Notes under the pieces: generated by a model
Seen by the model: the letters and a program-made list of their open reading frames with translations, nothing else
The model's database searches: none
What the model was told of the DNA's origin: nothing
Position numbers and translations under genes: made by a program
DNA from: Mayamaea pseudoterrestris
Lineage: Eukaryota
Length of the DNA stretch: 64,000 nt
Reading direction: 5' to 3'
NCBI GenBank assembly: GCA_027923505.1
Contig: BROI01000021.1
Location: 372,001 to 436,000 of the forward strand
In this document: positions 1 through 64,000 of the stretch, piece after piece
Layout: each line of letters begins with the position of its first letter
Numbering within the stretch: position 1 is the first letter of the stretch

Positions 1-771
1 AATAGTCGCTGGTCCCTGAATCGTGTTTAAGCAGGCGAGTCGGGCTTGTGGAAACTTGGCAAGTTTATTATCTTCGTAGTCACTCCGCTCCAGCCAACCT
101 TGGCTCTCGACAATGTCCATGGCACAAAATGTGCATGTACCACCGCCACCGCAGTTGCCAAGCTTTTGCTTTAGTCCTTGATAAACTTCCACTCCATTTT
201 CGAGAAGCGTCATGCGTAGATTGTCACCAACCTTGGCGGAGATGCTCAAGTCGGCCGAGCCTGGTTGCTGAAACAAAATTGTCACTGGCGTACCGGCATC
301 AAAGGAAACAACGGATGGCGCTTTTGCCTCGTCTGTCACTTGTTCACTGTCACTCACAATGACTTGCAGATCAACAGTTTGAGGCGCATCAATGATTAGC
401 TGCATTACGTCGTCAAAGGCAAGGCGCGTCACGTTGGTTCCTTGGACAAAAGCCAGTTGCTTTCCCTGCAACTGGTCCGCGTGCTCAAACGCCGAACCTC
501 CGGGATCGACTTGCTGAATAATGACGCCGTTGGACGTTCCTTCTTCCATTTCCTCAAGCAATATACCGAGTGGTTTGGGCAATGAGAGTGAGAGCAATTG
601 CTGCTCTTGATGTTCGGTCGTTGTTGCTGCCGCTTCTCCATCTGACTGGAACAATTGTATGTGACGCGCATTAGGGCTAGAGAGAACAAAACATTCTGTT
701 CTCGCAACCAGTAAAAAGAGACTGACGAGGATCTTGGCGGCGGCCGCCGCTCCATGATGCTTGACCGTCAT
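1..771 (-). CDS. Plastid-targeted PDZ-like + 2Fe-2S ferredoxin domain protein (3' end runs off the window)
   Basis: Not in the ORF track; translated by hand. MTVKHHGAAAAAKILVSLFLLVARTECFVLSS (signal peptide + xxCF), then LSLPKPLGILLEE...GVIIQQVDPGGSA...VQGTNVTRLAFDDVMQLI (PDZ-like), then AKVGDNLRMTLL...NCGGGGTCTFC...ARLACL (2Fe-2S Cys motif). Open to base 1; an in-frame upstream ATG lies at 900. Confidence 0.85.
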   Translation of the reverse strand, partial: MTVKHHGAAAAAKILVSLFLLVARTECFVLSSPNARHIQLFQSDGEAAATTTEHQEQQLLSLSLPKPLGILLEEMEEGTSNGVIIQQVDPGGSAFEHADQLQGKQLAFVQGTNVTRLAFDDVMQLIIDAPQTVDLQVIVSDSEQVTDEAKAPSVVSFDAGTPVTILFQQPGSADLSISAKVGDNLRMTLLENGVEVYQGLKQKLGNCGGGGTCTFCAMDIVESQGWLERSDYEDNKLAKFPQARLACLNTIQGPATI

Positions 772-946
772 GGCGAAAGATGATCGAACTTGTGCGCTGG
801 GCATTCGTCGTAAGGGCATGACGTGGCGAGCGGAAGAATGATAATAGTTATAGAATAGGCAAGCATTGATGGTGCCACAATTCGACAAGATTTTCGTCAT
901 GGTGGTGCGAGGCGGCGACGCGTGGGATGTGATTCTTACGTCAGAG

Positions 947-1135
947 GGCTATAGTATGAAACGAATGCCAAAATGTCAATTACGCCACAAGGCAATAGTA
1001 CGAAACGAGTGCCAGTGAAAACTGCGTCAGTAGGCAATAGCATGAAACGAGTGCCAGTGAAAACTACGTCATAAGGCAATAGTACGAAACGAGTGCCAGT
1101 GAAAACTGCGTCACAAGACAATTGTATGAAGCGAG
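947..1135 (+). repeat. 42-bp minisatellite, about 4.5 copies
   Basis: Unit GGCAATAGTACGAAACGAGTGCCAGTGAAAACTGCGTCANNA starts at 991, 1033 and 1075; degenerate copies at 947 and 1117. Confidence 0.9.
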
Positions 1136-1275
1136 GGTTACCGGTGCGTCGCTTCATTTGCCACGATTCACACTCGTCGCCATTCGCCACCATGGTCGTC
1201 CGCCTTCGAACGGCCAAGCATCATCAGGAGCGGCAAAACCACCCACTCGACGCGGTTGCAACGGAGAAGTCTCGA

Positions 1276-2592
1276 ATGATATATTGGACGCCTCGTTGCT
1301 TGTCGATCATCATGGTCATGCTGCTTTTAGGAAGTCTGTCGCGTCGGCAACTCGCCTTGGGGGTGGTGGCGCGCCAACAATCCTCCGCACCAACCTACAA
1401 GACAATTCGCGCCCATGTAGTGCATCGGCATGGCGATCGGACTCCGATTACGCCACTTCTAGACGAGGAATACTGGAGGAAGACTTTGATTCGTGATGAA
1501 ATACTTGACAAGATTGCAGTGAACACCAAAGTTCTAGCACCAGCAGATACGAACAAGCACGCAGCCTCTGGCAGGGGACCGTTCGGAAAGCTGACGGAGC
1601 TTGGACTACTACAAATGATCAAAGTGGGAGGTACCTTGCGAGAAAGGTTCACGTCGGAGCAGATTCATGCTCGACTCGACGGAGCCAAACTTTTCCTTGA
1701 ACCACTTGGGGAGGTACATCCGACTGATTTGCAAGTCTACTGCACCAACTTTGAGCGAACCATTCAGTCAGTCCAAGGCTTGCTCGTCGGACTATTTCCA
1801 GATCCATCATCGACCACCGTCAATAGAATTTCCATTGATGCTCGCAATACCAACTGGATGATTCCTGATCCACAGCCTCGGCAGTCGCCGGAGCAATCCG
1901 ATTTGGAAAAGTCACTCTCATCGCGTCCACACATACTAGAGCGTGAACAAGATCTCAAACCACTAGCGATTCGCGCCACCAAAGCATTGAGACACTTGTT
2001 GGCAGCTGACGCGCACGAAATCTCTTTTGGCGTGGATGGCGACATTGACAATGAACAGTCTGGCAGTCAGCAAGTGGAACTGCAGCCGCTTGGTTGGAAT
2101 CAGTTGGCGGAAATTACAAAATGCTTGTCGGTTCGTGAGCTACTACCAGAGGGAATCGGCGCGGACATGGTGGAAAAGATTGGCAAACACGCCGCTTGGC
2201 GCTGGTTTGAAAACTTGACGAATGAGCGATTGGTGCATTTGGCCATGCATAAAATGTCGCGCGCCATGATTGATACACTCATGGACGATGATAGCAAACG
2301 ACTTGTTATTTGGAGCGCACATGATTCCACTTTGATTGGATTGCTTTGCGCGTTTCGTCTTCAAATGCCGGCTGTTTGGCCCGAGTATGCGAGTTCCATT
2401 GTTGTGGAGCTTATTGAAGCGAGCAGTAGCATGAATGGCAACGAGAAAGAGCGCTTTGTTCGTTTCTCACTCAACGGCGAGCAACTTAATTGCGAGTGGA
2501 AGGGAGAACCGGTCATGGATATGATTCCGGTGAGTATGTTGTCAGGAAAGATTGGCAGTACGAATGGTGTTGCGTCGATAGAGACTTTATAG
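1276..2592 (+). CDS. Histidine acid phosphatase (branch 2) family protein
   Basis: Catalytic RHGDRTP motif, GKLTELG, TNFERTIQS, C-terminal AHDSTL and WPEYAS. Start uncertain: the ORF opens at 1093 and a hydrophobic leader follows the ATG at 1276. Confidence 0.85.
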   Translation: MIYWTPRCLSIIMVMLLLGSLSRRQLALGVVARQQSSAPTYKTIRAHVVHRHGDRTPITPLLDEEYWRKTLIRDEILDKIAVNTKVLAPADTNKHAASGRGPFGKLTELGLLQMIKVGGTLRERFTSEQIHARLDGAKLFLEPLGEVHPTDLQVYCTNFERTIQSVQGLLVGLFPDPSSTTVNRISIDARNTNWMIPDPQPRQSPEQSDLEKSLSSRPHILEREQDLKPLAIRATKALRHLLAADAHEISFGVDGDIDNEQSGSQQVELQPLGWNQLAEITKCLSVRELLPEGIGADMVEKIGKHAAWRWFENLTNERLVHLAMHKMSRAMIDTLMDDDSKRLVIWSAHDSTLIGLLCAFRLQMPAVWPEYASSIVVELIEASSSMNGNEKERFVRFSLNGEQLNCEWKGEPVMDMIPVSMLSGKIGSTNGVASIETL

Positions 2593-2656
2593 TAATATCT
2601 ATAATGATGTACAGAGTGACGGACTATATTTAAAAGAACTCAGTTTTGACATAGTT

Positions 2657-5600
2657 CTAACTTCCATAGACACGCCGTTGCAACGCGCCTGGAAAGGTGG
2701 CGACGACGCTCAACCAAGGCTGCTCCACCACTAGCATTTCGTCTTTTGCAACGTATCCCAGATGCAACATGCTGTTGTAGCGGAGGCACAATTTGCAGTA
2801 TGCCGATGATTCGGGTTGGCTTGGCTTTGCCGCATCCATAGCAGAGCCCCGCTTTCGCTTCTTGTCTCGCACGTGGGTTTCGGGAAACGTTAAGCAGGCT
2901 CGCGGGAATGGTTCGTTCAAGTCGAAAACCACAAACGCACCAAATGATCCCTATTTAACGGAAACGAGCGTGTTAGTAAATGTTGCCCAAATCTATACCA
3001 GTAGTCAGACATGGCGAGACAACTGGGCGAAGCCGGGCGCTAGCATGCTCTTTGCAATGCGATTCATCGACGCTCTAGAAGATAGGTGCGACGTTCTTAT
3101 GCTCTGCAAATGTTGCCTACTGCTATCTGGTTGCTTACCATGAACAACTTGTGCGGGGCCTGTGGATCATGAAATATTCTGACAGGGTAGTCCTCGGTCC
3201 GCTGTTTCAGCTCATCTGGAAGCGTCAAGGCAACCGGATAACCTGCATCTTCGCTCCATTTATCCAATTCGCGCGCAGCAACATCAAATACATATAAAGA
3301 AAAGTCCGAACAGCCAACCGCGATGCGAAGTCGATCACCTTCTATAAACGTTACAGCCGAGGAAACGTTTTCTAATGGAGGCAGAGTCCACCAGAACTGC
3401 AGCCGATTCTCAGATACCTTCTTGTGTAGATCCACAAATGACCCTTCCAAGCTAGTTTTTAATGTTGCAACATATGTTCCACACTGCGATATATGAACGG
3501 CTGAAGCGCGCGAGCTTCTGCTGGGTGTCATCGTCTTCGCTTCGTCGGTAAATGTTAATTCGACGACACGACACCCATCGGATAGATTAAGGAGATAAAT
3601 TTTATTGTCGCCTGACGCGATTATCAGCTGGTGCAACTGATGAAAACACATTGCTTGCGCTGCAAAACCATCTGGGAATTCCACTTTCAGCTGCTCAGGC
3701 TGCAACTCACCAGCAACTAGAGTGAGTCGGAAAATGTAGAGAGTTGACATATCGGCAACCGCGAGATATTCAGCATCCTCACTAATTGCCACACACGTTA
3801 AATTAGCCGAGCCGGTGAACTCAATACTGCGCAATAAAGTACTCCCCTCAGAGACAGTCAATGGAAGTAGAATTGCTGGAGCGGTATCGGCAAGTCTATG
3901 TAGTTCGACAACATCCTCTCTCATCATGCCGAACATCCTCGCCTTTCCGGCAACCGCTATCGACCCAGTGTTCCAAGGAAATACAACCTTCGGCCGACCT
4001 TTCTTAAAGTTTGTGGTGTCGTATAAACTCAGCTTCGTGTCAATACCACCCGAGACGAGCATATCTTTTTCTGGCTCATCTGAAGGGCCAACACGATATA
4101 TTGCAAGAGCATTGACATCATGGCTATGCGGCCTTTGTGCATTAGTTAGTAGCCATTTGGAATCTTTTGCTCCCCGTCCAGCCGCTGAGGAAGGTCTCTC
4201 AATACAGACGACGCGAGAATCGACTCCGCTCGCAAAAACCATGTTTTCGTCAGCTGTAACCGCCAGAGTAAGAACATCGGCCTTATCACCATTCTGATCA
4301 AATGACTGCTCAAGTGTGCCACTATTTCCGTCCCAAATTTGCACATGACCAAGCGAATCGGCTGATATAAGGGTGCCATCAGTGAGACACTCGAGCGCCC
4401 AAACTTTGGTAGGAGTAGACCGTCCTTGCAATTCAACAGTCATCCGGACAGACGGCTTACAACTGCCATGAGCGCCTAGTGTATATGCCGAAGATGCTTG
4501 AAAGTCGTAACGTCGGATAGTACCGTCAGCCACACCGGCAAAAATGTTGCTTTCGTGAGGTGTTGAGCGCTTGCGAATCCATGCCAAGGAAAGGACAGCT
4601 CCCCCGGCAGGTGGCACGGTCGTAACAAGTTCGAGCGCTTGCGCCTCTGGCTGTACCTTGAAAATGCGAATGCAACCATCTTCACAACCAGCAGCGACAA
4701 GTTGGCAACAAGTTCCCTCACAACAATGACGCTGACATAGCGAGACGAGCGAAAAGACTCCACCTCCACCACTTTGAATCATTCCCCGAGTCGTTCCAGA
4801 GATAGCATCAATAAGAAATAGCGAACCGTCTGGGCTCCCTCCAACAAGGTTGGGTGTTTCTTCTTGCGTCTTGTTAGCCGAGCTGGAGCAAGTCCAAGCC
4901 ATGACCCTGGCTGCTTTGTTTCTATTACCAGCCATCGTCGTAATCACTCGCAATTTCTCGTTCGCGGCTCGAATTTCCACGCTTCCATTATCTCTGCTAA
5001 TGGCAAGGTAATCCAAACAGCCATTTCTCGGAGGAGTCGCTTTGATGGAAAGAATAGGCTTGGGATGGAAATTCATGTAGCGTACGCGATGGACAGCAAC
5101 ATTCACGGTACAAGCAGTCGCAGCTTTTGGATCCGCGGATACTTGCTTTTCTTTCTTTCCCTTCTTGTCTCTCTTTTTTGCCAGTTTCAATATTCGCTCT
5201 TCGTGGGTGACGGTCGACTTGGCACGCTTGGGCTTCTTCGACTTTGGTGTTGCATCGGCATCCGTATCGTTTGTACTCTGAATGCGCCTATTCTTCTTCT
5301 TGTTCGAGGCATACATCTTATTCTCAGGACTCTCGTCTGATAGTTTTACGTCTTCGTTGGTTGGACTTGTTTTGGTCTTGATCTTTGACGACATCTTCTT
5401 GGCACTCGACTGATCGATCGACTCCATCGAAATGTCGCTATTTGAACGCCTCCTATCTGAAGATGCTGTTGTCAAGGATTTGTCAGATTTCTTGCTCTTG
5501 TGCCTCTTTGCTCGGCGCTTGGCCCGTTTCCTCAGTCGCTCCGCCTCGGTTTCGTCGACAGAACTTTTCTCCGAGGCACTCGAGACATTGTCCTTTGCAG

Positions 5601-6006
5601 CTGGCGTCAGCGCCTTTTTGCTTGACTTGAGCTTATCTTTGCGTTTAAAAATCTCCACTGATACGTTGATTTCCTTTCCAACGTCTTGATCGATCATCGA
5701 TGTCGAGACCATCTCATTATTCGTTCCTTCCTTGCCGCGAGTGGCTTCGCGGGTCGGCGACTTGGACTTGGATCCTGTCGACCTCATGGAAGCATCGCTT
5801 TCGGCTCGCTTTCGACCAGAAGTCTTGTTTGCAGATGATTTCGCTGGTGACTCAGCAGTTTGTTTCGACCGACGTTTTGGAGTAGTCACAACACTTCCAT
5901 CTTGTTGGCTTCCTGATCGAAGCGTCCGCTTCGTTGGAGTCGACGCTTCCACTGGTGGGACCGCGTCTCCTTGGCTTTCGCTAGATGCATTTCTTGTCTC
6001 GACCAT
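2657..6006 (-). CDS. UTP4: U3 snoRNA-associated protein 4 (UTP4/cirhin), WD40 repeats, with a long basic low-complexity N-terminus
   Basis: VHRVRYMNFHPKPI, LAISRDNGSVEI, GCEDGCIRIF, ISADSLGHVQIWD, HSHDVNAL, LVSGGIDTKL, and C-terminal EMLVVEQPW...LQRRVYGS. Phase-0 GT-AG intron 2951-3138 joins the two ORFs. Confidence 0.85.
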
Positions 6007-6313
6007 CTCTAAACTTTCCAAACTATTGCAGCTTCTACTTTGACGATGAATCCTTCGTGCCTGGGTCGATCTTTTTTGTTGGAACGAAACATTGGAGGGC
6101 TGTGACAGCCTATCAGAAAAGGCGCGTGTGCTGCTTTTAGCTAAGAATCGCTTATCTTCACCAAGGCAACCCGGTTTGTGACATGGTTTTGAGCGCTACC
6201 GGCAGTATACACACGAATAGAGTTGTCACTTGTTATTTAAAACATTGTTAGCAAGAAATACTGAGCTGGATGCTTCACAAATTTGGAACGGCAGCAATTG
6301 CCGTCTCCCACAG

Positions 6314-7409
6314 CTACAACCCGGACGAGATTGCCGCTGCACCATCAGCGTCCTTTGCTAGCCATTTTTGTACCATTGGCTGGAACAAGTCGTATGACCA
6401 CTTGAGATTCAAAATGCAGAGAAAGAAGTGGACTGGTATGAACAGCATCGGCCAGTGCCACAACACATTGGTTTCCAAAACCTTTAAATGGGCCATTTGC
6501 AAAAAGACAAAAAGGATAGCAGGATAGATGAAACAGCGGACAATGATCCATGATGTGTAAAAGAAGGCCGAAACAACCTCTTGAAGTAGGGGCGACTGTA
6601 TACTCTCTCGTCGCTTGTATAGCACTCGCCTCAAAATGAGAAACCACGTATTGACCTCTACAGTTAAACAGGCACCCATGAACCACCTAAACTCCGACCA
6701 ATGCAGCGGAGCTGACAAGTATGCAATCGCAACTGCGTGATGCTGTGGAACAGTAGTGAAAAGCCTAGCAGCATGAGACGCAGCAAACCGATGAGCGACT
6801 GCAATTCATCCGCAAACAACACGTCTCACCTTGACAATAATTCCCGGACTCTTGACACAAATTGGGATCCGAGAAACCCACATTAAATCAATAAAGAAGT
6901 ACAAAATGGTTGTCTGCAGCAGAAACGGAGGCCAGATTGAGAAATACTTTCGAGCGACACTTGCCTCGTTGTCAACGCAACAATCAAACTTACGGCCCAA
7001 TTGAGGTAAAAATGATTACCGGTCCAAGCCTCAGCCGGTCCATAACCTTGCATTAGTTTTCTATAATCCCAATTAACAAGTGAGGTCCCGATTACAAACA
7101 GCTGCATTGAAAGGAAGAAGGAAGTCAAGTCAAATCAGAGATCAGAGGTGGAAGGCGAGAGAATCTCAGCAATGAATCGCATCGGAATGAGAAACATACA
7201 CATCAAAGACGTACCAGTGCAAACAAATTAAAGAAGTCATGCTGCTCTCTTGCAATGTCTGCTTCTGTCTCTCTGACTGTTGGTTTGACAACAGCATCAT
7301 TGCTGCTGCTTCCACCCTTGCTGTTTGAGGCAGTTTCGTCCATCGGCGGCACGCGCTCCACTGACAATTCAGAAGTCTGCGGCGAAGAACACCGCTGCCG
7401 AGGAGCCAT
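6314..7409 (-). CDS. TLC (TRAM/LAG1/CLN8) domain membrane protein, about 4 exons
   Basis: Joined exons give HDFFNLFAL / LFVIGTSLVNWD / YFFIDLMWV...PGIIVK / HHAVAIAY...VEVNTWFLILRR...FFYTSWIIVRCFIYP, a TLC-type HH, E..T.FL and R pattern. Confidence 0.7.
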
Positions 7410-7671
7410 GGTCTATATATAGATAACAGATATTGATTTTATCTGCTGGTCGTCGAAGAAACCCGATTGGTAGCTGCTGCAGTCGGAAGGTCAAACTCCA
7501 GAGACGACGCTGGATGGCCAAAAAATGATCGTCGACGCGCTCCACGCACATCGCTGCTTGAATACCGTTGCGACATAGAACCGACATAGTAGCTAATCGC
7601 ACTCCAGTAATAAACTGGAATGACAATGACTACTGAGCTAATGCAACAACTCTAATTGCATCGAAACGCTA

Positions 7672-10044
7672 TTAAACATATTCAGGGAAAGATCGCTTCA
7701 AATGCTCGGCCAGCGATTTAACGTGCGAGCCGGGATGCCCCGTCATCCATCGCATCTGCTCGTCCATGACTTGACGAAAGGCTGGTCCACGAGGAATCTT
7801 GGTCAAAATGCGCTTGATAGAATCACCGCAAAGCAAAGGCTTCTCGTTCTGTATTCCTATCAGACCCACTTCTTGCAGAGCCGTGGCGAACGCATCATAC
7901 TTTTCAATGATTCCTTCTCGCAACTCTTCCTGACTTTCATTAATGTGGTCGCCTTCGATTGCGTATTCTAGGCCGTCAACTTCAACAGCGGCAAGCTGCT
8001 CGGATACAGCCAGTAGAAGGGCAATCCGCCAGTATGATCCAACTTTTCTCAGCAAGGGCGCACAAAGTTGCCGAAATTCCATTGCGTGCTGCCACACCGG
8101 GTCATCTTCGGTCGTACTATCGATCGGACGACCATTCATTGAGCAATGCAGTAGTTCTTCGCAGCTGTCGCCATTAACCATTTGTCGCACCACTTGAATG
8201 TCGCTCAGCAGAATCATAATGGAGGAGACGTAGTGGCCAGACTCAATTATTTGCGTAAACTCGTCGGCTGTTTCCATTATCAACTCAACTATTTCCGCCT
8301 CGCGAGTTGGTCGTTTCAAATCGTCAGCAAGCAGATTAAACAACGTTGATTTACTCGTCTTTTTTCTAGATCGAACGGATCCCTTCTCCTTCTCCACAAC
8401 ACTTGCAGTTACATCGTGCAGCGGCTTGAGGAAACTGGCGTACCATAAAAGACGACGCTTTTGGTCATCGTCTTTCAAAGATAGCTCGTCTTCACCGTAC
8501 GTTTGCTTCATATTTTGGCACCACAACGGAGGCGACCACCTGCAATCTGCAAGATAGTCATGGGTGGTCGATAGCAATCGTAAACATCGCTGAAATATTG
8601 GACCGGTATGAACGTCTCTGGTGACGTAACGATTCATTGGCAGGACTGTAGCTGCAAGATTCAGATTGATCAATAATCGCATAGCTCCAACCGGATCGGG
8701 TGATCGTAGCATGAGATCAAGCTCGGCCCCGACACGTTCGCGCGACACCTTCTGTGCAAGTGCATGACGGACTCTGTCATCCTTGGCTGCATTGGCAAGT
8801 TCTTGGTCCATAATAAAGCGTAAGCGGGCAGCGAAGCGAATGGAACGCAACACCCGCAGTGGGTCATCCAGCAGTGTCGTCAATGGTGGCAGTGGCGTGG
8901 CAACGACACCTTTCTGCAAATCTGTCAACCCTCTGCCTGTCCAATCTTCAACGTGCCCAGTGTTTATGTTGTAAAATAGTGCATTGATAGTCAAGTCTCT
9001 CCGAAACGCATCCTCGGAGGGAGTGCCAATGCGCATCAAATCTGGGATTCTGCTTTCTTGCGTATATTCCTCAGCTCGCAGGTTAACAAAGTCGATCCAA
9101 AAAGAGCCAACTTTCATTGTAGCCGTTTCAAGATGCTTCGATTTCTCCGGATTTTTCAACACCATGCCAACTGTGACAGTATCCTCGCCCTTGGACGACA
9201 AGTAATCGTTTAAATAATCGGCATACTCCCGGCCCAACATGTCGTCCAAGGCGATATCAATATCAACAGGCTTGCCAGCGCTGCCAGTGAATCCAAGCCC
9301 CTTTGAGCCTGGCCTCTTGGCCGGGTCCACGTGTCGTCGAAACTTGGACGTGAGGCGTTCATCGTTTGATCCGACTTGAAACACTTTGTGGTATGCTTGG
9401 TATTCGTTTGTTGCCAAAAGTTTGTCGCGTACCCATCCACCAGCTACTCTCAAAGTAGTAGAAAGACCCATATTTGCTCGCACTTCTTTTAGTAGTTGAA
9501 ATAGCAACGCCTCATCGTCTGTCAGTGTCAAGGGCGGACCATACATGGGAGGTCGCGCAGTGACGGCGGCGACGGAAGCATCTGATTTAGTCATTGCAGG
9601 TAGGTTCGATGATGAAGCATAGTTACGCCGCTGGTACATGCTGCTGCTACCACTTGTACTTGACACTGACCGTCGTTCCTCCCTGCCGCCACCAGTCGCG
9701 CTCAATACATGCTCTTGGTGATGTTCTATTGTAGCTACCGCACTATTGGCGCCGCTGATAGCATATTGACTCTCGGCGTAAGACTTGCTCTTGATGTAGT
9801 AGGCGAACTCGGAAAAGAGATCCGTAACGGCGCATTGACCCTCGAATCGCAGTCTTCGCGAGTCGGTCGCGCATAACGTGCCAGTCAATGGCCGCTTTGA
9901 GGCAACCGGATGCTGCAGAAACGCTGAGCTGCACCGCAGCGCCGTCAGCATGATGAGGGTATGGGCGGTTCGCCGACCAATATTTCGTTTCTTTTTGAGA
10001 CAGCAACAAGTACAGTTATATTGTCTATCGTCAGATCGTTTCAT
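7672..10044 (-). CDS. CCA1: CCA tRNA nucleotidyltransferase (class II, PolyA_pol head domain) with a long N-terminal targeting extension
   Basis: LRVAGGWVRDKLL, DIDIALD, KHLETAT, DFVNLRAEEY, EDAFRRDLTINALFYN, DDPLRVLRSIRFAARL, VSRERVGAEL. Confidence 0.9.
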   Translation of the reverse strand: MKRSDDRQYNCTCCCLKKKRNIGRRTAHTLIMLTALRCSSAFLQHPVASKRPLTGTLCATDSRRLRFEGQCAVTDLFSEFAYYIKSKSYAESQYAISGANSAVATIEHHQEHVLSATGGGREERRSVSSTSGSSSMYQRRNYASSSNLPAMTKSDASVAAVTARPPMYGPPLTLTDDEALLFQLLKEVRANMGLSTTLRVAGGWVRDKLLATNEYQAYHKVFQVGSNDERLTSKFRRHVDPAKRPGSKGLGFTGSAGKPVDIDIALDDMLGREYADYLNDYLSSKGEDTVTVGMVLKNPEKSKHLETATMKVGSFWIDFVNLRAEEYTQESRIPDLMRIGTPSEDAFRRDLTINALFYNINTGHVEDWTGRGLTDLQKGVVATPLPPLTTLLDDPLRVLRSIRFAARLRFIMDQELANAAKDDRVRHALAQKVSRERVGAELDLMLRSPDPVGAMRLLINLNLAATVLPMNRYVTRDVHTGPIFQRCLRLLSTTHDYLADCRWSPPLWCQNMKQTYGEDELSLKDDDQKRRLLWYASFLKPLHDVTASVVEKEKGSVRSRKKTSKSTLFNLLADDLKRPTREAEIVELIMETADEFTQIIESGHYVSSIMILLSDIQVVRQMVNGDSCEELLHCSMNGRPIDSTTEDDPVWQHAMEFRQLCAPLLRKVGSYWRIALLLAVSEQLAAVEVDGLEYAIEGDHINESQEELREGIIEKYDAFATALQEVGLIGIQNEKPLLCGDSIKRILTKIPRGPAFRQVMDEQMRWMTGHPGSHVKSLAEHLKRSFPEYV

Positions 10045-10988
10045 TTCTTTGGTCGTGACTAACTTTATAGAGGTACGACGTAGATTCGATCTGGAAAGGG
10101 GCGCCGGAAAATGGAGCAGTTGTATGTAATCAGTTGCTTCAAAGTTGAATAGGTCGTAATGAGAGTGAACGGATTGTCGTGTCTATCAACTTCTAGTTTA
10201 TACTACGGTAGGCCAGCTGTCGTATTGTGCAGAATCTGACGCAGTCCCGACGAGCTGCTCCCATGGTGGGGAGGCGTCGTTGATGTGTTCCAACAATCGT
10301 TCTTTATTAAGGTGCGGGTGAATTGAATGACAAGATCGCGTCGCACAGCCACTGGCTATGGACACGTCAGTCGAGCGATTACGTTGACGCCATGGGCTTA
10401 TCAAATCCAATCATCGTGACAGGTTGACGTCATGCCTTCTCTTGTTACTTAACAAAATGCACGGGGAAGAAGAACCCGAACGGAGAACGTCAATTATAGC
10501 GTTCTCGGTTCGTGACGAACGCGAGGCGAAGACGGATGGCCACACATCATCGTCGCTTCCCTCATCATAAAAACACAAACTGAGTCCTGCGGACCGCTGG
10601 ATGGGTTTTCTCTCAACAATGAACGTTGCAATCAATCAAATGGACACCAATCCTCTCCCGAGAAACAAGAACAGCACAAGCCAGCTTCGACGCGTACGAA
10701 CCTCAAAGGTTTTAGCATCCGAGGCCAATCAAACGCCAAAGGGAAAGGGACATTCGCGCGAAACATCAGGTGCCCCAAATCCTACGGATTTTTTTACTGA
10801 GTACATTCTCGGTACCAGAGAGGCTTGCGATGGTCAGCAGCGCGGAGTTTGCCTTCCGGTAAGTAAAACCAATCTTAATGGAGGTAAAAGTCGCTGGTCG
10901 TCGTCCATCGTCTCATCACCCCTTTCTCTCGTAGAATCAAATCAAGGGGAACGCTACCCCCGAGTCAGAAAGCAAGTCACTCGTCGCG

Positions 10989-11513
10989 ATGATTCATGGA
11001 ATCTTTGGGGGCGCAGAAATGGTGACGTCACGATCATCGTCGAATCTGCGGCAAGAGGAGAATGCTCTGCCGTTTCGTTCTCATCATGTCGGTGGAGCAA
11101 CCATGATGCATCAATCCATTCGACGCGAGGGCCGCCAAGAGGACGGCGGCACCAGCGACGACTCAGCCGAATCAAAGACCCGCAGCCGAGGCATTCCCAT
11201 TCAGCGGTCGCCGCCGTCGCACGCTTCGTCGGAAGATTCCTCGTCGTCCGAGTCGCCTGACGATGCCTGCAAGGAAACTTATGATTGGGCCACTTGGCGC
11301 ATGTACAATCGCATTATTGACCACCGGGCTAAGTATCCAGTTAACGCTAGCTACCTGTACTCGAGCTCGCCTGGTGCTTCTACAGGACATAGTCCGCACT
11401 TTTCCAGTCCTCTGATTGATGGCATGGTCACGCCATTCGACGACCTTCGCTCTCAGTTGTTGCGCAACGAAGCGCCCGTCCTGGAGGGCGAGGTTTTTCA
11501 TCTCGAGATGTAA
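10989..11513 (+). CDS. Hypothetical Ser-rich protein with a YDWATWRMYNRI motif and acidic-hydrophobic C-terminus (EGEVFHLEM)
   Basis: 174-aa ORF with a compact aromatic motif in low-complexity sequence. It resembles a motif recalled from uncharacterised diatom proteins (not verified). Confidence 0.6.
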   Translation: MIHGIFGGAEMVTSRSSSNLRQEENALPFRSHHVGGATMMHQSIRREGRQEDGGTSDDSAESKTRSRGIPIQRSPPSHASSEDSSSSESPDDACKETYDWATWRMYNRIIDHRAKYPVNASYLYSSSPGASTGHSPHFSSPLIDGMVTPFDDLRSQLLRNEAPVLEGEVFHLEM

Positions 11514-11851
11514 AAGCAACACCTGCATGCTACATGCTATACGTACTACTTCATGATCACTACTGAATTGGAGAACATTTCTCACAAGCCTTCTTCGAAC
11601 ATGCGTGTCACCCGACACGCACCCAAGCGCACACGCAGAATACGCGCGACTACTGGAACTATGCAAGCAGCTTCCTTCCACAAACCCATAGAATAATACA
11701 ACTAATCTACTTATAACAATAGTATATTATATACAACCCCTTTAGAGCGCTTCGCACGTCACGTCGAACGCGGCCCCGTCCGGCCACCAAACAACTTCGC
11801 ACGTCAAGCAATCCAGCCTTGCGCCTTCAGCCCGAGCATGGATATTTATTA

Positions 11852-13826
11852 CTACCGCCTACTGTTCCATTCGCGTACGTCTTCGTCTTCCTCTTCATCG
11901 TCCTGTTCAAAAGTGTAAGCTTCACCGTCCCGCGCAAACTCCTCAGGATGGCTATCGTTTTCCTCGGGTGGCGCCGGATAGACAAGATGCGTTTTCTTGT
12001 AGGCAGACCGAAGCGTCAACATGATGCTGCTCATGAAGGCCATGACAAGCGCCGACTAAGCGAGAAGGCTTGGCATGAGCGATTGACTCTCATGACAAAA
12101 TGAAATGATTGTGTCAATTTATTACGTCCACTACTTACCTCGAACACCCAGTAAACAGCTATCGGAGAATATGTGCACATGCCATCATACACAGTATTGA
12201 CATACAGCGGAACGATCGTCGTGCAAGACACCAGCTCGAGCACTCGAACCGCTGCCTCAAGCAAATAGCCGACGAGGTCGACAAACTCCGAAAGTACCGT
12301 TTGTAATTGTGCATAGTCTCGCCCGCAATAAAATGATAGTAGACTTATTTGCGCCGTGTTGTTAAACATGCCATCTAAGCCGCCCAGAACCTCTTGACCG
12401 GACACCAAGCGCGGAATGACGGCTTCAATGAATCCAAACGGATTCGCTCCAACCTGGCATTGCTTTACGTAGTACTTCGCGACCGTATACATGTCAAATT
12501 CTTCATCCGTTGGACCATTACCTGAAGCTTCCATCATGTTTAATATCGTTTCATCCGGACTACTTTCACCAACTCGACCACCAGGCAAGCAAAAGTCACC
12601 ATTCAAACCTGCGCCCATTGCCATGAGCCCAGCTGTCAGCCAACATACGGTGCAAATAATGAACATAAGGGGACACAAGACGTAGTTAAGAAAAGCGCCG
12701 TAGAAAGGAAAGTCAATGGTGAAGATTGCTAGAAGTGTACCTGCCATCATCAAGACGGCAACAACGTTGACAGGTACAATTGCCACAATAATCTGCCAAT
12801 TATTCACATCAACGGTGCTCAAGGTTTTGTTAAACGGATTGGCAAAATCATAGTACCTGGCGAGAACCGCTTCGAGATCGTTCAGCAGCGAAGCATCCAA
12901 AATCTCATTGAACTGTCCGAGCTGGTCGACAGCGTCTTGGGCTTGACTTTGTACCTCCTGCGCCTGCGTTGAAAAGCTCAGACCTTCAAATAAACACGTG
13001 AGTTTTCTTATCTTCTTATCATGGGCTGGACAATATAGCTAATGCTGCGTGTAACTTACTCGGATCGTTTGGACAGAAGTTGGACCCCGATACTTGCGAA
13101 GAAAGTCCGTCGTAAATATTCTGCGACGATGCCGCCACTGGTCGTAGATTGTTCAAAAGTACTTGCGTGCTATTGGCAATCAAGTCCACCCGCTCCAGTG
13201 ATCGCTGAAAGACATGCACCGTTTGAAACAGGTTTGCAACTCCCTTGGTCACGAGAAGAATCGATAAGATGACATAGACGAGACCACACAGCAAAAAGGC
13301 AATGCGTATTATCGTTGGCTTGTTCTTCCATGATGGATTTATTCGAGATTTGAACTGCATTCTGTAATATTCCTTTTCTAGCTCCTCGTCCCAATCTTCA
13401 ATTTGTGGTCGAGCTTGTTCGGATGGAAAATCTTTTCGACGCGTTGGCGTTGCATTAAAGGGAGCACCCGAAAGAAAACCGACTCGCTCCTTTCCCAAAT
13501 ACTTGAATACAAATGTTGCAATAATCCAAATGAGGAAAAAGGCGAAAATAATGGCCGCTCCAAATATAAGTCCAGTCACATAATCTTTCAGCTCGTTTCG
13601 ACTTCCTAATATGTCGACGATCTCACTGGAATGACCAAACCGTGGCGTGTCGGACACTTTTATCACCTCGTCCGGCTATACATGTAGAGAGAAATGAAAA
13701 GCATGAATGTCATTAGCAGATGACGTAATCGATTTTATGAGCATCGCCTACGATTTGTCAACGCACCGGTTCATAGGTTGATTCTCTGATGGAGTTGTTG
13801 AAATTCAGATAGGCAGAGCTGTTCAT
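11852..13826 (-). CDS. Tweety/prominin-like multi-pass membrane protein, paralog A (multi-exon)
   Basis: Exon 1 MNSSAY...YEP, intron 13676-13766, then PRFGHS. About 5 TM helices with large Cys-containing loops, GDFCLP after TM4, CTTIVPLY...DGMC before the last TM. Confidence 0.6.
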
Positions 13827-14146
13827 GATGATGAATGTGGAGATGGACGCAGTCAACTCAAACTTCTCCTTTGTGTACGTGCATGCACCTTCTATAGCGC
13901 TCTATAATCTCGGAAGCTGCAGCCAACCCATCAAGCTCCGATTTCGTCGAGCGTTTGGTTACTCACTTCTTGTCACCTCGAGCGGTGGCCGAAATTTCGT
14001 TCAGCTTTGCGCGCCGGCGCGCGTCGGACACGAATGATGGTGTACCGCGGTACTTGTATACAACAACGCGTAGCATACGCGTACTACTTACAGTTAGGAA
14101 GAGATGTCTACCGGTAGCAGAGTACTGTACTACCTTTAGCAGCTAC

Positions 14147-15990
14147 TTACATTCTAATTGAACGATGCGCCTTTGCATTTGGCCGGCATGCAGCGCGCAG
14201 CGTAATCATGACTGCTCCGGTTGTTGCCAGGCCCGCAGATGCCACCAATACCCAATACAACGCCGAAATAGCGTGAGTACATATCCCTTCCTTGACAGTA
14301 TCATTGTACAAAGGAACAAGAACGTCACATGATAGCATGCTAAGCAATGACGAGATGGAATCGTGTGTAATGTCCAAAAGCATGGCCAGCTCATCTAGGA
14401 TGGTTTGCACGGGAGAGAGATCGCGCTGGCACTCCTGCGCTAACTTCTGTAAAATGTGGCCGGCTTGCAAGAAATGGATAAAATCAGCCAGTTGGAATAT
14501 CGCATCAGCCTAAAGATTTTGATAAGGTATTTTGAGAAACCCGGGGGCGAGTCACATCATGACCTCGCATGCGCTTACCGTTTCAAATTGGTACTTTTCA
14601 AGCAAATTGACTATATCGGCGCTGACTACGCACTCCGACATGATGTGTTCAGCAAGTTGGTAAGTCATGCTGCCTGGGTGCTGATGAATCGCTTGCAAAA
14701 TATTAAGCAGGGACTGATCGGGACCACTTTCAGCGATGCGTCCATCCGGTAAACAAAAATCAGCCGCCATCGCCGCAGTGGCCAGAGCTACCACAAGTGT
14801 ACTCCATGCGAACACCACGAGAAGGATAAATAAAGGAAGTATCATCCATTCGACGGCGTGCTCGAATTTTCGGAAAGGCACTTGTTCATGGGCCATGAGA
14901 GTCGCGGCCATCAGAAAAAGTGGGAGAATCGCAACGACGACAAAGCACACCGCACCACGCAAGCTCATCAGGTCGTGCTCGCCAGTTCGCGCCTTGATAG
15001 CACTTGTTGCTCCATCAATGCCTTGTAGCACTTGATCGATCTCTGCCTTATCGATCGCAAAGAGGGCATCAAGCGTTTTTAACTGTTCCACGACATCATA
15101 TGCGAACGTTCGAATGTCCGAAGCGAAGACCGTCCGTCCCAAAGCTGGCTGAGCGGGACAAAACGTAGGTCGGTCGAGCTCGATTTGTATACTCTCACGA
15201 AGGCTGGAAGCCAAATACCTCATTTGAGGCACTTTGTCATTGACCAGCACGCCGACGTCTATTGAAATCGCGTGAACCACGGATGAAGAATCGTTGAGTA
15301 TCTCGGCTGTCTCTTGCACATGCATCAGGCCCTGACTGAAAACGAGAACAAGAAATGCAAAGAAAAGCGTTCCACTTGCGATGAACAGGAAGCGGCAGAT
15401 ATTGACCATCGAGCTTGAGGTGGCACTTTCTGCGGAAGCATGTGCAACAACCTTGCCTACCTCTTCGGGTTCCGCGTCGCCTTCCTCAACAGCGCCCTTT
15501 TCGACCTCGTGTAGCGGAAGTTTACCAAGGTTTTGGCATGCGGTATCGAGATTGACTTGCAATGACTGTAAGCTCATCATCAAGTTATTACCGCTTTCAG
15601 AAACGGTATCTGCAAAGTTTCCTGACAGGAAACCTATTTTCTTGCTGCGAATCCGTTTAAAGATGATCAGAAATACCACCCATATCATGAAGCAGGACCA
15701 CACGGCGAATCCAGACATCAAGACTCCTTTTAAATATGCATGTGCTTGTGACGAAACAAGAAGATGGGATATATCCCGACTGCGACCAAACGCAGGAATG
15801 GCGAGAAGCTGGTAAGCAACAAGCGGCTGCAAGAAGCAAAGGAGATAACTTGGTCAGTTTCCTACATATCGGCGCTTTATCTCTCGCACGTATTACGATT
15901 TTCGTTCGTTGTCGTGCACCACATGTCACTCACTGCTTCATATGAAACGCCACCATCACCGAGGGCCAATGCTTCGGTGTTGTTTTGCAT
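14147..15990 (-). CDS. Tweety/prominin-like multi-pass membrane protein, paralog B (multi-exon)
   Basis: Exon 1 MQNN...YEA, intron 15827-15933, then PAFGRS, IGFLSG, FCP, ADFCLPDG, CDVLVPLYNDTVKEGIC and ITLRAA, all colinear with paralog A. Confidence 0.6.
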
Positions 15991-16615
15991 GGTGATATGG
16001 GAGCCACATCAATAATATGATAAGGAATTACATGTCCGATTTTATCCCCGTCCCCACCCATACCTCCGGCATGGTCGGCAGTCGGCAGAGTGAGAGAGGT
16101 GCTCCATATTTTGACACAGGGTGACAGTGCTTGTACTAAAGCCACACATTGATGCCTTGTTTCCTCCAAATGTTTTTCAAGCGCCGTCGACGAGTCCATG
16201 ATTCATAAGGTAGTCAGAAACTCCAACCGTACCAACCACAATGGAATTCTGGAATTGTCAAAATGCCGAGGAATTCAAAGACACACCGGTACCCGCGCAA
16301 AGGCATAAATGGAATTTAAACTTTCGTCTTGATATTTTTTTAATTATGCCTAGGCCCTGCTGGCGCGAGTTCACGTTTCTCTAGACGGATGCACTCGGAG
16401 CGAACGAACCCCGTCGCCGACAACATGACATGTGTCGCCGACCTCCTTTATATCGTTCATTTTTATCAATCAAAACATATTTGACGCCACTTGCTAAAAG
16501 TAAATGACTCTTTTTGCAAACGATGAGACGGTTAGCAGCGAAGAATAAACTAGAAAGTAAGCGCTGATCGTCGAAAGGCTGTCGCTCACGCATCCTCGTC
16601 GTTTGTCAATTGCAG

Positions 16616-18992
16616 ATGGATCCAAGCGAGCGAGTCATTCACTGGCTGCATCGTATTCCTCGCTTTGGACACAGCAATAATCTAGCACTGTTGGCGGCTG
16701 ACAGTGAAGCATTGCAACAGGACTATGTGGACGGCATTATGTCATTTTCGATTCTCATTGCCTTCGTTGCCCTGACCTGGACCATTGCACTACTCGTTTT
16801 TAAATTCTTCTATGGACGAGACCGAGTTGGCTGCGCCGCTGGAGGTCAACCCATCAATATATCATCTCTGCGTAAGAAAAAGCTTTCCCGCTCGTCTCGG
16901 CGATCAATTCTTGTTCGGAACTGGAGGACCCAAGCCGTCTTTCTAGTTTGCTCGCTTGGCTTGACAACTCTCTCTTTTGTCTTTATCAATCATGGCATCG
17001 ATCCATTCACAAAGAGTCTTGATGTTGTCAATGACGCTGCAATGGCCATCGATGCCACGGCTTTTGAAGCAATGCAGTTAGCGAGAACCGTAGAGCAGCT
17101 TCGAGACAGCCTCGTTGACTGGGCCGCGTCAGTGAACATTACAAACTCTTGTCCAGATTTCGCCACCAGTCCACTCGCTCAAAACGTTCCATTTGAAAGG
17201 TCCACTGAAATCATCATTGGAGGTGCTCGATATGTCAATAACTTTGTTGATAAGCATGCGGATGGATTCGTCAGCAGCGTTGGCCGAACGACTCGCGCAT
17301 CCGCCTTTGTCGAGGAGAAGATTGAAATGGCAAAGTCAAATGAACATCTTGTCGATGGCGTTTTGATCGCTTTCAACGTCATAAACGCTATTCTCTTCTT
17401 TGGAGTCCTTTTGGTCAAAAGCAACATTCACTTGCCATATTATCAACGAGCGTGCAGTTACTTAATTGTTCCAACCTTTTGCGCCTTATTGGCAGGCCTG
17501 CTCGCCGTGACATGCATAAGTTCTACTATTGGCGTCTTGAATGCAGGTACGTTTGTATCTGGCACATAATTGTCTTTTTTCGTCCTTTATCTCACGTTTG
17601 GTTGGGATCCCTTTAGATTTTTGCTCCGGAGGTCAGGCGGCATCTGCGCAAGGAACAATGTTGGACTTGCTGAGTGTGAAGGGCCTAAATTCAAGCCATT
17701 TATCGTACAAGGCACTCAATTATTATACAGATGTAAGTTGTCGAAGGCCATCGTGACATAAACATAGCCAAGTTTGCCGGCAACTTATTTTATGCGCTTG
17801 TTTCTCGTTCGTCAAGGAGTGTTCGGGTGTGAATCCACTGGGTGCGATTGGACACAGTTTGGGCCAACGGGTGGCGAACATGACGAATGAGGTGCAAGTT
17901 TTGCAGTCAGCAATGAACTTGTACGAGCTTGATGACATTAACTCGGCATGTGGGGGCGACCTGGGCTCTTATAACGAAACCATTGGGAAGATGCATGCCT
18001 CGTTAAAGATACTGGGCCTGACCGCCACGAGCACTGAGAACTTGACGTCGTGTGCCAACATCGAGCCAATCTTTCAAAGTGTTGTACGAGGACCGGCTTG
18101 CAGCGAATCTGTCGAGGGATTGAGCTGTCTATTAGGTACTTCGTGTGGCATGCTCATATTGGGGCTGGTCATGCTATCAACCCGGGCGGCGCTATACAAC
18201 CCCATCATCAGGCCTCGACGGCGGAAACGTCGAGAACGAGAGTTTAAAGAGTACGTTGAATATATGGGCGCTTTCTATGATACAGCCGAATGGAAGTTGG
18301 ATGTGTTTAACAGCAAACAAAAAGCGACTATATCTCCTGCTCCGACCTTCGAAACCACTGGAAGCGACGAGTCTTCTCCTGCTCGCCCTTTTGGTAGCAA
18401 CTTTGTCAACGCCAAGGATGATAGTTTTGATGGTGCCGAAGATGAAGCTGTCTCTTCAGAATCGCCAGCTTTTCCTTCAATTTCAGTGTCGACGCCGCCA
18501 AGTAGTCAACACGTAAGCTACAGCACCAGCATGCCTGATGCGCAATCGCTACACACCGACGAAAGCGAAGACCCTGACGTTGAGTTCTACTCGTCTGATT
18601 CAGAGGACGACGAGTCGATTGGAACGAAAACCAATATTTCGGCTCTCGTCAGTCGATTCTTCGTTGTTCAACGAGGATCGGATCAAGACTCAACCTTCAG
18701 CACCAACGGAGAGCTAAACGCTTCGAGTCTGTCTCTCATGTCACTTTTGGGGCCAGTAAGCAATCTTTTCACTCCGAAGCGCAAGAAGAAAAGTGTGGAA
18801 GGGAACAAGGCATTCGACGAAACCCTGAATCGTTCTACTGATCTTTTCTTGGACATTGGGCACTCGACTCCTGTAGCTTCAACCGTTCGACCAAACGAAA
18901 AACAATATTTGAAACCGCAGAAGCGACAACGATCTCTACTTCGAACCCACGGCGGAGCAAACATGCCCGCACCACGAACTGATGTCGTGTAG
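16616..18992 (+). CDS. Tweety/prominin-like multi-pass membrane protein, paralog C with a long Ser/acidic tail (multi-exon)
   Basis: PRFGHS, RVGCAAG, SCP, NA|DFCSGG across an intron near 17548-17616, CANIEPIF...GPAC, MLSTRAA; same topology as paralogs A and B. Confidence 0.6.
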
Positions 18993-19296
18993 CATCATCT
19001 TCATTGACGTCAAGATCCACGGTTTCTAGGCTTGGCAAGTAAATAGTAAAATAACACGCCTCTTCTCATGTACTTTTCTTCTAAATTACATTCCTCGTTT
19101 CCAGTCACTCGCATTACATTAAAGGTTAGCTCATGTCATCGATTAGCGATGATCCTTGGAACGAGAACCAATGCTCGCTCCCGTTGGAGCGTCAGTCCCG
19201 CCACTTGGACTTGGTACATAGGGTTACGGGATGTATCCTCGGTTTTGGCGCGGCACGACGAGACTGTGCCCCGCCATCGAGCATTGATGATCGACC

Positions 19297-22200
19297 ATGG
19301 CGCCCGAAGCGGTCGACGATAGCCATCTGGCTGCAGCTGGGACACTCAAGCCTGGATCTATTAAACAGATTTTGTTGAAAAACTTTTTGACGTTCAAGGA
19401 TGTCATTATCACGCCTGGAGCGCGGTATGTGAGGGAGATTTGGAGGACCGTGGATCCTTTTTTTGCAGCAGCCATTGTTACGCTTCTCACACTTTTACTT
19501 TCGATCATGACAGTTTGAATATTGTCGTTGGCGCTAACGGAACCGGAAAGAGCACAATCTTGAATGCAATTTGTCTTGGTCTTGGCGGGGAACCAAAGCT
19601 TTTGGGTCGAGCGGACGATGCGCGAGACTTTGTCATGCACGGAGAAGACGAGGCGTCGATTACCATTACACTCGCTCCCAAACCTGGCATGGATACGCAT
19701 GTCATTGAACGAGTGATTGATCGACGACGCGGAAAGGAGAAGGGTAATGGACGCGGAGCGAGCACATTCTTTATAAACGGAGAGAAGGTCAACGTCAAGG
19801 AAGTCCGCGAGCTAGTTTCCAGCGAATACAAGATTACCATTGACAATCTCTGTACATTCCTACCGCAAGACAAAGTTTCGAGCTTCTCCTCAATGTCGGA
19901 GCAAGATCGTCTTCGCGAGACAGAAAAGACCTTGTCCGAAGACTATTACAACATGCATCTGCAGCTTGTTGAAGCAGTTGACGAAATTTCCGAAAATGCT
20001 GGCAGCTTGGAGTCTTTAAAACAGAAGCTGAAGAAGTACAAGCACGAAAATGAAAAGCTTGAACGAGCTGCAGCGTTGGTGGAGGAGCGGCAAAAGATAC
20101 TTGACGAGGCATCTTTGATTGAAAAAAAGAAGCTTTGGGCCGAGTATGACCTGCTTCGCGAGCAAGCAATGGAGATTAAAGAGGCGAAAGGGTTGATCAA
20201 GAAGAAGGTCACGGAAATTACTTCAGAGCTACAGCCGTTGCAGGAAAAGGCAGATCGTTTACAGGCACTGCGTCAAAAGGCGGAAGCTGATTACAAAGCT
20301 TACAATGACGAGACGAATCGGTGCAAAAAAGAGATCGAGAAGCAAAGCAACAAGTATGACAATCATGATGACACGATTGAAGACATCATCATGCAACTCA
20401 GCGAACTCGACTCAAAGCGAAGCAGATTGGAACTGGACGCCAAGGCCAAACAAGCCCGACTTGATGAGGTGGAGAAGGGAAAGCAAGGATTTCCTTCGCC
20501 CGAGGTTGCCGACGCGGACCTTAAACAAGCGCAGGCGAAACGTCGAGAAGCCATGAAAAGTTTCGATCGGGCCAAGCGTCAAGAGCAGGATGTTGAATCA
20601 CTAGTGAAGGAATTGCAGGAACAAGGCAAACGCTTCCAACAGATGGTTGCAAAGCTGGATAACGAGGCCGAGAGTCGCAAGAAGCATGTTTACCGAAAGT
20701 TTCCGAAGTTGCACACCATTACCACTTTAATTGGAGGTGATCGAGGCAGATTCCGACGACAAGTTTGGGGGCCTGTAGCATGCGAGGTCACAGCGAAGAA
20801 TAAGGGCATTGCTGCGATGTTAGAATTTCATGCGCCGAAATCTTGTCTGATGAGCTACGTCGTCGAAGAAAAACGCGATTATGATCGTCTTTACAAATGG
20901 GTTCGCGAGGAAATGAATCTCGGGATTAACATCAACCTCATTCCAAACGGCGAATTGAAGCAGAAGGAGCGATTTTATTCGGAGGAAAAAATGGCCATTT
21001 TGAAGCAGCAACACGGCATTCAGGGCTACTTGGATGAATGTTTCACTGCACCCGATGCGATTATGCAATCTCTCCGCAACGCCGCACAAGTGCAAAGGGT
21101 TCTTATTGGCAATGACACGACAATGGATAGCATCGATAACAAGGGCCTTCTCAATTTTCTTTCCAAACCTGAAGCTGGACAAGATCCGAACAAGGCCGCT
21201 CCATTCTGCGTCTTCGCAACACGGGGTCAAACGATCATTAGGTTCACTGGAAAAGTTTCCCGGTACACTGGCAAAATCACCATTTCGCAAGATCAGATAC
21301 GGGAGGCCTCGTTCCTTACAACTGGCGTGAATGAGCAAGAGAAGCAAGCGGCCGAGGCAAAGCTCGCAGAGGTTCACCAACAAGCCGATGACCTTCGCCC
21401 AAAGGCTCAGGAAGCCCAGCATATTCGACGCCAGTTGGAAAGCGAAGCTCAAGATGCGCAAGGAGAAGTGGAAGCTGCTCAGAAAATGAAAAGTCACATT
21501 GTCAAGTACCAGAGCAAGCATGACCAGGCCAAGCGAAACCTGCAAGAAGCGCTTGCGGCACTCAATACAAATGACGCGGAAGAGAAGGAAAGTTTGCTGT
21601 CTGCTTTAATGAATCGCGTCTCAAACAGTATAACTGCATTGGGTGCACATGCAGAGCAACAAGAGTCGATGATGAAAGCCACGATTGCGAGCGCAGGCGC
21701 CGCGGCCAACAAAAGCAGTGTGTCTGCGGTCGTGGCAGAGGCCAAGTAAGTTACAACGCTTGCAGCGTTCCATTCCAACAAATTCCGAAAACTGACTGGA
21801 CTACTTCTTCTTGTTGCAGGGTTGCTTTACAGGAAAAGCAAGCTGCCCATGCCGAGACAGAACAAGAAGCCCGCCGCCTCCAGGCGGACTTCTCGAAAAC
21901 GAAAAAGCGAGCAATCGAGAAAAAAGCAACTGCAGCCGAAAAAGCGCCCCTCGAAGACGAGAACGGAAATGACACAGAGCTTAAGCGCCTAATTGCTACC
22001 ATACCATTTAACACTGTCGCTGAACTTCAAGTGGCGCACGAGGAAGCTATGGCACGAGCCAACGATATTGCGGACGATCCCAATGCCGTTCGGCAGTACG
22101 AGCGGCGTAAAAAGGACATTGCAGAATTGGAGGTCGAAGTAGTGCGACGAGCAAACGCCGATGCTACCAGGGCTGAACGCATCAAGGCGATGGCAGACAA

Positions 22201-22902
22201 ATGGGAGGGCGGTTTAACTCAACACATTTCGCAAGTCAATAAGTTGTTTGCTAAGTACATGGCGGAAATGGATTGTGCTGGCGAAATTGTTTTATCTAAA
22301 GGAAAGGATAATGTTTCAAACTATAAAGACTGGGGCATTCAGATTCTAGTAAGCTTCCGCGAAGGAACCAAGGTGCAGGCGTTGTCTGCGGCGCGTAACT
22401 CTGGAGGCGAGCGTTCTGTTTGCACAATTATGTATCTTATGGCGCTTCAAGAAATGATGGTTGCTCCTTTTCGTTGTGTTGACGAAATCAACCAAGGTCT
22501 TGACGAACGCAATGAACGACTTGTATTTAAGCGTATTGTGGCCAATTCGTGTCGCCCACCGTCGTGCGAAGACTCGTCGGACCATAGCGGGCAGTACTTT
22601 TTGATTACCCCAAAACTGCTCCCAAATCTCACGGACATGGAGGACGAAGCAGTAACAGTCTTGTTTGTGATGAACGGTACGTTTGCCGTTGACGCAAGTG
22701 ACACATGTGTACTACATTGCACTGACCACGTCTTATCACTTGTTGCGCAGGTCCTCACTGCTTTTCGAGCCCAGACGACTGGCAGCAGTTTCTCTCTATG
22801 AACACCCAACGCCGTCGCGCTCATGGGGAAGACGACGACGAAGAGAACAGCAATAACTCTGTCGCGATTCGACACTCATCGAAGAAAGGACGTGTTTCGT
22901 AG
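19297..22902 (+). CDS. SMC5: Structural maintenance of chromosomes protein 5
   Basis: GSIKQILLKNFLTF, Walker A LNIVVGANGTGKSTILNAICLGLGG, IDNLCTFLPQDKV, long coiled coils, SGGERSVCTIMYLMALQ, PFRCVDEINQGLDERNER, QYFLITPKLL. Three GT-AG introns; stop TAG at 22900-22902. Confidence 0.95.
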
Positions 22903-23112
22903 CTACATCTACCTTGAGCCGGTCTTCACGAATAATTAACTTCTTGCTTTTCGCACAGAAGCAAAGATGTCGATGAATTGTGCAATAACTCATTACAGTA
23001 TGTTTTAGACTAATTGACCATTTGGCAAAAGCATGATTTTACAACTATCGCCAGTAGTATATGAAAAAGCTATAGCAATGACACCATACTCAAAGAACTA
23101 TTCGCATTATAT

Positions 23113-24597
23113 TCAGTCATTGACGTCAATGACTTCCTGCACCGATGCCTTCTTCTTACTGCAAGCGTCAATCATTCGAACTTGCTCCAGTAAAGCTCGA
23201 TTGCGACCACCGGTAAAGGAGCTCAACCCGTCCTTCCAGTGAACCCTATTTTTTGAGCGAGAGTGAGAATTATGGATTTTACCTCCTTGTTTTTCTTGTA
23301 GTTTCTTTTTCTCCAACTCGCGAAGCTTGGCTTGACACTGTCGCTTGTAAGCAAGCGCTTTATCAAGGTCCTCCTTTAGCATGGCAGATCTCTCCTTCTC
23401 ACGCTCCAACTTTTCTAGATCAGCAGTGCTCATTCGCTTGCGCTTTCGTTTTTGCTTCACCTTTTCGGCCTTTGCCTGATGCGCTGTGAGCCATTTGGGT
23501 TTGTTTTCACTATCGTTGCTTTCAAGTGCTGCTCGTCGATCCTGTAGTATCGCGCGAAGAGCGGAAAGTGGCTCGTGTCGTCCCCCAACGTCTACATCGA
23601 CTTGCTCTGTCTGGTTCACTTTTGTTGCTGCAAATGACGTCTTCCAAGTGGATCGTATCCGATACAGCGCCTTCTTGACAACATCAACATTGTCCTCGTC
23701 ACCGGTCAACAGAGACACCCTGTGCTTCCAAGCCGCATTCTTTGGTGTGATTTCGATCATCTTCTTAACTTGCCGTCGAAGCTTGTTAATCAGCGCGTCT
23801 AACTTCGCTTCCTGAATATGTTCCAAGTCAAACGGCATGTCGCACAAGAAATTCAACAATGGTAGCAACAATATAGACGTTGGAGATGGTAGAGCATTTG
23901 GACGTTTCGCATCATGCTTTGAACAGGGTTTCGTAGAAGACGACGTTTGCTTTAATGGAGTGACTGCATCGACAAGCCACTGCCGCAACACCTTCAGCCC
24001 GCCCGCCCTAATAAAGGACTGGATGCGGCCAAGTGTCACGACTTCCTTTCCAGCATCAACAGATTCCTTTGCGGAGCCAGCCAAAGGCATTTTTGTGCGT
24101 GCCACACTCCGGTCCGTCTTCTTGTCGACAATTAATGAACGGTCCAAGATTGCCATGGCGAGGACTCGCGAGGCAGGATCAAGACAATGAATCGCCAAAT
24201 GCCGCACAAACTGCTCACTTTGATTCACATCTAGTGCCCCCGTCGCAATCGCATCAATGTTATCCGCTTGAGCAACTTGACAAAATGATATCAACGCTCG
24301 CTCCCACGTTGCCACGCCGTGCCAAAGCACGTCCGAGGCCATTGACTTTTTTGTGCTGCAATCGTTTGGAATTGTGGTCTTTGACTCTTGAAAGGCATTT
24401 CGCCTCATGGCTATATAATCCGTTTCAAGTTTCTGCTGAAAGGCGACCTGAAGATGGTCCTGATCGTCTTGTCCACGAGCCGCATTTCCAGGATCCATTG
24501 TTGCCGCATCAGATTTGATTGGTGCTGCGGCAGCTGCTGCAACAGAGTATGGCGCTTGCACAATACCTGGCAGCCAAGCCTGATTAAAATCGTTCAT
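23113..24597 (-). CDS. TFIIS N-terminal-like helical domain protein with a C-terminal RVxW motif (PNUTS-like)
   Basis: 494-aa ORF: FIRAGGLKVLRQWL...LLLPLLNFLCDMPFDLEHIQEAKLDALINKL, NLS-like KRKRKR, KNRVHWKD. Confidence 0.55.
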   Translation of the reverse strand: MNDFNQAWLPGIVQAPYSVAAAAAAPIKSDAATMDPGNAARGQDDQDHLQVAFQQKLETDYIAMRRNAFQESKTTIPNDCSTKKSMASDVLWHGVATWERALISFCQVAQADNIDAIATGALDVNQSEQFVRHLAIHCLDPASRVLAMAILDRSLIVDKKTDRSVARTKMPLAGSAKESVDAGKEVVTLGRIQSFIRAGGLKVLRQWLVDAVTPLKQTSSSTKPCSKHDAKRPNALPSPTSILLLPLLNFLCDMPFDLEHIQEAKLDALINKLRRQVKKMIEITPKNAAWKHRVSLLTGDEDNVDVVKKALYRIRSTWKTSFAATKVNQTEQVDVDVGGRHEPLSALRAILQDRRAALESNDSENKPKWLTAHQAKAEKVKQKRKRKRMSTADLEKLEREKERSAMLKEDLDKALAYKRQCQAKLRELEKKKLQEKQGGKIHNSHSRSKNRVHWKDGLSSFTGGRNRALLEQVRMIDACSKKKASVQEVIDVND

Positions 24598-25097
24598 GGT
24601 GAAAGAGTTGATTCAATCAATCTATGTTGCTAGCGGGTGCTACCGGTAGTCGCCAACTACCAAGGAGCGGAATGTGGCGTGGATCTGTCAACATTCGTCA
24701 TGGTGGAACCGCGAAACGCAACATTGTATGCAATCACGGTGGGACATTCAATCACGGTATGACATTTTCATAATAAGCCCGTCATGACATGAGAAGGCTC
24801 GGACATATTTTTGCGTTCGAAACAGCTTTTCAAGTATAGCCTCTACAATCATACGTTAACGAATGAGACGCCCAAGAGCAGTTAGGTTCAACTCCGGACA
24901 AGCCGACGTAAGCATAACCGTCGTGGCTCGAGGCTGTTTGCGTCTGCATGTCTCGTTGCTCGTGGAGTCGCGATGATGATTGTCACACACACGCGCGTTT
25001 GTTTGCGCCAGCTCGTCCGCCTTGTTGCCTGCCTGTCTGCCTCTGAATGATTCCGTGAAACCTTTCAAACTTCAATATACAGTGTCGATTGTTTACC

Positions 25098-26489
25098 ATG
25101 ATGATGCAACATCGATCAACATCCCCCATGGACGGGGTCGAAAAGACTAGAAACCACAATAGCAGTGGAACCACCACTGATTCCGAAACCGACGATGAAA
25201 CAGTTCATCGCCGGAGCAGCGAGCCCAGCGGCGTTGATTCACTACTGTATTCACTCGTCCAGGCCTACGACTGGCCTGGAGTACTGGCACGCGTCACGTC
25301 TCATCCGCTGGAAGCCTCCTTGGTAGGTGGAACGCAGGGTCGAACGCCACTGCACATGGCGTGCGAACACGACGCACCCGCCGTAGTCATTCAATCACTA
25401 CTCAAGGCTCATCCGGATGCATCCATCAAGACTGGAAGCTCCAATATGACGCCGCTTCATATTACATGCTCATCTTCGGATGCGTCGGTTCATGTGATTC
25501 GCGTCTTGTTGGAGCTTGGATCCACTGGTCAGTGCGGGCTGCAGGATTTGGATGGTGACACGCCCTTGCATACAGCTTGTCGATGCGGAGCATCGTTGGA
25601 TGTACTTGAAGTATTGGTGCAGGCGTATCCTGGAGCAGTACATCAGCGCGACTATGAAGGCTTGACGCCGCTGCTGAGACTGTGGGTCAGATACTTTGTC
25701 ATTCTGGGTAATGATGTGATTGAAGGGGTGCGTGGACCTGCCGATTTGGTGGGTGAACTTGGAGATGCCTGGAAGAAGACGGATCTTTTGCTGCATGCGG
25801 CTCATTTTGGATCGTTGGAGCGTCGATATAGTAACGCGAGTGCAAGCTCCAATGGCAATTCGTTTTCGTTGCATGCGGCTGCGTCGGTGGATTGCCCAAG
25901 ACCAATCGTCAAGATTGCTGCAACCGTCTACCCGGAGCAGCTGTTGCAGCGGGACGAGAAGGGACGCACTCCACTCATGTGCGCGGCACAAGCTCCCATT
26001 TACAAGGTGCAAGACTTGTCAGATGATGGCTACTCGCTGGAGGATGTCATTCATGGTGACAACGCCTCTGGCGACGACAATGAAGACATTACCAGTGATG
26101 CGCAACAGCCGTCGATTATTGAACTCCTCCTTCAGGCGTGTCAAGGCGAAGCAACGAGCGCCGCTTGCATTACGGATGAGAACGGGCGATTGCCACTGCA
26201 TGTGGCTCTCCAGACTGGCAAAAAGTGGAGCCAGGGAGTGCAGGCGCTTGTGGAAGCGTTTCCTGACTCGCTGGGATCGCCCATGCGAGGTAATGACACT
26301 ACGTACAATGGAATGTATCCATTCATGTTGGCAGCCCAGCGCGAGAATGCCGACTCTACGACGGCTTACGAAATATTGAGGCATAGTCCAGCAGTCATGG
26401 CGAGTCGCCTTCTGCATCGCTGCAGCGATGTGGCAATGGCCAAGACTCCTTTGGACGTTTTGGATATGGACAAGGGAAATATTAACTAG
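25098..26489 (+). CDS. Ankyrin repeat protein
   Basis: Repeated GRTPLHMAC, NMTPLHITC, GDTPLHTAC, GLTPL, GRTPLMCA, GRLPLHVA. Confidence 0.9.
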   Translation: MMMQHRSTSPMDGVEKTRNHNSSGTTTDSETDDETVHRRSSEPSGVDSLLYSLVQAYDWPGVLARVTSHPLEASLVGGTQGRTPLHMACEHDAPAVVIQSLLKAHPDASIKTGSSNMTPLHITCSSSDASVHVIRVLLELGSTGQCGLQDLDGDTPLHTACRCGASLDVLEVLVQAYPGAVHQRDYEGLTPLLRLWVRYFVILGNDVIEGVRGPADLVGELGDAWKKTDLLLHAAHFGSLERRYSNASASSNGNSFSLHAAASVDCPRPIVKIAATVYPEQLLQRDEKGRTPLMCAAQAPIYKVQDLSDDGYSLEDVIHGDNASGDDNEDITSDAQQPSIIELLLQACQGEATSAACITDENGRLPLHVALQTGKKWSQGVQALVEAFPDSLGSPMRGNDTTYNGMYPFMLAAQRENADSTTAYEILRHSPAVMASRLLHRCSDVAMAKTPLDVLDMDKGNIN

Positions 26490-26793
26490 ATGCTACAAGT
26501 TACGTTAAGTTTTGTAATCATAACTGATGCTCTTTACGGAAAATGAAACGATAGTTCGGAAGCTGTATAGAAAACCTCAATTGACCCTTACGTTGTCGAA
26601 AGTTGCTCTTTCCAAATCAAACACCAGCGCTCTCAAACAAATTCTGCATATCTGTCGAATAATCGTCAATATGCGAATGAGCATACGTACCGGTACGCCC
26701 ATGTGCCCATGTGCGGCACGGCATCAAGAGAGGCAGACGGCCGTGCAAAACCTGTACCATTCCTCACGTAGATACGACCAAGAAAACGGGCCA

Positions 26794-27369
26794 TCATATA
26801 GAGAGCAACGGGATGTCATCCAGTTCTTTTCGGCTGCATAAGTACTCGCCCAATAAAACCATAAGAATCATTCCAAACACATGAACAATCCACCAATCCA
26901 AAACCGTCGGCACTCCGTCATAGAGAGCGCATGCCAATAGGTGAATGAGAAAGAGAGTGACTCCAAAATCAAGGACTTTTTTAGACTTTTCCACAATTAT
27001 GGCAAGAAGAACTGAACTAGCCAAGGCTGCTAAAATGACGGCGCAGACATCAGGCCATCCGCTCGTATGCCAAAGGCGCAGGAAGGAATCTGTAAATATG
27101 CGGTCAATCGTCACATTCGTGCCGTACAAAATTGCATTGATCTGAAACAGCAGGGCCAGCAATGCATAGTGTAAACATTGAATCGCAATAATTTGCGTCG
27201 TGATAAGTTTGGGGTAAAAGGCAGCCGCTGCTTCCTCGGCGCGAGTTGGGGCACGACGGTTCGAGCGGCTGGCGCTAGAAACTTCCTTGCCATTAGTGTC
27301 GGCGGTAACGATAGCTGTAAGATTGGTAGCCGCTGCATTTCCTCGACGGCCAGATAGAAAAGATCGCAT
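26794..27369 (-). CDS. SYS1: SYS1 Golgi integral membrane protein
   Basis: FYPKLITTQIIAIQCLHY, IVEKSKKVLDFGVTLFLIHL, P..LDWW, LGEYLCSRKELDDIPL. Likely start MRSFL at 27369. Confidence 0.85.
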   Translation of the reverse strand: MRSFLSGRRGNAAATNLTAIVTADTNGKEVSSASRSNRRAPTRAEEAAAAFYPKLITTQIIAIQCLHYALLALLFQINAILYGTNVTIDRIFTDSFLRLWHTSGWPDVCAVILAALASSVLLAIIVEKSKKVLDFGVTLFLIHLLACALYDGVPTVLDWWIVHVFGMILMVLLGEYLCSRKELDDIPLLSI

Positions 27370-27605
27370 CGTCGCGCACGTTGTGGTGTTGATATATAAG
27401 TATAAGAAAGTTACTGGAAGTACATGGAAGGCTGGAGTCTGGAGTTGTTTTGCTGCCAAAACAAAGGCTGTCGCGGCGCGCAAAGTGTCCTAGTGGTTAT
27501 TCACCGTATTAGAGCCGCTACGACATTGCGAACGATTGCCACTTACCGGTACATAAACACAAGCTGAACTGAGGGTTTGTGGCACTGCCCTGCCCCTCGC
27601 CTGTC

Positions 27606-28271
27606 AATGGTGCCAACACCATCAATCTGGCAGCACTACAAGATGGATTGCCTGCTGGACTCTCAGCAGACTGCAACATGATTGGCGAGAACATCTCACT
27701 ACGGTAGTCTCAGCCAGCAGATGCTGTCATTTTCAACTGCCCATACCTTGAGCCATGTGTATGCCCACATCAAGCCAGAATGGTGCTAACATCCTTACTT
27801 CAGGTGCGCTAAAAGTTGGATTGCCTGGCTGGTCTCTTGGTAGACTGCAATGTGATTGGTGACAACTTGTCACCATTCTCAGCCAGCAGATGCCGTGATT
27901 TCCAAATGCCCATACCTTGAGCCATGTGTATGCCCAAATCAAGCCAGAATGGTGCTAACATCCTTGTTTCAGGTGTGCTACAAAATGGATTGCCTGGCTG
28001 GTCCCTCAGTAGACTGCAATGTGATTGGTGACAACTTTTCACCAGTCTCAGCCAGCAGATGCCGTCATTTTCAAATGCCCATACCTTAAGCCATGTGTAT
28101 GCCCAAATCTAGCCACAATGGTGTTTACAACCTTGTTTCAGGTGTGCTACAAAATGCATTGCCTGGCTGGTCCCTGGGTAGACTGCAATGTGACTGGTGA
28201 GAAGTTCTCACCAGTCTCAGCAAGCAGATGCCATGATTTTCAAATGCCCATACCTTTAGCCATGTGTATGC
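27606..28271 (-). repeat. About 4 diverged copies of 169-bp satellite A, inverted relative to the main array
   Basis: Anchor GGTGCTAACA-like at 27609, 27782, 27951 and 28120 (period 169 after a first interval of 173). The sequence is the reverse complement of the main unit, including TGGTGACAA-N-TTGTCACCA. Confidence 0.9.
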
Positions 28272-28273
28272 TC

Positions 28274-28552
28274 GCCCCATGCCCTGGCCACCCAACAACC
28301 CAATGAGTGAGGCAAAACATGTCCAGGGTGTGCCATTGACACGAGGATGGACTCAAATGGTGCAAAACAAACTGCCTGAAGCCTACACCATGGAATGGTC
28401 TGCAGACTGGGTGTAACCAACACCCCAAATTATGGAATCATACCACTAAGATGCCCATGCCCTGGCCACCCAACAACCCAATGAGTCAGGCAAACATGTC
28501 CAGGGTGTGCCATTGACATGAGGATGGTCTCAAATGGTGCAGAAACAACTGC
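28274..28552. repeat. Linker direct repeat (third family), 178-bp spacing, about 1.6 copies
   Basis: CATGCCCTGGCCACCCAACAACCCAATGAGT...CATGTCCAGGGTGTGCCATTGACA...CAAATGGTGCA at 28278 and again at 28456. Confidence 0.85.
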
Positions 28553-28556
28553 TTGG

Positions 28557-31500
28557 ATCTTGTAGCCCAGCCTGAATAAGGATGTTGGCACCATTCTGGT
28601 GTATACTGGGCACCTACAGGGCTTGCTGTAGGGTTGTTTTAATGTCATGGCGTCTGCGGGCTGAGACTGGTGACAAGTTGTCACAAAATACATTACCATC
28701 CCCTGAGACACCAGCCAAGCTTACCATCTTGTAGCGCAGCCTCAATAATGATGTTGGCACCATTCTGGTATATTTTGGGCACCTACAGGGCTTGCTGTAG
28801 GGTTGTTTGAATGTCACGGCGTCTGCGGGCTGAGACTGGTGACAAGTTGTCACCAAATACATTGCCAACCCCTGAAACACCAGCCAGGCATACCATCTTG
28901 TAGCGCAGCCTATATAATGATGTTGGCACTATTTTGGCGTATTTTGGACACCTACAGGGCCTGCTGTAGGTGTGTTTGAATGTCATGGCATCTGCGGGCT
29001 GAGACTGGTGACAAGTTGTCACCAAATACTTTGCCAACCCCTGAGACACCAGCCAGGCATACCATCTTGTAGCGCAGCCTCAATAATGATGTGGGAACCA
29101 TTATCGTGTTTTTTGGGGCACCTACAGGGCTTGCTGTAGGTGCGTTTAATTGTCATGGCATCTGCGGGCCGAGACTGGTGACAAGTTGTCAACAAATACA
29201 TTGCCAACCCCTGAGACACCAGCCATGCATACCATCTTGTAGCGCAGCCTGAATAATAATGTTGGCACCATTCTGGTGTATTTTGGGCACCTACAGGGCT
29301 TGCTGTAGGTGCGTTTAATTGTCACGGCATCTGCGGTGCAAGACTGGTGACAAGTTGTCACCAAATACATTGCCAGCCCCTGAGATACCAACCAGGCATA
29401 CCATCTTGTAGCGCAGCTTGAATATTGATGTTGGCACCATTCTGGTGTATTTTGGGCACCTACAGGGCTTGCTATAGGGTTGTTTGAATGTCACGGCGTC
29501 TGCGTGCTGAGACTGGTGACAAGTTGTCACCAAATACATTGCCAACCCCTGAGACACCAGCCAGGCATACCATCTTGTAGCGCAGCCTGAATAATAATGT
29601 TGGCACCATTCTGGTGTATTTTGGGCACCTACAGGGCTTGCTGTAGGTGCGTTTAATTGTCACGGCATCTGCGGTGCAAGACTGGTGACAAGTTGTCACC
29701 AAATACATTGCCAGCCCCTGAGATACCAACCAGGCATACCATCTTGTAGCGCAGCTTGAATATTGATGTTGGCACCATTCTGGTGTATTTTGGGCACCTA
29801 CAGGGCTTGCTATAGGGTTGTTTGAATGTCACGGCGTCTGCGTGCTGAGACTGGTGACAAGTTGTCACCAAATACATTGCCAACCCCTGAGACACCAGCC
29901 AGGCATACCATCTTGGAGCGCAGGCTGAATAAGGATGTTGGCACCATTATAGTTTATTTTGTTCACCTACAGGGCCTGCTGTAGGTGCGTTTAATTGTCA
30001 TGGCATCTGCGGGCTGAGACTGGTGACAAGTTGTCACTAAATACATTGCCAACCCCTGAGACACCAGCCAAGCTTACCATCTTGTAGCGCAGCCTATATA
30101 ATGATGTTGGCACTATTTCGGCGTATTTTGGACACCTACAGGGCCTGCTGTAGGTGTGTTTGAATGTCACGGCGTCTGCAGGCTAAGACTGGTGACAAGT
30201 TGTCACCAAATACATTACCATCCCCTGAGACACCAGCCAAGCTTACCATCTTGTAGCGCAGCCGGAATAATGATGTTGGCACCATTCTGGTTTATTTTGG
30301 GCACCTACAGGGCTTGCTGTAGGGGCGTTTGAATGTCACGGCATCTGCAGGCTGACTGGTGGGTACTTCTCACCAGGCACATTGCCATCCTTTGAGACAC
30401 TAGCCAGGTATACCATCTTGTAGCGCAGCCTTTACAATGGTGTTGGCAACACTCTGGTGTCATTTGGGTGTATACATGGCCTGCTGTAGGTGCGTTTCAA
30501 TGTCACGGCATCTGTAGTCTGAGACTGGTTAGAACTTCTCACTAGTCACATTGCCATCCCTGAGACACCAGCCAGGCATACCATCTTGTAGCGCAGCCTG
30601 AATAATGATGTTGGCACCATTCTGGTGTAAATTGGTTACCTACAGGGCCTGCTGTAGGTGTGTTTGAATGTCATGGCATCTGCGGGCTGAGACTGGTGAC
30701 AAGTTGTCACCAAATACATTACCATCCCCTAAGACACAAGCCAAGCCTACCATCTTGTAGCGCAGCCTGAATAATGATGTTGGCACCATTCCAATGTCAA
30801 TTGGGTGTATACATGGCCTGCTCTAGGGGCGTTTGAATGTCACGGCATCTGCAGGCTGAGACTGGTGACAAGTTGTCACCAATATCATTGCTGTCCCCTG
30901 AGACAATAGCCAGGCATACCATCTTGTAGCGCAGCCTGAATGATGATGTTGGCACCAATCTGGTGTCATTTGGGTGTATACATGGCCTGCTGTAGGGGCG
31001 TTTGAATGTCACGGCATCTGCAGGCTGAGACTGGTGACAAGTTGTCACCAATATCATTGCCATCCCCTGAGACACTAGCCAGGTATACCATCTTGTAGCG
31101 TAGCCTGAATAATGATGTTGGCACCATTCTGGTGTAAACTGGGCACCTACAGGGCTTGCTGTAGGTGTGTTTGAATGTCATGGCATCTGCGGGCTGACAC
31201 TGGTGACAAGTTGTCACCAAATACATTGCCATCCCCTGAGACACCAGCCAGGCATACCATCTTGTAGCGCAGCCTGAATAGGAATGTTGACACTATTTTG
31301 GTGTAATTTGGGCACCTACAGGGCCTGCTGTAGGTGTGTTTGAATGTCATGGCATCTGGGGCTGAGACTGGTGACAAGTTGTCACCAAATACATTGCCAT
31401 CCCCTGAGACACCAGACAAGCCTACAATCTTGTAGCGCAGCCTGAATAATTATGTTGGCACCATTCTGGTGTAATTTTGGCACCTACAGGGCTTGCTGTA

Positions 31501-34500
31501 GGGATTGTTTGAATGTCACGGCGTCTGCAGGCCGAGACTGGTGACAAGTTGTCACCAAGTACATTGCCAACCCCTGAGACACCAGCCAGGCATACCATCT
31601 TGTAGCGCAGCCTGAATAATGATGTTGGCACCATTCTGGTGTAAATTGGGCACCTACAGGGCCTGCTGTAGGTGTGTCTGAATGTCATGGCATCTGTGGG
31701 CTGAGCCTGGTGACAAGTTGTCACCAAATGCATTGCCATTCCCTGAGACACCAGCCAGGCATAACATCTTGTAGCGAAATTTGAATAATAATGATGGCAC
31801 TTTTCTGGTGTGAATTGGGCACCTACAGGGCTTGCTGTAGGAGTGTTTGAATGTCACGGCGTCTGCGTGCTGAGACTGGTGACAAGTTGTCACCAAATAC
31901 ATTGCCAACCCCTGAGACACCAGCCAGGCATACCATCTTGTAGCGCAGCCTGAATAAGGATGTTGGCACTATTCTGGTGTAAATTGGGCACCTACAGGGC
32001 CTGCTGTAGGTGTGTTTGAATGTCATGGCATCTGCGGGCTGAGACTGGTGACAAGTTGTCACCAAATACATTGCCAACCCCTGAAACACCAGCCAGGCAT
32101 ACCATCTTGTAGCGCAGCCTGAATAATGATGTTGTCACCATTCTGGTGTAAACTGGGCACCTACAGGGCTTGCTGTAGGGTTGTTTGAATGTCACCACAT
32201 CTGCAGGGTGAGACTGATGACAAGTTGTCACCAAATACATTGCCATCCCCTGAGACACCAGCCAAGCTTACCATCTTGTATCTCAGCCTGAATAATGATG
32301 TTGGCACCATTCTGGTGTAAACTGGGCACCTACAGGGCTTGCTGTAGGGGCGTTTGAATGTCACGGCATCTGTGGGCTGAGACTGGTGACAAGTTGTCAC
32401 CAAATACATTGCCAACCCCTGAGACACCAGCCATGCATACCATCTTGTAGCGCAGCCTGAACAATAATGTTGGCACCATTCTGGTGTATTTTGGGCACCT
32501 ACAGGGCTTGCTGTAGGTGCGTTTAATTGTCATGGCATCTGCGGGCTGAGACTGGTGACAAGTTGTCACCAAATACATTGCCAACCCCTGAGACACCAGC
32601 CAGGAATACCATCTTGTAGCACAGCCGGAATAAGGATGTTGGCACTATTCTGGTGTAAATTGGGCACCTACAGGGCTTGCTGTAGGTGTGTTTGAATGTC
32701 ATGGCATCTGCGGGCTGACACTGGTGACAAGTTGTCACCAAATACATTGCCATCCCCTGAGACACCAGCCAGGCATACCATCTTGTAGCGCAGCCTGAAT
32801 AATGATGTTGGCACCATTCTGGTGTAAACTGGGCACCTACAGGGCTTGCTGTAGGGGCGTTTGAATGTCACCGCTACTGCGGGCTGAGACTGGTGACAAG
32901 TTGTCACCAAGTACATTGCCAACCCCTGAGACACCAGCCAGGCATACCATCTTGTAGCGCAGCCTGAATAATGATGTTGGCACCATTCTCGTGTAAACTG
33001 GGCACCTACAGGGCCTGCTGTAGGTGTGTTTGAATGTCATGGCATCTGCGGGCTGAGACTGGTGACAAGTTGTCACCAAATACTTTGCCAACCCCTGAGA
33101 CACCAGCCAGGCATACCATCTTGTAGCGCAGCCTCAATAAGGATGTTGGCACTTTTCTGGTGTGAATTGGGCACCTACAGGGCTTGCTGTAGGAGTGTTT
33201 GAATGTCATGGCATCTGCGGGCTGAGACTGGTGACAAGTTGTCACCAAATACATTGCCAACCCTTGAGACATTAGCCAGGCATACCATCTTGAAGCGCAG
33301 CTAGAATAAGGATGTTGGCACCATTCTGGTGTAAATTGGGCTCCTACAGGGCCTGCTGTAGGTGTGTTTGAATGTCATGGCATCTGCGGGCTGACACTGG
33401 TGACAAGTTGTCAACCAAATACATTGCCATCCCCTGAGACACCAGCCAGGCATACCATCTTGTAGCGCAGCCTGAATAATGATGTTGGCACCATTCTGGT
33501 GTAAACTGGGCACCTACAGGGCTTGCTGTAGGGGCGTTTGAATGTCACCGCTACTGCGGGCTGAGACTGGTGACAAGTTGTCACCAAGTACATTGCCAAC
33601 CCCTGAGACACCAGCCAGGCATACCATCTTGGAGCGCAGGCTGAATAAGGATGTTGGCAGCATTATCGTTTATTTTGTTCACCTACAGGGCCTGCTGTAG
33701 GTGTGTTTGAATGTCATGGCATCTGCGGGCTGAGACTGGTGACAAGTTGTCACCAAATACTTTGCCAACCCCTGAGACACCATCCAGGCATACCATCTTG
33801 TAGCGCAGCCTCAATAATGATGTTGGCACCATTATCGTGTATTTTGGGCACCTACAGGGCTTGCTGTAGGTGCGTTTAATTGTCATGGCATCTGCGGGCC
33901 GAGACTGGTGACAAGTTGTCACCAAATACATTGCCAACCCCTGAGACACCAGCCAGGCATACCATCTTGTAGCGCAGCCTCAATAAGGATGTTGGCACCA
34001 TTCTGGTGTAAACTGGGCACCTACAGGGCTTGCTGTAAGGGCGTTTGAATGTCACCGCATCTGCGGGCTGAGACTGGTGACAAGTTGTCACCAAATACAT
34101 TGCCAACCCCTGAGACACCAGCCAAGCTTACCATCTTGTAGCGCAGCCTCAATTATGATGTTGGCACTATTTCGGCGTATTTTGGACACCTACAGGGCCT
34201 GCTGTAGGTGTGTTTGAATGTCATGGCATCTGCGGGCTGACACTGGTGACAAGTTGTCACCAAATACATTGCCATCCCCTGAGACACCAGCCAGGCATAC
34301 CATCTTGTAGCGCAGCCTGAATAATGATGTTGGCACCATTCTGGTGTAAACTGGGCACCTACAGGGCTTGCTGTAGGTGCGTTTGAATGTCACCGCTACT
34401 GCGGGCTGAGACTGGTGACAAGTTGTCACCAAATACATTGCCAACCCCTGAGACACCAGCCAGGCATACCATCTTGTAGCGCAGCCTGAATAAGAATGTT

Positions 34501-35590
34501 GGCACTATTCTGGTGTAAATTGGGCACCTACAGGGCCTGCTGTAGGTGTGTTTGAATGTCATGGCGTCTGCGGGCTGAGACTGGTGACAAGTTGTCACCA
34601 AATACATTGCCATCCCCTGAGACACCAGCCAGGCAAACCATCTTGGAGCGCAGCCTGAATAAGGATGTTGTCACCATTCTGGTGTAAACTGGGAACCTAC
34701 AGGGCTTGCTGTAGGTGCGTTTAATTGTCACGGCATCTGCAGGCTGAGACTGGTGACAAGTTGTCACCAAATACATTGCCAGCCCCTGAGACACCAGCCA
34801 GGCATACCAACTTGAAGCGCAGCCGGAATAAGGATGTTGGCACAATTCTGGTCTAAATTGGGCACCTACAGGGCCTGCTGTAGGTGTGTTTGAATGTCAT
34901 GGCATCTGCGGGCTGAGACTGGTGACAAGTTGTCACCAAATACATTGCCATCCCCTGAGACACCAGCCAAGCTTACCATCTTGTAGAGCAGCTTGAATAA
35001 GGATGTTGGCACCATTCTGGTGTAATTTGCGCACCTACAGGGCTTGCTGTAGGTGCGTTAAATTGTCACGGCATCTGCGGGCTGAGACTGGTGACAAGTT
35101 GTCACCAAATACATTGCCAACCCCTGAGACACCAGCCAGGCATACCATCTTGTAGCGCAGCCGGAATAAGGATGTTGGCACTATTCTGGTGTAAATTGGG
35201 CACCTACAGGGCCTGCTGTAGGTGTGTCTGAATGTCATGGCATCTGCGGGCTGAGACTGGTGACAAGTTGTCACCAAATACATTGCCATCCCCTGAGACA
35301 CCAGCCAAGCTTACCATCTTGTAGCGCGGCCTCAATAATGATGTTGGCACCATTCTGGTGTAAACTGGGCACCTACAGGGCCTGCTGTAGGTGTGTCTGA
35401 ATGTCAAGGCATCTGCGGGCTGAGACTGGTGACAAGTTGTCACCAAATACATTGCCATCCCCTGAGACACCAGCCAGGCATACCATCTTGTAGCGCAGCC
35501 TCAATAATGATGTTGGCACCATTATCGTGTATTTTGGGCACCTACAGGGCTTGCTGTAGGTGCGTTTAATTGTCATGGCATCTGCGGGCT
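28557..35590 (+). repeat. Satellite A: tandem array of a 169-bp monomer, about 42 copies
   Basis: Unit CATCTTGTAGCGCAGCCTGAATAATGATGTTGGCACCATTCTGGTGTAAACTGGGCACCTACAGGGCTTGCTGTAGGTG...GAGACTGGTGACAAGTTGTCACCAAATACATTGCC...CCAGGCATAC. The ORF track repeats every 169 bp; about 51% GC by hand count of one unit. Confidence 0.97.
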
Positions 35591-38500
35591 CTTCAGGTCA
35601 GCAGCTTCTGTTGGCAGGTATTATGTGACTGCCTAACCTAGCAGTGGCAAACATCAGATCCCCACAACCTCTTTGTAAACTGGCTTGGGGCATGATCCAA
35701 GGACACAACTGGATAGTGTATAGTGCATTCACTATGTGCATTTGGCTCCTGCTTGTTGCCTGCCTCCAGATCCGCAGGATTTGCTGGTATTTACTATTCA
35801 ACTGCCGAACACCAACCTAGCAGTGGCAAACATGAAGTGCCCACACACTCTATGCGTACAGCCACTGTGCATGATCCAAGGGCACAAGACATACCTCCTT
35901 GGTGAATTTGGTTGGCGCATCAGCCTCCTGCTTGCCTTTTGCCTTCAGGTCAGCAGCGTCTGTTGGCAGGTACTATCTCACTGTCTATCCTAGCAGTGGC
36001 AAACATCAGATCCCCACAGCCTCTTTGTAAACTGGCTTGGGGCATGATCCAAGGTCACAAATTGATATTGTATAGTGCATTCACTTTGTGCATTTGCCTC
36101 CTGCTTGTTGCCTGCCTCCAGATCCGCAGGAGTTGCCGTTTTCAACTACCCAACTGCCCAACACCAACCTAGCAGTGGCAAACATGAAGTGCCCACACAC
36201 TCTATGCGTACAGCCACTGTGCATGATCCAAGGGCTCAAGACATACCTCCTTGGTGAATTTGGTTTGCGCATCATCCTCCTGCTTGTGTTGGCAGATACT
36301 ATGTGACTGCCTATCCTAGCAGTGGCAAACATCAGATCCCCACAACCTCTTTGTAAACTGGCTTGGGGCATGAACCTAGGTCACAAATGGATAGTGTATA
36401 GTGCATTCACTATGTGCATTTGCCTCCTGCTTGTTGCCTGCCTCCAGATCCGCAGGAGTTGCTGGTTTCTACTTCCCAACTGCCGAACACCAACCTAGCA
36501 GTGGCAAACATGAAATGCCCACACACTCTATGCGTACAGCCATTGTGCATGATCCAAGGGCACAAGACAAACCTCCTTGGTGAGTTTGGTTGGCGCATTA
36601 GCCTCCTGCTTGCCTTTTGCCTTCAGGTCAGCAGCTTCTCTTGGCAGGTACTATGTGACTGACTAACCTAGCAGTGGCAAACATCAGATCCCCACAACCT
36701 CTTTGTAAACTGGCTTCAGGCATGATCCAAGGTTACAAATGGATAGTGTATAGTGCATTCACTATGTGCATTTGCCTCCTGCTTGTTGCCTGCCTCCAGA
36801 TCCACAGGAGTTGCTGGTATGTACTACCCAACTTCCAAACACCAACCTAGTAGTGGCAAACATGAAGTGACCACACACTATATGCAAACAGCCACTGTGC
36901 ATGATCCAAGGGCTCAAGACATACCTCCTTGGTAAATTTGGTTTGCGTATCAGCTTCCTGCTTGCCTTTTGCCTTCAGGTCAGCAGCGTTTGTTGGCAGG
37001 TACTATGTGACTGCCTATCCTAGCAGTGGCAAACATCAGATCCCCACAACCTCTTTGTAAACTGGCTTGGGGCATGATCCAAGGTCACAAATAGATATTG
37101 TATATTGCATTCATTATGTGCATTTGCCTCCTGCATGTTGCCTGCCTCCAGACCTGCAGGTGTTGCAGGTTTCTACTACCCAACTGCCGAACCAACCTAG
37201 CAGTGGCAAACATGAAGTGTCCACACACTATATGCAAACAGCCACTGTGCATGATCCAACGACACAAGACATACCTCCTTGGTGAATTTTGTTTGCGCAT
37301 CAGCCTCCTGCTTGCCGAATGCCTTCAGGTCAGCAGCGTCTGTTGGCAGGTACTATGTGACTGCCTAACCTAGCAGTGGCAAACATCAGATCTCCACAAC
37401 CTCTTTGTAAACTGGCTTGGGGCATGATCCAAGGTCACAAATTGATATTGTATATTGCATTCATTTTGTGCATTTGCCTCCTGCTTGTTGCCTGCCTCCA
37501 GATCCACTGGAGTTGCTGGTATGTACTACCAAACTGCCAAACACCAACCTAGGAGTGGTAAACATGAAATGCCCACACTCTATGCGTACAGCCACTGTGC
37601 ATGATCCAAGGGCACAAGACATACCTCCTTGGTGAATTTATTTGGCACATCAGCCTCCTGCTTGCCTTTTGCCTTCAGGTCAGCAGCTTCTGTTGGCAGG
37701 TACTATGTGACTGCCTAACCTAGCAGGGGCAAACATCAGATCCCCACAACCTCTTTGTAAACTGGCTTGGGGCATGATCCAAGGTCACAAATTGATATTG
37801 TAGGTGCATTCACTATGTGCATTTGCCTCCTGTTGCCTGCCTCCAGATCCGCAGGAGGGTTTTAATAACCCGCAGTGGCAAACATCGAAATGCCCACACA
37901 CTCTATGCTTGAACAAGCTTCACTGTGCATGATCCAAGGGCACAAGACATACCTCCTTGGTGATTTTGGTTTGCGCATCAGCTTCCTGCTTGCCTTTTGC
38001 CTTCAGGTCAGCAGCTTCTGTTGGCGGGTACTATGTGACTGCCTAACCTAGCAGTGGCAAACATCAGATCCCCACAACCTCTTTGGAAACTAGCTTGGGG
38101 CATGATCCAAGGTCACAAATTGACTTTATTTTTTTTTATTTGAAGTGCATTCATTTTGTGCATTTGCCTCCCTGCTTGTTGCCTGCCTCCAGATCCGCAG
38201 GGAAGTTGCTGGTATGCTACTCACACAACTTGCCGAACACCAAACTAGCAGTGGCAAACATGAAGCAGCCCACACACTCTATGGCATGCCCCTGTGCATG
38301 ATCCAAGGGCACAAGACAGACCTCCCTTGGGGAATTTGGGTCTGGGCGCATCAGCCTCCTGGGGCTTGCCCTTTTGGGCCTTCAGGTCAGCAGCGCGTCT
38401 GTTGGTAGGTACTATGTGACTGCCTATCCCACAGCAGTAAGCAAACACCACATCAGGAATCCCCACAACCTCTTTGGAAACTGGTTTTGGGGTATGATCT

Positions 38501-41500
38501 AAGGTCACAAATAAATAAAGTATAGTGCATTCGCTATGTGCATTTGCCTCCTGCTTTGTTGCCTGCCTCCCAGATCCGCAGGTGGAGTTGCTGGTTTTCC
38601 TACTACCCAACTGCTAAACACCAACCTAGCAGTATGAACATGAAATGACCACACACTCTATGCGTACAGCCACTGTGATGATCCAAGGGCACAAGACATA
38701 TCTCCTTGGTGAATTTGATTGGCTTGCATCAGCCTCCTGCTTGCCGTATTGCCTTAGCAGGTCAGCAGCTTCTGTTGGCATGGGTACTATGTGACTGCCT
38801 AACCTAGTGCTTAAACATCAGATCCCCACAACCTCTTTGTAAACTGGCTTGGGGATGATCCAAGGACACAAACGGATAGTGTATAGTGCATTCACTATGT
38901 GCATTTGGCTCCTGCTTGTTGCCCGCTGTCTCCAGATCCGCAGGATTTGCTGGTATCTACTACCCAACTGCCGAACACCAAACTAGCAGTGGCAAACATG
39001 AAGTGCCCACACACTCTATGCGTACAGCCACTGTGCATGATCCAAGGGCACAAGACACCTCCTTGGTGAATTTGGTTGGCGCATCAGCCTCCTGCTTGCC
39101 TTTTGCCTTTCAGGTCAGCAGCGTGTCGTTGGTAGGTACTCTCACTGCCAAACCTAGCAGTGGCAAACATCAGATCCCCACAGCCTCTTTGTAAACTGGC
39201 TTGGGGCATGATCCAAGGTCACAATTGGATAATGTATAGTGCATTTTCACTTTGTGCATTTGCCTCGCCCGCGGAGCCACACCACAACCGCCTTTTATTT
39301 TTTGGCGCATCAGCCTCCTGCTTGCCGTTTTTCCTTCAGGTCAGCCGCGTCTGTTGGCTAGGTACTATGTGACTGCCTATCCTAGCAGTGGCAAACATCA
39401 GGATCCCCGCAACCTCTTTGTAAACTGGCTTGGGGTGCAGACCCAAGGTCACAAATGGATAGTGTATAGTGCATTCACTATGTGCATTTGCCTCCTGCTT
39501 GTTGCCTGCCTCCAGATCCCGCAGGAGTTGCTGGTTTGCACTTCCCAACTGCAAACACACCAACCTAGCAGTGGCAAACATGAAAATGTCCACACACTCT
39601 ATGCGTACAGCCACTGTGCATGATCAAAGGGCACAAGACAAACCTCCTTGGTGAGTTTGGTTGGCGATCAGCCTCACCTGCTTGTCTTGGCAGGTACCAT
39701 GGACTGCCTAATCTTAGCAGTGGCAAAACATCAGATCCCCACAACCTCTTTATGTAAACTGGCTTGGGGCATGAACCAAGGTCACAAATGGATAGTGTAT
39801 AGTGCATTCACGTTGTGCATTTGCCTCCCCTGCTTGTTGCCTGCCTCCAGATCCGCAGGTTTTGCTGGTATGCACTACCCAACTGCCAAACCAACCTAGC
39901 AGTGGCAAACATGAAATGCCCACACACTCTATGCGTACAGCCATTGTGCATGATCCAAGGGCACAAGACAAACCTCCTTGGTGAATTTGGTTGGCGCATT
40001 AGCCTCCTGCTTGCCTTTTGCCTTCAGGTCAGCAGCTGTGTTGGCAGGTACTTTTGTGACTGCCTATCCTAGCAGTGGCAAACATCCAGATCCCCACAAG
40101 CTCTTCTAAACTGGCTTGGGGCATGATCCAAGGTCACGAAATGGATAGTGTATAGTGCATTTCACTTTGTGCATTTGCCTCTGCTGTCTGCCTGCCTCCA
40201 GAATCCTAAGGAGTTGCTGGTTTCTACTACCCAACTGCCAAAACCAACCTAGCAGTGGCAAACATGAAGTGTTCCACAACTCTATGCGAACAGCCACCCA
40301 ATGCGCCAGATCCAAGGACACAAGACATACCTCCTTGGTGAATTTGGTTGGCGCATCAGCCTCCTGCTTTTGCCGGATGCCGTCAGGTCAGCAGCGTCTG
40401 TTGGCAGGTACTATGTGACTGCCTAACCTAGCAGTGGCAAACATCAGATCTCCACAACCTCTTTGTAAACTGGCTTGGGGCATGATCCAAGGTCACAACT
40501 GGATAGTGTATAGTGCATTCACTATGTGCATTTGCCTCCTGCTTGTTGCCTGTCTCCAGATCCGCAGGAGTTGCTGGTTTCTACTACCCAACTGCCAAAC
40601 ACCAAACTAGCAGTGGCAAACATGAAGTGCCCACACACTCTATGCGTACAGCCACTGTGCATGATCCAAGGACACAAGACATACCTCCTTGGTGAATTTC
40701 GTTTGCGCATCAGCTTCCTGCTTGCCTTTGGCCTTCAGGTCAGCAGCGTTTGTTGGCAGGTACTATGTGACTGCCTATCCTAGCAGTGGCAAACATCAGA
40801 TCCCCACAATCTCTTTGTAAACTGGCTTGGGGCATGATCCAAGGTCACAAATAAATAATGTATATTGCATTGGTTATGTGCATTTGCCTCCTGCTTGTTG
40901 CCTGCCTCCAGATCCGTAGGAGTTGCTGGTTTCTACTACCCAACTGCCAAACACCAACCTAGCAGTGGCAAACATGAAGTGCCCACACACTATATGCATA
41001 CAGCCACTGTGCATGATCCAAGGGCACAAGACATACCTACTTGGTGAATTTGGTTTGCGCATCAGCCTCCTGCTTGCCTTATTCCTTTAGGTGAGCAGCT
41101 TCTGTTGGTAGGTACTATGTGACTGCCTAACCTAGCAGTGGTAAACATCAGACCCCCACCAGCTTGTTGCCTGCCTTCAGATTCGCAGGAGTTGTTGGTA
41201 TGTACTATCCAACTGCTGAACACCAACCTAGCGGTGGCAAACATGAAGTGTCCACACACTCTATGCAAACAGCCACTTTGCATGATCCAAGGGCACAAGA
41301 CATACCTCCTTGGTGAATTTGGTTTGTGCATCAGCCTCCTGCATGCTGTATCCCTTCACGTCAGCAGCTTCTGTTGGCAGGGACTATGTGACTGCCTATC
41401 CTAGCAGTGGCAAACATCAGATCCCCACAACCTCTTTGTAAACTGGCTTGGGGCATGATCCAAGGTCACAAATGGATATTGTATAATGCATTCACTTTGT

Positions 41501-44500
41501 GCATTTGCCTGCAGCTTGTTGCCTGCCTCCAGATCCACAGGAGTTGCTGGTATGTACTACCCAACTTCCAAACACCACCCTAGTAGTGGCAAACATGAAG
41601 TGACCACACACGCTATGCATACAGCCACTGTGCATGATCCAAGGGCTCAAGACATACCTCCTTGGTAAATTTGGTTTGCGTATCAGCTTCCTGCTTGCCT
41701 TTTGCCTTCAGGTCAGCAGCGTTTGTTGGCAGGTACTATGTGACTGCCTATCCTAGCAGTGGCAAACATCAGATCCCCACAACCTCTTTGTAAACTGGCT
41801 TGGGGCATGATCCAAGGTCACAAATAGATATTGTATATTGCATTCATTATGTGCATTTGCCTCCTGCATGTTGCCTGCCTCCAGACCTGCAGGAGTTGCC
41901 GGTTTCTACTACCCAACTGCCGAACCAACCTAGCAGTGGCAAACATGAAGTGTCCACACACTATATGCAAACAGCCACTGTGCATGATCCAAGGGCACAA
42001 GACATACCTCCTTGGTGAGTTTGGTTTGCGCATCAGCTTCCTGCTTGCCTTTTGCCTTCAGGTCAGCAGCTTCTGTTGGCGGGTACTATGTGACTGCCTA
42101 ACCTAGCAGTGGCAAACATCAGATCCCCACAACCTCTTTGTAAACTAGCTTGGGGCATGATCCAAGGTCACAAATTGATATTGTATAGTGCATTCACTTT
42201 GTGCATTTGCCTCCTGCTTGTTGCCTGCCTCCAGATCCGCAGGAATGCTGGTATGTACTACCCAACTGCCGAACACCAACCTAGCAGTGGCAAACATGAA
42301 GTGACCACACACTGTACGCGTACAGCCCTTGAGCATGATCCAAGGGCACAAGACATACCTCCTTGGGGAACTTGGTTGGTGCATCAGCCTCCTGCTTGCC
42401 TTTTGCCTTCAGGTCAGCAGCATCTGTTGGTAGGTACTATGTGACTGCCTAACCTAGCAGTGGCAAACATCAGATCCCCACAACCTCTTTGTAAACTGGC
42501 TTGGGGCATGATCCAAGGACACAAATTGATATTGTATAGTGCATTCACTTTGTGCATTTGCCTCCTGCTTGTTGCCTGCCTCCAGATCTGCAGGAGTTGC
42601 TGGTATGTACTACCCAACAGCCGAACACCAACCTAGCAGTGGCAAACATGAAGTGCCCACACACTCTATGCGTACAGCCACTGTGCATGATCCAAGGGCA
42701 CAAGACATACCTCCTTGGTGAATTTATTTGGCACATCAGCCTCCTGCTTGCCTTTTGCCTTCAGGTCAGCAGCTTCTGTTGGCAGGTACTATGTGACTGC
42801 CTAACCTAGCAGTGGCAAACATACATCAGATCCCCACAACCTCTTTGTAAACTGGCTTGGGGCATGATCCAAGGTCACAAATTGATATTGTATAGTGCAT
42901 TCACTTTGTGCATTTGCCTCCTGCTTGTTGCCTGCCTCCAGATCCGCAGGAGTTGCTGGTATGTACTACCCAACTGCCGAACACCAACCTAGCAGTGGCA
43001 AACATCAAGTGACCACACACTCTATGCAAACAGCCACTGTGCATGATCCAAGGGCACAAGACATACCTCCTTGGTGAATTTGATTGGCGCATCAGCCTCC
43101 TGCTTGCCGTATGCCTTCAGGTCAGCAGCTTCTGTTGGCAGGTACTATGTGACTGCCTAACCTAGCAGTGGCAAACATCAGATCCCCACAACCTCTTTGT
43201 AAACTGGCTTGGGGCATGATCCAAGGTCACAAATGGATATTGTATAGTGCATTCACTTTGTGCATTTGCCTCCTGCTTGTTGCCTGCCTCCAGATCCGCA
43301 GGATTTGCTGGTATGCACTACCCAACTGCCGAACACCAACCTAGCGGTGGCAAACATGAAATGTCCACACACTCTATGCGTACAGCCACTGTGCATGATC
43401 CAAGGGCACAAGACATACCTCCTTGGTGAATTTGGTTTGCGCATCAGCCTCCTGCTTGCCTTTTGCCTTCAGGTCAGCAGCTTCTCTTGGCAGGTACTAT
43501 GTGACTGCCTATCCTAGCAGTGGCAAACATCAGATCCCCACAACCTCTTTGTAAACTGGCTTGGGGCATGATCCAAGGACACAACTGGATAGTGTATAGT
43601 GCATTCACTATGTGCGTTTGCCTCCTGCTTGTTGCCTGCCTCCAGATCCGCAGGAGTTGCTGGTATTTACTATTCAACTGCCAAACACCAACCTAGCAGT
43701 GGCAAACATGAAATGCCCACACACTCTATGCGTACAGCCACTGTGCATGATCCAAGGGCACAAGACATACCTCCTTGGTGAATTTGGTTTGCGCATCAGC
43801 CTCCTGCTTGCCTTTTGCCTTCAGGTCAGCAGCGTCTGTTGGCAGGTACTATGTGACTGCCTATCCTAGCAGTGGCAAACATCAGATCCCCACAACCTCT
43901 TTGTAAACTGGCTTGGGGCATGATCCAAGGTCACAAATGGATAGTGTATAGTGCATTCACTTTGTGCATTTGCCTCCTGCTTGTTGCCTGCCTCCAGATC
44001 CGCAGGAGTTGCTGGTATTTACTATTCAACTGCCAAACACCAACCTAGCAGTGGCAAACATGAAGTGCCCACACACTCTATGCGTACAGCCACTGTGCAT
44101 GATCCAAGGGCTCAAGACATACCTCCTTGGTGAATGTGGCTTGCGCATCAGCCTCCTGCTTGCCTTTTGCCTTCAGGTCAGCAGCGTCTGTTGGCAGGTA
44201 CTATGTGACTGCCTATCCTAGCAGTGGCAAACATCAGATCCCCACAACCTCTTTGTAAACTGGCTTGGGGCATGATCCAAGGTCACAAATTGATATTGTA
44301 TAGTGCATTCACTTTGTGCATTTGCCTCCTGCTTGTTGCCTGCCTCCAGATCCGCAGGAGTTGCTGGTTTCTACTACCCAACTGCCAAACACCAACCTAG
44401 CAGTGGCAAACATGAAGTGCCCACACACTCTATGCGTACAGCCACTGTGCATGATCCAAGGGCTCAAGACATACCTCCTTGGTGAATTTGGTTTGCGCAT

Positions 44501-47500
44501 CAGCCTCCTGCTTGCCTTTTGCCTTCAGGTCAGCAGCTTCTGTTGGCAGGTACTATGTGACTGCCTAACCTAGCAGTGGCAAACATCAGATCCCCACAAC
44601 CTCTTTGTAAACTGGCTTGGGGCATGATCCAAGGTCACAAATGGATAGTGTATAGTGCATTCACTATGTGCATTTGCCTCCTGCTTGTTGCCTGCCTCCA
44701 GATCCGCAGGAGTTGCTGGTTTCTACTACCCAACTGCCAAACACCAAACTAGCAGTGGCAAACATGAAATGCCCACACACTCTATGCGTACAGCCACTGT
44801 GCATGATCCAAGGGCACAAGACATACCTCCTTGGTGAATTTTGTTTGCGCATCAGACTCCTGCTTGCCGTATTCCTTCAGGTCAGCAGCGTCTGTTGGCA
44901 GATACTATGTGACTGCCTATCCTAGCAGTGGCAAACATCAGATCCCCACAACCTCTTTGTAAACCTACAAGGCATATGTATAGTGCATTCACTATGTGCA
45001 TTTGCCTCCTGCTTGTTGCCTGGTGTCTTGGCATGCACACTTGGTTTCGCCTTTTGCCTTCAGGTCAGCAGCTTCTCTTGGCAGGTACTATGTGACTGAC
45101 TAACCTAGCAGTGGCAAACATCAGATCCCCACAACCTCTTTGTAAACTGGCTTGGGGCATGATCCAAGGTCACAAATGGATATTGTATAGTGCATTCACT
45201 TTGTGCATTTGCCTCCTGCTTGTTGCCTGCCTCCAGATCCGCAGGAGTTGCTGGTATTTACTATTCAACTGCCAAACACCAACCTAGCAGTGGCAAACAT
45301 GAAGTGCCCACACACTCTATGCGTACAGCCACTGTGCATGATCCAAGGGCTCAAGACATACCTCCTTGGTGAATTTGGTTGGCGCATCAGCCTCCTGCTT
45401 GCCTTTTGCCTTCAGGTCAGCAGCGTCTGTTGGCAGGTACTATGTGACTGCCTATCCTAGCAGTGGCAAACATCAGATCCCCACAACCTCTTTGTAAACT
45501 GGCTTGGGGCATGAACCTAGGTCACAAATGGACAGTGAATAGTGCATTCACTTTGTGCATTTGCCTCCTGCTTGTTGCCTGCCTCCAGATCCGCAGGAGT
45601 TGCTGGTATTTACTATTCAACTGCCAAACACCAACCTAGCGGTGGCAAACATGAAATGTCCACACACTCTATGTGTACAGCCACTGTGCATGATCCAAGG
45701 GCACAAGACATACCTCCTTGGTGAATGTGGCTTGCGCATCAGCCTCCTGCTTGCCTTTTGCCTTCAGGTCAGCAGCGTTTGTTGGCAGGTACTATGTGAC
45801 TGCCTATCCTAGCAGTGGCAAACATCAGATCCCCACAACCTCTTTGTAAACTGGCTTGGGGCATGATCCAAGGTCACAAATGGATAGTGTATAGTGCATT
45901 CACTATGTGCATTTGCCTCCTGCTTGTTGCCTGTCTCCAGATCCGCAGGATTTGCTGGTATTTACTATTCAACTGCCAAACACCAACCTAGCAGTGGCAA
46001 ACATGAAGTGCCCACACACTCTATGCGTAAAGCCACTGTGCATGATCCAAGGGCTCAAGACATACCTCCTTGGTGAATTTTGTTTGCGCATCAGCCTCCT
46101 GCTTGCCTTTTGCCTTCAGGTCAGCAGCTTCTCTTGGCAGATACTATGTGACTGCCTATCTAGCAGTGGCAAACATCAGATCCCTACAACCTCTTTGTAA
46201 ACTGGCTTGGGGCATGATCCAAGGTCACAAATAATTATTGTATAGTGCATTCACTTTGTGCATTTGCCTCCTGCTTGTTGCCTGCCTCCAGATCCGCAGG
46301 AGTTGCTGGTTTCTACTACCCAACTGCCAAACACCAAACTAGCAGTGGCAAACATGAAGTGCCCACACACTCTATGCGTACAGCCACTGTGCATGATCCA
46401 AGGGCTCTAGACATACCTCCTTGGTGAATTTTGTTTGCGCACCAGCCTCCTGCTTGCCGTATTCCTTCAGGTCAGCAGCGTCTGTTGGCAAATACTATGT
46501 GACTGCCAATCCTAGCAGTGGCAAACATCAGATCCCCACAACCTCTTTGTAAACTGGCTTGGGGCATTATACAAGGTCACAAATTATTATTGTATAGTGC
46601 ATTCACTTTGTGCATTTGCCTCCTGCTTGTTGCCTGCCTCCAGATCCGCAGGAGTTGCTGGTATTTACTATTCAACTGCCAAACACCAACCTAGCGGTGG
46701 CAAACATGAAATGTCCACACACTCTATGTGTACAGCCACTGTGCATGATCCAAGGGCACAAGACATACCTCCTTGGTGAATTTTGTTTGCGCATCAGCCT
46801 CCTGCTTGCCTTTTGCCTTCATGTCAGCAGCGTCTGTTGGTAGGTACTTTGTGACTGCCTAACCTAGCAGTGGCAAACATCAGATCCCTACAACCTTTTT
46901 GTAAACTGGCTTGGGGCATGATCCAAGGTCACAAACTGATATTGTATAGTGCATTCACTTTGTGCATTTGCCTCCTGCTTGTTGCCTGCCTCCAGATCCG
47001 CAGGAGTTGCTGGTTTCTACTACCCAACTGCCAAACACCAACCTAGCAGTGACAAACATGAAGTGCCCACACACTATATGCGTACAGCCACTGTGCATGA
47101 TCCAAGGGCACAAGGCATACCTCCTTGGTGAATTTGGTTGGCGCATCAGCCTCCTGCTTGCCTTTTGCCTTCAGGTCAGCAGCTTCTGTTGGTAGGTACT
47201 ATGTGACTGCCTAACCTAGCAGTGGCAAACATCAGATCCCCACAGCCTCTTTGTTAACTGGCTCGGGGCATGATCCAAGGACACAAACTGATATTGTATA
47301 GTGCATTCACTTTGTGCTTTTGCCTCCTGCTTGTTGCCTGCCTCCAGATCCGCATGAGTTGCTGGTATCTACTACCCAACTGCCAAACACCAACCTAGCA
47401 GTGACAAACATGAAGTGTCCACACACTATATGAAAACAGCCACTGTGCATGATCCAAGGACACAAGACATACCTCCTTGGTGAATTTGTTTGCGCATCAG

Positions 47501-48760
47501 CCTCCTGCTTGCCGGATGCCTTCAGGTCAGCAGCTTCTGTTGGCAGGTACTATCTGACTGTCTATCCTAGCAGTGGCAAACATCAGATCCCCACAACCTC
47601 TTTGTAAACTGGCTTGGGGCATGACCCAAGGTCACAAATGCATAGTGTATAGTGCATTTACTATGTGCATTTGCCTCCTGCTTGTTGCCTGTCTCCAGAT
47701 CCGCAGGATTTGCTGGTATGCACTACCCAACTGCCGAACACTGACCTAGCGGCGGCAAACATGAAATGTCCACATACTCTATGCGTACAGCCACTGTGCA
47801 TGATCCAAAGGCTCTAGACATACCTCCTTGGTGAATTTTGTTTGCGCATCAGCCTCCTGCTTGCCGTATTCCTTCAGGTCAGCAGCTTCTGTTGGCAGAT
47901 ACTATGTGACTGCCTATCCTAGCAGTGGCTAACATCAGATCCCCACAACCTCTTGTAAACTGGCTTGGGGCATGATCCAAGGTCACAAATGGATAGTGTA
48001 TATTGCATTGGTTATGTGCATTTGCCTCCTGCTTGTTGCCTGCCTCCAGATCCGCAGGATTTGCTGGTATTTACTATTCAACTGCCGAACACCAACCTAG
48101 CGGTGGCAAACATGAAATGTCCACATACTCTATGTGTACAGCCACTGTGCATGATCCAAAGGCTCTAGACATACCTCCTTGGTAAATTTGGTTTGCGCAT
48201 CAGCTTCCTGCTTGCCTTTTGCCTTCAGGTCAGCAGCGTCTGTTGGCAGGTACTATGTGACTGCCTATCCTAGCAGTGGCAAACATCAGATCCCCACAAC
48301 CTCTTTGTAAACTGGCTTGGGGCATTATACAAGGTCACAAATTATTATTGTATAGTGCATTCACTTTGTGCATTTGCCTCCTGCTTGTTGCCTGCCTCCA
48401 GATCCGCAGGATTTGCTGGTATGCACTACCCAACTGCCGAACACCAACCTAGCGGTGGCAAACATGAAGTGTCCACACACTATATGCAAACAGCCACTGT
48501 GCATGATCCAAGGACACAAGACATACCTCCTTGGTGAATTTGGTTTGCGCATCAGCCTCCTGCTTGCCGGATGCCTTCAGGTCAGCAGCGTCTGTTGGCA
48601 GGTACTATGTGACTGCCTAACCTAGCAGTGGCATCAGATCCCCACAACCTCTTTGTAAACTGGCTTTGGGTATGATCCAAGGACACATCTGGATAGTGCA
48701 TAGTGCATTCACTATGTGCATTTGCCTCCTGCTTGTTCCCTGCCTCCAGATCCGCAGGAT
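35591..48760 (+). repeat. Satellite B: tandem array of a 352-bp dimer (179-bp + 173-bp related monomers), about 37 copies
   Basis: Anchor CCTAGCAGTGGCAAACAT at 43513, 43692 and 43865. Both halves share CATGATCCAAGG and GCCTCCTGCTTG; the ORF track repeats every 352 bp. Confidence 0.97.
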
Positions 48761-48904
48761 GGTTAAAGCTTCTCGACCATAGCATTAATCGTACCGGTAC
48801 TCGGGTTTCGGCGCCACGGTTGGGATCCATGGCGATGATCCCTTGCAAAGTATTTTTTTTCAGGAACGAACGGAAGAAGCAGCATTGCCATATTCGCCAA
48901 AGTA

Positions 48905-51900
48905 ATGGACGTCGACGGTAGCGAGTGCAGCAACGCTGAATGCCAGCATCGTGATAAGCGTATCATGAAACGATATAAATGCCAGAAGTGCCGGCGTCCC
49001 GCGCACCCCTTCGCGCTAGATCCAGCTTGCTCGATCAAAGCTCCGGACATGGAAGACGGCGAGCTGGAGTGCTTGGAAGGTCACGGATGCAAAACATCAT
49101 CACCAATGACTAAAATGACCTCATTGCTCTTGGCGGCAACTGAACAGTATCAGGACGATGGTAAGTGACTCATGCTTCATGTCGTGTCGGACGTTTTCGC
49201 TGATCGGTGCGACTGATATTCACCACCGCGCACCTAAATTATTAAATGGTCTCTACTCCGCCGTGATTTTAATAATGGAACTGATGGCGGGCAAGAGGAT
49301 GCCATATCGAATCCTGATTATGCTGCACGCTTTTAGATTACATTCGTTGACGGTTCGGCAAGGTTCTGTGTTAATTCTTCCCATTTCTCCTCACGCTCAC
49401 TTTTCTTCATTTCCCGCTGCAGATGGGGTAGCAGCGAACGCAACGGTCGCCGCTCTCGGAAGCTGGAAGTCCAGCAACTATGGTGACTATTGCAGCTCTC
49501 TCGCTCGCCTCGTCGTTTCAAATCGAACGTCTACCAGTCCTAAGGCGGCAACGTATTTGGCTGCCGCTGTACATGAACTCTGGGCGAAAGTGGATCCGTT
49601 GACTCGCAAGAATATCAAGACGTTGCTGATGCAAGCGCTGGAAATGGCTCAAAATGACGATGATGATGCTGCGGTATAATATCATGCTGTCTGCGTTGCG
49701 ACTGCTGCAGTCGCCGCATTTGAGCTGACGCTTGACGAATGGCCTGCTCTGGTTGCTCTTTTTAAAGCCATCTCATCGACGACGACCACTCTTAAAACTT
49801 CCAGGATCATGCTGCTGAAATGCCTGCAATTTTCTTTGGAGTTTATTGCCCAGTTTGGTTATCAAAGGCAGCTACCAACCTCGATTGAAATTAGCATGTT
49901 CACAACCATTGTGCATGGCTGCCACGCTCCTAACTCGAATCGCATGCGCTATGTTGCTTTCAACGCTCTTTACAGTGCGCTGGAGTTCTACCAGAAGAGT
50001 ATGGAAGACAAGGAGACACGCGGTGCTATCCTTAAGGCAATTAAGTTAGCCATCGCCTCACCGGACATACAATTGGTCTCAAAGGCGTTAGATTGTTTGG
50101 CCAACGCAGCCAAGTATCACTTCAAGTTACTTCGCAAGCACGAAAGCGATATGCTTTCTTGGATGTGCGTAATTTTGTGCAGTTCCGCCTGGCCGAGTTT
50201 GTGCAAGACCCGGGCCATTCAAGTCTGGAACAACGCTGTTACGAATGGAAAGGACACCAATTTGCTGCCAGACCAATTTGCGATGAAAGCCTATACGTTG
50301 GTGATTTTGGAGCTGCTGCAGCCGCACGCGGACGATGTTGACGACGTAGAGGAGAATGAATTAAGTGCTAGTGCAGCACACGGATTGAAAGTGCTTAGCC
50401 GGGTCCTTCAAGACGATATTGTTCCTCTCGTCGTTCATGCTCTCGAAGAGAATTTAAAAATGGAAAACTGGCGGCTGCGAGGGGCTGCTATCACGGCCTT
50501 TAGTTGTATCTTGGAGAGCGTAACGACGAAGGTTATAAGCCTCCATATCCAGCGCACTCTTCCAACGTTCCTCGCCACCCTGGCAGATCCTCACACGACT
50601 CTCATACACTCGACCATGAGCGCTGTATCGAACGTTTGCCGATACCATATTGCCGCACTCCAGGAGGCTCAAGTCCATTCGATCCTTCGATTTCTGATCA
50701 ATGAACTTAAAGTGCGGCGTGGGAACACTGCTATCATTGCTGCATCAGCCATTGCCAGCATAGCTATCAACTGTCGCATCGATGCAGATGATGATACCAG
50801 TTTGTTGTCGGTAGACATGGATCCTTTGATTACGCAGCTGATGTTAGCGACGGAGCAAGGGGGGAGCGACAATCTTCGTACTGAAGCGGCGGTGGCGATT
50901 GCCAATTTGATTACGTCGGGCGCGAAGGATACCATTGTCATCTTGAAGGAGCTATTGCAATGTATTCATATTCGCGTCGAAATTTTATTGACTCCGTCAA
51001 GCTATAAAATATTGATGCCGCATTATTGTGTTTTCGTGAATGCTATCTTCAAGCGCTTGCCAGCAGCAGATGGAAGTGCCGAAGCGAAAGTGATTATTGA
51101 TATGTTGCGCATGATCATTATAAGTGTCAATTTTGAGGAAGATTGCGTTATGAATGCATATCAGCTCATATCTGCCGTCGCTGCTGGCTTGGGAAACGAC
51201 TTCATGGTGAGTCGTAAAAATCGGATTTAATACAATGATTCGTAAACTTGTTCTCACCTTGACGGTTCGCCTTTCTTAATCGATTAGGGACATATTCATG
51301 ATATCGTCCCGACTATTCTTTGCAGCCTGGCCGAAAAACGAGTCTGCGCTGCCGCGGTAGAACTCTTGTTCGAAATAAACACTGCCAGTGGTCCTTTTCC
51401 TAGTCCAGTATATGAAGACATTGTGGACGCTCTCATGCGTATGCTCTCGCTATTTCCTGTCGCTCTGGACATTGAGCCGAAGCTTATCGGTTGCATTGGT
51501 GATTTCACCCGCATGATGCCTGGAGTTTCTGGCGACTCTGCGGTAGCTTCACGGGAGTGCTTGACCCAAGTCGGCGTCAATAATGGCAACCTTGTGAACG
51601 ACCTTCGAATCGCTGTTCTCTCAGCCTATAAAGACATTTTTTCCAAAATCAAAAAGGAACGCAAGCTCTCCTTTTTTCCGGAGTATGTTTCTCATTGCGC
51701 TTGCTTCCTCCAGTCCCTGCAGACATCGCACTCAGGCAAGGACAATCGTGTCTTGGCCAAGGCCGTTGACTTGATTAGCGACGTTTATGATAATGTGGCT
51801 GAGGAAGATGTACTGCAATCGCCCGCCAGTTTCGATGAGTTTGTCGACACATTCATAGACGAAGCCAAGGACGCAACGGACGACGAAACTCGGCTAAGCG

Positions 51901-51971
51901 CGCATCGGCTCAGTGGCATCCTGCAAGCCATGACCAAGAAGGAATTTGTTCCGTACCAATCTGAGTACTAA
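48905..51971 (+). pseudogene. Diverged importin-beta (KPNB1-like) HEAT-repeat gene with an in-frame TAA at 49677-49679
   Basis: Introns 49161-49422 and 51207-51287. Motifs AAFELTLDEWPAL, RMRYVAFNALYSALEF, DDIVPLV...ENWRLRGAAITAFSCILE, TLPTFLATLADP, PKLIGCIGD. ORFs 49158-49679 and 49809-51230 share a frame and are separated by one stop only. Confidence 0.6.
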
Positions 51972-52602
51972 CAAACCTGATCTTTCTGAGAGTGTGTGTT
52001 CCGAGGCGCACAAACTGTAAATGGTTAGTGTTCCCGCGTCGGCTCTTTTGCGTTGACGGATCTGCAGGCTCGTGCACTGGAGGCTTTGACGATGAGTGTT
52101 GCTGATGTTTCATACCTGTACTCATTCTTTAGTAAGCCTTGCTTTGTATATTGTATCCAGTTTGCATCAAACGAAAAGGTCGAACAGCATTATTTGTGGT
52201 AGGATACATCCGAACATGCTTCACGACATTAATTGGCATATTGCCGCTGCGACTTCATGACGTTTCGTTTTGGGCGCATGCAATGACCCCAACAATGACC
52301 GTGTTAGCTATGTAAAACGCATTGCCTCACTTTAGTATGCTCACAAATTGCCGTTAATTACCACTCAATTGGTGCAATATCTAGCCTCTCCTTGGTCCAT
52401 ATAGACAAGAATTGTTAGCATCAACCATCAAACCGTTGCTTTGAGGGCCAGTGGCAACATTACTGTCTTTTGTTTGGCAGTGTTTGTGCGCGCGAAGCGC
52501 GCAAAGTCTTTGCAGGCTTTGTGAAACCATTGATCCTACCACCTCCCCGCCCCGCGAATGTGTTAATGCAACCGACCGTAACCACCATAACATCATCATG
52601 TG

Positions 52603-52626
52603 GTACAGTACAGTACAGTACAGTAC
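52603..52626. repeat. (GTACA)n microsatellite, about 5 copies
   Basis: GTACAGTACAGTACAGTACAGTAC in intergenic DNA. Confidence 0.8.
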
Positions 52627-52831
52627 TCGTAGTAGTGGTGTCGATGTGTACCACGCAGTCAGGTCAGACTCTCTGTGCAATGCTATTTCGGCGCGGCGAG
52701 GCGCCGGGCCACCTCATCGTTCTGCGACGACGGCATATACTGGTAGATGCAATACATCATGTGCACAGTGTGCATGCTCTTCCCTCTACTATATCTGCTT
52801 GTTGCTTGGCGTTCCCAACGTCTGTCGAGCC

Positions 52832-53364
52832 ATGAATCTCGCCCATAAAGTTTTTGCACTGTGTTTAATGGCGCAGGTACCAATCGAAACGACGTCGTTC
52901 GTCGTCCCTTGCGCCAAAATGTCCTCTGCTTCCGTGCAACTGTCCATGTCTAATGACGTGTCGAAACAGGGAGGTTTGTTTCAAGCGTTTGAAAACTTTT
53001 GGGAGGAGTTGGACGCTTTTATGGATGACGCATCGTAAGTTAAGAAGAAATGTCATGGCCAATTTGAGCTCCATATTCGATCATATCGCGCGGAAGAACA
53101 TTTGTCGCTCAACTCACTCTGTTTGGTTTTTACAGCGCACGCCGCCTTGGAAATGGAGCAGCTTTTTACGGAAAGAGAAAGTCTAACTTTTATGGCGAAA
53201 AAGACAAGAACAAGAAAAGTAACAAGGATGTCTTTGATGCCAGTGAAGACTACCAAGGGCCGTCGTCGTCTGGCTATTTCTCATGGATGCCAGACGAGAC
53301 TGGACAGTGGCGGCCAGTCAGTCGTATGAAGAATCAAGTGCTCGACAAGCGATCTAAGAATTGA
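52832..53364 (+). CDS. Small putative plastid-targeted protein of unknown function (2 exons)
   Basis: MNLAHKVFALCLMAQVPIETTSFVVP (signal + TSF), FWEELDAFMDDAS, intron 53035-53135, ARRLGNGAAFYGKRKSNFYG...YFSWMPDETG; stop TGA at 53362-53364. Confidence 0.7.
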
Positions 53365-53750
53365 AAATGTTGGAGGAACATAGTAGAGAATTTAATGACC
53401 GATATGCCCTGCCTGCCTTAGTCGTTTTAAGTCAGTGTGGAGGTGGATGGATGGATGTGGAATCTAAATCCCACCAAGGTGCTGGAGATATGACTACGTA
53501 GAGTGGCAACTATAATAATTTATAAAATACTATTGGTAACTATCGCATACTCGTTGCGCGAAACTACATGTAAAAGATGTGCGTCATCGTAATGATTTTA
53601 CGTCAGTTGCATGTTGCATGGCTGCACTTGCTGTTGCAAGGAGTTAGCCAAGACTTCTGTCGCGTTTACTGCACAGTATTCTGTCATATTTCCAATTATA
53701 AAACATAATGGTCGTTCGCCGCTGAGCGTTTCTAAGCTTCAAAACAAGCA

Positions 53751-54197
53751 TCAAGAACTCATGCGTGCAAGTTGTTCCAAAATTTCCTGAGCGCTGGTCA
53801 CATGGTCCGTCAGTCTTATAACCTCGATTTCTCGTAGCTTCAACTTTGTAGTCAATAGTTCGATGCGACGTTTCGCGAAACGCGTCGCCTCATCGCAAGT
53901 GAGTTCAACATGAAAGCCATAGCCAACATTCACAAAAATTGTAGCCGCATCGACGACTTGAGCCTCACAGCGCACCCGTTCATGCCCGAGATCTGCTTCT
54001 AATGTAAGCAGAGGACAATTTAAGTTGTTTTCCCATAAGAGCATATCCTTCTGCAACGTAACAAACTCGTCCATTTCGTGTTGCGTATCATTTCTTGCTC
54101 GCAAAGCTACGGCCAGATTGGGCTTGAGCGTATCCTTTAAGAAATGAGTATAGTCTTCCATCTTTTGCTTCGTATCGTCCGGATTGTTGGTTAACAT
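53751..54197 (-). CDS. UXT: Prefoldin alpha-like subunit UXT
   Basis: YTHFLKDTLKPNL, ADLGHERVRCEAQV, IFVNVGYGFHVELTCDEATRFAKRRI. Confidence 0.8.
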   Translation of the reverse strand: MLTNNPDDTKQKMEDYTHFLKDTLKPNLAVALRARNDTQHEMDEFVTLQKDMLLWENNLNCPLLTLEADLGHERVRCEAQVVDAATIFVNVGYGFHVELTCDEATRFAKRRIELLTTKLKLREIEVIRLTDHVTSAQEILEQLARMSS

Positions 54198-54471
54198 GCC
54201 TCGACTGTCAGATAATTAATCAAAGAAACGCTGTTGCAGGTGGCTCGAACGTCAACTCGCCATGGTCGGTCAGTGATAAGTAAGTGGTGGAACGAGAATT
54301 CGCGAATTCATTCACAGTCAAGCGGGAATCGAAACATATGAGTCGCACCGGTTATCAATTCCTCGAAACCACTCGCGATGACCCGACAAACTAATAAAGT
54401 GCTCGACAAGCTGCTGTGATATAGTTTCTGCGCTACAACATTACATTTCGTCTCAAAAAACTTTAACAAAG

Positions 54472-56370
54472 ATGAATGAAGACGATTTGAATCGCCTGAA
54501 AGCGACCAAGGGGCCGAAACGCAGTCGACGCAGAGAATCGTCCGACGACGATCATTCGACATCATCTTCGCGTGACCATCGCAAGAAAAAGTCTCACAAG
54601 CGCTCCAAAAGCAAGACTATTCGTGCTCAGAAGAAGAAGGACAAGAAGAAGCATCATCGAAAACATTTTGAATCATTCTCATCCGACTCGTCGTCACTGT
54701 CGGATACTGAAAGCAGCAGCGAAGATGGACGCAACAACGGCAAAAAGGATACTGTCGTCAACGAACGACTGCTGGCTAAATTAAAGTCGCGCGGCGAGAC
54801 AATGGAGGAACGTCGGGAACGCAGAGCACAAAAGCGAGCCGCACACATTGCTTCCGCATTTGGCTACACGGCTGATAACAATCCATTCAATGACCCAAAC
54901 CTCCACGAAGCATTTACATGGAAAAAGAAGAAGGAAAAGGTTGGAGACGAGGACGGAAAAGCCATTAAAATTGATGATACTTTATCCGAGATCGAAAAGG
55001 TCAGACAACGTCGCAAAGATCGGGACGAGCAAATTGTAGAAATGGAACGGATTCGAGCGGAGGAAAGTAGAATGCGAGAGCTTGAAAATGCCGACGAATG
55101 GGAGCGCAAGGAGGAGGAATTCCATTTGCAGCAGCAGCGGCAGCGGTCCGCCATTAGGCTGGTAGAAGGCAGAGAACGACCGATTGACGTTTTGGCAAAA
55201 AATATGCTGGTCTTTGGCTTGTCGGACGAGGAAAAGAAGAACCGGGCGGCTGTTAAGTACAAGGAAAAGTACAACGCTATGGAAGCTGTCGAATCGCTAG
55301 AAGCCGAGATGGAACCTCCGTATTCGTTGCTCCAAAAGTTGAAACTGGAAGAGTTACACTCCCTTTTGGTAGACGTGGAAGCTTTTCAAGTGCTGGAGGC
55401 GACGACATCCGTTCCATCGGCAGTTGTGAATAAGCACTCAGATACGAATACAGTATTAGAATATTGGAAAGCTCTAAACGTTGTGGCGCAGGACGAGATC
55501 AACTTTCTCAAATCTGGTGGGGCTAAGGGTTCCCATGCGTCGATGGTCAGCGACGTGCAGAAGATATTTGCCGGCCAATCCGCTGCCGATCTCACCAAGA
55601 TGCAAAGTGAAGTAGTAGAGCGGATCAAGTCCCACGCTGCAGATGCTGAATTCGATCTGCGTTATTGGAAGTTTGTTCTTGAGCAACTTGTCGTGCATTT
55701 GGCAAAGTCGGAACTTGCCGACATGCATAATAAGATGCTGGCCCGTCAGTTGGAGCACCTAGAGATGAAACGCGCGAAGCTGGCGGCAAACCTCGCAAGC
55801 GAAGAAGACGCTGAAGGCCCACAAAATATAGACATAGACGAGCAAGCTGATGGCTTGGGCGAGATGGATGAGGAGTTTGGCTCGACGGAAGAGTTGCAGC
55901 TTGTAACGAAGAAGTACTCATGGCAGGACAAGTACCGCCCGCGCAAACCTAGGGTACGTTTAAATGACTTCTCAAACTTGATGTTTTCTAACTCATGCCA
56001 AACTAACCTACTCGTTCATCGTTTTTAGTATTTTAATAGGGTACGCAGTGGATGGGACTGGAATAAGTACAACCAGGTCCATTTTGACAAGGACAACCCT
56101 CCACCAAAGGTCGTGCAAGGGTATAAATTCAACTTGTTCTATCCTGACCTTATAGACCCCTCAAAAACCCCGACCTTCTTCCTCGAACGTGCGGATTCTG
56201 ATGATTTCTGCATTATCCGATTTCATGCAGGTCCGCCGTACGAGGACGTCGCATTTAAGATCATCAACCGCGAGTGGAACCGGTCTCGTAAACGAGGTTA
56301 TAAATGCTCATTCGAACGCGGCGTGTTGTCTCTTTATTTCAACTTTAAGAGCCATTGGTATCGTCGATAA
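54472..56370 (+). CDS. CACTIN: Cactin (spliceosome C-complex protein)
   Basis: FGYTADNNPFNDPNL, WERKEEEFHLQQ...SAIRLVEGRERPID, YSWQDKYRPRKPR|YFNRV across an intron near 55954-56028, GYKFNLFYPDLID, RFHAGPPYEDVAFKIINREW. Confidence 0.95.
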
Positions 56371-56388
56371 CTCGATTTGTTGCAGAAA

Positions 56389-58655
56389 TTAGCTGTCGGA
56401 AGAAGCTGAGGAAAGCTTATTTGCAATCTTGTTGACGACTTTCTGGGAAGGAATCCATGCACACGTCCTGACAGATGAGCGAGACTGAATGTGAGTGCGA
56501 ACCACCGACCATTGCATAGCAACTGATTGAACTTACTGTAGCCACTGTTTATGAAAGGTTTCCCAAGTTTCGCCTGGCGTCTGTAGTTGGATGTCATCAA
56601 CATTTGGGGGATTGTTGATGGTAGCATGATAATCCACGAGAGGAGATAGCCTTTCAACCGACCTCGGCACTTGCTCTATTGTCTCCATCAAAAGTTTTCG
56701 TGGAACTACACGGCCTGTAGACTTAGCTCTTTCCTCAGCTCCATGAATGACAGCATCCTTTGGCGCCGTGACTTGCAGAATAGCGAGTCGAAGGGCAGGA
56801 TATTCATTGCGCAGGCGGTCAATGTATAATTCGTACCAGCGACAGTCGCGCAAGCTACCATCAACGAGCACATTCTTTCCCTTTTGCAGCGCAGCCAGCG
56901 TTAAAATCTCAGCGACAAAACCAGCTTCCTTCCTCGTTAAATCGCCAGCCTTTTCTGGCACCATGCGGACATACACGGGAAATTCAGGCAAATATCGCCG
57001 TATTGAATCGGGGTCGACATTAACAAACGAGAGAAGCGGAAATCGATTCTTCTGTACTAGTGTCTTTAGAGTATGCGATTTACCTTAAATTTGAAATTGG
57101 GAACACGAAATTACTTGTTTGAGTCGGCATAAATCGCACCCCCAAGTCTCCCTCACAAAAACCACATTCGACGTACCTGCGCCCATGGGTCCTGCGGTAA
57201 ACACTATCCACTGCTTGTCACGTTAAACAAATGTACAGTTAAACCAATTACACATATCCAGAACTTACTGGCTCCGTCGGCGTCGTGCAAATCTCCCCAT
57301 TTCTATCGCGCAAGAGTGCTAGGTCAAGAAAGTGTTGGATAATCCGATCTTGGAGGCCTTGGCGCTCGAAGGTATAATTCGAGTGATACCTCTGCGCGGA
57401 GTAAAAGTACAACAATTTTCAGTCAAAAAGTTAGTCCTTTCTCAGTGGCTCATTACAACTTGTCAATTTCCACGTGCCTACTTACGTAATCTAAAGTTTT
57501 GCGAATATCAGCAAATGCGCCTTTAAATTCGAGCGCCTCGAGTCTATAGTTTTGCTCCGTTGACAAAAAAGCGACAAAGCTCCCTCTTTTGCTTCTACGA
57601 CCGCGATGTCGTCTACCCGTCGTCTCGCTCTTTTGTGACTCCAACTTCGGCGACTTAGGTTCATACTGCACTGAAAAGGCATATTGAAACTGGGACCAAG
57701 ACCCCGATGCAACAATGTCGTCATTGTTCTGAATTTCGAAGTACTCGTTGACCACTGGTTTGACAATGGCGATGGATCGTTCAATTGCCTCGAGCTGGTG
57801 TTGTATATTTGCTTTACACAATGAGCGTCCCGTTTCCTTAGCCAAAGACTCTGCTCTTTCCAGTATATTTTCCATGGACGAGTCGACGCGTATCATGCCT
57901 ATCTTGACGAAAATACCATGTTCCTTGCGCACATAGTCAATGAAGTCCACGTACCACTCGCCATCTAGAAGAACGCTATCAAATATAACGTTGCGGCCTT
58001 GTTGCAAGGCTGCTAGGGTGAGTGTTTCTGATATGTAACTGCATTCTTTCTTGGTCAGCTCATCCAAACGATCAGGCACCTGCTCCAAGAACCACATATA
58101 TTCTGGCAGTCTTCGTCGTATTTCGTCCATTTCGACGACTATTGGATTCATGAGAGGAAGCCGACCTTGTCCCATCAACTGGTCGACTACATACGACTTT
58201 CCAGCCCCTTGCGCACCAATCGTCAAAACAAGCCAAAAATACTTGCCGCAACTAGATGAAGCTTCATCATCATCATCGTCATCATCTTGTGAGTATCCTT
58301 CTATAATCTGTCACATTGAGCGCGAATGAGTGGGTGCCGAGGAGGTAGCGATGGTCGAAGCACTAGACCGATTGCGACGGAGGCATTGCATACGTACATC
58401 TTCGATGATTGAATCATGCAGCCACTGCCGCTCCTTTTTATAGTGGACGTGGTACTTGTAGTCTAGCTTTCTTCTATATGAACTGAAGGCTCCATAGAAC
58501 TTGGCTTCGATATTCTTGTGCATTTCCGACGTTGATTCGCACGTGAAACACGAGCTATCATAGAAAGAGGCGCTATATGGAAGGGACGGAACGCTTGTCG
58601 AACCTTGAAAAAACCTATCAACGTCACTCATAACGGGAGGGTCGTCCATGCTCAT
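56389..58655 (-). CDS. Protein with two tandem zeta-toxin-like P-loop kinase domains (multi-exon)
   Basis: Domain 1: LTIGAQGAGKS...MDEIRRRLPEY...LTLAALQQGRNVIFDSVL. Domain 2: FTAGPMGA|GKS...VDPDSIRRYLPEF...LTLAALQKGKNVLVDGSLRD. A 34-bp exon lies at 57177-57210; the last exon ends TCAWIPSQ...SDS*. Confidence 0.75.
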
Positions 58656-58874
58656 TTACTTTATCTTAATTCGTGGAGAGACGCTCCGATGGCGTTGTTG
58701 TGAGTGTAGACGACCGGTCGCCATGCCGTCCCGCGGAGTTCCAAGAACTTCTGCCGCGCCGCGACGTCGTATGAGTACCGGAGGGACATGCTCATGTGTG
58801 TTCGTCGTTCGCGGCCTTGGATCGCAATCCGCACATTCCCCATACTGTACCTATTCCCTCACATCGAAAAAATT

Positions 58875-59531
58875 ATGACAAGCGACGTAGATTCAGAGCT
58901 TTTGAAGAAGGTTGCTGCTGTGATGAAAGTCGAAGCAAAGCTATCTAGACGATTGGAGGAAGTTGAACCATGGCTGCCGTCCTTACCTCAGCAACACGAT
59001 TCAAGCTCAAGCCGTCTTCGCGTCCGACCAATTCCAACCACTATGGATGAAGTCCATCAGGTCCTCGCGGTTGCTCGCTCTCTGGCGGCACGCACGTCGG
59101 CTCCAGCTGGTTGGAATCCAAATGCTCCGGTGATTGGTTTCTCGACGCCAGCTCCACTTCCTAATCAGCTCAGAAATGGTTCCTTGGCGGCGCTGCAACT
59201 CAAGGTCGTGCAGCAGGAAAGCAAGCGTCAAAAGATTCGGGAGCAGCAGCAACAGGATGAGCATGAGTTATCGCATGCTTTGGATATTGATGAACAACAG
59301 CGTCATGAAAGTACGCCGGCTACTCCATCACAGCCGGATGCGAAACGGGGCGAGGTGAGCGTCCACAATCGAGAATTAGGTCGATCCATTTCCGAGTTAC
59401 AGCGACTTGAGCAGCAGCAAGCGAGAAGACAGCAGCAGCAACAGAGAACACTAACTGCTGCTGCTACTACGGGTCAGGTGGATATCTCTATGAATCTGAG
59501 CGACAGCAGTAGTGAGGACGACGAAGATTAA
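58875..59531 (+). CDS. Mediator subunit 4-like protein
   Basis: EVHQVLAVARSLAARTSAPAGWNP...TPAPLPNQLRNGSL resembles the MED4 C-terminal block; acidic tail SDSSSEDDED. Confidence 0.55.
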   Translation: MTSDVDSELLKKVAAVMKVEAKLSRRLEEVEPWLPSLPQQHDSSSSRLRVRPIPTTMDEVHQVLAVARSLAARTSAPAGWNPNAPVIGFSTPAPLPNQLRNGSLAALQLKVVQQESKRQKIREQQQQDEHELSHALDIDEQQRHESTPATPSQPDAKRGEVSVHNRELGRSISELQRLEQQQARRQQQQQRTLTAAATTGQVDISMNLSDSSSEDDED

Positions 59532-59565
59532 ATTAGAACATGTAAATCTGCTTAGACCATGATAG

Positions 59566-60444
59566 TTAAGATTCGGTCAATCGCAGTAGCAATTCATTAT
59601 TTTCATGCTCGTCGTCAACACTACTCAAAACCGCCACCTGCAACAATCTTGAAGCTTGATGAATCTGCTGCTGGGTCCCATCGTCCTGCCGTTGTCGTTC
59701 CAATCGCTCTCGCGCCAACGATCGTCGAAGTTCTTGTATCTGCAACAAGTACTCTTGGCCTCGTTTCTCGTCCAGATCTTGTCGATTTTTGATTGTTTCG
59801 GTGCTCAATTCGACAGCAGCCATACGCGCAGACCGTTCCTCGAATAAATATCGTTTGAATGTGCCAGCCACCTGATCCATTTGAGCGTCGAGCATGCGAC
59901 TCTGCTTCATTTCCTGTTGCTGCTCGGGCAACGGAACCACAAGATGTTGCAAACTCTGCTTAATTTGAGCAAACTGCTCCTTTTCCTTGTTTGCTGTGGA
60001 TACTTGTACATTGTCAATCATTTGCGCCTCCATGTTCGACAATCGGCTTTCCATCTTCATCCATTGTTCATGTTGTGGACGAACCGACGGCGCGCTAGTT
60101 TCCTTTTTGAAACTCAAGCGTTCCGCCATTTGCTCCAGTGGCACATGTACAGCCTCGGTCATGATTGTCTTGTATGTTTCTTGTCGTTGCATGGTGACGT
60201 GCGCTAGCTTGGCCGTGACGCGGGCCAACTCAAGGTCAAGGTCATGAATCTGCTGCAATCTCTCCTGTCGTCTAAGTATTGAATGCTCCTGAATGCGTTT
60301 GAACTGATCCGTATGTTTCGTGCGGTCAAAAGTTGTTCCGGGCGTATTGATTGTTGCGTTCCGGCGATCCTTCTGAACGAAGAGCGAAGTACTACGAAGC
60401 GGTGTTTCAACAAACTTTGAGTCGGCTAGATCAGGACTGGACAT
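59566..60444 (-). CDS. Coiled-coil protein, SF-assemblin/beta-giardin-like
   Basis: 292 aa with a short S/T/P head and long coiled coil. C-terminus IQELRRSLARERLERQRQDDGTQQQIHQASRLLQVAVL resembles the SF-assemblin tail. Confidence 0.5.
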   Translation of the reverse strand: MSSPDLADSKFVETPLRSTSLFVQKDRRNATINTPGTTFDRTKHTDQFKRIQEHSILRRQERLQQIHDLDLELARVTAKLAHVTMQRQETYKTIMTEAVHVPLEQMAERLSFKKETSAPSVRPQHEQWMKMESRLSNMEAQMIDNVQVSTANKEKEQFAQIKQSLQHLVVPLPEQQQEMKQSRMLDAQMDQVAGTFKRYLFEERSARMAAVELSTETIKNRQDLDEKRGQEYLLQIQELRRSLARERLERQRQDDGTQQQIHQASRLLQVAVLSSVDDEHENNELLLRLTES

Positions 60445-60693
60445 CTTCGGGTAATGCTACAATTGTTCAAGGTAGATTGAAGGAGAAGAGGGGGAAGATT
60501 GAGGAACCGAGAGCATTTCGCGCAACAACTACGACTATTGCACCGTCACCACCCGAAGATGCGACTGTCGCACCGTTAACCCGCTTCCCGAATGGTTTGC
60601 GAAAGGCGCTGCACATCAACGCCACACAACCTTGGGAAAGCAGGTGCTTCCGAACCCATTGTTACATGCAGACATCCAAGCTTTAGTCATATT

Positions 60694-61269
60694 ATGTGTG
60701 ACTCCAATCAAACAATAATAGACGAGTGTGATGCTGACGCAACGTCCGCCTCAGCAGTACCGGTAGACTGGACCAACATCTTGCCGCAGAACCGAATCAA
60801 GGCCATCCTTCAAGAGAATCCGAATGTCAGTGCTCTTCCAAAGCCAGCAATGGATCTTATTACAGTCGCTTCCGGCTTACTCATCCGTGATTTGGTAAAA
60901 GACACACGGCACACGTCTGTTGGAAAGGTCGACGACGTAGATATTCATCGTGCCGTTTCGACACTGCCGCAATATACTTTTCTTTCCGAAGCGCTACGAG
61001 AGTTTCAAGCCGAACAGATGCAAGCATCTTCTTCTCATTTACTAGGCAACAGAAAACGAACCAACACTCGTGCCTTTGTAGCAGCCGATGCGACCAAAAA
61101 GTTCAAGAAGACGAAGACGAAACTGGTTGACAGCAAACATAGCATCCCCAAGCTTTCGGTGGCTGATTCGATTCTCGCCCAGGAAACACAAGCTTTTCTT
61201 GCGGTCGACAATGCCAATGCGAGTCATCTACATTCACGAATTGAAATCGACGAAGAGGACTACGACTAG
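60694..61269 (+). CDS. H2A-type histone-fold protein (NF-YC/DRAP1/CHRAC-like)
   Basis: LPQNRIKAILQENPNVSALPKPAMDLITVASGLLIRDLV...DIHRAVSTLPQYTFL. Confidence 0.7.
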   Translation: MCDSNQTIIDECDADATSASAVPVDWTNILPQNRIKAILQENPNVSALPKPAMDLITVASGLLIRDLVKDTRHTSVGKVDDVDIHRAVSTLPQYTFLSEALREFQAEQMQASSSHLLGNRKRTNTRAFVAADATKKFKKTKTKLVDSKHSIPKLSVADSILAQETQAFLAVDNANASHLHSRIEIDEEDYD

Positions 61270-61337
61270 CATTAAATATACGTTCAACTTTAAAACTTAG
61301 AGTAAACATATACTAGTAGTTTCGCACACAATGTAGT

Positions 61338-62868
61338 CTAGACAGACCCTGGATACACTTGGCTCCAAATCGCCCGCATTTTGTTGCTGAGATCCGGATG
61401 ATTCTGCTGAAACTCAGCTGGGGCTTCTGCAAACAAAACAATGACAGCGTTGACTCCACTTCCAACCAGCGACAAAAGAATGCTCGTAATCACCAGGCCC
61501 ACGACGAAACCAATCACAAACGCATAGACCAAAGCGTTTGATGAAGAACCGTCAGTAGAGTCAAAAACACCGCTTGTCGTTTGTATCAGCATGTTCACTC
61601 CTCCCATGATGGCACCAACCACTAAAGAAACCAGCAACAATGTATTCGCCACCAAGTCGTCCGCAATAATTGCGTCCCACCCGCGATTCCTGAAAAGGCC
61701 AAAGACATTCTTGGCACTCTCGATGTATCCAAATCCGTAAATTCCCACGTAGATGAATGCCCAGCGATTGAGGTACTCAACGATGGAGGCCAAGCAAGCA
61801 AGGAGGCACTCCGCAATGCAGGCGAGAAAGCTGCCGCCATTTTCATTTTGCGCCGTATTAGCCAACATTTTTAGCGCCTGGATGATTGCAACCACGAGAC
61901 TTCCAAAGCAGATTGACCCAAAGGACGTAGTAAACGCTCGAATAGCTGAGTTATTTACGGCAGAACTACAGCAACCACTATCCGATGGATCATACCACCA
62001 AGAAGCAACCGTGCCGGCGACAATCACGTGGATTGTGTACTGAAAGACCTGCTGCCCAAAGAAGAATGCCACAAACAGTAGAAAAAGGTAGCCATAGTTT
62101 GGGTCCGTACAAACATTGTTTGCATCGCAGGAGTAGGTCTTGTCAAAGACGCCTGCATAAGGGGAAACGAAGGCGTTCACCGTGAGTTCGCCCAGACGCG
62201 CACATTCGACACTTGCAATTCAACGTACCAACAAACGCGATACTCCAGCACATGCTGTAGGCTCCTGCGATGGCGGTGATAAGGTAGGCGTAGATTGCCA
62301 CTCCCATGTTGGCCTTGACTGCCGTAATGGCCGTCACCATGTTGATCGCGGCAAAGGGGATCCGCTGCCACACGGCGTATGCGTAGCAGCAACTAATGAG
62401 AAAGAATACCACTCCAATCACACCAACGCCGATAGAGCCGGACAAGAAAGCCAACACAGCCCATACACCCGCCATGACGACGGAGAATATGAGGGAAACC
62501 TTGATGAGGGTCGCAGGACAACACATCATGACGGCCAAGCCTCCACCCGCACCTATAAAAGAAATGAACACAATCACCACCACGGCCCAGACATAATTCT
62601 TGTAAATGACTCCGCTATCCGACTGCGATGTAACAAGAGCTTCTCCTCCGTAAATAGCTGCTACTGCGACAATGGCAGCAATGCAAATGTAAAATAGCAA
62701 GGCAAAGATTGGATCCTTGCAGCCACTGACGCGTTTGCTTTCGGGCGTTTCACTGCTCATGGCATGGTGGTGGTTGTCGTTGTTGCCGCTGGTTGCGTAG
62801 GGATTCGATTGATTGTTGCTGGGATATTGCTGGACTGCCGTTCCTTGAACAACAATGGGAGTCGACAT
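61338..62868 (-). CDS. Choline transporter-like (CTL/SLC44/PNS1) family membrane protein
   Basis: CKDPIFALLF, RIPFAAINM, AGTVASWWY, RAFTTSFGSICFGSLVVAIIQ, EYLNRWAFIYVGIYGFGYIESAK. Intron 62153-62228. Confidence 0.9.
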
Positions 62869-63320
62869 GACGGAAATACGGAAAATAGAGACTACTGCAA
62901 AAGCAAAAGAGAGAGAACGGTCCGTTGAGTCTTTGGGGCGAAATCCATCGGCGGCGACAGTAAGTTGATGAGCAAATGAACCGACCTCTCTACGGTAGTA
63001 TTGAGAAATGAGACTTCTTTACTTGTGCAACTTTTTACTGTTCGATTGTAACCACTACTACCCTTTGGAATTGCGACGACGACGGTGTTTGCATGGTTCC
63101 AGCTGCGACGAGGCAAGATTCGTTCATTTCCGAATCGTTGTCGCAGAGTGACTGCCACGTGGTGTTGTGAATACTCTCCGCAACGGGTATCTTATGACCT
63201 GTACGACATGCGCGTTGTCGTCGAGCTTCCACCATGGGACCTCTGTTTCGGAAGCCCAAGATGATGAAGCAGATGTGATAGTCGGCACACAGAGGCTATA
63301 ATATACTGAACCACGTTATC

Positions 63321-64000
63321 ATGTTCTCCAGTCCAGTTGCATCAAAACAACGTCATGAGACAAATATTTGGGTGCGACTTGATTTCATTGAATCTCTTTT
63401 GGCCAACAATGGAAACTTACCAAAAGGTTGGCGGCCACGCAAACGAGTAAGAACTTTAAATCCACACGAGGATGGCTGGGCCTGGTGTCGAGCACATGTC
63501 AACTCGGCGAGGTCAGCGACAGCATCATCAAGTCATGCTAACCATTCACAAAATGGTGGTGTGGTGTCTCCCTTTAATGTCAAGCTCCGACAGGTTTCGA
63601 CTCCTGCAAAGCAGCAACTGCAGCAGCAATCCGCAATTACCAATCAAGACGTCAAGGTGGAAATGACAATCACTGTGGACGACATGGAGCATGCACCCGA
63701 ATCAATGCAGAATGTCACAGTCAGCTTCACCTATGACTCCACTCTAGCGCCAAATGTTTGCACTGCCAATGTCTGGTGGCTGCATGAGCCGTACCTTCCG
63801 CCATCGGACTTGACGCAACTCGAGCAGCTACATGAACCTGCCGTTGTTTACTGCTTGAAGCGTCGCTACGAACAGGATCAGATTTACACCTATACTGGCA
63901 AAATTTTGTTGGCATTGAATCCGTTTCGTTCAGTCCAAGGTATCTATTCCGAGCAAACAATGCAAGTGTACTCGCAGTCCCATGGCTTGGCACTGGATGC
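63321..64000 (+). CDS. Myosin heavy chain, N-terminal part (runs off the window)
   Basis: Not in the ORF track; translated by hand from ATG 63321: ...PPSDLTQLEQLHEPAVVYCLKRRYEQDQIYTYTGKILLALNPFRSVQGIYSEQTMQVY, the start of a myosin motor domain. Confidence 0.9.
   Translation, partial: MFSSPVASKQRHETNIWVRLDFIESLLANNGNLPKGWRPRKRVRTLNPHEDGWAWCRAHVNSARSATASSSHANHSQNGGVVSPFNVKLRQVSTPAKQQLQQQSAITNQDVKVEMTITVDDMEHAPESMQNVTVSFTYDSTLAPNVCTANVWWLHEPYLPPSDLTQLEQLHEPAVVYCLKRRYEQDQIYTYTGKILLALNPFRSVQGIYSEQTMQVYSQSHGLALD

What the first reader, a model, noticed from the sequence alone, without database searches (positions are those of the whole stretch)
27606..48760. 21-kb bipartite satellite island of nucleosome-sized monomers: candidate satellite-type centromere in a diatom-like genome
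Seen: elsewhere in the window genes lie tens to hundreds of bp apart, but here ~21 kb has no credible gene. It consists only of tandem repeats with monomers of 169, 178 and 173/179 bp, at roughly 50% GC. Established: 150-180 bp monomers, dimeric higher-order repeats and dyad symmetry are hallmarks of animal and plant centromeric satellites. CENH3-mapped Phaeodactylum tricornutum centromeres are instead short, unique, low-GC sequences. Inference: this may be a regional satellite centromere (or heterochromatin knob) of a kind not expected in this lineage, with two adjacent families that could mark separate core and pericentric domains.
Basis: partly seen in the sequence, partly recalled or inferred. 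Interest (0 to 1): 0.88.

Follow-up and report, generated by a model that had tools for sequence, protein, structure and literature searches.

The report
High-copy satellite DNA island in a diatom
A 21-kb gene-free block in the freshwater diatom Mayamaea pseudoterrestris consists of nucleosome-sized tandem repeats that are very abundant elsewhere in its genome and look long-methylated, which makes them an untested candidate for heterochromatin or centromere DNA in a group where none has been described.

Summary
Window 27606-48759 holds only tandem repeats:
- an inverted, diverged relic of a 169-bp family (A);
- 1.6 copies of a 178-bp family (C);
- 41.6 copies of A;
- about 37 dimers of 352 bp (173+179; family B).

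There is no gene, RNA gene or transposon, and GC is about 0.49-0.50, like the flanks. A flanking gene identifies the organism as the raphid diatom Mayamaea pseudoterrestris.

New here:
- In public read sets, consensus-like satellite words have summed contig depths of 10^5-10^6 against about 125 on the flanks. About 60,000 of 555,000 contigs of one run fit the island. The families are therefore far more abundant than this locus explains, roughly 10^3-10^4 copies.
- All four components are strongly CpG-depleted (o/e 0.11-0.30 against 1.11) with TG/CA excess. This is the footprint of long-term cytosine methylation.
- The best-conserved part of A is a 9+9-bp palindrome.

Best reading: an interstitial outpost of genome-wide, heterochromatin-type satellite DNA that the published annotation does not list ("Satellites 0"). 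The centromere idea is neither shown nor excluded (about 0.15). The block lacks the low-GC signature of known diatom centromeres, and its per-chromosome distribution could not be tested.

The parts
27606..28271 (-). Inverted, diverged relic of satellite family A (about 3.9 units of 169 bp, 74% identical to the A consensus)
   Evidence: TRF. Reverse-strand BLAST hits at 74-80%. A 668-column alignment to the tandem consensus at 0.74 identity. Parts of it sit at single-copy depth in run X1 (contig at 28123-28206, depth 158.8, 0 mismatches).
28276..28556 (+). Satellite family C, period 178 bp, about 1.6 copies here
   Evidence: The two copies align over 104 columns, score 87. The highest summed word depth of the stretch is at 28490: 1,478,296 in X1. 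Loose ends at 28274 and 28454 read like the end of a preceding C unit, so C is tandem elsewhere. CpG o/e is 0.11.
28557..35590 (+). Satellite array A: 41 full and 1 partial monomer of 169 bp, head to tail
   Evidence: Mean pairwise identity is 0.892, with no lag structure from 1 to 12 (0.885-0.902). Three identical monomer pairs (4=6, 5=7, 25=29) mark recent local duplications. CpG o/e is 0.30.
32891..32909 (.). Example of the conserved palindromic box of family A (9-bp arms around one central base); one per monomer
   Evidence: Inverted repeat I3. It is the most conserved 19-column window of the monomer: 36 of 41 monomers are exact, against a median of 13 over all windows. A variant in the inverted relic changes both arms and keeps the symmetry.
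35591..48759 (+). Satellite array B: about 37 dimers of 352 bp (173 + 179 bp halves), abutting A with no spacer; a few truncated or irregular units
   Evidence: Twenty-six full dimers have mean pairwise identity 0.923, and the most consensus-like lie at 43353-44761. A conserved 19-bp box is shared by both halves, exact in 25 of 26 dimers against a median of 12. CpG o/e is 0.21.
26794..27483 (-). Left flanking gene (SYS1 family), transcribed away from the island; its start codon lies about 120 bp from the first repeat
   Evidence: Pfam PF09801, E 6.7e-36. An X1 contig at single-copy depth (178) runs from unique flank into the first repeat at 27605-27658.
49158..49679 (+). Right flanking ORF (no Pfam family), transcribed away from the island; unique, CpG-normal DNA starts at 48760

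Best explanation
The block is an interstitial island of classical satellite DNA in the nuclear genome of Mayamaea pseudoterrestris. Three unrelated families of nucleosome-sized repeats (A 169 bp; B 173+179 = 352-bp dimer; C 178 bp) sit between two divergently transcribed housekeeping genes. All three belong to families that are high-copy elsewhere in the genome, roughly 10^3-10^4 monomers.

Shown: tandem structure, absence of coding or RNA-gene content, excess word depth, CpG depletion with TG/CA excess, and a conserved palindrome.

Inferred:
- The arrays grow and shrink by unequal exchange and local duplication. Identical monomer pairs, one inverted relic and irregular units point to this.
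- They have long been CpG-methylated and are packaged as silent, heterochromatin-like chromatin, one nucleosome per monomer.
- This particular locus is a minor outpost, not the main seat, of the families, because the most abundant family C has only 1.6 copies here.

No cellular function is demonstrated at this locus. A structural role (heterochromatin or centromere-associated) of the families as a whole remains possible.
For: Structure.

Non-coding: no ORF >=150 aa, stops in all frames of the tandem consensus, and 0 Rfam and 0 tRNA hits.

Real locus, not noise: X1 short-read contigs carrying private variants of this array match at single-copy-like depth. Examples are 30332-30421 (depth 108.7, 0 mismatches), 33610-33696 (depth 142.1) and 28123-28206 (depth 158.8). 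A depth-178 contig crosses the left junction.

High copy: X1 flank bins are 103-151. Summed depth at consensus-like positions is 1,478,296 (position 28490, C), 1,347,213 (32247, A) and 339,034 (42950, B). X1 laid 60,387 of 555,133 contigs, although the laid satellite stretch holds only 10,209 distinct 31-mers. The same pattern appears in a second study's run, X2: flank about 1-7, satellites up to 847,609.

Methylation footprint: CpG o/e is 0.30 (A), 0.21 (B), 0.14 (inverted A) and 0.11 (C), against 1.11 in both flanks. TG and CA o/e are 1.44-2.76 against 1.16-1.17. Polymorphic CpG columns segregate as CG/TG/CA.

Published annotation: 'Satellites 0' and 'Unclassified' 2,255,301 bp (supplementary table text of PMC9724779).
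Against: - The tool states that summed contig depth is no copy number. Overlapping short contigs can inflate it about 2-3 fold, so the copy estimates are order-of-magnitude only.
- Where the other copies lie is unknown. They could be one island per chromosome, which would favour the centromere rival.
- The nanopore read N50 was 8.6 kb, shorter than the 21-kb island. Array length and the link between the two flanks are therefore not independently verified, and the true array here could be longer.
- CpG poverty could partly be a founder effect of three CpG-poor monomers rather than decay in place. The segregating CG/TG/CA columns argue for ongoing decay.
- No chromatin or methylation data were available.
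Confidence: 0.6

Rival explanations
1. Satellite-type regional centromere. This island is the CENH3-bound centromere of its chromosome, or lies directly beside it. Similar A/B(/C) islands sit once on every chromosome, and the conserved palindrome in A (non-B DNA or a dimeric binding site) helps specify it.
For: - The monomers are nucleosome-sized and there is one dimeric higher-order unit.
- It is the only gene-free 21 kb in an otherwise dense window.
- Several satellite families adjoin one another.
- The families are among the most abundant sequences of the read sets.
- Rough arithmetic fits. About 10^3 B dimers and 10^3-10^4 A monomers, spread over a few tens of chromosomes, give islands of the size seen here. 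This is inference, and the chromosome number is not known (PMC9724779 passage).
- A's dyad symmetry is its most conserved part and shows one symmetric double change.
- In Fistulifera solaris only 8 chromosome pairs showed clear low-GC peaks at similar positions, and only 16 sequences in those 8 pairs were proposed as putative centromeres. Low-GC centromeres are therefore not demonstrated for all raphid diatom chromosomes (passages of 10.1101/2021.11.10.468027).
Against: - Every diatom centromere mapped or proposed so far is short, unique and low in GC: <33% over >=500 bp in P. tricornutum, and 36-42% in F. solaris.
- Here GC is 0.49-0.50, and 0 of 640 100-bp windows of the whole window are <=32% GC.
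- A has no homogenised core: 0.892 mean identity and a flat lag profile.
- The most abundant family, C, has only 1.6 copies here.
- Expressed-type housekeeping genes start about 120-400 bp from both edges, and none of the 27 flank ORFs tested has a transposon domain.
- No stramenopile centromere described in the papers read is satellite-based.
Confidence: 0.15
2. Orphan array of repeats whose main home is inside another high-copy unit. Families A, B and C would be sub-repeats carried by Ty1/Copia-type retrotransposons or by the rDNA intergenic spacer. That would explain their abundance, and this island would be a locally amplified escapee with no role of its own.
For: - Ty1/Copia makes up 10.79% of the assembly with 1,259 elements.
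- Satellites often arise from retrotransposon-borne tandem repeats (PMC7004042; title and start of abstract only).
- The copy numbers inferred could be reached by a few units per element.
- C is present here only as 1.6 copies wedged between two A blocks.
Against: - No transposon or rRNA sequence lies in or next to the island: Rfam gives 0 hits, and there is no RT/integrase domain in the 27 flank ORFs.
- The loose ends listed for C read into another C unit, that is, tandem arrays rather than element bodies. Only 23 of 327 loose ends were shown.
Confidence: 0.1
3. Assembly artefact. The island is a collapsed, expanded or chimeric join made by the long-read assembler through shared repeats, so the 21-kb size, the A/B abutment or the linkage of the two flanks is not real.
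For: - The nanopore read N50 of 8.6 kb is well below 21 kb.
- There are many alternative joints between monomers in short-read contigs: 15 shown and 203 not shown.
- The families are high-copy, which is the classic cause of misjoins.
Against: - The left junction and several private monomer variants are found in short-read contigs at single-copy-like depth, in a run of a different study and organism label from X2. It is not shown to be independent of the assembly's own sample, and the tool warns that the best DNA holder may be that sample.
- Monomers differ by about 11%, enough to anchor long reads.
- The GC and dinucleotide make-up of the arrays is uniform and not read-error-like.
- The right junction and the A/B junction were not checked individually.
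Confidence: 0.1

Closest known systems
Centromeric satellites of animals and plants (human alpha satellite about 171 bp, Arabidopsis about 178 bp; recalled, not from a call)
   Same: Head-to-tail non-coding arrays, monomers of about one nucleosome, a dimeric higher-order unit in B, a short conserved box and dyad symmetry inside the monomer, high genomic copy number and CpG decay.
   Different: Only 21 kb at this locus, with genes directly on both sides. GC equals the genome average rather than being AT-rich. Family A lacks a homogenised higher-order core. No CENH3 evidence. The lineage has no known satellite centromere.
Phaeodactylum tricornutum centromeres (Diner et al., preprint 10.1101/096016, passages read)
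   Same: Intergenic position in a compact raphid diatom genome.
   Different: Those centromeres are short, essentially repeat-free and defined by <33% GC over >=500 bp. This block is 21 kb of pure repeats at 49-50% GC with no low-GC window.
PpSat1/PpSat2 satellite families of the oomycete Phytophthora parasitica (PMC7290008, passages read)
   Same: Satellite families in a stramenopile that went unnoticed until long-read data. Abundant, with complex array types, and proposed but not shown to be centromeric.
   Different: Different lineage and sequences. Oomycete centromeres were later described as transposon-rich (PMC7082073; title and start of abstract only).
Euchromatic satellite-like tandem repeats of Tribolium castaneum, about 170 bp (PMC4675708; title and start of abstract only)
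   Same: Arrays with satellite-typical monomer length embedded among genes in chromosome arms. This is the closest model for what this particular locus looks like.
   Different: Insect genome. Whether the Mayamaea families also have large heterochromatic blocks is unknown.
Subtelomeric 98-bp satellite of Ectocarpus (PMC11541908, passages read)
   Same: A satellite family in a stramenopile with a defined chromosomal address.
   Different: That repeat carries telomere motifs and lies beside telomeres. Here there is no TTAGGG array and only one isolated CCCTAA in the island, with >=27 kb and >=15 kb of genes on either side.

Membership tests
Satellite DNA | Long head-to-tail tandem arrays of a 100-500-bp monomer | tested here: met
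   41.6 x 169 bp; about 37 x 352 bp (173+179); 1.6 x 178 bp.
Satellite DNA | Non-coding, not an RNA-gene array | tested here: met
   No ORF >=150 aa. Stops in all six frames of the tandem consensus. Rfam 0 hits and tRNA 0. ORF translations find no annotated Mayamaea protein: 1 unnamed hit of 4 candidates for A, and 0 of 10 for B.
Satellite DNA | Hundreds to thousands of copies in the genome | tested here: met
   summed contig word depth is 3.4x10^5 to 1.5x10^6 at consensus-like positions, against about 125 on the flanks in X1. The same pattern appears in X2. This is semi-quantitative only, because the tool warns that depth is not copy number.
Satellite DNA | Heterochromatic packaging (H3K9me / 5mC) | not testable with these tools
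   Indirect only: CpG o/e 0.11-0.30 with TG/CA excess, against 1.11 in the flanks.
Regional satellite centromere | CENH3/CENP-A nucleosomes on the array | not testable with these tools
   No ChIP data are available.
Regional satellite centromere | One such locus per chromosome | not testable with these tools
   No whole genome is held. The metagenome scan gave chance hits only: 60 of 60 loci have a single match, and the longest extension is 40 bp.
Regional satellite centromere | Recently homogenised core or higher-order repeats | tested here: inconclusive
   A: not met (0.892 mean identity, flat lag profile). B: a dimeric unit, with a more uniform stretch at 43353-44761 and best-match identities of 0.93-0.99.
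Diatom (P. tricornutum-type) centromere | >=500 bp at <33% GC, with clustered 100-bp windows <=32% GC | tested here: not met
   0 of 640 100-bp windows are <=32% GC. The minimum 500-bp GC is 0.412, and it lies at 22851, outside the island.
Diatom (P. tricornutum-type) centromere | Unique, essentially repeat-free sequence | tested here: not met
   The block is entirely tandem repeats.
Subtelomeric satellite | Adjacent to telomere repeats or a chromosome end | tested here: not met
   No tandem TTAGGG/CCCTAA in the window. Genes lie on both sides. The position of the window within the 669-kb contig is not known.
rDNA / 5S / snRNA / tRNA gene array | The unit contains a recognisable RNA gene | tested here: not met
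   Rfam gathering-threshold scan of the whole window: 0 hits. ARAGORN: 0.

The most novel reading that the evidence does not exclude
Mayamaea pseudoterrestris has replaced the short AT-rich centromeres known from other diatoms by satellite-type regional centromeres. Composite A/B(/C) islands like this one would sit once per chromosome and bind CENH3, with the conserved palindrome of family A acting as the structural or protein-binding determinant. This would be the first satellite centromere in diatoms, and in the stramenopiles covered by the papers read here. It would also be a case of rapid centromere-type turnover within raphid diatoms.
Probability: 0.15. Interest if true: 0.85.

Novelty: new member of a known kind. 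Interest (0 to 1): 0.5.

Why it matters
Diatom genomes are usually described as transposon-rich but poor in satellites. The only mapped diatom centromeres are short, unique, low-GC stretches, and that rule underlies diatom episome and artificial-chromosome design.

This 30-Mb diatom genome appears to hold nucleosome-sized satellite families at 10^3-10^4 copies, possibly megabases in total. The published annotation counts them as 'unclassified' and lists zero satellites. If that holds, three things follow:
- Assembly size, repeat content and contig breaks in this and related diatoms need re-reading.
- The organism becomes a simple system for studying repeat methylation and heterochromatin next to active genes only 120-400 bp away.
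- It provides a concrete, cheaply testable candidate for a second kind of diatom centromere.

The six literature searches found no paper describing satellite DNA families or satellite centromeres in diatoms. The library lacks most subscription journals.

Tried and rejected
- Whole-genome mapping was not possible, because no genome is held for this window.
- Metagenome scan with a 20-base box of family A: 60 loci, each with a single match. BLAST of the A, B and C sequences against them extended at most 40 bp at 85%. These are chance hits, and no relative's array was found.
- Protein route to other loci. The translation of the longest A frame found 1 protein of 4 candidates (P0121, 208 aa, 76% identity, unnamed, single-member cluster from a catalogue labelled SRC). 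It matches only the A region of the window. It hints at an A-like array in an environmental sample, but says nothing about loci in this genome. A B frame found 0 of 10 candidates. No annotated Mayamaea protein overlaps such repeats in the length ranges searched.
- RNA: no RNA holder was listed for the satellite stretch. This is no evidence on expression.
- Runs X4 and X5 (other organism labels, same study as X1) hold about 10% of the satellite words. When laid, they show almost no flank (0-2.8) and library-adapter sequence as loose ends, and X4 shares X1's flank variants at 25484, 25537 and 25568. I read this as carry-over from the X1 library, not as a satellite shared between species.
- RNA-gene array, coding repeat protein, telomere-associated repeat and P. 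tricornutum-type low-GC centromere were all tested and rejected.
- Homology between families A and B was rejected, with local alignment scores of 11 and 18 only.
- Dyad symmetry in B was rejected.
- The batch DNA fold failed on a size limit. It was redone as single folds.


Full report
**1. What is there**

From left to right the island consists of four parts.

- **Inverted relic of family A, 27606-28271.** About 3.9 units of the 169-bp family lie in reverse orientation. They are only 74-80% like the main array.
- **Family C, 28276-28556.** This is 1.6 copies of a third unit with a 178-bp period.
- **Array A, 28557-35590.** It has 41 full monomers and one partial monomer of 169 bp, head to tail.
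- **Array B, 35591-48759.** It starts at the very next base. It holds about 37 dimers of 352 bp, with a few truncated units, all in one orientation.

The two halves of the B dimer (173 and 179 bp) are 66% alike, while whole dimers are on average 92% alike. B is therefore a true dimeric higher-order repeat. A and B share no detectable similarity. Neither family occurs anywhere else in the 64-kb window.

**2. It is not a gene or an RNA-gene array**

- No ORF of 150 aa or more lies between 27483 and 49158.
- The longest stop-to-stop frame inside is 143 aa.
- Tandem consensus units have stops in all six frames.
- Rfam and tRNA scans of the whole window give nothing.
- There are no telomere repeats.

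**3. Organism and setting**

A flanking cactin ORF is 100% identical to an NCBI protein of Mayamaea pseudoterrestris on a 669,208-bp contig.

The genome paper (PMC9724779; passages and supplementary-table text) reports:
- a 30.6-Mb nanopore-based assembly in 41 contigs;
- 2.97% heterozygosity;
- a nanopore read N50 of 8.6 kb;
- a RepeatMasker table with 'Satellites 0' and 2.26 Mb 'Unclassified'.

Its main text has no occurrence of 'centromer', 'satellite' or 'telomer'.

The flanks are ordinary dense eukaryotic genes. On the left are SYS1, an ankyrin protein, an SMC/Rad50-like ATPase, a poly(A)-polymerase-like protein and a WD40 protein. On the right are a HEAT/importin-like protein, cactin, a zeta-toxin-like kinase, a choline-transporter-like protein and myosin. 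Sixteen of the 27 ORFs tested have a Pfam match, and none has a transposon domain.

The two nearest genes point away from the island. Unique DNA between them and the repeats measures only about 120 bp on the left and about 400 bp on the right.

**4. Copy number: the main new result**

One search for public runs holding the satellite stretch returned seven coded runs from two studies. Four of them were laid on window 24000-43999. All four are contig sets, and the tool warns that summed contig depth is not a copy number.

Even so, the contrast is very large.

*Run X1*
- The five flank bins have depths of 103-151.
- Positions where the window carries consensus-like words have summed depths of 1,478,296 (family C, 28490), 1,347,213 (A, 32247) and 339,034 (B, 42950).
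- Positions with private variants have depths of 57-505.
- Individual contigs that match private variants exactly have single-copy-like depth (108.7, 142.1, 158.8).
- 60,387 of the 555,133 contigs fit the stretch, although the satellite part laid contains only 10,209 distinct 31-mers.

*Run X2*
- This run comes from another study.
- It shows the same pattern: flank about 1-7, satellites up to 847,609.

Allowing a 2-3-fold inflation from overlapping short contigs, I read this as roughly 10^3-10^4 monomers for A and C and about 10^3 dimers for B. The window itself holds 45 A monomers, 1.6 C units and 37 B dimers.

So the island is a real, specific locus: its private variants and its left junction are seen at single-copy-like depth. 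But the families live mostly elsewhere, or the arrays are under-assembled.

The small shares in runs X4 and X5 look like library carry-over from X1. They show adapter sequence as loose ends, almost no flank, and X1's own flank variants.

**5. Methylation footprint**

| Component | CpG observed/expected |
|---|---|
| Both flanks | 1.11 |
| Array A | 0.30 |
| Array B | 0.21 |
| Inverted A relic | 0.14 |
| Family C | 0.11 |

TG and CA are in excess in the repeats (1.44-2.76, against 1.16-1.17 in the flanks). The columns that still carry CpG in some monomers carry TG or CA in the others.

This is the classical trace of long-term cytosine methylation confined to the repeats. That diatoms methylate repeats is recalled knowledge, not from a call.

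**6. Conserved boxes**

The most conserved 19-column window of the A monomer is a palindrome with 9-bp arms. It is exact in 36 of 41 monomers, against a median of 13 over all windows (arms shown).

A variant in the old inverted relic changes one base in each arm and keeps the symmetry. That is a single event, so it is anecdotal.

A second 9-bp-arm dyad lies upstream in the monomer. The A monomer folds better than shuffles as single-stranded DNA (z -2.71).

B has a 19-bp box shared by both halves. It is exact in 25 of 26 dimers, against a median of 12. B shows no significant dyad symmetry.

**7. Array dynamics**

- A monomers are 0.892 identical on average, with no periodicity at lags 1-12.
- Three identical monomer pairs mark recent two-unit or local duplications.
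- Monomers 10-11 are the most diverged, at 0.82-0.86 to the consensus.
- B is most uniform around 43.3-44.8 kb and more indel-ridden on its left side.

This is what unequal exchange without strong homogenisation produces.

**8. Centromere or not**

*For*
- The monomers are nucleosome-sized.
- Several families adjoin one another.
- The block is the only gene desert in the window.
- The families are abundant.
- A carries a conserved dyad.
- The copy numbers, divided over a few tens of chromosomes, would give islands of about this size.

*Against*
- P. tricornutum centromeres are short, repeat-free and <33% GC over >=500 bp, and foreign low-GC DNA suffices (passages of 10.1101/096016).
- F. solaris candidates are 1.4-2 kb at 36-42% GC and lack highly repeated elements (passages of 10.1101/2021.11.10.468027).
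- Other stramenopile centromeres in the papers read are transposon-based.
- This block is 49-50% GC, and the whole window has no 100-bp window at or below 32% GC.
- A lacks a homogenised core.
- The most abundant family is nearly absent here.
- Genes abut both edges.

The decisive tests are per-chromosome distribution, CENH3 mapping and Hi-C. None could be run. I put the centromere reading at about 0.15.

**9. Caveats**

- The depth figures are sums over contigs, not read counts.
- The right junction and the A/B junction were not individually verified.
- With an 8.6-kb read N50, the assembled length of a 21-kb array is uncertain.
- Supplementary figures of PMC9724779 (for example the k-mer spectrum) were not seen as images.

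**10. Verdict**

The block is satellite DNA with a heterochromatin-type signature, belonging to genome-wide high-copy families that the published annotation did not recognise. Its role as a centromere is open and, on present evidence, unlikely but well worth a cheap test.

Noticed in passing
window 939-1135: A short 42/84-bp tandem repeat (3.6 and 2.3 copies, 83-86% matches). It lies just upstream of, and overlaps, the start of a histidine-phosphatase-family ORF (1093-2592, +). It is unrelated to the satellite families.
   Followed up: no
window 57453-58226 (-): An ORF with a clear zeta-toxin/AAA_33 kinase-fold domain (PF06414, E 1.2e-17) in a diatom nuclear gene neighbourhood. It is probably a eukaryotic P-loop kinase of that fold rather than a toxin-antitoxin module.
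   Followed up: no
window 19440-21749 and 22031-22801 (+): Two consecutive ORFs carry the N-terminal (AAA_23/SMC_N) and a later SMC_N segment of a Rad50/SMC-like ATPase. They are probably one gene split by an intron or a frame break.
   Followed up: no
window 28557-35590, minus strand: The tandem consensus of family A has only 3 stops per 507 nt on the minus strand, against 10 on the plus strand. This gives many overlapping 100-143-aa open frames. An unnamed 208-aa catalogue protein (P0121) is a read-through of an A-like array. It probably reflects composition (low TA), not coding.
   Followed up: partly
window 24000-27660 versus runs X1 and X2: Short-read contigs of both runs differ from the assembly at about 1% of flank positions and share most of these differences. 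This is consistent with the other haplotype of a 2.97%-heterozygous diploid, or with a very close strain.
   Followed up: no
runs X4 and X5 laid on window 27335-43999: Traces of the satellites, with library-adapter loose ends, appear in runs labelled as other organisms of the same study. This looks like cross-library carry-over, in which only the highest-copy sequences survive the contig filter.
   Followed up: partly
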